A stretch of DNA of 64,000 bases. It comes from Paraspadella gotoi (lineage: Eukaryota; Animalia; Chaetognatha). A program made the translations under genes and the position numbers. Below the pieces are notes generated by a model. That model had not been told where the DNA came from. It was given only the letters and a program-made list of their open reading frames with translations, and made no database searches. Location of the stretch: positions 11,719,818 to 11,783,817 of the forward strand of contig CM119265.1 of assembly GCA_051294375.1 (NCBI GenBank). The letters run 5' to 3'. This document shows positions 1-64,000 of the stretch, piece after piece; the stretch's first letter is position 1, and each line of letters begins with the position of its first letter.

Positions 1-183
1 ACGTTTTTAAACTTTAACCCTGATGCGATAAACCTTTCGTTTTCGTTGTTATTTTCAAATAAATTCGTTGTACCACATTCAAAAACTTTGGCTTTCTCTA
101 TAATTTAACCCTGAATTCTTTCTAACTGGAACGCGTTTATCAAAATGTCCTCTCTATTACATTTTTACAAATGTTTTTAAGAT

Positions 184-1384
184 TAGGACTAAGCTCTGAC
201 GAACAAAGCCAGAGGTTTTTTTAATATATTCTTATACCGGCCAAGGTAGAATGATGGCAATATTGTTAATATTAAGTTTCAAAAAATCTAACCATAAATA
301 TAGAAAATATTAACCAAAATCTTTGGAAAATCCACCCCTTCTTTGGAAGATTTTCGCCAGAGAAGATTTTTCCGAATCTGACTCCCGGTTTGAAAACTCT
401 TAGAATTCCGATCGTTAGCTCCTCTTTTACTTTTACTTTAAATAAAAATTTCACCAAAATGGACTAATTCACTTTATCATGATCGTTCATATCAAAAAAT
501 AAACGAGTAAAGAAAAATTTTGAGAGCCCTTCAGACACTTTGCCAAAGGATTCCAAAATTAGACCTCATTTGTTGAACAGGAACATACCTCAGTCACGTT
601 TTATATCTTTTCAAGGAAAAAAATCCCTTTCATTTCTATATAAAATCAGAGATGGAAAATTTTTCCATCGAGAAGCAGTCTATTTGTTCTGGCTTGTTTG
701 ATATCAAGATGATGATGATTTGACAAGAGAAAAAAAATGCGAGCCCTTCAGATGCAACAGGATCGCGAATCAAGTGTTTTACATCGATATTTTACCAGAA
801 TTTTTACCAGGAGCGTTTATATTGTTTGGTAGTCAGATTTGAACGAAAATCTCCATTGAAAAAGTCTTCCCTCGATCTCTAAGAACGACGGAGGACTCCT
901 AGTTAGCTCCTCTTTTACTTTTAATAAAATTTCACCAAAATGGACTAATTCACTTTCCCATGATCGTATCATATCAAATAACCAATAAAATGTTAGAAGA
1001 AAAATTTTGAGAGCCCTTCAGACATATGGCTATCGGATTCCTGAATTTGAAGTTTATTGTAAAATCACAACATATGTTAAAGTGGTTGACATTGTATGAG
1101 AGTTGAGAAATCCCTTTATTTATATATATAATTGCATCGAAAATATTTCCAGAGCGGACCCAGTCCATTGAATCTGATGGTTTGATGTCAAAATGATGGT
1201 TATTTTGTCAAGAGAAGAAAAATGCGAGCCCTTCAGATGCAACAGGATCGGAATCGAGTGTTTTTACATCTATTTTTACCTGAATTTTTCCCAGGCGCTT
1301 GGACATTATTTGGTAGTCAGATTTTAACGAAAATCTCCATTGAAAAAGTCTTCCTCGATTTTCTAAGAACGACGTAGACTCCTA
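184..1384. mobile_element. Non-autonomous DNA element with TAGGA...TCCTA ends; internal ~480-bp tandem duplication
   Basis: Flanked by direct repeat TTAAGAT (177-183 and 1385-1391); shorter inverted copy at 50469-51182; terminus fragment at 31621-31658. Confidence 0.75.
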
Positions 1385-1633
1385 TTAAGATTGCTAATCA
1401 ATTTTTTAATTCAATATTATTGCAGTCATTTTAGGCTGCAAGCCTCTTCAAATTCAGTGGAATATCAATTGTAGCTCGAATTTCTTTACCATCTATTTAA
1501 CTAAGTAAAATAAACTATTTGACTGAGTAAACGAGATTAATTGTTTAATTCTCCCCTTCTAAACTATCCCATACCGTGTTTTAACTTCTTACCTAGAATT
1601 TTTTAACAACCAGATTGAAAAACAAATCTTTAA

Positions 1634-2504
1634 GAAAAAGGGTCATTCAATTCAACTTCAAAATAGGCCAAAATGGAGTACAAATTCAGAAAGCTGAGCT
1701 CCTGGCGATTCTGAAAATGTATTCACTTTAAACATTTGATGCATTCTACCCCATTTTATATCGGTTTTAATTATAATATAAAATAAAAGAAACCTATCTG
1801 AAGAGTTGCAGGTCAAACAAAAATGCCAATCCATCTAATATTTTTTATGAATTTTCTATTACTGAATTAGAAAAATGTAATAGAGAAACATTTTTAAATT
1901 TCAACTTGTATCCTTGAAAATGAAACGTTTTTAAACTTTAACCCTGAATTCTTTCTAACTTGAACGCGTTTATCAAAATGTCTCTTTATTAGCACTTTTT
2001 ATCAACTGTTTTTAAGATTGCTAATATCAAATTTTTATAATTCAATAATTATTGGCAGTCGTCTTAGGCCCTGCAAACTCCTTCAATTCAGTGTAGATTC
2101 ATTGTAAGCGTTGAATTTCTTTACCAGTCATATTTAAACTGAAGATTGTTGTTCTAGATGACTGGAAAACCAAACTGAGTAACGAGATTTAAATTGTTTA
2201 AATTCTCACCCATTCTAAACTAACCTCATACGCGAGTGTTTTTAAACTTCTCTTACCTAGAATTTTTTAACAACACAGCATTGAAAAACAAATCTTAAAA
2301 ATGTGCTTAACCCATTTAACGTAAACCATATTGTTATTTACCCCATTTAAAAAAATGATTAAAAAACAGAATGTTTTACATAATAAATAGAAAACTTATT
2401 TTTTGTGATTACTCGATGAAGTTAGTAATGTAGTTTCTCGATATATTAGCTCTAATACATCAAATGATTAACGTATTGTTATGACTGAATGACCTTTTCC
2501 TCCA
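1634..2504. mobile_element. TTAA-target MITE (Kolobok-like), nested in another copy of its own family
   Basis: Imperfect TIRs GAAAAAGGGTCATTCA / TGAATGACCTTTTCCTC; TTAA on both sides; second copy at 39424-40238. Confidence 0.7.
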
Positions 2505-3479
2505 TTAAAAAACGCTGCTTAACACCATTTAACATAACAATTAAGTGTTGTATTCGCACTATTTAAAAAAAAATGATGATTGAAAACAGAATGTTTACTT
2601 ATAAAATTAAGAAGCTTAGTTTTTTTGTGAATTACTGGATGACATCTTAATATGTATTTTTCGATATAAAGAAAGGCTTCCATATTAATAAAGATGTTGT
2701 ACGCACCTTATATTTGTGACACGAACAAGTTCGAGAAACTACTGAATATGAATTTAATGAAATTTGCATAGCGGAGTACCAGTAGTTGATACAAATAGAA
2801 CTATCGAGGGCGAAATTTCTACATTAACTCCTAAAGCTCAGGATTAAGGGGCCCTTGAGGGGGCCAGCCGCTGAGGGCCACAAATGGTCAAAAATATACG
2901 TTTACTCTTCCACAAAAACGTATTTATTACCATCAAAAATATTCATTTAACCTTAATTTTTAGCTTCATGAACATCAGCAATCATTTTTAAAGATCGAAA
3001 TTCCTTTATAAGAATCTTCATGTCTTTACTTACAAAAAAGATTTTAGGCAAGACGCCACATTATCTGATACAATTTTTTTCCCTTTATACGCTTTTTCTG
3101 AATTATTTTTCTTAACCTCTTTTCTTCTCTTACTTTATATTATCCTCTTCCTATTTCCTCCCTTATTTCTCACGCTGTCACTTACCATTTTTTTGGCCCT
3201 ACCTTTTTTCTGCCACTCATGCACTTTTCTCACTTTTTCTCTCTCTTCATTCTTTTCCCCCTCTTTTTCTTTCCATTTATCCGGCTCTTATCTCACTTTA
3301 CAATTGTTTTATCTATTTTTTCCCCAGCATTTGCCTTCTTTTTTTTGCCTTTCGCCCTCTCTTTATTGCTCTCACCTTCTCTTTTTCTTGTTTCCATTTC
3401 GTCTTCCCTCTCATTATGTTTACTTTGAGCCAAATCAAGAGAAAGCTTTAATATGCAATATAAGAAAAGGAAATTAACG

Positions 3480-4690
3480 GTAACGGAGGTTTTATTTCAT
3501 TATGGTTGCCTAGCAAATTGAGTAAATCGTAGATTTTGCGGGAAAATTTTTTCGCCAAAATCTGTCAATTCTGAGAAAAACAAGTCTGGCGCTTTTCCAT
3601 TGAAATAAAATGATGCGGTTTTTTTTGTTTTATCAACGTCAGTATGTGCCTCATCTTTTAAAATTATTAAATGTGTCGAAAATTTTATCTTTATCAAAAA
3701 TAAATGCAAGTCACAAAAATTCACAAATTAAAAGTTGTCTTTAAAAATTATTTGTGGCTAAACAAAAAAAGTTTTTTTGATAATTTTGTAGGTGTTAAAA
3801 GCTTATTCAATAGGCTATATTTTCTGTTAATTTCTACCAATTTGATTTATTTTTGTTTAACAAATTATGATAAAGACTGAAACTGCAACTTTTTGACTTG
3901 TTAACTTTAAAATTAATTCATAGGCAAACTATAAATGATTTAAGCAAATAAATTTACCCATGGGTCAAAAAGATAAGAAAGAACGGATTTCCTAAGTAAA
4001 AAAATTTTCTCAACTTTCCTTGGCATTCAAATCAGAGGTCGTAAGTAAAAATGGACAAATATGGACATAATTTTTTTTCCTAAAAGTTGCCAAAATGGTA
4101 CTCTTTTATCATTAGAAACGGATGGAGATGTTTCTAACCAATCCTTCGTTAGGCCAAATTTGTGTTGTGGTACAAAGTTAATCAACATTGTAAGTAACAA
4201 CTGAACAATATTGGAAAGAGTCTTTTTTTCCTAAATGCAACATTTGTACGCGGAACCCTATATTTTCTGTTAATTTAAACCAATTTGAACTATGTTCGTT
4301 TAACAAATTATGATAAAAATTAAAAATGAAACTTTTTGACTTGTCAACTTTACAATTAATTCATAGGCTAACTACAAATGATTTAAGCAAATAAATTTAC
4401 CCAGAGGTGAAGAAGATATGGAAGAACGAATTTCCAAAGAAAAATTTTTTAAACTTTCCTTGGCATTCAAATCAGAAGACGAAAGTGAAAATGGACATGA
4501 TTTTTTTCCCTAAAAGTTGCAAAAATTGTACTTTTTTATCATTAGAAATAGTACGAGATGATTTTAACCATTCCCTAGTTCGGCCCAATTTGTATTGTGG
4601 TACAAATTAAATTAAATATTGTAAGTAATAACTGAACGATACTGAAAAAAGTAGTTTTTTTTCTGAATGCGAGGATTGTAAGTTGAGGCA
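3480..4690. repeat. Dispersed DNA-element remnant with a ~440-bp tandem duplication
   Basis: 3820-4260 resembles 4261-4690; related sequence at 36540-37200 and inverted at 40590-41170. Confidence 0.6.
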
Positions 4691-4763
4691 AAGCTAAAAT
4701 TGGGCGAACAATTTTTGTCGGTTTTTCTTTTTTTATAATTTGATTTTTGGTCGATTTTCTCAC

Positions 4764-5208
4764 CCGAAAATCCCACGCGACCGAGAAGCGTGGTGTTGGT
4801 AACATCGCCGCTGATCTTACTACTGATGGCGGTTTTGGCGCCAACTTGCGGGGTCGCGGTTACCGCTTTCCTTTTGCGGCCAGCCCGACGGGGCGTTTTC
4901 ATCCCTCCTTTAGACGTGGCGGAGTCGTCGACAGCGGCGTTGACCGCCACCGGTGGCGCAGCGGCGTCAACAGTTTCCGACCTCTCTTCGGCCACGTTCT
5001 CTTTTTCGGCACTGGAGGCGCGCAGAGAACTAGACGCTGACTTTGGGACGTTGGATGACGACAGATTCGCTGATTTCGCTCGCCTTCGCACGGCGGAGGC
5101 CGCCGATGATCCACCGTTGTCATTGGAACCAGTGAAGGTCAGGGGTTTACGGATGGGGACAACTGGCACACCGTCCACGGCGGGGATCCCCTGGCGCTCG
5201 AGCTTTTC
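4764..5208 (-). CDS. Unrecognised gene, exon 3 (low-complexity Ser/Ala/Lys-rich; EKLERQGIPAVDGVPVVPIRKPL...GRVGFS); downstream exons not found
   Basis: GC-rich open frame bounded by pyrimidine tract+cag acceptor (5209) and G|GTGAGA donor (4763); phase-compatible with the exon at 5276-5401. Confidence 0.7.
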
Positions 5209-5275
5209 CTGTGGGGGGGGAAAAAAGAAGTAAAGAGAAAATATAAAGGAGCACGAAAAAGCAAATCGGTCTCAC

Positions 5276-5401
5276 CTGCTCCTCCTTAAGTTTCATATCC
5301 AAAAGCTGATTAAACTTGTCATCGTCGGAAGTATAGGTACCGGAGCGATCATTCGGCGAAGCCTCTCTTTGACGTAGCGACTCGCCCGTGTAAATATTTT
5401 C
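5276..5401 (-). CDS. Unrecognised gene, exon 2 (ENIYTGESLRQREASPNDRSGTYTSDDDKFNQLLDMKLKEEQ)
   Basis: tcaaag acceptor, CAG|GTGAGA donor, 126-nt open frame, 67-nt intron to the next exon. Confidence 0.65.
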
Positions 5402-7008
5402 CTTTGACAGGAAAAGACATGTTTAAGGAAGAGAATTTTGACGATGTCAAAGTTGACGGAATCTATTGCGATTACACTTACACTTACCTTTACAGGGTAG
5501 TGAATCAACACTTAAACTAGTATTTACCATCAGATTTTATAGGCAAAAAGTTATTGAATGTCTTTTTATAATACACTAAAATAATCACTGATTTTTTATC
5601 TTTCTAATATAGGTTTTATTTTCCTCATGCTTTTACAATGCACTGCGCTACTTAAAAGAATGCAAGATTGGTTGAATTTGCTCTGCGCCGGTTTAGAGCT
5701 TAAAACCACTACTAAATATGTTAATGTTCCCTCGCTGTATGTTATATTATTAAGAAGGCTATTAAGAATAGGAATAACTACTATTCTAAGTCGGGAATCC
5801 GTGCGCTCAAGCCCGAGTCGATTCGGGCCATTTATAAGGATGCTGCAGGTAGCAATTGTAGCATACTCAAAACCAACAATATGTACGCTAGCTCATTTCT
5901 ATGCTAAAAGAAAAATTCTAAAGAGAGCAAATGAAGAACTCCATTTAGAAATATTTACTAGGACATCTTATCTTTACTATCCTATGCTATGGCCATTAAA
6001 CTGCCGCAGTTTAAAAAGATCTATTTTAACCTTAATTAATAAAAGCAATTTAAAAATGCTGTTGTGGCGGTATATTCACACCGCCTCACGTCCACCATTC
6101 TACAGCCAAATCCATTGGCTCAGAGGGGAACACACCATCCCAGGCGTAGTGTTCCATCCACAGTCCTAACGACTTCCCTCTGCGTTGGCAAAGCGAGACC
6201 GTCCTAGGGTAACCGCGCCAGTGGCTGGAGGCGTCACTGAGGGTCGGAAGCCCCCAAAGTCAACAGTGAGATGCCCCATCCCAATGGGCATCACAGGCAA
6301 CTCGGCTGTTGCCATACTGTAAAAATTTCTTTTTTTCTTAAGTTCACACCGTAGTGGCCACTCTGGGAGAGTGCCATTTTTGTGAGCTTATGAAATCAAT
6401 AACTGATGTAGTAAATTGCTTAATGCAATCTACTGCAGCATCAGATATATTTTATTTTTGCTAATGGGCAAAAATTCATTGCTGCAGTCTATCATATTGT
6501 TCTGAGATTCCATTTCTTGACATGTATAAAGAGCCAATACTTTGGGGTTATTATACATGGCTATAACAAGGGCATGTTGTATACAGCTTAAAAAAATAAA
6601 GATTTTCAGCATGCAGCAGCAATTTCATTTTTTGACCAAATGATTTTCCGGCCTGATAATATCCACATCTAATTCCCCTAAACTGTGCTAAGTAAGGCGT
6701 TTTAAGGGGGTGACCCATATGACTTTCAACCAAAATATCAATGGCCTAGAGCAAACGGGTTACGAGCTGTGGCTCAATCTTTCAAAAGCGTTTATGAAGA
6801 GCAGCAGTGATTCTTTTAGGTGCTGTAGCAGGAGTGGTTTTTGCAGCAGTGCTTGTCGCATTGCATTAATAGTTAGAACAAGGTCTTGTTAAATATCTTC
6901 AATTAATTTTTTTTCTTTAAATGTATCCGATGTGTCACAAAATAAAAAAAAGATTAAGTGACACGGATTTTCTAAGTTTTGAAGTAAGGACCTGTGTGGC
7001 GATATTAC

Positions 7009-7083
7009 CTGCTCCAACGCGCGTTCCAAAATCGACCCAAATGATTCGTCATGCGTCGACACTATTTCGTCTTCGCGCGGCAT
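7009..7083 (-). CDS. Unrecognised gene, putative exon 1 (MPREDEIVSTHDESFGSILERALEQ)
   Basis: ATG at 7083, CAG|GTAATA donor, phase 0 matching the exon at 5401; intervening small exons (e.g. ~5488-5510, ending AAG|GTAAGT) not excluded. Confidence 0.5.
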
Positions 7084-7375
7084 TGTTGAGCGGCAAGCAG
7101 TGTTGAAATTGGTTAAAATCACAGCGAATTTCTTTTGCAAAATAATTTAATTTTAAACAACTCAATCTAGATACACACGTATAAGTCAGCCAAAAAGCAT
7201 AACAGCAGAAATGAATGGTTTCTACAATCTACATTCTGCCTTTTCAGTGTCGGCACGCAGAATTAAAACTAGTCGACTAAACAAACAAACAAGTTTCTAA
7301 AATCTAGAGAGCCGCGGATGTTAAAACTGGATAACAACTGGGAAAAAGGGCCAGTTCAAAGGTTCAAAGGTTTCG

Positions 7376-8147
7376 TCACTGAATCTTGAACCCTTGGACG
7401 TTTTTGGTTAAGTCGATCAAGTTTTTCTTCTGTCGCTTCTCCTCCTCTTTAAAGGCGGCGGTGTTGGCCTTCCTTTCCATTCTTCTCTCCCTCCTCTCCT
7501 CCTTCACCGCCCTCTTTCTCTCTCTCCGCTCCTCCCGAGTCTCGTCCTCTGGCCGCATGGTGGGCGCAGTCCGAAGCCGCGTCAACCCCTGATAGTCTGC
7601 CGATTCCAACTGCTTTCGCGTCGGCCCCACCTCGGGCAGCACGCCCAGCGGGAGACCCGACTTGCGCGACAACTCAATCCGTCCGTCGCCACCGCCTTTT
7701 TTCTTCCTATTAGACTTTGACTCTTCCTCGACGATCCGCTTGGGGTGATTGTACAAATTAGAGTAAGTGGAAAGGATCGACTCGCAGTCCCAGTTGTTGT
7801 TGTCCGTCCTTTCCCGACAGACGACGTTGACAAACTCCTCGAGGTCGGCTTCGGTCGGCTCATCGACGGCCGACGCCTCCATGTCTCGGAGCTTCTCCAA
7901 GACTTCCTGCGGCGCGAGTTTGACGTTTTGACGCTCGAAATCGCGAAGAATCTGGCCGAAGTTGGCATCGGCGGCGCCGTCCTCGCGTTCCGAACGGGCG
8001 GCGACGGGGCCGCCGATGTCTTCGCCGTCGAGACCCCCGATTTGGTCGTCGTCGTATTGCTCGTAAAGCTTCTCGAACCGGTCGTCGAGGAGGGTGAGCT
8101 GGTCATTGCGGCGGATGACGGACGAGGTCATCGAGTACTCCGTGAAT
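7376..8147 (-). CDS. LTV1: Protein LTV1 homolog (40S ribosome biogenesis), exon 6 (last)
   Basis: FTEYSMTSSVIRRNDQLTLLDDRFEK, WDCESILSTYSNLYNHP and the C-terminal RKRAVKEERRERRMERKAN match LTV1 as recalled; cttcag acceptor, TGA stop. Confidence 0.95.
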
Positions 8148-8229
8148 CTGAAGATGGAATAGGAAAATTATAGACTTGATAGAACACAAAATCCCCCCCC
8201 CTTAAAAAAAAGCATCGAATCCGACAAAC

Positions 8230-8501
8230 CTTGACTTGGTCTCTTCCAAATCGAAGTGGTCATAATCGGCGTCGTCGTCGTCCATCCTCTTCATCGCCAT
8301 CAACGCCATCTCTCGTTTTATCTCTTCCACCCGGGCTTTAAAATCACCGACCTCCGACCCCGAAGTCAGTTGAGACGCCGAAGATCCGGTTTCGAGACTG
8401 GCTCGACCGAGACGAGAACGGATCCCCTCCACGTCCACATCGTTGTCGTCGTTAACGTCGACGTCGGTCCAGTCTTCGGTTTCGGAGTCTTCATCTCCTT
8501 C
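8230..8501 (-). CDS. LTV1: LTV1 exon 5 (acidic region to EETKSR)
   Basis: tag acceptor at 8502, AG|GTTTGT donor; phases join exons 4 and 6 to give ETKSRFTEYSM. Confidence 0.88.
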
Positions 8502-8581
8502 CTATCGGGTTTTAAAGTCAAAACATCAGAAAAAAATTCGAAAAAATTTCTAAAAAATAAGTCTCGGTAGTCATACGAAAC

Positions 8582-8715
8582 CTGATTGGCCTGAAGGACG
8601 AAATCGTCGTCGAGAGCGTTGTCAGGATCGTCGATATCGAAGTCGTCGTCCAAGGCGGCGACAACATCGGGATCCCAGTCGAGAATGGGGCCGCTTCGAG
8701 ATGATGTCTCTGCCC
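8582..8715 (-). CDS. LTV1: LTV1 exon 4 (SGPILDWDPDVVAALDDDFDIDDPDNALDDDFVLQANQ)
   Basis: Conserved LTV1 DPD.VAALDDDF...DDF.LQAN block; ttttctcag acceptor, CAG|GTTTCG donor. Confidence 0.92.
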
Positions 8716-9225
8716 CTGAGAAAAGTATCGAAGGTTAAAAATCATAAAAGCATAAGGATCGTCGCAATCGCATAAGAAAAATCTGGATTGACGACAAATT
8801 TTGTTACTAAAAAAATAAAATTTGAAAAAAGAAATAAATTTTTTTGTCATTGTCAAATAAACTGATCAGCAGACGCAGCCCTTGAGAAAGAAATTTGAGA
8901 AAAGAAAATTAATTTATAAACAGAAAAGAAAAATTCTATTTTGCGATTGTCAATAAAAAAAAAATAAAGTACCGAAGAAAATTGAAGTTACAGTTTCTGA
9001 AAAAAAAATGTATTGTCAAAAAATAAACTGATCATCATGAGAAAAAAAAACGAAATAAAAACCCAATGTTGCGATAGCAAAATGATAATATGCACGAATG
9101 CGATGCCTAATTTTACGAGTTAAATCCTAATTCAATTTTTTTTTTAAATAAAAACGCAGAGAGAGAGAGAGAGAGGCCAAATCGTTTTCGGACGAATCAG
9201 CAGCGGCAGCAGCAGAGGCACCCAG

Positions 9226-9743
9226 AAAAAAACAAGTTTGAGCAAACAATGTCGGATCTGCCTTCGATAATTAATTAATTAATTAATAGATTAATTAATT
9301 AATTTTAATAATTAATAATAATTTATAATTCAGCTTGTCATCATCGATGTCCTTAAAATTGAGTCAGGACAGTTATTAAATGTTTTGTTTACATTTTATC
9401 AAAACAAACAAATATCCTCTATTATCGAGCCAGGCGGGCAAAGCCCGTCCTGGCTAGATTTTGATTCGGTTTAGATTTCGGTCACGCTTTTTTGCAATCA
9501 TGGCTTCTGAAAGTGTGATATCATATATGGCTTCTAATCATCAAGATCTTTGAAATTCTCATGTTTCATATCAATATTCGTATTTGTTTATGTTTTATTT
9601 ACAAAACAAAAACGTTTTAATTATATGTCGCTCTCTTTCTTTTAAATATATGTCGCTCTCTCTCTTTCTCTTTTTCTCCGTCACTGCTTCTTCTGATTTG
9701 TCTAAAAACGAGTTCCGGCTCTGCAGCGTCTGTCCAGCTTCTT

Positions 9744-9774
<31 letters not shown>

Positions 9775-10214
9775 TTTTTTTACAAAAAAATTTTTAGATA
9801 TAATGTGGGCTCACTAATGTAAAAAACGATGCCGCGAACAGGGTTCGAACCCGGGTCCTTTGGGTAGAGAAGAGCTCACGCTACATCCGGCGCCATAGGT
9901 ACTGCTGACTTTTTAACGAGTAAAGGGGCTGTAGAGCTCTCTCTCTCTTTTAATTATTATATATCGCTCTTTCTCTTCTCTCTTTTTCTCTGCAGCGGCT
10001 GTCTCTCTCTCTCTCTTTTTTTTTCTCTCTTCTCTCTCTGCTCTTCTGCTCTCTGTCTGTCCCTTCTGTCCGATCTTTGCGTGATCGTTTGTTTTTTGAA
10101 AAATTCTGATTATTTTTTTCCTTCTAAAAACTTTTTATTATTGCCATTTATTCCGCGCTTTTTTCAATACAAAATCCCATATTTTCATCCGAGATTTTCG
10201 TGATTTATTCTCTT

Positions 10215-10283
<69 letters not shown>

Positions 10284-11792
10284 ATCACACGCATTTGTTT
10301 GTTTTATTGACTATCAATCAACAATGAATGACAATCATGCATGAATGACTATCATCGGCATCAATAATTGATTATCATCGAATCAATAATCAATTCCTAT
10401 TACATAAATAAATTACTATTACATCAATCAATTAGTATTACCTCAATCAATTACTATTACATCAAAATTCGTTATCGCATGATTCATTCGTTTTTTTCCC
10501 GGTTTTTTCATTAATTTTCTTTGATAGTGGGCTCTGGCTCGATCTTGAGTCTTTTAAGATTTTTTTATTTTATGTCTCCTCTCTCTCTCTCCTCTCTTCT
10601 CCTCACTCTCTTCTCTCTCTCTCTCTCTCTCTCTCACTTCTCTCTTTCTCTCTCTCCTCTTTTTATGCAATAGCGACGATCCTTATGCTTTTAAGATTTT
10701 TTTAACTTGCATCATTTTTTCAACTTGCTATTTTTTCAACTTGCATTCGTAAAACTTTATATCTAGCTTCTTCATCACTTTCCTACCGGCTCACAAAATT
10801 TCATCTAATCTATCATGGGTTAAAATAAATAAAAAAGATTCAAGTAAATGTGACTCATATTTTTTTCATTTAAACTCATTTCCACTGTACGTTTCCACTG
10901 AAACTTTATATCAAGCTTCGTCAACATTTTCCTACCCACACACAAAAATTTCAACTCAATCTATCCATCCAATTATGATTAATTGAGTATTTATTGGTTA
11001 AAATAAGTAAAAAGAAATTTTGACTTATGTTTTTTCCATTTAAACTAATTTCCACTCACACGATTCCATCGAAATTTATATCCAGCTTTATCACACACTT
11101 TCCTACCACACACAAAATTTAATTCCAATCCAACCAGCCAATCACGAGTTATTGGAGCTTTTTGCTAAGATGGGACGGATGGACGGATTGATTGACTAAT
11201 TAATTAATTATTGATTAATTTATTTACTAATTGATTAATTAACTGATTAATTATTTGATTTATTAATACATCCTGCAATATACATTTAATATAAAAGGAA
11301 AAAGAAGCATAATCAATTAGTAAAACAGGTTTTTTTCCATTTAAACTCATTTCCACTCAAACTATTCCATCGAAACTTGATTTCCTGTTCAATCACACAC
11401 TTTCCTACCCACATACAAAATTCCAGGTCAATCAGCCATCCACTCATGAGCAATTGGTGTTCAAATAGTGAATATATTTTTTTTTGTTTTTTCCATTTAA
11501 ACTCATTTCCACTCGGACGATTCCATCGAAACTTATATCCAGCTCAATCACACACTTACCTATCCACACACAAAATTTCATTTAAATCCATCCATCCAAT
11601 CACGAGTAATTGGTGTTTTTTGCTAAGGTGGGAGGACGGACGGACGGACGATCATTTTTTTTGCATAATTTATAATAATTCGATGTTCTGACATGATATA
11701 AGTTGTGCCCGACAATATTGAGGGGGCGGACCGACGGACCGAAAAGTGAATTATAGAGTCGGGATCTGCTGATAAGCAGATCCGACTAAAAA
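9226..11792 (-). mobile_element. DINE-1/Helentron-like non-autonomous element, expanded copy
   Basis: Ends AAACAAGTTTGAGCAAACAATGTCGGATCTGC and GTCGGGATCTGCTGATAAGCAGATCCGACTAAAA; (GGAC)n; internal repeats and (CT)n tracts. Confidence 0.7.
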
Positions 11793-11872
11793 GAAATCAA
11801 AAGACAGCAACAGAAGCAGCAGGAGAAAAGAGAGAAAAAGAATAAGCCCCTGCAGAGCCAGCTGCAGACTCG

Positions 11873-12969
11873 TTTTTAGTCGGATCTGCTTATCAGCAGA
11901 TCCCGACTCTATAATTCATTTTGTCGGTCCGTCGGTTCGCCCCCTCAATATTGTTGGGCACTAACTTATATCATGTCAGAACATCGAATTATGATAAATT
12001 ATGCAAAAAAAATGATGTCCGTCTGTCCGTCCCACCTTAGCAAAAAACACCAATTACTCGTGATTGGATGGATGGATTTGAATGAAATTTTGTGTGTGGG
12101 TAGGGAAGTGTGTGATTGAGCTGTATATAAAGTTTCGATGGAATCGTCCGAGTGGAGGAAATGAGTTTAAATGGAAAAAACCAAAAAATGTAATTCACTA
12201 TTTGAATAACAATTGCTCATAAGTGGATGGGGCGATTGACCTGGAATTTTGTATGTGATTGTATGTGATTGAACAGGAAAAGCAAGTTTTGATGGAATCG
12301 TTTGAGTGGAAATGAGTTTAAATGGAAAAAACAAAAAACCTGTTTCACTAATTGATTATGATTTTTTTCCCTTTTATATTAAATGTATATGCAGGATGTA
12401 TTAATAAATGAAATAATTAATCAGTTAATTAATCAATTAGTCAATTAATTAATCATTAATTAATTAATCAGTCAATCAATCCATCCATCCATCCCACCTT
12501 AGCAAAAAGCCCCAATAACTCGTGATTGGCTGGTTGGATCGGAATTAAATTTTGTGTATGGGTAGGAACATGTGTGACGAAGCTGGATATAAAGTTTCGA
12601 CGGAATCGTGTGAGTGTATATGAGTTTAAATGGAAAAAACATAAGTCGCATTTACTAAAATCTTTTTACTCATTTTAACCAATAAATACTCTAATTAATC
12701 ATAATTGGATGGATAGATTGAGTTAAAATTTTGTGTGTGGGGTAGAAAAATGTGTGACGAAGCTTGATATAAAGTTTCGGTACGAGTGGAAATGTGTTTA
12801 AATGAAAAAAATATGAGTCACATTTACTTTATTTTAAGGACATCGATGATGATAAGCTGTATATAAATTTATAATTAATTATTAAATATTAAAATTAATT
12901 AATTAATCGATTAATTAATTAATTAATTTTCGTAGGCAGATCCGACATTGTTTGCTCAAACTTGTTTTT
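11873..12969 (+). mobile_element. DINE-1/Helentron-like non-autonomous element, complete copy
   Basis: 5' T-run, subterminal IR GTCGGATCTGC with adjacent partial IR, (GTCY)n, 3' GCAGATCCGAC, hairpin GTTTG-CT-CAAAC, T-run; empty site visible at 63901-63935. Confidence 0.8.
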
Positions 12970-13930
12970 CCCATGAATCAGTGACTAGGGAAAACAGAGA
13001 GGGAGAGAGACATGTAATTAAAAGAGAAAAGAGAGAGATAAAGAAATATAAAAATAAAAGAAAGAAATTTGTTTGTTTTGATAAAACGTAAACAAAACAT
13101 ATTTAATAACTGTCCAGACTCAATTATAAGCACATCGATGAATAGAAGCTGTATACAAATTTTCAGCTTTATACACCAAAAATTTTTGTACTTTTAAAAG
13201 CAGATCCAGATAGCTTATAAAAAGTTGTCTACACAAGGTATAATTCTTTTTTCAATATTTTGATGATAACTGGGTAAAAATTGGAAAAAACCTTAAAAAA
13301 TTATCATCATCCAATGATTTTAGCAGTTTTTACTATTTTTTAGTAATAAAACATCAAAATTTTAAAAAGTTGTAATTATATTTTTTGCTTAACTTTTTAA
13401 TCAATTAAAAAAAAGTAAAATATCAAAAAATTTTTTTTACATTATATAGCAATATAATAATATTAATTAGCGAATTACTCATGGTTCGGAACATTTTTGC
13501 AAAAAAACATAATACAATAATTAATACCATAACGTCTGAGATGGTGTGTTCCCTTCTGAGCCAATGGTATTGGCTTCACGATGGTGGACGTGAGGCGGTT
13601 TGAATATACCACCACAAGCTCTTATTATACATACATTGTATCTGTGATTCTGTAGAGTGTATACTTCGCCAAATAAAGTAATAATTAAATTTTTAAAGCA
13701 TAGTAACATGTGGTTCACTTCATTTGCATATAGTAGCAGTTTAGATTATTTCTAATATCTTTTGATTCGGTTAGCATAAAAGTTTTCTTTATCTTAGCGT
13801 TACTTTTAATCAGGTTTAATAATGATTTCATTTCCCGAATAAGCGAGCTTCCATTACTAAATATAAGGTCAGTAAAACCAGAAACCACCAATATTAAGAT
13901 GCCCCCCTACGTATAGAAATCCTTCCTTGC

Positions 13931-14168
13931 CTCGATGGACGAGACCGACTTTGGATTCGTCGGCTGAGGCGAAAACCGAAGCAGGAAGACGGAGCAGGCC
14001 GACAGGGGAGGTCAACGTAGTCGACGTCGTCGTCGACGGCCTTAACTTCCCCTTTTCCTCATCTTCCAAAACGATGGGAACGAGACCTCGGGGGGTTTTA
14101 CGAAAGAGTCGAACTCCTTCAGGGTCGTCATCTTCGTCTTCCGGAAGAAGAGCCGCTTCGCCGGGAAC
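13931..14168 (-). CDS. LTV1: LTV1 exon 3 (...LRLPASVFASADESKVGLVHR), probable GC donor
   Basis: LPASVFAS..E..VGL motif; tcgcag acceptor; the phase-1 junction fitting exon 4 and homology is GAG|GCAAGG. Confidence 0.85.
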
Positions 14169-14239
14169 CTGCGAGGATTAAATTGGAGGACCCGTAATTG
14201 AAGATGAATACCTAAGATCAATAATGATTTTCAACAAAC

Positions 14240-14379
14240 TCGTATATCTCCGGCCAAATGGACGTTGCGGTACTCGTCCACGGTACGAAGGTGCTGCATG
14301 TAGTCGTAGTCGTCATCGTAGTAGACTCCGAATTTGATTTGTTCATTTCGACGCCGCTCTGTCGCGTCTCCCACGGGTG
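14240..14379 (-). CDS. LTV1: LTV1 exon 2 (ERRRNEQIKFGVYYDDDYDYMQHLR)
   Basis: Conserved GV..DDDYDY.QHL motif; ctgcag acceptor, CGA|GTTTGT donor. Confidence 0.93.
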
Positions 14380-14457
14380 CTGCAGAGAGTAAACAAAGAG
14401 TTAATTTAATTTAGAGCGAGATGGATCAAGAAAGTGGAAACTTTCCGTGATCCGAAC

Positions 14458-14590
14458 CTTCGTCTAGGGGCACAAGAACGTGCTGTCCCGCCTCGTCGTC
14501 GGCCGCCAAGGGGTCGTGCTGACTGCGGTGGACGAGACGAAACGAAACCGCCTTTTTTTTATCGATGAACTTTTGTTTTTTTCGCGGCAT
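14458..14590 (-). CDS. LTV1: LTV1 exon 1 (MPRKKQKFIDKKKAVSFRLVHRSQHDPLAADD); total CDS 1689 nt, 562 aa
   Basis: Typical LTV1 N-terminus F..KK.A.SF.LVHRSQ.DPL; ATG 14590, G|GTTCGG donor. Confidence 0.95.
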
Positions 14591-15209
14591 TTTACTTCAA
14601 TGATGTTAAACTCTTTCAACCCAAATAAAAGACCTATTTGTAGTGTAATCGGATTAACGTCATACTATAAATTGTTACTTTAATTAAAACAAAAACATCG
14701 ACATTGTTATAGGGTGAAACCGGTAACACGCTTAACCATCGATGGGGGTACAAAGATATGCGATTAGGTCTGCGAATTCCATACAATACGGAGCAAGTTT
14801 AGATGGTTCTATACCTCTAAGTTTCGTAAGCTTAATAGAAAAAAAGAAAAAAAAAAGTAATCATCGTTTTTAATACATAATTTGTAAATTGTAATACAAA
14901 ATGCGAGTCGTCACGGGATCACGACAATCACAGGCGAACGTAAAACTTTTTACCCTTGCCTTCTAAAACCTAAAAAAACCCTACTATTACTTAGAACTAT
15001 CGAGACGACTCCCGAAAATGAATTCGTTTTTCATCAGAGATGATATATACTGTTAACTTGTTAAGTTTTCAACAATCAACGAAAGGGACAACAATATTGT
15101 TCGAAATTAGCGTCGACTTTGCAGCGTCGCGTTTTCCGGAAAAAAGAATTACAGTCTTCCATCGCTGCTGCCGCCGTCGCACTCTTCCGCCGCCAAGAGG
15201 CTCCGCGCT

Positions 15210-15403
15210 TTAAAGAGGGACGTGGCGGAAGAGATAAGAGACGGACTCTCCGTTGTGCGTCCGTCGGATGGCCTCGGCAAGAATCGGCGAGACGTCGATG
15301 CAGCGGAGTCGAGCCGACGCCTCCATGTTGTCCTTTTGAGGGATCGTGTTGGAGACGACGACGTTTTCGAATTGGCTCGTGTTGATGCGACTGATCGCCG
15401 AAC
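15210..15403 (-). CDS. PRPS1: Ribose-phosphate pyrophosphokinase, exon 7 (last; [22 protein letters not shown]...[22 protein letters not shown])
   Basis: Typical animal PRPS C-terminus [17 protein letters not shown]; TAA at 15212-15210; frame absent from the ORF track. Confidence 0.96.
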
Positions 15404-15590
15404 CTTTTTAAAGGAGAAATGAGTTGTGGATCTACAGAAGGCTTCCTATTATAAAATTTGGTACCCCTTTTTTGTGACCAGAACACGTTCCAAGAAAGCT
15501 ACTGGACCAAATTTATTTAAATTTAGTATGAACGATCCCTATTCCACTTTGATTTCATATCGAAATCCCTGTCTTCTTACTTAAATGATA

Positions 15591-16018
15591 AATAGAACTA
15601 TCGAGGCGAATTTCAATATTTGACCCCTGAGCCGAGATATGGGGCCCCGGAGGGGTCACCTTTAGGGGCAATAAATGGTCAAAATTTTGTTTTTAATTTT
15701 TTTCATTATTTTTGTTTTGAACAGTTGCATCGACGTTTACTTTTTCACAAAAACGTTTTAATTACCACAGAAATATTAGTTTACCTTAATTTTCAGCTTC
15801 AAGTCAGTTTTGGAATAATTTAGGAAAATTGGAAGGAAAACTGGAAGTAAAATTATGAACCATACATCTTCAAACTATGCTTAATTATTGACAATTTTTC
15901 AATTTTAGTTTTAAAACGTTTTTTAAAACGTCAATGCACCTGATGCCATTAAAAAATTTCAAAAAATGTATCTCTTGTCAGGAGTTGAATATTAAAATTC
16001 GCCTCGATAGTTCCATTT
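15591..16018. mobile_element. MITE in PRPS intron 6
   Basis: TIRs AATAGAACTATCGAGGCGAATTT / AAATTCGCCTCGATAGTTCCATT; related left end at 2794-3000. Confidence 0.7.
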
Positions 16019-16094
16019 ATAACGTCATTAAGACTCTAAATGTAAAATTTCATGAAATTCGATCAGGTAGTTTGGCAGGAACAGATTCTGGTCA

Positions 16095-16729
<635 letters not shown>

Positions 16730-16767
16730 TCATATCTTAGTTCCTTTTCGCCAGATTTCTCGCCCAC

Positions 16768-16879
16768 CTGCGAAGCGTGGAGATCCATGGTTATGATTTG
16801 ATCGGCGCCGCCGATGCTGAGCATATTGGCGACGAGTTTGGCCGTGATCGGTGCACGCGATTTGTCTTTTTTGTCTTGC
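16768..16879 (-). CDS. PRPS1: PRPS exon 3 ([37 protein letters not shown])
   Basis: [10 protein letters not shown] and MDLHASQ signatures; canonical splice sites. Confidence 0.97.
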
Positions 16880-17281
16880 CTGTCAAATAAAATAAAGATT
16901 AAAACGGGGTAAAACCGAAAAGGAATAGTTTTATCGTTTACCGAGTTGGATTTCGCGAATTAAGTTATCTTTACTTCGTTTTATTAATTTTCCCTGAACA
17001 AATTTTTTGTTCGCATACGGCGAATTCAAGAGGATGAAAAGACCTTACAACTCGTTACTGAAATTCATGGATATGTCTCACGGTATGGCCCGCACGAAAT
17101 GAGAACAGTCTTCTTGAAAGAATTTAACTAATTTTACTTTTCTTTTTTAATTTATCTGTCTTTTTATCATAAATTTTAGATTCTCCGAATATTCTGATAA
17201 GTCTGGTTTGACGGCGCCAACTATACCTGCAAAGAGTGCTAACTCTTGTGGCAGCATCAACACGCGACCTCTCTCTTCTTT

Positions 17282-17312
<31 letters not shown>

Positions 17313-18586
17313 GATTTTCACCCTACTCATCTGCTTCATCCTCCTCTTATTATTTCTTTCTTACCATAGCAATGACTTGAATTTTGAATGAAAGGTTTAA
17401 AGAAATAAACCATTCTCGATATTTTGTATAGATTTTTTAATAAAAGCCTTAGTAATTAGTAATTAATTCTTTTAAAAAAAATTTACGGGAAAAAAATATA
17501 GAAAAAAGAAATCCTGAAAAAAAAATCTGAAAGTTTAAAAAAACGGTTTAAAGAAGATTTTGCGAAAGTCTTTTGTGTTTACTCGATTTGCGAAAAGATT
17601 TACCCCGTTTTATGCGTGATGTATATTATTCAAAGCTATTCAAAACTCTACATACTACTACCTTTCTCTCTTCGGTCTTCTGTAACTTTTTTGGCAGTCA
17701 TCGGGAAATATCGATTTGTCCGAGCCTGGAGGCGGACGCTTAAGTTGTGAGTCCCGGTAACGTTGAGTAAAAATTAATTCCTTTTCCGCGGGAGGAATTT
17801 TGCCGGCCAGGGCGCGCCCACCAACCTCCTTCCTATAAAATATACCCAATTAATTTAAAGTTAGGTTTTAAATTTTGTGAAATATCCTTTTATTTCACGC
17901 CCGCAATTCTAGCGCTCAAATGTTGCCCGTCCCGTTTAAGTTTGACGAGGGCAGAAGAGGAATTAAACACGAGTTAAGAAAGTATTAATCACTTTATTAT
18001 AACGTTAAAATGCCAATTATATACCCTCGTCAAACTTACACGGGACGGGTAACATTTGAGCACTATATTTGTGTGTTATCTCTTTCGTGATCGTGCATTT
18101 TTCGAGAGGAAAGAATCCGAGAGAAAAAATAAAAATGTCGCCAAAAACGAACGGATCGCCAAGAGTAAAATCTGATAAGATTTTCTCATTCAACTTTACA
18201 TTTAAAAATCCGTCATTGATCTTTCGAAAAACGCACAATCACGCAAAAGATTGTACAAGTTTAATTATAATTTCTTTACATAATAAATAGTTTTACCTGA
18301 AGTAAGCCAAAACGTTGCTAACGTTGGAAGATCAGAGAGAACTCGAGCCGCTTCTTGAGTTTACGTGTTTCTTAATTTTTAAAAAGTGTTCTTTATTAGA
18401 CGCACGGCAAAGCATATAAAATGTTTTTAAATGGAGTTAAGACGTTAAAAAAATAGATATTTTCAATAACGGCCGGATTTCAATTTCTGGATTTCAGAAA
18501 ATTTTTCTTCAACAGCTGTCTAATTCTAAAAAGATTCTAATTGGTTATTTTCCTTTTTTTGAACTCCCTCAGCCAANNNNNNNNNN

Positions 18587-20512
18587 ATCAATCAATAAAG
18601 GTCGATGTGTTAGCAGTGTATACTAAATTTCATTTTGATTGACCATGTACTTTTCAAGATAGCCTGTTTTAAAGCATTTTCAAAAAAAAATTTTAAACAC
18701 TGATGGTAAAAAAAATATTAATATTATTTTTTCAAAAATGGCTTCATTAGTTGAGAAAAGACTTTAACTTTATATTTTAACCATAATTTCATGAACTTCA
18801 ATATCAACATGCTTGTAAGAGGCATTCCTAAATTATTGAAGGATGTGGACGAACGGTTGTGGCTGAAGATCAAGTTTAAAAAAGCAGTAAGATTTTATTG
18901 TATATCAAAATTTATTTTTTTATTGATATTGGACTTACTCTTTGACTTTTTATTAGGGTGTGTCTACATTTTCGTAGATACTTGGATGTTCAAACTGCTT
19001 GAAGGATTGTAAACCTGTATGAATTTTCAAAAAACAGTAAAAAAACATAATTCACTTTGTCAGTCCGTCGGTCCGTCCCTACAATCTCGTCGGGCATTCA
19101 CTTATATGTGAGAAAATTGAATTATGATTAATTATGCAAAGAAATGTCTGTCCGTCCGTCTGTATCTGTCCGTCCATCCCCCCTTAGCAAAACACACCAA
19201 TTACTCATGATTTGATGGATGGATTGGAATTAAATTTTGGTTCTGGGACATGGTTAGGAAATTGTGTGATTGAGCTGGAAATCAAGTTTCGATGGAATCG
19301 TCCGAGTGGAAATGAGTTAAAATAGAAAAAAACAAAAAAATATATTTTACTATTTGAATGCCAACTACTCATGAGTGCATGGGGCAATTTTGTATGTGGG
19401 TAGGAAAGTGTGTGATAGAGCAGGAAATAAAGTCTCAATGGAATCGTCTGAGTGGAAATTAGTTTATATGAAAAAAAACCCTGTTTTACTAATTGATTAT
19501 GCATCTTTTTCTTTTTATATTAAATGTAAATTCAAGTTGTATTAATTAATCAAATAATTCATTAGTTAATCAATTAGTCAATTAAATAATCAATAACTAA
19601 TTAATCAGTCAATTAATTAATAAATTGATTATTCAATCATTCAATTTATCTATTAATTATTTATTAATAGATGTTCTGATTTGGATCAGCGATATGGTGA
19701 TCTCAAAGCTGATTGACGGAGCAACGGACAAAATAATTAGCACAGACAATGTTTTCACATTTTCACGACAAATGTTAGTTTGATGAATAATTTATAAAAT
19801 ACTTTATTTAAAATAATAATAATTTTATTTTTAAAATCCGCTCAACCGTACCATTAACTCAATACATCGAATATTGAATGTTTATTATTGATGTTCTTTG
19901 CATAGTTTTATTTGTAAATTGTATGTTTGGAAGTTTTAACAAACAACTGTAGCAAGCTTTTTTGTTATTTTGCACGCGTTTTGGCTATTATGATAATAAA
20001 CGTTTTATTTGTGAGAAAATAAGCTTTAGTATTTTTTACACATTAATATGGTATATGATATGTATAAACGGTAATATTTCTGAATTATCAATCCTTCAAG
20101 CAGACTGAACATCTAAGTATCCACGAAAATGTGGGCACACCCTAATTTAAAGTCAAAGTGTAAGTCCAATATCAATAAAAAAAATAAATTTTGATATACA
20201 ATAAAATTTTACTGCTTTTTTAAACTTGATCTTCAGCCACAACCGTTCGTCCACATCCTTCAATAATTTAGGAATGCCTCTCACAAGCATGTTGATATTG
20301 AAGTTCATGAAATTATGGTTAAAATATAAAGTTAAAGTCTTTTCTCAACTAATGAAGCTATTTTTGAAGAAATAATTTAAATATTTTTTTGACCATTAGT
20401 GTTTAAAATTTTTTTTTGAAAATACTTTAAAACAGGCTATCTTGAAAAGTACATTGTCAATCAAAATGAAATTTAGCATACACTGCTAACCCATTTACCT
20501 TTATTGATTGAT
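18587..20512. repeat. ~420-bp inverted repeat arms enclosing a Helentron-like fragment
   Basis: 18587-19010 is the reverse complement of 20088-20512; left arm abuts an N gap. Confidence 0.75.
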
Positions 20513-21315
20513 GCCATAACAAAAATTATTGATAACTATTTTGTGCATAATTTTTTTTTTAAAGAATCTGTACAGGTTTTATCCTCCAGGATGTGACTAC
20601 ACTATTTTTTTTTAAAAAATGATGCTCAATTACAAAGAGTACCTAGTTGTGAATAAAATTTGTTGGGAAATATTTAGGTTACCTCCACAACTCCATAGAT
20701 AATGCCATCAATGCAGTGGCTTATACATTCTCCAGCAGGTTGTGGATGATGTTGTGGAGCCGCGAGATGGAGTAGAGACTTGAAATTTTAATATAGTTAA
20801 CTTTGCACATTTTTTCAACTAATAAACTAAGGTGGACGTCAAAATCTCTCATACTTTAGACACAGTGACTTATGATGTGAAAGGTGTGCTAAACTGTCTT
20901 TAAGCAAGGGTAGACGTAAGGGTGTTAGACCAATTTGAATGGCGATTCGTGCAAACCTATTTATTTTGACCCTGCCCCATCGTGTTAGATGTAAATTAGG
21001 ATCAGAACTACTTTTAGATTTTGACACACCCTAATGTCGCCCCCTCTATACCTTCACTAAGAACCCTCACTCATTGTTCATTGGTTTTTCCTTCAGCTCA
21101 TGGCCATGTACAAGTTTTTCATTGGCTGTTAGTTGTTAGTGAGGCCATTGAGCTTTGGGTAAGTCTCTTTCATGGTGAGGTCCTTTGTTTCGCTCCTGCA
21201 GCTTCGCCGCTGCTCCTGCGTCCGCTGGGAGGAGGAGCGAGAGGAGGATGCAGCCGCCTGCTGCATTTGGTCACTACCGTTGATGATACCATCACAGGAA
21301 ACGGATTGATCGTGT

Positions 21316-22450
21316 AGCCCTGATTCACGCAGTCCAAGCCATACTCGAAGACAGTTCCATACCCTCCAATTCTAAATGGCTGCTACAGGTGGATTTCTCC
21401 AATGCCTTTAATTGCATCGACCGTTCCACCATGCTCCTTGAAGTCAGCAAACGGCTTCCCAGCCTAAGCCCCTTTGTCAATTGGTGTTATGGGAGTGCAC
21501 CACTTCTTCGCTTTGGAGACGACATTATCCTCAGTCTGGCCGGAGTTCACCAAGGTGATCCCCTAGGACCCCTTCTCTTCGCCATAGCTCTTCATTCCTT
21601 GATCGAAAAGATCAGGCTTGAGGTACCAACCCTCCTCCTAAACAACTGGTATTTAGACGAAGGACTTTTCCTAGGTGGGCCCACCGATGTCGCCCGAGCT
21701 TTCAAGTTGCTCCAGCAAGATGCCCCCAAGCTTGGTCTCCGCATCAACCTTATCAAGCCCCCCGACATTCGCGCTTCTCTTCCTCCTTCGGAACTGCCCC
21801 TTACTGAGATCATGGACGAAGGGGTCATCATCCTTGGCGCGCCCGTTGGTTCAGCCTCTTTCTGTCAGCTCATCCTCAAAGAGCGGGTCCTAAAACTCTC
21901 TGGCCTTTTGTCCAACCTAGAATCCTTAGGTCACACCCAAGATGCTTATGCCCTGCTTCGCAGCTACTTCGGAACACCAAAGTTCTCTTACACCCTAAGG
22001 ACTGTAGCTCCAAGTCATTCTTTTCGACGAATCCCAATGCTCCTATCTCGCTTCCATCATTGAATGCTCGTTCTCACTCTCAGATCCTCAATGGGACCTT
22101 GCTTCCTTACCCGTCTCCCTTGGTGGTTTGGGAATACACAGCGCCCATGCCCACAGCGCTCCAGCCTTTATCTCCTCTATCCTGCAGACAAAGTCACTCG
22201 TAAGTCGACTGGTTTCGCCCCTCACATGTCAGCGAGACCACACTCAGGCCTTAGAGCTCCTATCCAACCTTTCTGCTGGAGCCTCCTCTCCTCCACCTGC
22301 TCAGCTTGACGCCTCAATCACTCAAAAATACCTTTCCCAACGTGTGGATGAAGCTAGGTTAAAAAACCTCAAGTCAAAGGTCTTGGATGAGCGCTTTCGA
22401 GCCGTCCTCCAATCCTTCTGTCTGCCGAGAACTGGAGACTATCTCAATGT
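21316..22450 (+). mobile_element. Truncated, frameshifted non-LTR retrotransposon reverse transcriptase (CRE/RLE-like), antisense in PRPS intron 2
   Basis: VDFSNAFN, GVHQGDPLGPLLF, WYLDEG (YLDD altered), LGAPVGS, then a frameshift into LPVSLGGLGI. Confidence 0.88.
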
Positions 22451-25400
22451 GATGAGCGGGGTTTTCCATCTCTTGCTCACCCTTCTGAGAGTGTCTATAA
22501 CGCATGTAGGATCGAGAGTTTAAGGATCAAATCTAGAGGTAAGCAGAAACAAGCATCGGTGATGAATCAATAAAGACCTCTCAGGTAAGCTCGGCTTTGC
22601 CACTATTCAAATAACATAAAACTGTAATAATAAACTCTAAACAACAAACCACAAACCAACAACCATATAAACTATATAAACCCCGACGATGGCTAATTAA
22701 TATTAATGCGATCTGTAATGAATGGAATCATTATTGAACAAAGCATTGAAATAATAATGAACTGTATTGTTTGTAAACAAATATCGATTGTTTATATTTT
22801 TAAAGACTTTTACAAAAGGTAAATAAGATCCACGGATTACGACGAGAGTTTATGTCCCTTCTGGACACTTCCCAATGAATTGTTTCCAAACGAAATTTGC
22901 GTCGCTTAGGCTCGTACTCATAATTTTCATAGCGGTCTTTATCCGTCATTTTCGTTCTCTTTTTGGAACCACGATGAGGGGGAAGGTGCAAATGTCGACA
23001 TCCAAATCTTGCAGATTCGGAGTCGACAACGATGACGCGAACTCCATTTCTCGTATCCGAGTTCCTATGACTGCTCTCGTGCCTTCACACAGCAGAGGAG
23101 GCAGATAGGGGATAGCCATTTAATTGATCATCAAACGAAAGTGCTTATATAACTAGCAATATAATAATTTAAAAAGATGCAATCCTGTTAACTAATTTTT
23201 TTTTTTATTTTGCTTTCCTCAAAATAATATTGAATAATAAAATTCTAAGACAAATGAGAATGGTTTAACCCAATGAGCTATAAAGAAGATTATGATTTTC
23301 AACATTAGCTTGCACGTCGAGCTATAAGAAGAGTCTTAACAATGATAGAGCTAGCAAGTACAATTATTCATTCAAGCTACAACGTTCCCAACTTCACTCA
23401 CATATATACTAATTGAACTGCTAAGAAAAAGTGAAACAATGTCATGACTCAGAAAGATTATGTGTTAAAGAAAGTAAAAAAAATAAAAATGTGCCATAAA
23501 ATCAAGAAATCAATCCATTTCACTGGGTATTTTGTAACATTAAAATTTTTATGGATAAAGAGTATTAAAATAAATAAAAGATGTATCAGTTGATAAAGTT
23601 ATTTACTGTAAGAACTAGACTAACAGGCAATATTTATATACAGGACAAATAGCTTTTAGCTAAATATAATAGCTGGGTCTGTAGCCTCTCTGTAACATCA
23701 CTGAAGAATTACGCACTCTTTTTCTAGAAGAGGATTTTATTAATTCTCTCAGATCCTGATTCAGATTACTTCAATGGTAGCTGGACCACCAAAAAAGGTC
23801 CGACGAACTCCCGAGCACATCTGAGGACCGCTATCACAATGGGAGGACCTCCAGATCTTGTGATGTATCCAGGGTTTCAGGACTATGAAAAGGTTCAGAA
23901 TGTAGAGGTTAAGGGTCTTTGAGAATCAATCGCATCTCTTTGACATCGGAACGCGACGAACCTGCCGGAACGTCCGTCTCAATAACCTGCATCGTAATTC
24001 ACAAGTTGAAGAAACTTGTCCATCTCCAATGCAAAAAAACGCCCAATGACTCATCTGTGAATTCGAGTGTAGCCCTAGACATAACCAGCCTTGGTCTTGT
24101 GACTATGTTCACTATGGATTCATAAATTCGTTGAGAAATGATCTGTCATAACGTATTAGAGGTGGAGCTTCGATTGATCTCCATCTACATAACTCACTCC
24201 AAATGCATCTCGAATTGGAAGGGACAACATCTTCTTCAAGGGATACAATAGAAGTAACCAAATAATTTATGGAATATTCAATCAAGGTGTAGAGGGAAAC
24301 TCCTAAAACTTTAATTATCTTCCTGGGTTTAAAAAAAGGCTTTATATTTACAAAGAAAACGGAGAAATCCAGTCAAAGGTTGAACTACCCACAAATTGAA
24401 TATGATGCGAAATTTAATATTTACAAATACCTATAGTTAAACACCTGAGTCCATTATTGCTGTACCAATCTAGAATGAGAGTGGGCCCTATTTACTTTTT
24501 AATGAAGGAGTGCATCGCTAAAAATTTTAAGCTTTTCAACTTAACAACAGCGTAACTCTTAGTTACCCACTCTCGTATGGGAAACTCGGGCCTTCGACTT
24601 ACGTTTTGTAAATTGTTAATTCGCGGGAATGGCTCTACCGTTGTACCTCGCCATGCAACTCCTGGCAAAAGCATTTAGTTTTGGCGGTATTGTCAGATCT
24701 CCGCCGACGAGAGACAGCTATTGCAAGCTTTATCGCGATCACGTGTTCGCGATAAGACGGAGACCTTCTAAACTCGCCCCTCCTAAAATTCCTCTCGCTC
24801 ATCATTCGTACTGGAGTTGATTCGGTAGCGATCATCTGTCACTGTGAATCGCGTCTCTGGTATTACTCTATCGCCGAAACTGCGACTATCATGTCAGTAA
24901 CGGACTACATAGACTGGATCATTAACGTGGTTGCACTGTACGTAACTACATTCACGATTTCATCCTGAAGTCATACGGAGTTAAAATTTTCACCACTTGA
25001 ACAGTTAACTTCACTACGGCATTCTCTAAAGATCCGTTATACGATCATCCTCCATCGCAGCGTCAGTGAAAGCACCGATTTGAATCCTTTGCCATTTTGT
25101 CATCATCTTCTACTTGAGTCATGTGGATACTCATTCTGCCGCAACTTGTTTCGCATCTGTCCCTATCGTTCGCTTCTCCAGTCCCCAAACAAAACCGGAT
25201 CAGATTCGCGTTGCGGTAAGCTTTTCCAAGCAGCGTCGAAAAGTAAAAATACTTCGCGTTTTTGTTTCTTCATTTTTGAAATTTTATCATGTTTATTCAC
25301 AAAGGTAATGACACGGGGAAGCTACAGAGCATGGAACGATTCTTCACCATCCCATTTTATGATCTTTTGTCTGTTGCCATAAAAGTTGTATGTGCTCTGA

Positions 25401-27949
25401 GGATCAACAAACAGCCAATCAACTCTATTTTATAGCCAAGGATATATTACCGTTTCGTCGCTTTTTGCTGATATTGTTCTGGCTGCGCATTCCAATTGAG
25501 CGGCAACCAGTCATTTAGAAACTGAGATCGTTTTCCTCTGTGGATGGGTAGTGTGCAAGAACAACGTCATTCTCAAACAGATTTGATTCCACGTCTTCAA
25601 TATCATCTTCTGGAGAATGAAGGTTTCTACTCCAAATAGTGGAAGCAGTGCAGGTTCCATTTGGGACACAGCCAATCTCGTAAAAGATCAGGCTTTTCCC
25701 AAACATAGATCACCACAAGGACAGGATTGGAGGGGGGGGGATTTACTATGGCCGTTGAGGGGGGCAAGGGCTTCCTCTACCCGTAAAAGTAACGGAGGAG
25801 GCAGGTCTGAAAAACGTAGACGTAACCGAAATAAAATTAAAATTTGGTAAGTATCCCGAAAAAAGTTTGAAGCAAATTTTGGAGAAAAAGTTAAGTTTCT
25901 CACAATGCACATCGTCGGCGGTTTCAAAAACAAAGGTCGACCCCAAAGCTCAATCCAGAATCCAAACAAAACGAGAGTAAAGGTATCAAAGGCTAAGTTG
26001 ATTACACGATCGAAGCTAAGATCAGTGGCGGGTCACGATCCGCCAGGAGCTTGTCTAGCACTTCTACCATCCTACTTGTACCCACAAGAAGTAAGAACAG
26101 CTCTGACGCAGAATAAAACGAAGACTGTTTGATTGAAAAAGGTTAAGGATGCCTAGGACTTATTAGGGGTATGGGGTGTGCGCCACAAAATGCCGCAGAG
26201 CGGACTTGACGGCCATGTGACGGCAGTCGTGCCACGTGAGGATAGACAGCAAAGCACGTTTTCTACCGTCCGACTTCAAAAGACAGCATGCGATGATATG
26301 AGCCAACAGTAAACTTCAAGCTCTTCGGTTGGTGCGATCAAGTGAGAAACGATATGCCAAGCGTCGCCAGGTTACCCAGGCATAGGCATCAGCCGAAACG
26401 AGCTACCCACAAGGTAGGACTCCCATTCCGTGAGATGGCGATGCAACAGGGACCAGATGATCAAAGCGCTTCAACTGTCAGAATCATGCAAAAGCACTCC
26501 AGTAAGTGCCTACGCCGCATCCTTGCCGATGAGAGAAAAGGGATGAAAAAGAACGTTGTCTTTCACAGACGTGATTCAAAACCTAAATGGAACGGGGCAT
26601 TTAATTTGAACAGAACTGCTGATGGAATTTGTATGGTGGTACTCCTCGGAATGTGCCTCAGAATCACTGACAGACTAGTAGGGTGACGAAGCATCCGCAC
26701 CAAACAAGGTGTGGATGAGGGGTGGATATTCCCGGGATTCTGACACAAAAAGTAGTCTTCGCGTCTTCTTTTTCTATCAATAGCGTGGAACGAATCGAAA
26801 ACACCGGTCGCAGAATTCCTGCACAAGCGATACAAATATCGCTCGGAGCGCTTGCAGCGAAGGAACGACTTCCCCGCTGAAATGGAGGGCACGACGGCAG
26901 AATTTTCCCTTGGTAGCGAATTCCGCCAACGAATCGACCGTCGGAACAAGGCCGCGAGATATGCATGTGTCCGCGGCATTGAGAACATGGTAAGGAGACT
27001 AGTGAAGTTGGCAATTGAAGAACTCTTGGATCCGTTTACTTTGAAACGTGAATACAGAGTGGCGAGTGAAGACTGGAGAATAATGGAAGATGCGCCGTCC
27101 GACATGAAATGTGAGAAAATTAGTTTCGTTGGCGCCAATATTCTTTAGAGGGACATGAGAAAGTGCCGTAAAATAGCGCACTTTTTCCAATTCGCGCTGG
27201 AAATCAAAAATATCACTCCTCTCACTTATGATGGTGCCCTCTCCAGTCTGGAACGAGACTGTGAAGGTGGGCATTGAAGGGGAGGTAACATTTGGGCTCA
27301 AAATTGCTAGTGTCGCCATACACTCCACTCTTTCCACCATGAGCTTTAATCAAGAGAGAGGTGAAGGAAGGATGAGTCTTCGCGATAAAGTTTGCGCATC
27401 GCGTCCCATGGTTGATGCAAAAAGATGTCCAAAAGAATAAAGGTGGGAACACAGAAAAACTTAAATTGGCACAATGCATGAAGGGGACCACGTCCGAAGC
27501 CGCCATCGAAGAAAATGAAACAAAATCGTCGGGATTGTTGGCGTTGAGATTTGATATGAAATCCCTTGCCTTAGCGTGATTACGCTTACATTTTTTCGTT
27601 TTGAAATTGACAAAATTGCACGCAAATGTTTCTAATGTGATCTTTGTCGTTTGAAGTAGAGCCAGGGAGCTGGAGCTGCTCCAAGGAAGTTTTACGAGAA
27701 TAAGGGGGGGGAATGGAGATCGACATGAGGAGGGACTGGACGAGGTGGAGATTGGGGCAGAGAGAGCAGGGAGAGCAGGAGGAGGGGTAGTTGGGGGGGG
27801 GCTGGGGCGTCTGAAATAAGTTGTATTGACGTTGAGCCTGGCGTCGCGATTTTTCTTTAGTCGCCAACATTTGCTCTTCTCCTGATCGCCAATGGCCGAA
27901 TGGTCATTGCGTGAACAATAGAGTTTAGAGAAGGACAATAGTATTTGTT

Positions 27950-28200
27950 TGGATTAGAAATGGCTTGTAGAAAGTGGGCCAAGCGCAACCCGATGCGTTC
28001 CGAAAGCATGAGCGCTGTCTGCAGACTGACGAGTGCATCCAGCGCTGCATAGCAAATTTGAGGAGGCTTAACCAAGGATTTCTTCTCATCGGAATCCGAA
28101 AGATGATTACGATGGAAAGATCTTTTATCGAGAATGTAGTTTGGTTTGACGAAATGATAGAGGTATTTGAGGGAAGGGGTTCCCAAGACGCCGAAAAAGG
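27950..28200 (-). pseudogene. Decayed DEDDy-type (WRN/EXD-like) 3'-5' exonuclease fragment
   Basis: SLKYLYHFVKPNYILDK...SD......QICYAALDALVSL resembles the Exo III YxxxD block; Exo I/II not recoverable. Confidence 0.5.
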
Positions 28201-29280
28201 ACATCGAGGAAACCCAATACAACAAAGGGGATGGGCCTTGAGTGGTTATAACAAAAACAATACATGCTCGCGATGTTGATGTATTTGATCTTTTTGCGAT
28301 CCGCAAACGGAACTCTGAGAAATTTAGCGATGGAATCAACGTCATCCCTTCTCCTGCCCTTGGCTTGCGCCTACCTCCCAAATCCTTCATCATGGCTGTC
28401 AAATACCGTTTGGTCCCTGCCTATCCTGTGACAGACCTTCCGACATCTATGGAGACCACCCCATTTCAGCTTGCTCCTCTACTGGAGACAAAATTCGCCG
28501 TCATAACCTCCTTTGGGATGCTTTCTCAAACCTAAAAGACTTCGCAAAACTCCAAGCAACAAATGCAGGCTTAGATATCGGCAAAACGTCAAAGCACTTT
28601 TTTGAAAGACTGTCTGCCTTCAGCGCGAGAACGGGGACCTGCTTGCTTCCTGAAGTCCCGTGATTGAGTTGCCGTCTCATGTGGACGGAGTTGCTTGACT
28701 TTGTCCACTGAACTCTTTTTCTTTTTTATTTTTCTTTTTTGTTCACGTTTATTGTTGAAATAAGATATTTTTGCAACCATTCCCGCAATTATTTGTTTGC
28801 TCTGTTTTCTTGTCTCGCTTGTCTCGTTAGGCTTTTTTGCCTTTTCTTCTCTCTTGACCAATCAGAAAGGTGGCTTCCCTCACTGAATCGAGATGAGAGA
28901 AGAAACGAGGCAGTCTTCAACTTACCCTCAAGAAACTAACATCAAAATTCTCAAGTTCATGAACTATTTACCTTGTATTTTGAAGCATCGTTTTAATCAT
29001 CATAATCTCCCTTAATAATTATTATCTCCTCGTTTATTTGTGTAAATAAAACTTCTATAAATTATATGTAATAAACCACGCCTACTTTTTTCATTATGGT
29101 GGCAGCTGTGGGATTCGAACCTTCATCAAAGTATTGAAAATTTACGCTGATGAAGGTTCGAATCTCACCGCTGCCACCACAATGAAGGAAGTAGGCAAGG
29201 TTTATTACGGATAATTTATAGGAGTTTTATTTACACAAATAAATGAGGAGATAATAATTGTCAAATTGTCAAAACTTTTT

Positions 29281-29322
29281 TCGCTGATGAAGGTTCGTAT
29301 TAAGAACCAAAACATGTCCAAT
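29281..29322 (+). ncRNA. Degenerate hammerhead motif (G12 changed to A)
   Basis: CTGATGA-A-GGTTC(gtattaa)GAACC-AAAACATGTC followed by the family tail. Confidence 0.5.
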
Positions 29323-29452
29323 TTTAAATAATAATCGTTGTTATGTCTCAAAGTCTCTTTAATTTGCAAAACAAATTTCAAAACGCAACGAAACAAAAGG
29401 AAATACTACAAGATTAAAAATAGTAAAAAACCTGGTTATATATAAAAACTCA

Positions 29453-29707
<255 letters not shown>

Positions 29708-29738
29708 TTATATTTCACTTCTATTTAAAACTGCATAG

Positions 29739-30607
29739 TAGAGCGTTCAAATATAACAAAATATAAGATATTAAATTCCATTCATTTATTATTTTGCTGT
29801 AATAAGGTCTGAAGAATTAGATTGTGATGACCATTTCTTTGTATAATTTCATCTTTCTTGTCGGAAATGTCGATTTTTAATGTATATAAAATGCTAATAA
29901 AATCGGGCAAACATTATAAGTTAGGATAAATCAAATTATTAATTTTTTTAAAAATTTATATGAGCTTTTGAAATATAAAAATAAAAACCTATAAAATATT
30001 TTGGTAAATTTATTTCTCAATTTTATGTTTTAATAAAAGTTAGTTAGCTATATTTATTAATAATTATGAATAAAAATTAGGCTAAAATTACAAAAAAATA
30101 ATTTAAAAATTTTTATCCCGGATTCGCATTCCTTGCAAAAAGTTGATATAAGAAAATATAATTTTTATTAAAAATGATATCATTAAGTTAGTCAAAATTT
30201 TAAAAAACTATAATTTTAATAAAAAATGATAAATTTTATAAAAAAATCATAGTTTTTAATATTTTGGATTTTACTTTCTTATATCAACTTTTTGCAAGGA
30301 ATTCAAATCCGGTTTTAAAATTTCATTTTTTTTTCACTTTAGCCTATTTTTAACTACTAATTATTAATAAATATAGTTAACAAGATGTTAATAAAATATA
30401 AAATTTGTAAATAAACTTATCAAAATATTTTTATAGGTCTTTATTTTTATATTATATAAGCTAAATATAACTTTTATAAAATTTTAATAATTTTAATTTC
30501 TAATACTCTAAAATGGTTGCGCCATTTTAATTCTTCAGACCTTATTACATTAAAACAATAATGAATGAAATGAAATATCTTATATTTTGTTATCTTTGAA
30601 CGCTCTA
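29739..30607. mobile_element. hAT-like foldback element, almost entirely palindromic, in PRPS intron 1
   Basis: TAGAGCGTTCAAA...TTTGAACGCTCTA termini; 8-bp TSD CTGCATAG (29731-29738, 30608-30615). Confidence 0.85.
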
Positions 30608-31240
30608 CTGCATAGTCAAGGCCAAAACATGATAAAAAAAAGAAAAGTTTAAACTCTTGCAATCTTGACTGCTTGATAAAGCAATCAAATTAACTGTTTT
30701 TTTAGGTGAAAAAGCCTTCATCAAAAGAAACTATATTGTTTTTACTGTTTCAGGTAGAGCGCGGGGATAAATTTAATCTATTTATATTAAATTTCGTGCA
30801 AATAGAAACAAAGTCAGTTTAGCGCACGGTAAACCTTTTTTTAAGCGCATTCCGGGCCGTATTTAAGACTCTTGATACAGGTTATCCAACAAGGACTTAG
30901 TTCGAAAAAAAGGATTGATCATTCGCGATCTGGGCCAGATAAAAACGAAATTTAAACTTGGCTTTACCGTATTTTCAAGTTTTGCAACGGTTCGCGGTCT
31001 GTTTTTAGTGGATATTCCTTGAACCAGGGTTAGATTTTTCATAATCATTATCATTTAATTATAGTTATCATAGTTACAAATAAATAAATCATGGCATTTC
31101 CGGAGATTAATAGTTCTAGAGGTCTATGGAAAAATGAAACTGTTCGCGGTCTGTTTTTGCCGGATTTATAGTTAAATTTTATTAATATTGGACAAGGAAG
31201 AGCAAGTTAAAAAAAAATAGAATGCAAATTCAATGCAAAT

Positions 31241-31600
31241 TTTTTCAAAGTATGCATACTTTTTTCCAAGTATGCATACTTTTTTCCAAGTATGCATACT
31301 TTTTTCCAAGTATGCATACTTTTTTCCAAGTATGCATACTTTTTTCCAAGTATGCATACTTTTTTCCAAGTATGCATACTTTTTTCCAAGTATGCATACT
31401 TTTTTCCAAGTATGCATACTTTTTTCCAAGTATGCATACTTTTTTCCAAGTATGCATACTTTTTTCCAAGTATGCATACTTTTTTCCAAGTATGCACCCT
31501 TTTTTCAAAGTATGCACCCTTTTTTCAAAGTATGCATACTTTACTCAAAGTATGCATACTATTTTAAAGTATGCATAATTTTTTTCAAAGTATGCATGCT
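31241..31600. repeat. 20-bp minisatellite (TTTTTCCAAGTATGCATACT)n
   Basis: About 12 identical central units plus degenerate edge units; explains the overlapping repetitive ORFs. Confidence 0.97.
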
Positions 31601-31682
31601 TTTTTCCGACAGATCCGACTAAAAAACCTCTGGCTTTTTTCGTCAGAGCTTAGTCCTATAAAGTATAGTAATCCATACTGAC

Positions 31683-31817
31683 TTGAATCTCAACGCTCGT
31701 CTCCTGGTTGGAGAACTTCTTGAGGATGCACTTTCCGGGTTCGATTCCGAGTCGGGTGCAGATCATCTTGGCCAACACAGGGTGCGACGAACCCGCGAAG
31801 ACTTTGATGTTGGGCAT
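31683..31817 (-). CDS. PRPS1: PRPS exon 1 ([45 protein letters not shown]); total CDS 957 nt, 318 aa
   Basis: MPNIK.F.GSSH...KKFSNQET N-terminus; CAA|GTCAGT donor; PRPS1 vs PRPS2 orthology cannot be resolved. Confidence 0.96.
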
Positions 31818-32500
31818 TCTGGGTTTCTCGATCGAATCGGGATTCTACCATGAGGGAAAAAAAAATTGTCGCGGTTTGGAAAAGTCAGTTAATTTTATTG
31901 TCAAATATATTCTTTGGCTAATAAATAAGTTGTAATAGATAATATGACCTCCTTAGGCTTAGGACTGAATAAAATGATTATTTCGCAACAGCATAAAATT
32001 ATTTAATGCATACAAATACTTTCAAAAGAGTTGTTTCTAACTGTTTTTACCTCTTTTTGATTAAGAGGAATACTCACATTATTATTATATTATATCTTTG
32101 ACATGATATTTTTTTAACAGATTTGGGGTAAAAAATGGTCCCTAGCAAGCAGTAAAAAAGATTGATCCTTTATAAAGTATACCAGGCTTGAGTTGTTGCT
32201 GTATAATATATATAAATTTTTACAATCCTGTTCAGTTTTTAGTAGAATTTTAAGTGCTTAAAACAATTAACAAGGTGTCGTCAATCAGATTTTGCGTTAG
32301 ACCTACGCACAATTTACCAGAAGTTGACGTTGACTACAATATGGAATTTTTTTTTACTATAAATAAAAAGTTAGGCAGTTGTTTTTTTAAGACTATTTAC
32401 CTATCCTGCAATTAGTATAATTATTTAATAAGTAGTACTTAAACCAAAAATGTTCAAAAAAGGGTTTTCATCAATAGTAGGCATGTCCCAAACCGGAAAT

Positions 32501-34839
32501 CAGGGTTGTGGAGCTGGCCATTTTTTCTCCAGCTCCAACTCCAGCTCCGGCCCAAAAAATTTTTCAGCTCCAGCTCCAACTCCGGCTCCATCCTAAATTT
32601 TTTTCCAGCTCCGACTCCAGCTCCACTAAAAATTTTGAGACAGCTCCAGCTACCGCTCCCAGCTCCGACCCTTTAAAGTTTAAATGATAATGTTGCTTAT
32701 ATTTAATTAGACCTAATTTTATTAATTTACTTATTTATAACTTATTTATTTGCTTATATTTAAAAAATATTAATTTAATTAATTCATGTATGAAATCATT
32801 TGATAATTCATTATTAATAATAATTATGTATTTTTTAATATTTAATGTATGAGAACAAGATTTGTACTTAAATGTAGACAAGGAGTATAAGAGTAGGTGT
32901 ATAGAGAGTAAGAGATAAACATTTACTCCCCACATAATTAATAGTTTATTTACTTTATATAAAATAACATTTATCTAAAATTTTACTTTTACATTTTAAA
33001 ATATTTTGATTATTTAATCAGGATTTTACTATCTAGTTTAAGGCTCAGTATTTCATGAGTTATGCTGCATTGAATTCTGTGTCATGTGATCACCTTTTAA
33101 GGTGATCATGAAAAGTAGGATACTTATGCACGTTAAAGGTCTTTACCTTAACCTTACCTTACCAACTGACCCACCCACCGACATAAAAGCGTCTCTAGTT
33201 AGAGGAAGGGGAAGGTCTCACTCCCAATGCCAAGGAACCAAGGACAAACTTTAGCCGCCTTGTCTTAAGGCAAGAAAGGGCAGCCAGCAGACATATCAGG
33301 TCAGATGAAGTACCTCAAGGCATTTTTCCAAGAGGATCTTTGCCCGACCCTAATATGACGAGGTCCATAAAGTTGGGAACTCAAGATCCAATTGACCTAT
33401 GACCGGTCACATCGTCACTGCTTTCCTTTGTCCAGAGCGGGGGGCCAGCTCTTTCTTCTCTTATTTTTTACTAACTCTTTCTCTTTAATGTAGTTATTGT
33501 TACTTTTACAATTTATTATTTAAATGATAATGTTTGCAAACTTAAATTGTTAATATATATTAATTATCTCAACTATCTTTCTTTCAATATCCCTCACTTT
33601 TTAGTACTATTCTTAACCTGTCTTTAACCTCCCACTGTTTTTTCTATTTTTTTGGAAACCTCTCTCTCCCTCTTTCACGTTTCACACAAGCAAACCTTAT
33701 ATTTTGTCAAAAATTTTCACAAATAATTTATTAATTTTTTGCGCGAATGAAGACTTACATCTAAAGTTTAAAAATTTTCCTTTTTCTCCTTTTAAAAATA
33801 AAATTGTTGCATAAACAAAACAAGATCGGTACATCCAATGTTTTGCGCCACAGTGATTTTCTTTTCATGTGTATTTCCTTGTGATCTCATGATTAGAAAA
33901 TTATTTTAAAAAAAGTTTTATGGTTGATCACTACTGTGCAAAGTTTCATTACAAACAACCAGACATTACAAGAAATATTCGGGGTTCCAGCCTACACTAT
34001 ATGAAAGTATGTGTCAACTGACTACACAAGTATGAAACACCATGTTACAGGCGGGTTAAGCGCCCCGTCCCTCTTAACTGCCAGACGACCACCGGGCTAG
34101 AACCCCGGACCTTTGGGTTGGGAGGCGAATAACTTGCCTCCGGCACCAATGGCCGCTGATGAACGGTTGGTGGACTAAGATCCACCATAAATGTAGAGGT
34201 TAGAGTTATAAGTCTAAGGTTAAGGTTAGTGCCTAAGTTTAAGATAACGTTTAAGTTTTAATTAGTGTTAAAGTCATGGTAAATAATATAATTAATAATA
34301 AATAATAATAATAAACAAAAGTAATAACAATTTTTAAAATAATGTTATGTTACACTTAAAGACTTTTCTTATTTAAGTTTACGAATTTGTTAACTAAGTT
34401 TATATTTGTCACCAAATTTAAATCTACATTATTATTTTATGTATACTTATTTAATATAATTGTAAATGTATCACTATGAAGCAATTAAAGCTTAATTTTA
34501 AAGGAAAAAATATTTTACCAAGTCACGGCTTAACATTTAGATTATGCAAATTATAATTTGGATTTGATTTCAAATCTATACTGAACAAACAAGAGACAAT
34601 GTTTTAATAAAGCTTTTTCCTTCTGAAAAAATTAATATTATTTTTCATTTTTATAAATTTTGTTATTTCCAAAAATTTTCTTGGAGCTGGAGTTGACCTT
34701 TTTTTACCCGCTCCGACTCCAGCTCCAGCCAAGATAAAATCTCAGCTCCAGCTCCCGCTCCGGTAAGAAAATAAATTCAGCTCCAGCTCCGGCCAAATAT
34801 GCCAGCTCCGGCAGCTCCGACTCCAGCTCCACATCCCTG
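32501..34839. mobile_element. hAT-like non-autonomous element upstream of PRPS
   Basis: TIRs CAGGGTTGTGGAGCTGG / CCAGCTCCACATCCCTG, 8-bp TSD CCGGAAAT, subterminal CCAGCTCC arrays at both ends. Confidence 0.9.
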
Positions 34840-35333
34840 CCGGAAATAGTGCTCGATAATCAATTAAATATGTATTATAAAAAGTTTTTAATCTATTATG
34901 ACTTCTAATGATTTTTTATTGTTATATGACAGCTTTATCACAAAGGATTATCATCCATATTATAAAATAATATAATAAAAATAATTATAATAGTCAAATG
35001 ACTTTAAATAAATAAAATAACTGTAAATATTTAAAATTTCATTTCAATTTCATTCAATTAATGAGACTTTGCTAATTTTAATAATTCCTGGTTTTAATTT
35101 TTAATACCTTTTATTATTTAATTTTTTTCATCAAGAATTTTTTTACTGGCATACCATTTTTTTGCTCAAAAACTATAGCCGGAAGTTAAACCTTTTTTTT
35201 CATAAAGTTTTAAGTAAATCTTCAGAGGGAATACCTTATTTTAAGTTTTTCCAGGTGAAGGAGAAGAGAAACAATATCAATGCATCAAAAAGTTAATCAG
35301 ATTCATAATTTTTTTTCCTGAAAAAAAGCTTTT

Positions 35334-37213
35334 AGGCAGTGATTTCTATTCGGGTATTTTCAACAATGGAATTGGAACTTAAATAACTATTATTTCTTTT
35401 TTTCCCACTGATAAATATGAAACACGCTTTATTAAAAAAAACGGTTGGCTATAGTTATCTTCTCCTTATATTTATAACCTAGAATTCACTGGGTGAATTT
35501 CTATGCTTTGAAAATACGGTAAGACAATTTCTTTTACGTTAATCATTCTAATCAGAGTATCTGCTGTAATTAAGATGAAACTCAAACGATTTTTCATGGT
35601 AAGGGCAAAACCGCACGCTATAATTTAAAACTTTTTTCATTTTTTCCACTATGTTTTTTCTTTCTTGAACCTTCTCTCTTTTTCTCTGTCTTTCTCTTTT
35701 CTGTCCTCATATTTCTGTGTCATCCCTTATTTTCTTCTTTTACCTTTATTTCCCTTCCTCTCAATCTCCAGAGCCAGCTGCCAAGCAGGAAAGAAGGGGA
35801 CCAGGCCCGCCTCCTCAGTAGGGGAGAAGAGGGCAAGCTGCAGGGATGACAGGTCTCGTCGACATAAGGGTCGCATTGGGATTCAGTCCCAACCTCACCC
35901 AGTCGCAGGCCAATGACCATCCCAATGACCATGCCACTGACCCTCAACTGACGGCCCTAAAGGGGAAGGGGGCCAGCTCACTTTGAGCTTCTTTCTTTAT
36001 CTTTCTCTTTTCACAAACTTCAAATTTTCCTTTCATTTTCAAATACAAAACTATAAATTATTCCAGTGTAGTTGTTATCAATTTATTTACTCCTACTTTC
36101 ATTTAGTTTATAAATTTATTTTTGGTTATACATTGTTCTAATGTAAAGTCTAATTTATTACCTTTGCATTTTCTTCTCTCACCTTTCATTTCCTTTCCCC
36201 CATGTCTCTCTTTATCTGAGCTAAAACTTCAACTGTCCTCACCCTCATATTGATATCACTTTCCCTCAATTCTTTGTTGGAAGCTTTATCCCTCTTTCTC
36301 TCTCTCTCTCTCTCTCTCAATGTTATCTTGCCAAAACTTTTGAAATTCAAAATCTAAATTTGCACTGATGAAGAACAAAACAATGTTCGAAAACATGGTC
36401 TGCATTAATTTAATAAATAAAGTCGTTGTGAAAATAAAAATTGTTTACCTAAATCTATTTACCAACGAAAAGAAAGGAAATCCATCAAATGTATTGTAAG
36501 AAAAAAAATATTGGGTAGCGTATGATTTTATTCAAAGTTTGGTTGCCTAGCAGCATTTAAAAAATCACAGAATTTTGCGGAAATTTTTTCCGCAAAAAGC
36601 TGTCGATTGAGAGAAATTAATTTCCTGACGCTTCCCCTTTCAATAAAAGAAGGCGGTTTTTTTTAATTTTTCAAATTTAGTGTGTTTCTCATCTATTAAA
36701 ACTATAAAATAAGTCAAAAATCGAGCTTTAGTTCAAATAAAACGCTCCTCACAAATCCTCACAAATTAAAAGTAGACTTAAAAATTGTTTTGCATTTCGA
36801 AGTATTTTCATTTAACAAATTGTAATAAAATATAAAAATGTAAGTTTTTGACTAGTCAATTTAAAAATTGATTCATAGGCAAATAATAGATGACCAATGG
36901 CAAATGAACCGACTCAGAGGTAAAGAAGATAAGGACCCGAATTCCGGAGTAAAATTTTTTTCTTCAACGATCTTGGCGTTCAAATCTCAAGACAAAAGTC
37001 AAAATGGACAAAAATGGACATAATTTTTTTTTATTAAAAGTAGAAAAAATGATATTTATTCTTGATTAGAAAATGCAGCAGATGATTTCAATTAATCTGT
37101 AGTCCAGCCCTCTTAGTCTTAGGATTCAAATTTAATCAATATTGTTGGTAATATTCTAGCAATATGGCAAAAAGTGGTTTTTTTGCTGAATTCCTCGATA
37201 GAAATCACTGCCT
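35334..37213. mobile_element. Non-autonomous TIR element (possibly Kolobok-like) with a nested hammerhead-bearing repeat
   Basis: 16-bp TIR AGGCAGTGATTTCTAT / ATAGAAATCACTGCCT; TTAA on the right flank only. Confidence 0.7.
36361..36404 (+). ncRNA. Minimal type I hammerhead ribozyme motif
   Basis: tgca-CTGATGA-A-GAACA(aaacaa)TGTTC-GAAA-ACATG-GTC-tgca: stems I and II pair; stem III imperfect. Confidence 0.65.
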
Positions 37214-38883
37214 TTAATCCAGCAATAAAAAAATTATCATTTATACCATTAGGTGAAATCCTTTCTTTCGTCGCGTTTTTGAATTAGAAAGAGTTTGTAG
37301 TTCAAGCAACGACTTTACTTTAAACAGTAAAGATGTTGTAGGATTCGATCCCTCATTCTTTTCATATCAGCGTGAGGTGCTATTATTGATCCAGAGAGAA
37401 GTATTAACTAATGCTAACTTATATAATTCAATTCTACATGGTAGTCTTATCCCTATTGGTAAAAAAAATCATATATAACGTTGGCCCCCCTAAAAAAATT
37501 ATCCATTCCCACCCCTTTCTGTTCAGCCTTTTAGATATTATGATTTTTCATTAATGACTTTCTAACAGAAATGATGTGTGATATCTATTAGAAAACTAGG
37601 ACAGATAGTAATCTAACCTTGTGTTGTATAGATATTCCCTCTATTTCCAGAAGACAACACTGACTTTCCCATCCCAAATTAAATTATTAGATAAATAAAA
37701 CATTTTTAAAAAAGAAAACAATATATATTAAATAATAAAGATTAAATACTAAATCCTTCATAAGATATAAAAATAGAAAATAGTGAAACAAGTAATTTTA
37801 ATTAGTGTAATTAATTAGTTTTTTCTATTTAGTTTCATTTAACTTTAGTCCCAACGGTTTTAGAAGTAAGACGACTCTTATTCAAAGTTCATTTTTATTA
37901 CTTTCATGCCAATATTTTGATTCTGATGGACGAATCATCTTTCAAGGCAGTTCTTTTGTATTTTGCCTCTCTCTCTCTCTCCCTGACTTTTTCTGGAACA
38001 ATTTACTTTTACTCTGGACTGCCTTTAAAAATGATTAGTTCATAAGAATCAAAATGTCGGCAAAAAAGTAAGAAAATTATACTTATAAATCCTACCACAA
38101 ATTGCCTATTACTAAATTTTTTTTTATTCCTTGTCAAAAAAAGTTTATATGCTTAATACTAAATCATTATCTCCTGAGCATGTGATGTCTCTTCAACAAC
38201 GAATAAAGAAATAATATTAATTCTGAATTTTAACAGTTATTAAGAAACGAATCTTTTGTAACTGATATTTATTTTGTCTTTTTAAAGCTATGATAGTTTT
38301 TTATGATATATATGATAATTCTTTGTGATACAACTGTCATATGATAATAAAAAACCATTATATTTATAATAGATTAAAAACTATTAATATTGCGTATTTT
38401 ATCAGTTTTTGAGCATAATTTCGGGTTTTGGACACTTTGTCTCTTCTGTAGACACATTTTTTTCTGCTGAAAATGGTCATAGAGCTTTGGAAAAGGTGTC
38501 ATTCTGAATGCCAATTGCTCATGAGTGGATAGGGCAATTGACTTNNNNNNNNNNNNNNNNNNNNNNNNNGAAATTTGTATGATGGTAGGAAAGTGTGTGA
38601 TTGAGCTGGATATAAAGTTTCGATAGAATCGTGCGAGTGGAAATGAGTTAAAATGGAAAAAACAAAAGTCATATTTACTCATATTATTATGTTTATTAAA
38701 AATTGGATAGATAAATCGAAATTGAATTTTGTGTGTGGGTAGGAAAGTATGTGATAAAGCTGGATATAAAATTTTTAGATAGAATCGTAGGAGTGGAAAA
38801 GAGTTCAAATTAGAAAACCAAAAGACACATTTATTTGAATTTTTTAAAGTTTCTCTCTCTCTATCTCTCTCTGATTGATTGAT

Positions 38884-39250
38884 TGACCAAATTATGCAAA
38901 TTGACAAAAATATGCCAGTTGACAAAATTCTGCAAGTTGATCAGTTCTGCAAGTTGACCAAATTATGCCTGTTGACCAAATTATGCCAGTTGACCAAATT
39001 AGGCCAGTTGATAAAATTATGCCAGTTGACCAAATTATCTTAATTGACCAAATTATGTCAGTTGACCAAATTATGTCAGTTGACCAAATTATGTCAGTTG
39101 ACCAAAATTATGTCAGTTGACCAAATTATGTCAGTTGACCAATTATGGTCATGACCAAATTATCTGTCAGTTGACCAAATTATGTCAGTAGACCAAATTA
39201 TGTCAGTTGACAAAATTATGCAAGTTGATTAAATTATGCAAGTTGACCAA
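38884..39250. repeat. 18-bp minisatellite (GTTGACCAAATTATGTCA)n inside a Helentron-like element
   Basis: About 19 variably diverged tandem units flanked by Helentron-family sequence. Confidence 0.92.
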
Positions 39251-39423
39251 GTTAGCTTATTACCACTTAATTATCGATTGACCTGGAATTTTGTATGTGA
39301 GAAGAAAAGTGTGTGATTGAACAGGAAACCAAGTTTCGATGGAATCTTTGGAAATGAGTTTAAATGGAAAAAAACAAAAAACCTGTTTCACTAATTAATT
39401 ATGCTTTTTTTATTTTATATTAA

Positions 39424-40238
39424 GAAAAAGGGTCATTCAATTCAACTTCAAAATAGGCCAGAAGAGAGTACAGATTCAAAAAGCTGAGCTTCTGGTGATT
39501 CCGAAAATGTTATTTACATTAAACATTTGATACATTCTACACCATTTTATATCGGTTTTAATTATAATATAAAATAAAAGAAACCTATCTGAAGAGTTGC
39601 AGGTCAAACGAAAAAAGCCAATCACATTGATATTTTTTATGAATTTTTTATTTGTGAATTCGAAAAATGTAATAGAGAGACATTTTTAATTTCAACTTTA
39701 TCCTTGTATTTTAACTTTAACCTGAATTCTTCCTAACTGGAACGCGTTTATCAAAATGTCTCTCTATTACATTTTTACAATTTTTTTTAAGATTGCTAAT
39801 CAAATTTTTAAATCAATATATATTGTAGTCGTTTAGGCTGCAACTCTTCAAATTCAGTGTAGATTCATTGTCTATAAATTCTTTACCATCTTTTTTAACT
39901 GAAGATTTTGTTCATGACTGGAAAACCAAACAGAGTAACAAGATTAATGTTTAATTCTTCCTCTTCTAAATTTCCCTTTACTGTGTTTTTAACTTCTTAC
40001 CTAGAATTTTTTTAACAACCAGATTGAAAAACAAATCTTTAAAAAATATGCTTACCGATTTAAACTTGACAATTTTGTATTTACAGATTTAAAAAAAATT
40101 ATTGAAAACAGAATGTTTATATATATAAATAAAACTTATTTTTTTTTGTGATTACTGATGGCTATAATGTTATTTTCTCGGATGTATTAGCTCTAATACA
40201 TAAATGATTACGCATTGTTATCTGAATGACCTTTCCTC
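39424..40238. mobile_element. TTAA-target MITE (Kolobok-like) inserted in a Helentron-like element
   Basis: TTAA TSD (39420-39423, 40239-40242); uninterrupted host TATATTAAATGTA seen at ~12375. Confidence 0.8.
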
Positions 40239-43200
40239 TTAAATGTAAATGCAGGATGTATTAATAAATCAAATTTAATCATTACATTAATCAATTAGTC
40301 AATTAATTAATCAAATAATTAATTAATCAGTCAATCAATCCGTCCATCCGTCCCACCTTAGCAAACCAGCTCCAATAAACTCGTGATTGCTGGTTGGATT
40401 GGAATGAAATTTTGTGTGTGGTAGAAAAGTGTGTGATAAAGCTGGATATAAAGTTTCGACGGGAATCGTGTGATTGGAAATGAGTTTAAGTGGAAAACAT
40501 AAGTCGCATTTACTAAAATAATTTTACTTATTTAGCCAATAGTCTTACTAATTAATCATAATTGGATGGATAGATGTGAGTTCAATGTGTAACGGTTCCG
40601 CGTACAAACGTTGCATTTAGGAAAAAAACGACTCTTTCCACTATTGTTCAGTTGTTAACTATCAATATTGATTAACTATGTGCCACAACACAAATTGGCC
40701 GAACTAAAGGATTGGTTAGAAACATCTCACCCGTTTCTAATGATAAAATAGTACCATATTTGGCAACTTTTAGGAAAAAAAATTATGTCCATTTTTTTCC
40801 ATTTTTACTTTCGACTTCTGATTTAAATGCAAGAAGTTGAGAAATTTTTTTACTTTGGAAATCCGTTCTTCTTATCTTCTTTATCCCCTGGGTACATAAT
40901 TTATTCTGCTTAAAATTATTTTACAGTTGCTCTATGAAATTTAATTTGTTAAAGTTAACAATCCCAAAAAGTTGCCAGTTTCAGTCTTTAATTGATTGCT
41001 TAAACAAAAATAAATTCAAATTAGCCTCTCTTAAATTTACATAAATATCCTTTCTTGAATAAGCCTTTTAACACCTACAAAATATTTAAAAAAAACTTTT
41101 TCATTTAGTCCGCAAATTAATTTTTAAAAGACAACTTTTTAATTTGTGATTTTTTGGACTTGCGTTTATTTTTATAAGAGAATATACTTATCAATCATCA
41201 TTTATTAGTTTAAAAGAGTAGGTGACGGCTTTGTCCTTTTTTCTAATTTTATTCAATTTCATTTTATTCAATTCATTTCATTCATTTCATTCAATTCATT
41301 TATTCAATTCATTTAATTCCATTCATTATTGAGTTGAGTGACGGAGAATACAATTGCTTGAAGTCGAAAAGTTTTATATCATTAAATTGAAATTGATTTC
41401 CTCAAATTTTTGTGATCATATTTTAATAGAAACGCAGATTTGATTTTTTTATTTGAAATAATGAATTTAAATTGATTTTCAGGTCCCAAAAATCGTTTCA
41501 AAATTGGAAAAAAAACTAGATTTTAATTATTTATTTATTTTACTTTTATTAAAAAAACTAGATTTTTTTTTCCTTTTACTACTAAATCGATATTCAATGT
41601 AACTTTTTGGATTAGTTCATTGGGTTGTTGCACTAAAGCTTTTAAATATTTATTAATATATAATAATTATATAAAGTTTTGACGGAATTGTGCCAGTGGA
41701 AATGAGTTTAGATGGAAAAAACATAAGTTACATTTACTTGAATCTTTAAGATTAATGATTACTAATAAATGTTTTAATTAATTAATTAATTAATGTGAAA
41801 AAATGATGCAAGTTAAAAAATTCTTAAAAGCATAAAGATCGTCGCAATTGCATAAAAAGAGAGAGAGAGAGAGAGAGAGTGAGAGAGAGAAGGAGACATA
41901 AAATAAAATAGAGGATATTTGTTTGTTTGGATAAAATGTAAACGAAACATATTTAATAACTGTCCGAACCCAATTTTAAGGACANNNNNNNNNNNNNNNN
42001 NNNNNNNNNNNNNNNNNNNNNNNNNNNNNNNNNNNNNNNNNNNNNNNNNNNNNNNNNNNNNNNNNNNNNNNNNNNNNNNNNNNNNNNNNNNNNNNNNNNN
42101 NNNNNNNNNNNNNNNNNNNNNNNNNNNNNNNNNNNNNNNNNNNNNNNNNNNNNNNNNNNNNNNNNNNNNNNNNNNNNNNNNNNNNNNNNNNNNNNNNNNN
42201 NNNNNNNNNNNNNNNNNNNNNNNNNNNNNNNNNNNNNNNNNNNNNNNNNNNNNNNNNNNNNNNNNNNNNNNNNNNNNNNNNNNNNNNNNNNNNNNNNNNN
42301 NNNNNNNNNNNNNNNNNNNNNNNNNNNNNNNNNNNNNNNNNNNNNNNNNNNNNNNNNNNNNNNNNNNNNNNNNNNNNNNNNNNNNNNNNNNNNNNNNNNN
42401 NNNNNNNNNNNNNNNNNNNNNNNNNNNNNNNNNNNNNNNNNNNNNNNNNNNNNNNNNNNNNNNNNNNNNNNNNNNNNNNNNNNNNNNNNNNNNNNNNNNN
42501 NNNNNNNNNNNNNNNNNNNNNNNNNNNNNNNNNNNNNNNNNNNNNNNNNNNNNNNNNNNNNNNNNNNNNNNNNNNNNNNNNNNNNNNNNNNNNNNNNNNN
42601 NNNNNNNNNNNNNNNNNNNNNNNNNNNNNNNNNNNNNNNNNNNNNNNNNNNNNNNNNNNNNNNNNNNNNNNNNNNNNNNNNNNNNNNNNNNNNNNNNNNN
42701 NNNNNNNNNNNNNNNNNNNNNNNNNNNNNNNNNNNNNNNNNNNNNNNNNNNNNNNNNNNNNNNNNNNNNNNNNNNNNNNNNNNNNNNNNNNNNNNNNNNN
42801 NNNNNNNNNNNNNNNNNNNNNNNNNNNNNNNNNNNNNNNNNNNNNNNNNNNNNNNNNNNNNNNNNNNNNCTTGTTAAAGAGAGAGAGAGAGAGAGAGAGA
42901 GTGAGAGAGAGAGAAACAAAAACAACAGAGATAAATAAATAATAAAGATACATTTTTGCAATGTACAACAAAGATAAAGGAGTTTGAAAAACTAACATTG
43001 AAGAAATTTTAACATTTAACTAGTGAATAAATAAGTAATTAGCTAAGGGATAGTTAAGTGAAAATGAAATATGAAAGAAAGTAGTTTTTAGTTTTAGTTG
43101 ATAATTAGGAGATTAAGAAAGTGAAATTCAAGGGAAAGAAAGAGCTCAAAGTGAGCTGGCCCCCTTGTTTTATGCAAATGAAGGACAAGGACGATGATGA

Positions 43201-44499
43201 CGGGCATTGGCGTGTCAGTGGCTGAGAGGAGAGTATGACCGAACTGATGAATGCCGGATTGGGAAGCGATCCTTGCGGAAAAGATCCCAGGGCTACTCTT
43301 ATGTCTCTTTGGCCTGATACGCCTGCCGGCTGCCCTCTTCTCGCCTGCTGACGAGGTGGGCAGTTGTCCGTTTCTGCCACTTTTGTGACAGGAGTGACGG
43401 ACTCCTCTCCCTCCTCCTGAAGCCGTCGCTTTGGGCGACGCTCAGTCCGCAGAGGGAGGGGCTGAGTTGCTGCATTAGATATATAATAAATAAGCAAGCC
43501 GAAACATGTCCAACTACTAATAAAAAATCGTTGTTAAATTCAAAATTCTTTGCTCTCTCCAATACCTATGAACAACGAAAAAGAAAGGATTAACGCATCA
43601 AATTAAATTATAAAATTAACCGATTTTAACGGTTAACCGTTAAAAACGTTAGTTTTAACGGTTAAGCGAAGTTCCTCAAAAATTAATGGTTAACGGAACC
43701 CTACACCAGACACCTTTTTGGTGATGCCGTGAAATTTTTTGATTTTTGCAAGTAATTAATATGCATCAACGCGACCACCCCAAAGCAGTTTTAAATTTAA
43801 AAACGACAGTGGCCATTTTGGTCACATCTTATCTATGGTCCTCATTTACTAATTTCACCATAAAACTTTTGTTATGAAATCCATTATTGTTTGACTATTT
43901 CAAACTTTGTCTTTGCCAGTTTTTTTTTTAGCAATACAAAGTATTTGAATCTGTGATCTCATTTTTTTTGTTTTTACGAAAATTTTAAAAAATGTACTAA
44001 AAATGCCTTTATTTTGTATAGCTCTAAAATACCATCGCAGGAGAATCAACCTTACCAAAAGCTAATCGGATCGAAGGCACGGATGAACAGAATGACACCT
44101 TTTTGAAGACTGATCATTTTGCGCGGAAAAAAATATGTCTAAAAAGGAGGAAGCATTTTTTTTTGCATGGAACTCCTGTATTTTTTGTCATACATAATTG
44201 ATAATATAAATGACAAAAAATACAGGAGTTCCATGCAAAAAAAATGCTTCCTCTTTTTTATGTCATAAATGAGACAACTCATATGAATCACAAAAGGCCA
44301 AAGTTTCTTGATATCTAAATTTTATTTTTCGATTAGTTTTTGCCTATTGAATCTTTTTGCTTTCAGTTTAGTTAGTTAGTAGTAGTAGTAGTAGTAGTAG
44401 TTAGTTTAGTTAGTCCTACGATGTTACATTAAAATTCCGAAAAATATCATGGTATCAAAGTGTCGAAAGGGAAAAAAACATCGTATTCATTTGTGTTTT

Positions 44500-45472
44500 A
44501 ACAAGTTTGAGCAAACAATGTCGGATCTGCCCACGATAATTAGCGGTAATTAATTAATTAATTAATACAAACTATATAACAGTCTCTCTCTGGAGGTGTG
44601 GGTTCGAATCCCACCACTGCCACCACAAAATAGTAAATAGACGAGATTTTAAGTTAAAAATCGAAGCTGAATTTATTAAGGAGAAATATCGACGGTGAAA
44701 CTCACGCAGGAGTATGAAAGCAAAGAATTCTATCTACAAGAGAACAATCGTTTTTCAAGCCAGAGAAAGGGATCCAAGACGCGAGATACAAGACGCCAAT
44801 GGAACCATTGTTTCCATCTTCTTGAAAGCTGATTGGTTGATTCCAACCAATCACGTGACGACGATTCTATCAAGCGAGAAAGAAAGAGTTTCTGCCTCTT
44901 GTATCTTTTTGCTTTTTTGATTTTGTTAGTCCTGCGATGATAAACTAAAATAATAATTTAATTAATAAATTAATTATTTTGATCCAAAAAGTTTGTTTTT
45001 AGGTCTTTTCGTCACTGATCACGACAAAAGCAACAACGACAATGACGACAATAATGCCGATAACGATTGACTGATTAATTTATTAAATAATTAATTTATA
45101 AATAAATTGATTGAATAATTAATTAATAGATAACTAAATAAATTGTTTCATTGAATAATTAATTGATCGATTAATTAATTATTGATTAATTATTTGATTA
45201 ATTAACTGATTAATTATTTGATTAATTAATACATCTTGCATTTACATTTAACATAAAAAGAAAAAGAAGCATAATCAATTAGTGAAACAGGTTTGCTAAG
45301 GTGGGACGGACGGACGGACAGACAGACGGACGGACATAGTTTTTTTTTTGCATAATTTATCATAATTCGATATTCTGACATGATATATGTGAATGCCCGA
45401 CAATATTGAGGGGGCAAACCGACAAAGTGAATTATAGAGTCTGGATCTGCTGAAAGCAAATCCGACTAAAAA
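44500..45472 (-). mobile_element. DINE-1/Helentron-like element with an internal insertion
   Basis: Both family ends and (GGAC/AGAC)n present. Confidence 0.7.
44580..44625 (+). pseudogene. 3' half of tRNA-Leu with CCA
   Basis: CAGTCTCTCTCTGGAGGTGTGGGTTCGAATCCCACCACTGCCA+CCA resembles the variable arm, T arm and acceptor of eukaryotic tRNA-Leu. Confidence 0.7.
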
Positions 45473-45940
45473 TATTCAACGTTAATATTTGCTTCCTCAA
45501 AAGCAAGACTTACTTTTTTTACGAGAAATGTGGAAACGTCGGAAACCAATAGACTTGAGAGGATTTCTCGATCTGCTCGCCACTCAGACGACATTAAAGT
45601 TGGAAAGATTCATATTCTAAATGGACATTGTCAAGGTTCGGACGTCTTCTATCAACACCTCGGAATTAAACCCACACCAAAAACTATGTAAAATAATAAA
45701 ATCAAAGCAGGAAGGAGTAAACCCTGTTTTAACGGAATCATTCAATGGTTGGTATACGCATTAAACTGGAATAAAAATATAATGCCCAATAGAATTTTTC
45801 AACGGGAAGAAAAATAGTTATCATATAAAACGTATATTGTGCGAATAAGTAGCGAGTTACTAACATTATATTCCACAGAAGCCAGATAGGTTCGCCAATT
45901 CGCGAGAATGTGGAATTGTAAAAAAGACTAAGTTTTCTCT

Positions 45941-46037
45941 TCAGATTTTCGAGGGCTTCGGATGTTTAAGCTTGAAATACGCAGAAGTAGCGGTGTGCAT
46001 AAAGCCCCGAGAGAGCTTCTTCCCAAAACCGTTGCAG
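45941..46037 (-). CDS. MBLAC2: MBLAC2-like, probable last exon (GCNGFGKKLSRGFMHTATSAYFKLKHPKPSKI*)
   Basis: aaaatcag acceptor, phase-2 compatible with the previous exon, TGA at 45943-45941; weak similarity. Confidence 0.7.
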
Positions 46038-46059
46038 CTGATTTTGTAAAAAAATTAAA

Positions 46060-47182
46060 AAACAAGTTTAAGCAAACAATGTGGGATCTGCCTACGATAA
46101 TTAAGCGGTAATTAGCTAATCAGATGGTAAATCACAATATTTTTAAAATTTTTTTTTAACTCGCATCATTTTTTCAACACGCATCATTTTTTCAACTCGA
46201 AACTTTATATCCAGCTTCATCACACACTTTCCTATCCACACACAAAATTTCATTAAAATCCAACAACCCAATCACGAGTTATTGGAGCCTTTTGCTAAGG
46301 TGGGACGGACGGACAGACGGAGACATTTTTTTGCATAATTTATCATATTTCGATGTTCTGACATGATGTAAGTGATTGCCCGATAATATTGAGGCCTCAA
46401 TATTGTCGGGCAATCACTTACATCATGTCAGAACATCGAATTATGATAAATTATGCAGTTAAATTATGCAATAGAGTGGAGCACTCAAGAACAAAATATT
46501 TATTTGAATGATCGAACAATGATATTTAGATGTGAGATAGTATGATTAACTAGTACAAAAAATATTTTGTTCATATTATCTCGGGAACAGAATAGTAAAA
46601 TATAATATATTTGTAGTAATATCCTTATAAAATAGTAAATTTTAAAAATAATTGTTATGAATCTTTTATTAAAGATTCAGATTCTTCATAAAAAGTTGAA
46701 TCAAAAATAAAAAACATGTTATCAAAAATTCTGTCATCTTCAATGTTTAAAATAAGAAAAAAGGTGAAAATTCCTAACTTTTTTATTCTCTGTAGTAGAA
46801 ACTTATATATGTTAAAACGTTTTAATCATTTTTTGTGATCTAAACATTAAAATATCATATAACATATTTTATAAAAGTTTCTTAGTTTTTTACAGCAAAT
46901 CCAAATCAGTTCTTAAAAATAAAAAAAAAATATTTTGAAATTTAACGATTTTATAAGGATATTACTACATAAATAATTGAATTTGCTATACTGTTATGCT
47001 AAAAATTTTTTTATAAGGATTTAAAATTTATTAATTATATGTCCATAGGCAGCAAAAAAATAATGTTCAATCACTCAATCTTTTCATCACTCAACCTATT
47101 ATGCAATTAATGAGGGGGCGGACCGACGGACCGACAAAGTGAATTATAGAGTCGGGATCTGCTGAAAGCAGATCCGACAAAA
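46060..47182 (-). mobile_element. DINE-1/Helentron-like element filling the last MBLAC2 intron
   Basis: Both family ends present; internal fold-back at 46332-46457 and a further insertion. Confidence 0.7.
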
Positions 47183-47208
47183 AATAATAATAATTTAAAA
47201 TTACTCAC

Positions 47209-47279
47209 CCATGCTGATAGTTGACACAAAAATCGATAAGGCGTTGAGGGGTCAACGGATTACCGTGTCCGGCAAAAAC
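47209..47279 (-). CDS. MBLAC2: MBLAC2-like exon (VFAGHGNPLTPQRLIDFCVNYQH)
   Basis: C-terminal MBL-fold GH motif; tttag acceptor, GG|GTGAGT donor. Confidence 0.85.
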
Positions 47280-48174
47280 CTAAATCCAAATACAGAATCA
47301 AACTATCGTTTAGACACATTTGAATCCGACAAAGTTTTAATTAGATAACGAGTCTGGGTGTCATTCTGTTCGTTTTTCCAAGCTCTTTTTAACTAAAAAA
47401 GTTTTAATTAAAAAAAAAACTTTTTCGCCCGAGCCAGGGGTGTTGAAGAGTCAAAATATGGAAATTCACCATTTTTTAGTATTTTTTACCTTTTTCATTT
47501 AATTTTTTTAATATAATAATCTTTAATCAAGTTAATTACTTCTGATAATAATTTTAATTTATCCTATTTAACTGTTTTTAAAACATTCATTAAAAAATAT
47601 TAGTTTTTAGCTTAAGCCAAGGGTGTTGAAGAGTTAAAATATTTAAATATTTTTTTGTAATATTTATAAATTATAATTTACTATTTTTTTAAAGATAACT
47701 TATTTTAATCATGGTAATGAAAATATTTGATATCTTTAAATGCTTTGAGGTGACTTACCACAGCTTTAAGTTAATCAATTGATTTAATAATGTTTTTAAA
47801 ACTGAAAACCCCAAAAACTTTTATGATCCAAAGCAATTAATTTTAATTTTTAATCACAAAATGTAATTGTTACAAGATAAAATTATTTAAATAATATTCG
47901 GATATTATTATAAAAAAATGTTTACTTTATAATATATAAATATAATTTTATTAAAAAAATAATTTAAAAATGATATCTGCATATAAATTTTGTACGGATA
48001 AGAGTAATAATTTGGTTTAACTCTATATACAAATATTTTGTTATTAAATAAAATAATTTTTTTTAATATACAATAATTTTTAACCATTGTATTAATCCTT
48101 TCAGCTTCGTTGAGTGTAGAGATTTAAACAAAGTTTGAAAAAATATTTTCATCAACGATTTTATTTAATGATAT

Positions 48175-48217
48175 ACGGACATGTTTCGACTCTTTATTTT
48201 CGAGTCTTCATCAACGT
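48175..48217 (-). ncRNA. Minimal type I hammerhead motif (C3U variant), inverted partner of 48443-48488
   Basis: acg-TTGATGA-A-GACTC(gaaaataaa)GAGTC-GAAACATGTC-cgt. Confidence 0.6.
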
Positions 48218-48272
48218 TAGTGATGCATTTACAAATTTGTGTAAAAGAAACATTATATTTTTTGAAATGTAA

Positions 48273-48307
<35 letters not shown>

Positions 48308-48442
48308 CACCATTTCAAAATCAACTTATTCCCCTTTCTCCTGTCCTTGCCTTCACCTTTCCTGAAATCTGACCACTGTCCTTTCTCAATTCTTAGTTGG
48401 AATCTCTCTCTCTCTATCCCCATTGTGAAAAATACAACTGTC

Positions 48443-48488
48443 AAATGCTGATGAAGACTCGAAAACAAGAGTCGAAACATGTCCAATA
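48443..48488 (+). ncRNA. Minimal type I hammerhead ribozyme motif
   Basis: CTGATGA-A-GACTC(gaaaacaa)GAGTC-GAAAC-AT-GTC: intact core, palindromic ACATGT stem III, weak stem I. Confidence 0.7.
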
Positions 48489-49577
48489 CTTTGTAATAAA
48501 ATTGTTGTAAAAATACTAAAAACTTTTGTTTTCGAATCTGCTATCTTATTGAACAACGAAAAGAGAAAAATTACACAAAATTTTAATTAAAATATAAATC
48601 ATTTCTATCCTAGCATCCCACGTAAGTCCCTCCCCTAGCCCTAACCTCCGCTTCACGTCCAAGGCCAAGCATGAACCTTGAACCTATCAGCGCCCATAAA
48701 ACTTTTCCCATCTGTAACTTTCCAGTTGGGTATAACTACAACAACCTTGTTGATCGTAATACTAACTTTTACTTATTCAACCTGAATTACAACTACCTCA
48801 AATGTTAAAACTAAACACTAACCCTTAACCTAAATTTGGTAAAATTGCTATAACTAGAACATTAGTTTCAGTTCATTAACAAAATTATTATTTTCTATGC
48901 GATATCGCATAAAATCTGGATAGTGGATATCATTTGAATAATTATATCTTTGTTGTAACAATTTCATTATATGATTAAAAAATTTTATGAATTTGTTTTA
49001 AAGATGAATCTTTAAAAAAAACTTTTTAGAAATAGGTCACAATAGTTTGTAATGCTTTTAATTATAAAAAAATCAATTAACTATGTTAATTAACTTGAAA
49101 ACCATTTAAAATTATCAAATTTTTTTATGATCATGATTAAATATGTAATCCTTAAAAAATTAGTAAATTATCATTTGAAAATACTAAAAAAGACAATTTG
49201 GAAAATTTAGTTTTTAATACCCCTGGCTTAAGCCCTAAACTAATATTTTTTGTGAATGAATGTTTTAAAAATAGTTAAATATGATAAATTAAAAGCAGTT
49301 CATTAGTAATTAACTGGATTAATGATAATTATATTAAAAAATTTACTGAAAAAAGCTAAAAATACTCATAAAAGGTGAATTTCATATTTTGGCTCTTTAA
49401 CACCCCTGGCTCGGGCGAAAAAAGTTTTTTTTTTTAAATAAAACTTTTTTAGTTAAAAGGAGCTTGGAAAAACGAACAGAATGACACCGAGACTGGTTTG
49501 TTTATTTAAAACATTGTCGGATTCAAATGTGTCTACTATCGTTCCACTCCTAAAATTCAAAAGGAGACACACAACAC

Positions 49578-49675
49578 CTTCGCCACGGCGCCAGATCGAC
49601 CCAGTTCCTCCAATCGCCTGGCGGATCTTGCATAAAGCGTTGGATCGCTGTGAGGCAGCCAGTCGATCAGATCGC
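49578..49675 (-). CDS. MBLAC2: MBLAC2-like exon (DLIDWLPHSDPTLYARSARRLEELGRSGAVAK)
   Basis: LIDWLP.S motif as in MBLAC2; phases consistent on both sides. Confidence 0.88.
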
Positions 49676-49774
49676 CTGATAATTAAAGATAATTTATTTT
49701 CAGTTTAAGGAATAAATTATAAATTATAACATACAAGAAAACCTTTTTTTTATCTAATACTTTGTAAGACTTAC

Positions 49775-49928
49775 TCGAATCGTAAACGACGTCGCCCGTG
49801 AAGAGGAAACGGTCGCTAGACTCGTCGAGCAGCGCGACGGATCCCGGGGAATGACCGGGAACGTGGAGAACGCGGAGGCGACGGTCGCCGAGGTCGATAA
49901 CATCGTTTTCGGACAACGTCCTCGTCAC
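49775..49928 (-). CDS. MBLAC2: MBLAC2-like exon (VIDLGDRRLRVLHVPGHSPGSVALLD...LFTGDVVYD)
   Basis: MBL-fold PGHS.GS and F.GD motifs; canonical splice sites. Confidence 0.93.
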
Positions 49929-49981
49929 CTGAAGGATCCAAAAATCTCGATTTTGACGAACTCTTTCCAAATAGAGCACAC

Positions 49982-50142
49982 CTCGGTCGGTCGAACGGAG
50001 TAGTCCTTGTGTCCCCAATTGGGATAAGGCTTGACGGCGATTTCATCGTCGCTCAAGTAGGACACAGTCTTTCGATTGTCGCCCAGAATGAGGGACTCCG
50101 CCTCGGCTGAGTGGATCGCCACCTCGTCAAAATAACGAAGGC
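49982..50142 (-). CDS. MBLAC2: MBLAC2-like exon (GLRYFDEVAIHSAEAESLILGDNRKTVSYLSDDEI...)
   Basis: GL..FD.VA.H.AEAE...GDN..TV..LSD block; 53-nt intron downstream. Confidence 0.92.
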
Positions 50143-50222
50143 CTTGGAAAGAGGAAAACATCCACGCCGATTATTAGTTTCTCAAGACAGACCTCCTGGA
50201 GGCTATTTAATTCACTTATAAC

Positions 50223-50407
50223 CTCCGGTGTGGTCAAAGTGAATATGCGAGGCGACGGCCAGGACGGGCTTCTTCGACGGATCGATCAATCCGGCGCGCT
50301 TCATATACTCGGCGACATTGTGAACTCCGATGCCGGCGTCGACGACGAGGTCGCGGTCTTGTCCGGATACCAACCAGATATTGGCTCTGTTCCACGACTC
50401 GTAGTAC
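50223..50407 (-). CDS. MBLAC2: MBLAC2-like exon (YYESWNRANIWLVSGQDRDLVVDAGIG...VASHIHFDHTG); upstream exon (~20 aa) not located
   Basis: YES.NRANIWLV.G and the HxHxDH metal-binding motif; ctcacag acceptor, G|GTTATA donor. Confidence 0.93.
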
Positions 50408-50468
50408 CTGTGAGAAACGGAAGGAAAAAGTGAGAGAAAGAGAGATATAGCTCCACGTACGATCTAAG

Positions 50469-51182
50469 TAGGAGTCTACGTCGTTCTTAGAAATCGAAAG
50501 GAAGACTTTTTCAATGGAGATTTTCGTTAAAATCTGACTACCAAATAATGTCAAGCCCCTGGGAAAAATTTAGGTAAAAAATAGATGTAAAAACAGTCGA
50601 TTCCGATACTGTACTCTGAAGGGCTCGCATTTTTTTCTCTTGACAAATAACCATCATTTTGACATCGAACCATTCGATTCAAATGTACTGGTCCGCTCCG
50701 GGAAAATATTTTTTGACGCAATTTTTATATTAAAATAAAGGATTTCTCAACTTCAATACAATGTCAACGCATTTAAGGTATGTTGTCATTTTACAATAAA
50801 CTTCAAATTCAGGAATCCGATAGCAATATGTCTGAAGGGCTCTCAAAATTTTCTTTACATTTCATTTGGTTATTTTAATATGATACGATCATGTTAAAGT
50901 GAATTAGTCCATTTTGGTGAAATTTGTATTTAAAGTAAAAGTAAAAGAGGAGCTAACATCGAAATTCTAAGAGTTTTCAACCGGGAGTCAGATTCGGAAA
51001 AAATCATTTGTGGCGAAAATCTTCCAAAGAAGGGGTGGATTTCGAAGTTTTGGTTAATATTTTCTATATTTATGCTCGGATTTTTTTGAAACTTAAAAAT
51101 AGCAATATTGCCATCATTCTACATTGGCGGTCAAAGAATATATTAAAAAACCTCTGACTTTTTTCGTCAGAGCTTAGTCCTA
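50469..51182. mobile_element. Copy of the TAGGA...TCCTA element (inverted relative to 184-1384)
   Basis: Reverse-complement similarity along its length. Confidence 0.75.
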
Positions 51183-53271
51183 AGATAATGATTTCTGAAC
51201 TTAAGGCCTGGGATCATTCAAACAAGAATTGCATAAAGCTTTGTACAATCTATCATTATGTAGAGAAAACATTCGTTTTAGGCGAGGGGGGATCAGGATT
51301 CCGGGTTTTCACGCTTTTTTTGGTCACCGCCTGAAAACCGCCTGAAGACCAAATTAAATATTATAAAAATTGTTAGATTTCGAAAGCGGGGGGTCTTGGG
51401 AAGCCCGTGCCAGTGGAGCACTCAAAAAATTCGGTCATCTTGATATGGTACGATGGACCCAAAGTGGACTGGTTTTTACGGCGTTTTCGCTTTCGTAACT
51501 TGAACTTACTCATTCTCCTAGACTAGACTAAATACATGGGTATGGTTACACAGTCAGATAGATTCGTTACTTGTCTAAATCAGGGTATCTAATTTTTTTT
51601 AAAAAATTACCAAGCTTGCTTGTTTAATTTAACAATCCTGTTAACTAGTTTTTCGGGCATTAATTCCCGCGTGTCGCCAGTCTTAATTAGTTCTTTTAAA
51701 CTGACTGAGAGATCAATTACTGCGTTGTCTTGTTTCTGGGTGGAGCACTCGAAAAATTTACGTGTTTTTAATATGAAATAAGAGTAAATCCTTGACTTTT
51801 GTTGGCTCTGGGACTCTTTACACGGCCCTATATGCGCATAACTTACGTTACCGCCAGAACCAAACCGAGAGCCATGGCACTTCGTCGAGCCAGCCCCGTT
51901 TCACGAATCAGAGGTGTTGATTTTTCGTGTTTATTAACATTATTCCCGCCCGATTTTTTAAATTTTTTTTCAAAAAACTATACTAATTATTGTAAAAAGA
52001 AGCTTCAGCCAGATTTGAACCGGAAACCTTTTCGTAACATTGAAATCCGGCGCGCTAAGCACTTGGCCAAATGATTTTCAAAAAAAATTAGTACAAATTA
52101 AATTATATAAAGCTGTAGGTTCGCTTTTAATTTTTGGGGGAAACAAAAAATTCAACGTTCGAAGGCAGAGATTTTGACATCCGAGTCCCAAGTTTCCTGA
52201 TTCGTGACGGAACGTCGCAACGACGACGATTGATACGAAGAAGAAAGCGAATATCTGGCTTATTTTTAATGTTTGAAATTGAGGAAAAGTCAAAGCTGCG
52301 ACGTTGAACATTTTCACGTTGCTTTTAAGGTGTTTTATTAAGTGTTTTTAACCAGTTGCTTATTGTGAAACAACTGAAACTGTTTCTATACATGGTCGCC
52401 TATTGTATCAATAATAATAAATAGGCTATGATTAAGAGAATGAAAGAATGAAATCGTTTTGAAAAAAGAATAATTTAAGTTTTCGATTTGCATAAAAACA
52501 AGTTTGAGCAAACAATGTCGGATCTGCCTACAATAATTAAGAAGTAATAAGCTAATATGATGATAATTCTTGGTAATGTTTTCTGACTTTCAATTTTTGA
52601 TCTTAACAGATCATAACACGTTGTAACGTAAACAAGTTTGAGCAAACAATGTCGGATCTGCCCACAATCATTAACGGTAATTAATTAATAATTAATTTAA
52701 GTTAATTAATTAATTAAGCATTAATTATTTTGATCCGAAAGTTTGTTTTGATTGATTAATTAAGGAAAAAAAAGCATAATCAATTAGTGAAACACTTTTT
52801 TTGATTTTTTCCATTTAAACTAATTTCCACTCAAACGATTCCATCGAAACTTGATTTCCAGCTTAATCACACACTTTTCTACCCAAATACAAAATTTCAA
52901 GTCAATCGCCCCATTCACTCATGAGTAATTGGTGTTCAAATAGTGAAATTTTTTTCCCATTTAAACTCATTTCCACTTGGACGATTTCATCGAAACTTCA
53001 TATCCAGCTCAATCACACACTTCCCTACCCACACACAAAATTTCATTCCAATCCATCCATCCAATCACGAGTAATTGGTATTTTTTGCTAAGGTGGGACG
53101 GATGGACAGACAAACGAACATCGTTTTTTTTTGCATAATTTATTATAATTCGATGTTCTAACATGATATAAGTGAATGTCCGACAAGATTGAGGGACTGA
53201 AAGCAGATCAGACTAAAAAGAAAAGAAAAACCAAAATTTATATTGAGGTTTTTGAATTTTTTTTATTAAAT

Positions 53272-53347
53272 AACGAGATGGCCGAGTGGTTAAAAACTAA
53301 GACTTGGACGCAGAATGGAATGGTAGGATTCGAATCCCACTCAAGGT
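53272..53347 (+). pseudogene. Degenerate tRNA-like sequence or SINE head (duplicate at ~57083-57160)
   Basis: A box TGGCCGAGTGG and altered B box GGATTCGAATCCC; no intact cloverleaf. Confidence 0.5.
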
Positions 53348-53880
53348 AAACTTTTACAATAAACTGCTATGTCCCAAAAGTGGTCGTAGAGCAATGGCTT
53401 ACCGAAGGGGGAATAGCCATATGAGTACTCGAAAACAAGACAAAATCTCCCTTTGAAATTATCATTTGTACTCGAGTTACAGAGCTTGCCGTCTCAGAAA
53501 TTCTAGACGGATGCTACTGTACTTTTGTTATTTTTAGAAAATTTGGATGTTTCGTAAAACTGCAGCGTTTTGACCGGGAGTCACGACTAAGTTAAAAACA
53601 GTCGATACAGTTTTCGAGATCCATCAACTATTTGCCCAAAAGTTAACAGGCTTCATAATACAAATACTGAAAACGCTGTCTCAATCGGATCATCCTCAAA
53701 AGACCCCGAGCGGACTCCAAAGTTGCCGCTTTGCGCTCGTCCGCCGCGATGGCCATCGCGAATCTATGACGGCCCATTAGAGATCGTTTCTCGAGGCGCC
53801 GTTCTTTCGCCTCGACTTCGCGGGCCGACTAGAAGTCTCCACTGACCGTTTCAAGCCCTTCGTCGACGACTAAGAAAAAA

Positions 53881-53920
53881 ATGGACATGTTTCGATTCTA
53901 ATTCAAGTCTTCATCAGCGT
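53881..53920 (-). ncRNA. Hammerhead motif with weakened stem II (duplicate at ~57698-57737)
   Basis: CTGATGA-A-GACTTGAATTAGAATC-GAAACATGTC on the minus strand. Confidence 0.5.
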
Positions 53921-54009
53921 TATTTTTGTTGTGAATTTAATCTACAGTTTGTGCAAAAAAAATTAAATTTAAAAAAAAATTAAGATTAAATGTACGTTAA
54001 AAAGAAAGA

Positions 54010-54390
54010 TAGGTTAATGGCAAGTTAGGGTTAATGGCAAGTTAGGGTTTATGGCAAGTTAGGGTTTATGGAAGTTAGGGTTTAATGGGGGCAAGTTAGG
54101 GATAGGGGTAAATGAGGGTTAAGAGTAAATTAGGGGTAAATTAGGGTTGAGGTAAATTAGGGTAGGGGGTAAATTAGGGTTGGGGGTAAATTAGGGTTGG
54201 GTAAATTAGGGTTGGGGGTAAATTAGGTTGGGGGTAAATTAGGGTTGGGGGTAAATTAGGGTTAGGGTAAATTAGGGTTGGGTAAATTAGGGTTAAGTAG
54301 GGTAATATTAAGGGTTAGGAGTAATTAGGGTTAAGGGTAAATTAGGGTTAAGGGTAAAATTAGGGTTAAGGGTAAATTAGGGTTAAAGAT
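54010..54390 (+). repeat. TTAGGG-containing G-rich minisatellite (duplicate at 57828-58230)
   Basis: ~16-17-nt units TTAGGGTTAATGGCAAG grading into TTAGGGTTGGGGGTAAA and TTAGGGTTAAGGGTAAA. Confidence 0.9.
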
Positions 54391-55346
54391 AAATTACGGA
54401 AAGGGGCAAGTTTCCTGCATTTTCAGCCCCCTCCATCGCCATCTTGGTTCTAATTTTCCACGCCGCCGCCGTTGCCTATACCTGGGGCTTGGGGGTGCGA
54501 AGCTCATTTTCCCGCTCTTAAAAAAGAATACTAGCCTGGGCGTTGCATCACCGCCCCTCCCGCCGAGGACTTTATTGGCAATGTAAACAATGTCGGATTT
54601 GTGATAATTTAGCGGTAATCAGCTAAACGGATTATAATCACAATTGTAAAGTCCAGACGACCGTAACTCAGATGCTCTTTTNNNNNNNNNNNNNNNNNNN
54701 NNNNNNAAAGAGAGAGATTCCAGTTGGTTGCTGTGATCGCAACAGGAACGGGGTCCGGAGACGGTAAGGTTGGGCCGCCTTATCGATCATTTTTCAGGTG
54801 AGGGTGAAGACCAGATCACGTGGACCTTCCAGGGCGCGGCTCCGCAAGGGCGTGGCTTGGCGGAGGGGGGTGTATCTGTGTTGGGCCGCGGCGGTTCCCA
54901 CTTCGCAGTTTTGGATCGAAAATGCAAGCTTCTTCCCTGCGGTCCTAGGATGGCGGGCCTGGACGCAATCACGTCGAGAATTGGGAGAAGAAAATTCTAA
55001 CACTTTTTTACCGCGGTTTCCGCGCGCGCCCAAATTGTAGAAACGCGTTGGTCGTCGTATTATTGTGATGCATTGATCTGAAAAACGGACGGCCAACCGG
55101 TTTCAAAACCCAGTGAGGTTATTTTTAGCTTACGATGGCAGCGAATTTTTAACTTGTTTTTAAATTGTTTTAATAATGTTTTTAACCCTGTTTTTAACAT
55201 GGTTTACATTTGTTTTATTATGTTTTAAAACGTTTATTTTCGGCCTTTTTAATTGATATTAATACATGTTATTTTAACGCCTGCACTAACCTTCGAATCG
55301 GGCCGAGAAAAATTGGTTATTTGAGCTACAAGACAAACAACATGGC

Positions 55347-58300
55347 TATGGTTACACAGTCAGATAGATTCGTTACTTGTCTAAATCAGGGTATCTAATT
55401 TTTTTTAAAAAATTACCAAGCTTGCTTGTTTAATTTAACAATCCTGTTAACTAGTTTTTCGGGCATTAATTCCCGCGTGTCGCCAGTCTTAATTAGTTCT
55501 TTTAAAACTGACTGAGAGATCAATTACTGCGTTGTCTTGTTTCTGGGTGGAGCACTCGAAAAATTTACGTGTTTTTAATATGAAATAAGAGTAAATCCTT
55601 GACTTTTGTTGGCTCTGGGACTCTTTACACGGCCCTATATGCGCATATAACTTACGTTACCGCAGAACCAAACCGAGAGCCATGGCACTTCGTCGAGCCA
55701 GCCCCGTTTTCACGAATCAGAGGTGTTGATTTTTCGTGTTTATTAACATTATTCCCGCCCGATTTTTTAAATTTTTTTTCAAAAAAACTATACTAATTAT
55801 TGTAAAAAGAAGCTTCAGCCAGATTTGAACCGGAAACCTTTTCGTACATTGAAATCCGGCGCGCTAAGCACTTGGCCAAATGATTTTTCAAAAAAAAATT
55901 AGTACAAAATTAAATTATATAAAGCTGTAGGTTCGCTTTTAATTTTTGGGGGAAACAAAAAATTCAACGTTCGAAGGCAGATTTTGACATCCGAGTCCCA
56001 AGTTTCCTGATTCGTGACGGAACGTCGCAACGACGACGATTGATACAAGAAGAAGAAAGCGAATATCTGGCTTATTTTTAATGTTTGAAATTGAGGAAAA
56101 GTCAAAGCTGCGACGTTGAACATTTTCACGTTGCTTTTAAGGTGTTTTATTAAGTGTTTTTAACCAGTTGCTTATTGTGAAACAACTGAAACTGTTTCTA
56201 TACATGGTCGCCTATTGTATCAATAATAATAAATAGGCTATGATTAAGAGAATGAAAGAATGAAATCGTTTTGAAAAAAGAATAATTTAAGTTTTCGATT
56301 TGCATAAAAACAAGTTTGAGCAAACAATGTCGGATCTGCCTACAATAATTAAGAAGTAATAAGCTAATATGATGATAATTCTTGGTAATGTTTTCTGACT
56401 TTCAATTTTTGATCTTAACAGATCATAAACACGTTGTAACGTAAACAAGTTTGAGCAAACAATGTCGGATCTGCCCACAATCATTAACGGTAATTAATTA
56501 ATAATTAATTTAAGTTAATTAATTAATTAAGCATTAATTATTTTGATCCGAAAGTTTGTTTTGATTGATTAATTAAGGAAAAAAAGCATAATCAATTAGT
56601 GAAACACTTTTTTTGATTTTTTCCATTTAAACTAATTTCCACTCAAACGATTCCATCGAAACTTGATTTCCAGCTTAATCACACACTTTTCTACCCAAAT
56701 ACAAAATTTCAAGTCAATCGCCCCATTCACTCATGAGTAATTGGTGTTTCAAATAGTGAAATTTTTTTCCCATTTAAACTCATTTCCACTGGACGATTTC
56801 ATCGAAACTTCATATCCAGCTCAATCACACACTTCCCTACCCACACACAAAAATTTCATTCCAATCCATCCATCCAATCACGAGTAATTGGTATTTTTTG
56901 CTAAGGTGGGACGGATGGACAAGACAACGAACATCGTTTTTTTTTGCATAATTTATTATAATTCGATGTTCTAACATGATATAAGTGAATGTCCGACAAG
57001 ATTGAGGGACTGAAAGCAGATCAGACTAAAAAGAAAAGAAAAACCAAAATTTATATTGAGGTTTTTGAATTTTTTTTATAAATAACGAGATGGCCGAGTG
57101 GTTAAAAACTAAGACTTGGACGCAGAATGGAATGGTAGGATTCGAAATCCCACTCAAGGTAAACTTTTACAATAAACTGCTATGTCCCAAAAGTGGTCGT
57201 AGAGCAATGGCTTACCGAAGGGGAATAGCCATATGAGTACTCGAAAACAAGACAAAATCTCCCTTTGAAATTATCATTTGTACTCGAGTTACAGAGCTTG
57301 CCGTCTCAGAAATTCTAGACGGATGCTACTGTACTTTTGTTATTTTTAGAAAATTTGGATGTTTCGTAAAACTGCAGGCGTTTTGACGCGGGAGTCACGA
57401 CTAAGTTAAAAACAGTCGATACAGTTTTCGAGGATCCATCAACTATTTGCCCAAAAGTTAACAGGCTTCATAATACAAATACTGAAAACGCTGTCTCAAT
57501 CGGATCATCCTCAAAAGACCCCGAGCGGACTCCAAGTTGCCGCTTTGCGCCTCGTCCGCCGCGATGGCCATCGCGAATCTATGACGGCCCATTAGAGATC
57601 GTTTTCTCGAGGCGCCGTTCTTTCGCCTCGACTTCGCGGGCCGACTAGAAGTCTCCACTGACCGTTTCAAGCCCTTCGTCGACGACTAAGAAAAAAATTG
57701 GACATGTTTCGATTCTAATTCAAGTCTTCATCAGCGTTATTTTTGTTGTGAATTTAATCTACAGTTTGTGCAAAAAAAATTAAATTTAAAAAAAATTAAG
57801 ATTAAATGTGACGTTAAAAAGAAAGATAGGTTAATGGCAAGTTAGGGTTATATGGCAAGTTAGGGTAATGGCAAGTTAGGGTTAATGGCAAGTTAGGGTT
57901 TATGGCAAGTTAGGGTTTATGGCAAGTTAGGGTTTAATGGGCAAGTTAGGGATAGGGGTAAATGAGGGTTAAGAGTAAATTAGGGGTAAATTAGGGTTGA
58001 GTGTAAATTAGGGTAGGGGGTAAATTAGGGTTGGGGCTAATTAGGGTTGGGTAAATTAGGGTTGGGTAAATTAAGGTTGGGGGTAAATTAGGGTTGGGGG
58101 TAAATTAGGGTTAAGGGTAAATTAGGGTGGGGTAAATTAGGGTTAAGGGTAAATTAAGGTTAAGAGTAATTAGGGTTAAGGGTAAATTGGGTTAAGGGTA
58201 AATTAGGGTTAAGGGTAAATTAGGTTTAAGATAAATTACGGAAAGGGGCAAGTTTCCTGCATTTTCAGCCCCCTCCATCGCCATCTTGGTTCTAATTTTC

Positions 58301-58525
58301 CACGCCGCCGCCGTTGCCTATACCTGGGGCTTGGGGGTGCGAAGCTCATTTTCCCGCTCTTAAAAAAGAATACTAGCCTGGGCGTTGCATCACCGCCCCT
58401 CCCGCCGAGGACTTTATTGGCAATGTAAACAATGTCGGATTTGTGATAATTTAGCGCGGTAATCAGCTAAACGGATTATAATCACAATTGTAAAGTCCAG
58501 ACGACCGTAACTCAGATGCTCTTTT
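55347..58525 (+). repeat. 3.1-kb direct duplication, copy 2
   Basis: Differs from copy 1 mostly by small indels. Confidence 0.95.
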
Positions 58526-61500
58526 ATATAAGAGATATCAACGTTTGTCTCTTCTCTCTTTTTGCGGTCATTTCAGATTCTGCGTTGAAACGGGACTTAT
58601 TTAAAATAATAAACGTTTGTGGATGCTTAATGGACGCTTTGTGGTTTCTTCTACCATTAAATATCAAGACTCTAAATGGATAAGAAACTTATAAACTTTA
58701 ACGGGCGCCAGCGTCCCGGTCTTAGTCGGTCTTTAGTCCAGTTTCTCTCCCGACGTCTTCTCCCTCTCTGCGAGGTCGAGGATGGGGTTCTTTCACAATT
58801 CTTTATGATCTTTACAGTTTATTAAAGAGCAAAATAAATTGTAATAAATTTTTAAATAAATTTATAAAAATATTTATAAATCAATTGATCAATAAGTCAA
58901 CGGATTAGACAATTAATATTTTATAATTTAAAAAAAATTTTATCAAATATAATATTTTAAATTATTTAGATTTGCATGATTTTTTTAATTTTTATAATTT
59001 TTCTACTTGCATTACTTTTTCAACTTGCAAAATTTTTTTAACTTGTATACCTTTTTAAAAAAAATTTAAGCAAAAGTAACGTTTGATTTTTTCCATTTAA
59101 ACTCAATTCCGCGATTCCATCGAAACTATATTCAATTTAATCTTATAATTTTCTACCTATTCACAAAAATGTATTTCAATCAATTTATCTAATCACGAGT
59201 AATTGGAGTTTTTTGTTAGTAGAACGGACAAATAGACAGATGGACATCATTTTTTTGCATAATTTATTATAATTCAAGATTCTGATATGATAAAAAGGAT
59301 ATACAAAAAAAAATTTTGGGTAGGACTAATAAAGTGGATTATAAAATCGGAATCTGCTAGAAGCTGATCCGACTAAAAATATTATGTCAGAAATATAATA
59401 TTAATAATAATATTATATATTAAACTTGTTTACTGGTTAAAAAATATATTTGATAATGAAATTAACCAACTTTTCAAAACCGCGACACTTTTTCCATCAT
59501 GATCGTCTGCCTCCGTTCATCTGCGATTCATGGGACTCGTATTTATTGACTTTTTATATTTGGTTTTCTTACTTTGTTTACTTTTAGTATGCGCCTTACT
59601 TATAATATGTTTATACATCTCCGTCGTCTCCCGTATTTCTTGCGTATTTAATTTTGTGATTGTAACTGTTTGTGTTGCATAGTGATTACTTTTATTAATT
59701 AGTTGTAGTATTGATTAACTGTCTGTTTAAATTTAGAATTTGCTGTGACTCTCGGTCGAGTCGCCGCCTCTGACCCCGACAATGCCGAATCTCGTCTTCG
59801 AAGTCGACGGCATTGACACCGATTTCTGACGCCAGGAAATAACTTTCCGTCGTTATCACTGAATCTCCGTCGTATTACCTCCGTCGTTATCTTGGTTCCA
59901 TTATTCCTCGCCGTCGCCTCTTCCTGGGACTTGGGGGTGCGACACTCGTTCTCCCACCGAGGATACTTTATGGGCAATGTTCGACGATCGGGCTCGCTCC
60001 TTGCCGTCGCCGCCACCACGACCGCCTTCCCAAGACCGACAATCACTACGAATTACGCCAAAGGCTTCGCCTCCACCACTCTTCCCCGTCTCGCCCGGCC
60101 CTTCCTTCCACCCTTCCTATCGAGGATCCCGCCCCCGATCCGCGGCAGAATAGACTTGGCGTACATGAGGTCTCGGCGGCGTTGTTGTTAGTTTTGCAAG
60201 AACCACCGAGAGAGGGAATCCGTTTACCGAAATCATCCGCTCAAGTGTTAAATTTCAAAAGTCATAATTCGTTACTTTTTCACTCTGTAGTAGAAACTAT
60301 AATATGATAAACTATAATTTTTCGCAACTTTAATATTAAAATATTATGAAACATATTTTACAAAAGTTTATTTTTTTCTGACGAATCCGAATCTGTTATT
60401 ACAATTTTTAAAAAATCATTTTGAAATTTTACAAATTTATAAGGATATTAAGGATTAGGGGTGGTTAGGAATTAGTAATAAAAAGCTTTTCTACCCTTAG
60501 CAATATCTTTTTTTATTTTTGCGTAGCGAGATTTCTATATATGTCGCTCATAAGAAGCGAAACAAAATAACCGACCGCAAAATCCTAGTAGGCAAACGTA
60601 AAAATAAGCCAAAAATTAAATAGGTTTAATTTGGATAGTGATGAAAAGCTTAAAATCAGGTGAATTGAAGATAATACATATCACTGTCATGTTCAGAAAC
60701 GACTATTGAAAAATATTAACAAGTATGGCTTATATCGTATGCAATACAATGCCCATAAAAACGACAATGTTTTGAAAACATCCACAACGCCTTTTAGTTG
60801 CTTAAAAATTTCTTTTTTTATTGTATAAAAAATAAAAAGCCAGAATAAACTTTTGCCACTTATTTTGATTTTATTATTGTATCTCAAATTGTTCAGACTC
60901 GATATAGGGTCTCACCCCTGTATGTGGTTATCAAACTTTTTCTGTTTTAAAGTGGTTAAATATTTCCTAGAAATGAAAAATTGGATTGCATTCAAACTTA
61001 TTCTTTTTGGTAGGGGTAGCCGCACTCAATGGGGTGAGTCAAAAATTTTGAGTGAGTACATGCTCAAACGAATATTTAGACATTTTTAAGAATACTTTCA
61101 ATGGACCAAAAATATCTAATATGGCTCTATACCCTAGTAATTAATTTTTTAATATTTATTTATAGATAGGAAAGGCCAAAAATTTTTTTTTGAATTTTTA
61201 AATTTTAAGACCAGATTCAGATAGCTCATAAAAAGTTGTCTACACAAAGTATGATTCTTTTTTAAATATTTTTACGATAAGTGTATCAAAAATAAGAAAA
61301 ACTGTAAAAAATCATCATCATCTTTCGATGATTTTAACAGTTTTTTTATATTTTCACTTAGAAAACGTAAGAATTTTTAAAAGCTGTAATTATATTTCTT
61401 GTTTAACTTTTTATGCTCTATCAGAATCCATCAAAAAATTTTAAGATTTTAAAAAAATATTTTTTGCTCAATATAGTAATATTATATTTTTAATTAGGCG

Positions 61501-63477
61501 AGTACCCTCAGAAGAAAGCATTTTTGACAAAAAATATTTTAATACCATAATCTATGGTCATGATAGATTATTTTAACGCTGTATACATTAGCATTTAAAT
61601 TTCATCGGCTATGGCTATTTTTGGTATGTGTAGCGAATAACCGATATAAAGTGCTGACTGCTGACATTGACGTCGCGTATCGCCTTCACCACGCGTGTTG
61701 ACGCCTTTGGCGAGATTATTCAGCGTCGTCAGATAGGCGTCGTTATGAGAGTTTCGTGCTGGTTTCTGTACTATTTTACTTAAGATAAGTTACAAAATAT
61801 AAATGGGCACTATTCTGTCGTTATTATTTAACACAAGGTTAGGGTTAATTTAAAGCTATTTATCATAATAAATTAAACTTAACTATAATTAAATATCTAA
61901 ATATTTGATACAAGTTAAAGAATTAGCTAAAGTTTACTAATAACTTCTATTTTAACTTAGAATTTTAAAAGATTAAATATAACTGACTCAGCTTAACTAA
62001 ACATCTTAAACATTTTATTAAATTGTTGAAATTAAGAGTCATTAAAATTCAAATATTTTATCTGAACATCAAAATTTATTTTTAGCCCACAAGACGAGTT
62101 AGTGCAGCAATAGAATGTAATAAAGATAAGTGGATAAGGCGCTCAGTAGGCTGAAAACTACTATCTGTATCTTGTGTGCCCCCTCGCTCGTTCAAGTTAG
62201 TACAATGTGAGTTTTTAGATAATTCTTATTTTATTATTATATTATTTTATAAGGATAGTACTATATATAAATATAGCCTACTGCAAAAATTAAAAAACAT
62301 AAAATTAATTTTTTTTACAAATTAATGTTCACTGATGGTATGTTGTTCATAATTGACTTTTAGAATTTGTGTATGTAACTTTCACTACGCCTTACTGCGG
62401 AGCTTTGGCAAGCGCTGGTTGCTTCGTAAGAGCCATCCAGTCGTCTCCTCTTTGGGGCAATAGTTCCCGAGTCCTCAGGCGCCGGATCGACCACGGAGGA
62501 CGTCAAGGTGACCAGTGAGTCGGTTTGCTGCCTTCTCCACAAGATGTGTGGCGTTCCAACGATTGCCCCCACTGGACTCGATCAGGGGCGACGCCAGCGG
62601 CCAGAGGAGCGTGGACGGTGCCAACGCCGGGCAAGGTCCGCGTCCAACGGTTTTTTTTATATGACAAGCAATGATCGAAATGGTAAGAAAATAATGGAAA
62701 ACACTAAACAATAGAAGAAAGTAAGGTCAGTCAAAGGTCAGTAACTTGACCTTGTTTAAATGTCAGTTATGACTTGGTTGAGGTCAGTCGTTGTTGTTGT
62801 CGCCGCAACGTATACCTTGCATTAAACTTTAATTTAAAGTAATAGATTTATTTATAAATTAGGACTAAAGATCTAACAGGTTTGAATAATTACTTACAAA
62901 TATTTATTTAAAAAAATAAAATGATTACCTTAACCCTAAACCTAACAACCCCTAACCCGAAACCACCCCTAAACCACTATTAACCCTAACCCTGTTTGGT
63001 GAAAGTAAAATTAACCTCCAATTGGTATTAAATTATCATCAAATCACTTATTTAAGTTTTATCAGTGATCATATCACCTTATTCTCATATGAATTCGTTT
63101 CCTATATCAACTTTTTCTCTCCATAGTCAGCTCCGTAATTTACCGTTAATTTCTATTTGGCCCGGAACGAGGATTTCGGCTTTACCCTCGATTCCGTCGG
63201 ACTAAAGATTAGAACTACGTAGTTTAAATCTTATGTTAACCACTTTTTCGCTCGTTGAGCGGCGAAAGTTGATCCCTCGGAAGGCGCTATTTTTTCGTCG
63301 TTTTTTGCCCATAACTTTTGAACGCGTGGACCGATTTTAATGAAATTTTATATCAGTAAACTAAACGTAATTCCACGTCGATCGGTACCAAATTTATCGA
63401 AATCGAGCCACGAGGAAAAAAAGACTATGTTTTCTCTACATTATGCCAAAGGAAGTGTATTCCCTTCACGTTTCAAA

Positions 63478-64000
63478 AAAATCTTAAAAGCATAAGGATC
63501 GTCGCAATAGCATAAGAAAAATCTGGATTGACGACAAATTTTGATACTAAAAAAAATAAAATTTGAGAAAAGAAAATTAAATTATAAAAAAAGAAAAATT
63601 ATATTTTGCGATTGTCAATAAAAAAAAATAATAAAGTACGGAAGAAAATTAAAGTTACAGTTTCTGAAAAATAGAAAAATGATAACATGCACAAATGCGA
63701 TGCCTAATTTTACGAGTTCAATCCTAATTCAATTTTTTTTTAATAAAAACGCAGAGAGAGAGAGAGAAAAAGAAAGAAATCAAAAGGCAGAAGCAGTAGG
63801 AGAAAAGAGAGAAAAAGAGAGAGCCCCTGCAGAGCCAGCTGCAGACTCAGAAGGCAGCAGCAGAAGCAGAAGGAAAAAAGAGAGAAAAAGAAAGAGCCCC
63901 TGCAGACTCGTTTTTCCCCCCGATGAATCAGCACTGGGGAAAAGAGAGAGAGAGAAAGATATATAATATATATAATTAAAAGAGAAAAGAGAGAAAGAAA
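63478..64000. repeat. Dispersed repeat; uninterrupted version of the sequence split by Helentron-like insertions in LTV1 intron 3
   Basis: Matches 8735-9175, 11790-11872 and 12970-13040 in order. Confidence 0.75.

What the first reader, a model, noticed from the sequence alone, without database searches (positions are those of the whole stretch)
48100..48590. Dispersed repeat family carrying minimal type I hammerhead ribozymes, here as an inverted pair
Seen: two motifs point away from each other (48175-48217 minus, 48443-48488 plus), each reading (C/T)TGATGA-A-GACTC-loop-GAGTC-GAAACATGTC and followed by a similar tail (..ATAAA..GTTG..CAACGAA..). The motif also occurs at 36361 (+), 29284 (+), 53881 and 57698 (-), and as a 3' half at ~43497 (+). 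Stem II differs between copies (GACTC/GAGTC, GAACA/TGTTC, GGTTC/GAACC) but stays paired, which is covariation. Established: minimal hammerheads with an extra base after A9 and a tiny palindromic stem III occur in Penelope-like element pLTRs and retrozymes, can cleave as dimers, and inverted pLTRs are a Penelope hallmark. Inference: this genome has an abundant non-autonomous, ribozyme-processed retroelement family. The minus-strand copy lies sense within the MBLAC2 pre-mRNA.
Basis: partly seen in the sequence, partly recalled or inferred. Interest (0 to 1): 0.8.

Follow-up and report, generated by a model that had tools for sequence, protein, structure and literature searches.

The report
Penelope-type hammerhead stubs, mirror-image pair
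These are two back-to-back copies of an abundant repeat that carries the sequence of a tiny self-cutting RNA (a hammerhead), most likely left by a Penelope-type jumping gene; the kind is known from many animals, and the one unusual hint is a predicted pairing between the hammerhead's loop and the repeat's own tail.

Summary
Both cores (48448-48483 +, 48214-48178 -) meet the four traits published for minimal hammerheads of Penelope-like elements (PLEs). The window holds 5 independent whole motifs, one 3' half and two decayed copies. Contigs from three studies pile up on the core and stop matching at its edges, so the family is genome-wide and the core is the conserved part. The repeat is longer than the ribozyme: a GC-rich segment, pyrimidine-rich stretch, conserved box and (CT)n upstream, and a tail with a 7-bp helix downstream. 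A second head-to-head arrangement lies at 43.5 kb. The pair is an insertion inside a 2.2-kb fold-back DNA element in an intron of a metallo-beta-lactamase-fold gene. 'Non-autonomous' and 'ribozyme-processed' are not shown; no PLE ORF was found. Cleavage of the host pre-mRNA is unlikely: the sense copy has C3U, a 3-bp helix I, and is predicted to be locked in a duplex with its mirror copy. One lead: loop II of each copy is complementary to its own tail about 40 nt past the cut site (post hoc, 5 copies). Verdict: new family of a known kind.

The parts
48448..48483 (+). Minimal type I hammerhead core C3-C17; intact core, 5-bp stem II, palindromic ACATGT, 2-bp helix I; predicted cut after 48483
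48178..48214 (-). Second hammerhead core, C3U variant, 3-bp helix I; sense in the host intron
48484..48577 (+). Tail of plus copy: AATAAA at +12, helix 48502-48508 with 48553-48559, end near 48577
   Evidence: contigs over 48577-48900 run on with other letters (table 8)
48085..48177 (-). Tail of minus copy with the same helix; left end approximate
48215..48256 (-). Upstream linker of the inverted copy, homologous to the linker before the 36365 copy; 5' truncation point near 48256, with an 8-nt inverted repeat at the junction
48340..48412 (+). Conserved upstream box, also before the 36365 copy (36216-36294); as abundant in contigs as the hammerhead
48522..48535 (+). Tail segment complementary to loop II and 3' strand of stem II (candidate pseudoknot or inhibitory pairing)
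47311..49535 (.). Host fold-back DNA element: ~440-bp arms 84% identical, 8-bp direct repeats at 47303-47310 and 49536-49543 (hAT-like, label recalled)
47280..49577 (-). GT-AG intron of an MBL-fold gene; flanking exons join in frame
   Evidence: Pfam PF00753 in upstream exons
35770..36495 (+). Longest visible family copy: GC-rich segment, 33-nt conserved hairpin (35966-35998), pyrimidine-rich stretch, box, (CT)n, hammerhead 36365-36400, tail
42880..43600 (.). Second head-to-head structure: body on the minus strand (43480-42880) running into an N gap, and a 5'-truncated 3' half hammerhead plus tail on the plus strand (43490-43600)
29284..29415 (+). Family copy with G12A and stem II GGTTC/GAACC, with tail
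53884..53917 (-). Tail-less copy (duplicated at 57701-57734)
37250..37376 (-). Decayed copy: tail kept, core disrupted
33739..33819 (+). Strongly decayed copy with (CT)n and linker upstream
   Evidence: (E 0.0044)

Best explanation
The pair is a real head-to-head duo of minimal hammerhead motifs and is likely the 5'-truncated 3' end (pseudo-LTR with tail) of a Penelope-type retroelement, with a shorter inverted copy at its 5' side, inserted into an older fold-back DNA element in an intron. Shown: sequence, orientation, abundance, edges, host context. Inferred: a Penelope-type reverse transcriptase starts copying near the tail helix about 95 nt past the cut site, stops early, and a second, inverted piece is added either in the same event from another family RNA or by later insertion into the first copy (the two tails are only 60 of 102 columns alike). 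In active master copies the hammerhead would cut weakly, as a dimer through the ACAUGU palindrome or with protein help. These genomic copies are probably inert.
For: All four published traits of PLE minimal hammerheads are met (extra base after A9 in 5 of 5, G10.1-C11.1 in 5 of 5, palindromic 15.2-16.2/loop 3, variable paired stem II). Contig loose ends cluster at 48447 (37, 34, 20, 16 contigs in X1, X2, X5, X9) and 48484 (42, 43, 21, 22), of 678, 571, 196, 212 laid; listed changes inside the core are only loop II indels. Conservation comes in islands: tail helix columns 94% against 42% between them. The head-to-head geometry with a shorter inverted arm occurs twice in the window and is the described PLE form (passages of PMC8557442, PMC3846280; opposite-strand pairs 100-700 bp apart in PMC4209133). 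Cofold forms the 6-bp intermolecular helix III for 3 of 6 copies. In 9 distinct same-core motifs from AT-rich metagenome contigs, stem II pairs in 22 of 27 cells against 14.7 expected, p 0.0017.
Against: No PLE reverse transcriptase or GIY-YIG domain among 160 of 344 window ORFs of 55 aa or more or 61 of 66 ORFs around 10 metagenome motifs. The GC-rich segment where a GIY-YIG C-terminus might be expected has no credible homologue. No clear target-site duplication at the pair's ends. The arms are not near-identical, as a fresh one-template inversion would be. Window-only stem II covariation is marginal (6 of 120); helix I states are all one transition from CG and prove nothing. No cleavage or expression data.
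Confidence: 0.8

Rival explanations
1. A genuinely non-autonomous, short PLE-dependent family (retrozyme-like monomer of 0.3-0.8 kb) that never had its own RT, rather than stubs of an autonomous element. This is a sub-case of the best explanation that differs in what the master copy is.
For: The longest visible bodies (35770-36320, 43480-42880) have no RT or endonuclease signature; conserved non-coding islands (box, 33-nt hairpin 32 of 33 identical); preprint 10.64898/2026.07.22.740005 (part 1 of 5 and passages read) derives animal retrozymes from pLTRs and reports many monomers.
Against: No head-to-tail repeat among 8 copies; hammerhead is the minimal PLE type, not the canonical type described for retrozymes (passages of PMC7229834); only ~600 nt upstream is visible, so an ORF further up is not excluded.
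Confidence: 0.35
2. The sense copy cleaves the MBL-gene pre-mRNA and affects its expression.
For: It is sense within the intron and has intact stem II, GAAA and GUC.
Against: C3U breaks the C3-G8 pair (single C3G or G8C abolish activity in a PLE hammerhead, PMC11167929 part 2 read; C3U itself not tested there); no second sense copy nearby for a dimer; the transcript 48580-48080 folds the core into a duplex with the mirror copy, -138.7 kcal/mol, z -7.8; monomers of this class showed no cleavage in PMC4209133.
Confidence: 0.05
3. A DNA-level hairpin motif of a DNA transposon or Helitron derivative that resembles a hammerhead by chance, or cargo of the surrounding fold-back element.
For: The pair lies inside a fold-back element; DNA hairpins can also keep compensated stems.
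Against: The single-stranded core letters, the extra base and the palindrome are all kept; 6 other family loci in the window lie outside that element; higher-depth contigs of the element's interior leave the window sequence at 48577, the tail's end.
Confidence: 0.07

Closest known systems
Minimal hammerheads (min-HHR) in pseudo-LTRs of metazoan PLEs (Cervera and De la Pena 2014, PMC4209133; parts 1-2 of 4 read)
   Same: Type I core, extra base after A9, G10.1-C11.1, small palindromic helix III, very short helix I, mostly solo dispersed copies, some opposite-strand pairs, high variability between copies.
   Different: Stem II is 5 bp (7-8 in Schistosoma); no link to a PLE ORF shown here; that paper's read parts describe no loop II pairing with the 3' tail.
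EN+ PLE insertions with inverted 5'-truncated pLTR and tail (PMC8557442, PMC3846280; passages read)
   Same: Head-to-head arms, the inverted arm shorter; small palindrome at the junction; ~170-nt inverted arm.
   Different: Arms only 59% alike in the tail; no clear target-site duplication; no ORF between direct repeats seen.
Poseidon PAc of Anolis (Frangieh et al. 2024, PMC11167929; parts 1-2 of 4 read)
   Same: Element end defined 85-92 nt past the hammerhead cut site in a stem-loop; here a conserved helix closes at +68 to +76 and the end is near +94.
   Different: In PAc the ORF starts in stem II; here no open frame follows. No biochemistry here.
Animal non-LTR retrozymes (PMC7229834 passages; 10.64898/2026.07.22.740005)
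   Same: Short, AT-rich, non-coding, type I hammerhead.
   Different: No tandem units in the window; minimal rather than canonical ribozyme; no circular RNA evidence.

Membership tests
PLE-type minimal hammerhead | Core CUGANGA, GAAA, UH | tested here: met
   Exact in 48448 and 53917; single lesions in 48214 (C3U), 29284 (G12A); 1-nt extras in 36365
PLE-type minimal hammerhead | Extra nucleotide between A9 and 10.1; G10.1-C11.1 pair | tested here: met
   5 of 5 copies
PLE-type minimal hammerhead | Palindromic 15.2-16.2 and loop 3 allowing a dimer | tested here: met
   ACAUGU self-duplex -6.0 kcal/mol in 4 of 5 independent copies
PLE-type minimal hammerhead | Compensatory change in stem II | tested here: inconclusive
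   24 of 25 cells paired, 4 of 5 pairs change on both sides, but 6 of 120 swaps reach it; same-core motifs of other organisms p 0.0017
PLE-type minimal hammerhead | Self-cleavage as dimer | not testable with these tools
   Needs in vitro assay
Penelope-like element | Telomerase-like RT with or without GIY-YIG ORF linked to the repeat | tested here: inconclusive
   None in 160 of 344 window ORFs; no whole genome held, so absence in 64 kb is uninformative
Penelope-like element | 5'-truncated copies with adjacent inverted copy | tested here: met
   48.2-48.5 kb and 43.5 kb
Penelope-like element | Target-site duplication and optional 30-40 bp tail extension | tested here: inconclusive
Non-LTR retrozyme | Head-to-tail tandem units each with a hammerhead | tested here: not met
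   0 of 8 copies in the window; elsewhere in the genome unknown
Non-LTR retrozyme | Canonical hammerhead with 6-bp helix I and loop 1-loop 2 contacts | tested here: not met
   Helix I 1-4 contiguous pairs
Non-LTR retrozyme | Circular monomer RNA | not testable with these tools
   Only contigs, no raw RNA reads

The most novel reading that the evidence does not exclude
These hammerheads are not minimal: loop II pairs 5-9 bp with a covarying segment 39-45 nt past the cut site, displayed in the loop of a conserved tail helix. This would be either the missing tertiary contact or an off-switch that the element's protein releases when it binds the tail, which would explain why PLE hammerheads cut poorly when tested without their tail and why one needs its protein.
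Probability: 0.3. Interest if true: 0.6.

Novelty: new member of a known kind. Interest (0 to 1): 0.3.

Why it matters
As a family it is ordinary: minimal hammerheads in Penelope-type ends occur by the thousand in many animal genomes. It adds an animal of a poorly sampled lineage (LTV1 only 48% identical to its best named relative). What could matter is the tail: the role of PLE hammerheads is an open question, and a covarying loop II-tail pairing gives a cheap construct-level test of whether the tail activates or blocks cleavage.

Tried and rejected
Rfam (whole window, E up to 1): no hammerhead family among 17 matches; minimal motifs fall below those models, so this is no evidence against. 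No whole genome held. Sequencing runs: no RNA holder listed; X9 is only guessed to be RNA. Summed contig depth (6,116 over the core in X5 against 7-12 for long single contigs) is not a copy number and was not used as one. The one hit of the GC-rich segment's peptide (P0167, E 1e-12) is a sum of seven weak matches in a repetitive plant LEA_2 protein; rejected. Atlas search gave no answer. The RT at 21287-22063 (RVT_1) looks non-LTR by recalled motifs, is not linked to any copy, and was not placed on a tree. Named homologue for the MBL gene: none eukaryotic among 44 hits or 9 PDB hits beyond distant MBL folds. Helix I 'covariation' rejected as evidence. CpG-decay argument: 8 of 25 CpG sites in conserved blocks are TG or CA against 1 of 130 other positions (one search printed 3; one block was off by one, corrected), but window CpG observed/expected is 1.09 and 4 of the 8 are one position, so not relied on. 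Tail helix covariation: 41 of 42 cells paired, 43 of 500 shuffles as high; not significant. Metagenome scan: 15 loci; 4 GC-rich and 2 duplicate motifs dropped before the count. Lunse et al. (dimer cleavage) is not held; I saw it only as cited in PMC6765202. One search for C3U data gave 1 paper whose passage showed no measurement. One search for Penelope + pseudoknot/loop II (20 of 49 listed, listing only) showed no title on a loop II-tail pairing; the supplements of PMC4209133 and PMC11167929 (Fig. S2C on folding) were not seen and may bear on it.

Full report
Observation. Both motifs are present: plus core 48448-48483 and minus core 48214-48178, 233 nt apart and pointing away from each other. 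The other listed copies are there too. A pattern written from the copies matches 6 times and never in 150 local shuffles; a generic hammerhead descriptor finds 6 (4 family, 2 unrelated) against a mean of 1.6 and maximum of 5. The copies at 53917 and 57734 lie in one duplicated block that differs by 4 substitutions and 33 gaps, so there are 5 independent whole motifs; a profile search adds decayed copies at 37376-37250 and 33739. The many single-base gaps show that the assembly is indel-noisy, so the two extra letters in the 36365 core may be errors.

Hammerhead anatomy. All 5 copies have the extra A after A9 and a G10.1-C11.1 pair; stem II pairs in 24 of 25 cells with GACTC/GAGTC (twice), GAACA/TGTTC, GGTTC/GAACC and GACTT/GAATC. 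With so few copies, strand swaps reach that in 6 of 120. Helix III is 2 bp around a palindrome that self-pairs over 6 bp, and cofold builds that dimer helix for 3 of 6 copies. Helix I has 1-4 contiguous pairs. These are the traits listed for PLE minimal hammerheads in PMC4209133. The same core in other organisms' contigs also has a paired stem II: 22 of 27 cells in 9 distinct AT-rich motifs, p 0.0017 (4 GC-rich and 2 duplicate loci of 15 dropped).

Genome-wide signal. Contigs of four runs from three studies (X1 may be the source) were laid on 48310-48900 at 80% likeness: 678, 571, 196 and 212 records. Depth peaks on an upstream box (48350-48409) and on the core (48450-48489). The best-supported loose ends sit at 48447 and 48483-48484, the edges of the core, with unrelated flanks (24 of 328 rows shown). 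Inside the core only loop II indels are listed. The loose-end consensus ends in C before 48447 and starts with G after 48484 in all four runs, so the common helix I is CG with CG. Two higher-depth contigs (X5, X9) cover 48577-48900 and leave the window sequence at 48577, which marks the repeat's 3' end and suggests that other copies of the host element lack it there.

The repeat is longer than the ribozyme. Downstream: AATAAA at +9 to +13 in 4 of 5 tails and a 7-bp helix from +17..+23 to +68..+76 in 6 of 6; helix columns are 94% alike, the sequence between them 42%. Upstream of 48448 and 36365: linker, (CT)n and the box. Further up, 35770-36320 (+) is collinear with 43480-42880 (-), including a GC-rich segment and a 33-nt hairpin 97% identical. 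At 43.5 kb that minus-strand body is head to head with a 3' half hammerhead and tail on the plus strand; its own end falls in an N gap. So the geometry of the finding occurs twice in 64 kb, as described for PLE insertions. The two tails of the pair align at 60 of 102 columns, no better than other pairs of copies and at the top of the shuffled range (mean 51%, max 59%), while the cores match at 34 of 36. The arms therefore probably came from different family members, or are old.

Host context. The pair lies inside a 2.2-kb fold-back element (47311-49535, arms 84% identical, 8-bp direct repeats) that fills the intron 49577-47280 of a minus-strand gene with Lactamase_B exons. The minus copy is sense, but it carries C3U and the transcript is predicted to pair it with the mirror copy (z -7.8). 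An effect on the host mRNA by cleavage is unlikely.

No partner protein. Pfam found no PLE RT or GIY-YIG domain in 160 of 344 ORFs, nor in 61 of 66 ORFs near 10 metagenome motifs; the GC-rich peptide has no credible homologue. With no genome held the autonomous versus non-autonomous question stays open.

A lead. Loop II of each copy is complementary to its own tail at +39 to +45: AAACAA/TTGTTT-type in 48448 and 36365, AAATAAA/TTTGTTT in 48214, ATTAA/TTAAT in 29284, AGCAA/TTGCT in 43501 (loop inferred there). Own-tail pairing ranks 2, 1, 5 and 1 of 120 swaps for four window choices, the last being the whole tail; it survives leaving out any copy (1-5 of 24) and appears only in windows covering +31 to +60 among nine slid windows. 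In 48448 it extends to 14 bp and out-competes stem II (-24.6 against -16.0 kcal/mol). Against: it was found after looking, n is 5, the sequences are AT-rich, and the commonest contig variant in that segment (T48527C) has no listed partner change at 48467 (contigs are short and unlinked). Loop-to-tail pseudoknots are known in other hammerheads (passages of PMC3088659), and a PLE hammerhead that cuts only with its protein is reported. Two earlier notes of this scan on other genomes prompted this test; they are leads, not support.

Verdict. A new family of a known kind: PLE-type minimal hammerhead stubs (0.8). Interest 0.3; 0.6 if the loop II-tail pairing holds (probability 0.3).

Noticed in passing
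window 29012-29297: A 122-bp fold-back whose arms both start with the 5' half of the neighbouring hammerhead (16 nt shared with 29282-29297) and continue into 25 nt that look like the 3' end of a long-variable-arm tRNA plus CCA (tRNA-Leu label recalled; Rfam and ARAGORN gave no call; a similar 22-nt stretch in L016). Read on the other strand it resembles an LTR end plus primer-binding site. Possibly a template switch at shared GGTTCG.
   Followed up: partly
window 47303-49543: Non-autonomous fold-back DNA element with 22-nt perfect termini starting TAG and an 8-bp duplication (hAT-like) filling almost the whole intron.
   Followed up: partly
window 53978-54400 and 57813-58250: 17-nt repeats containing telomere-like CCCTAA lie 60-500 nt upstream of the tail-less hammerhead copy on its own strand; EN-negative PLEs pair such repeats with hammerheads (PMC8557442 passage), but a separate repeat family is as likely.
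   Followed up: no
window 52237-54614 and 56049-58456: Near-identical tandem block differing almost only by single-base gaps: likely an assembly duplicate from noisy long reads.
   Followed up: yes
window 35520-35770: GT...polypyrimidine-CAG intron-like stretch directly upstream of the GC-rich segment of the longest copy; PLEs are known to keep introns. Not shown to belong to the repeat.
   Followed up: no
window 53283-53360: tRNA-derived SINE-like head with A- and B-box-like words on the plus strand; a similar B-box piece interrupts the decayed copy at 37335-37350.
   Followed up: no
window 5-100: Two tail-only fragments of the family in opposite orientations at the window's start.
   Followed up: no
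window 21287-22523 and 28242-28663: Decayed non-LTR retrotransposon RT (RVT_1) and a possible restriction-like endonuclease remnant within the PRPS gene's introns.
   Followed up: partly
window 48219-48223 (minus) and loose ends: TCACT just upstream of helix I in the minus copy and in contig consensus of two runs; an initiator-like TCACT is described in a rotifer pLTR (PMC3846280 passage).
   Followed up: no
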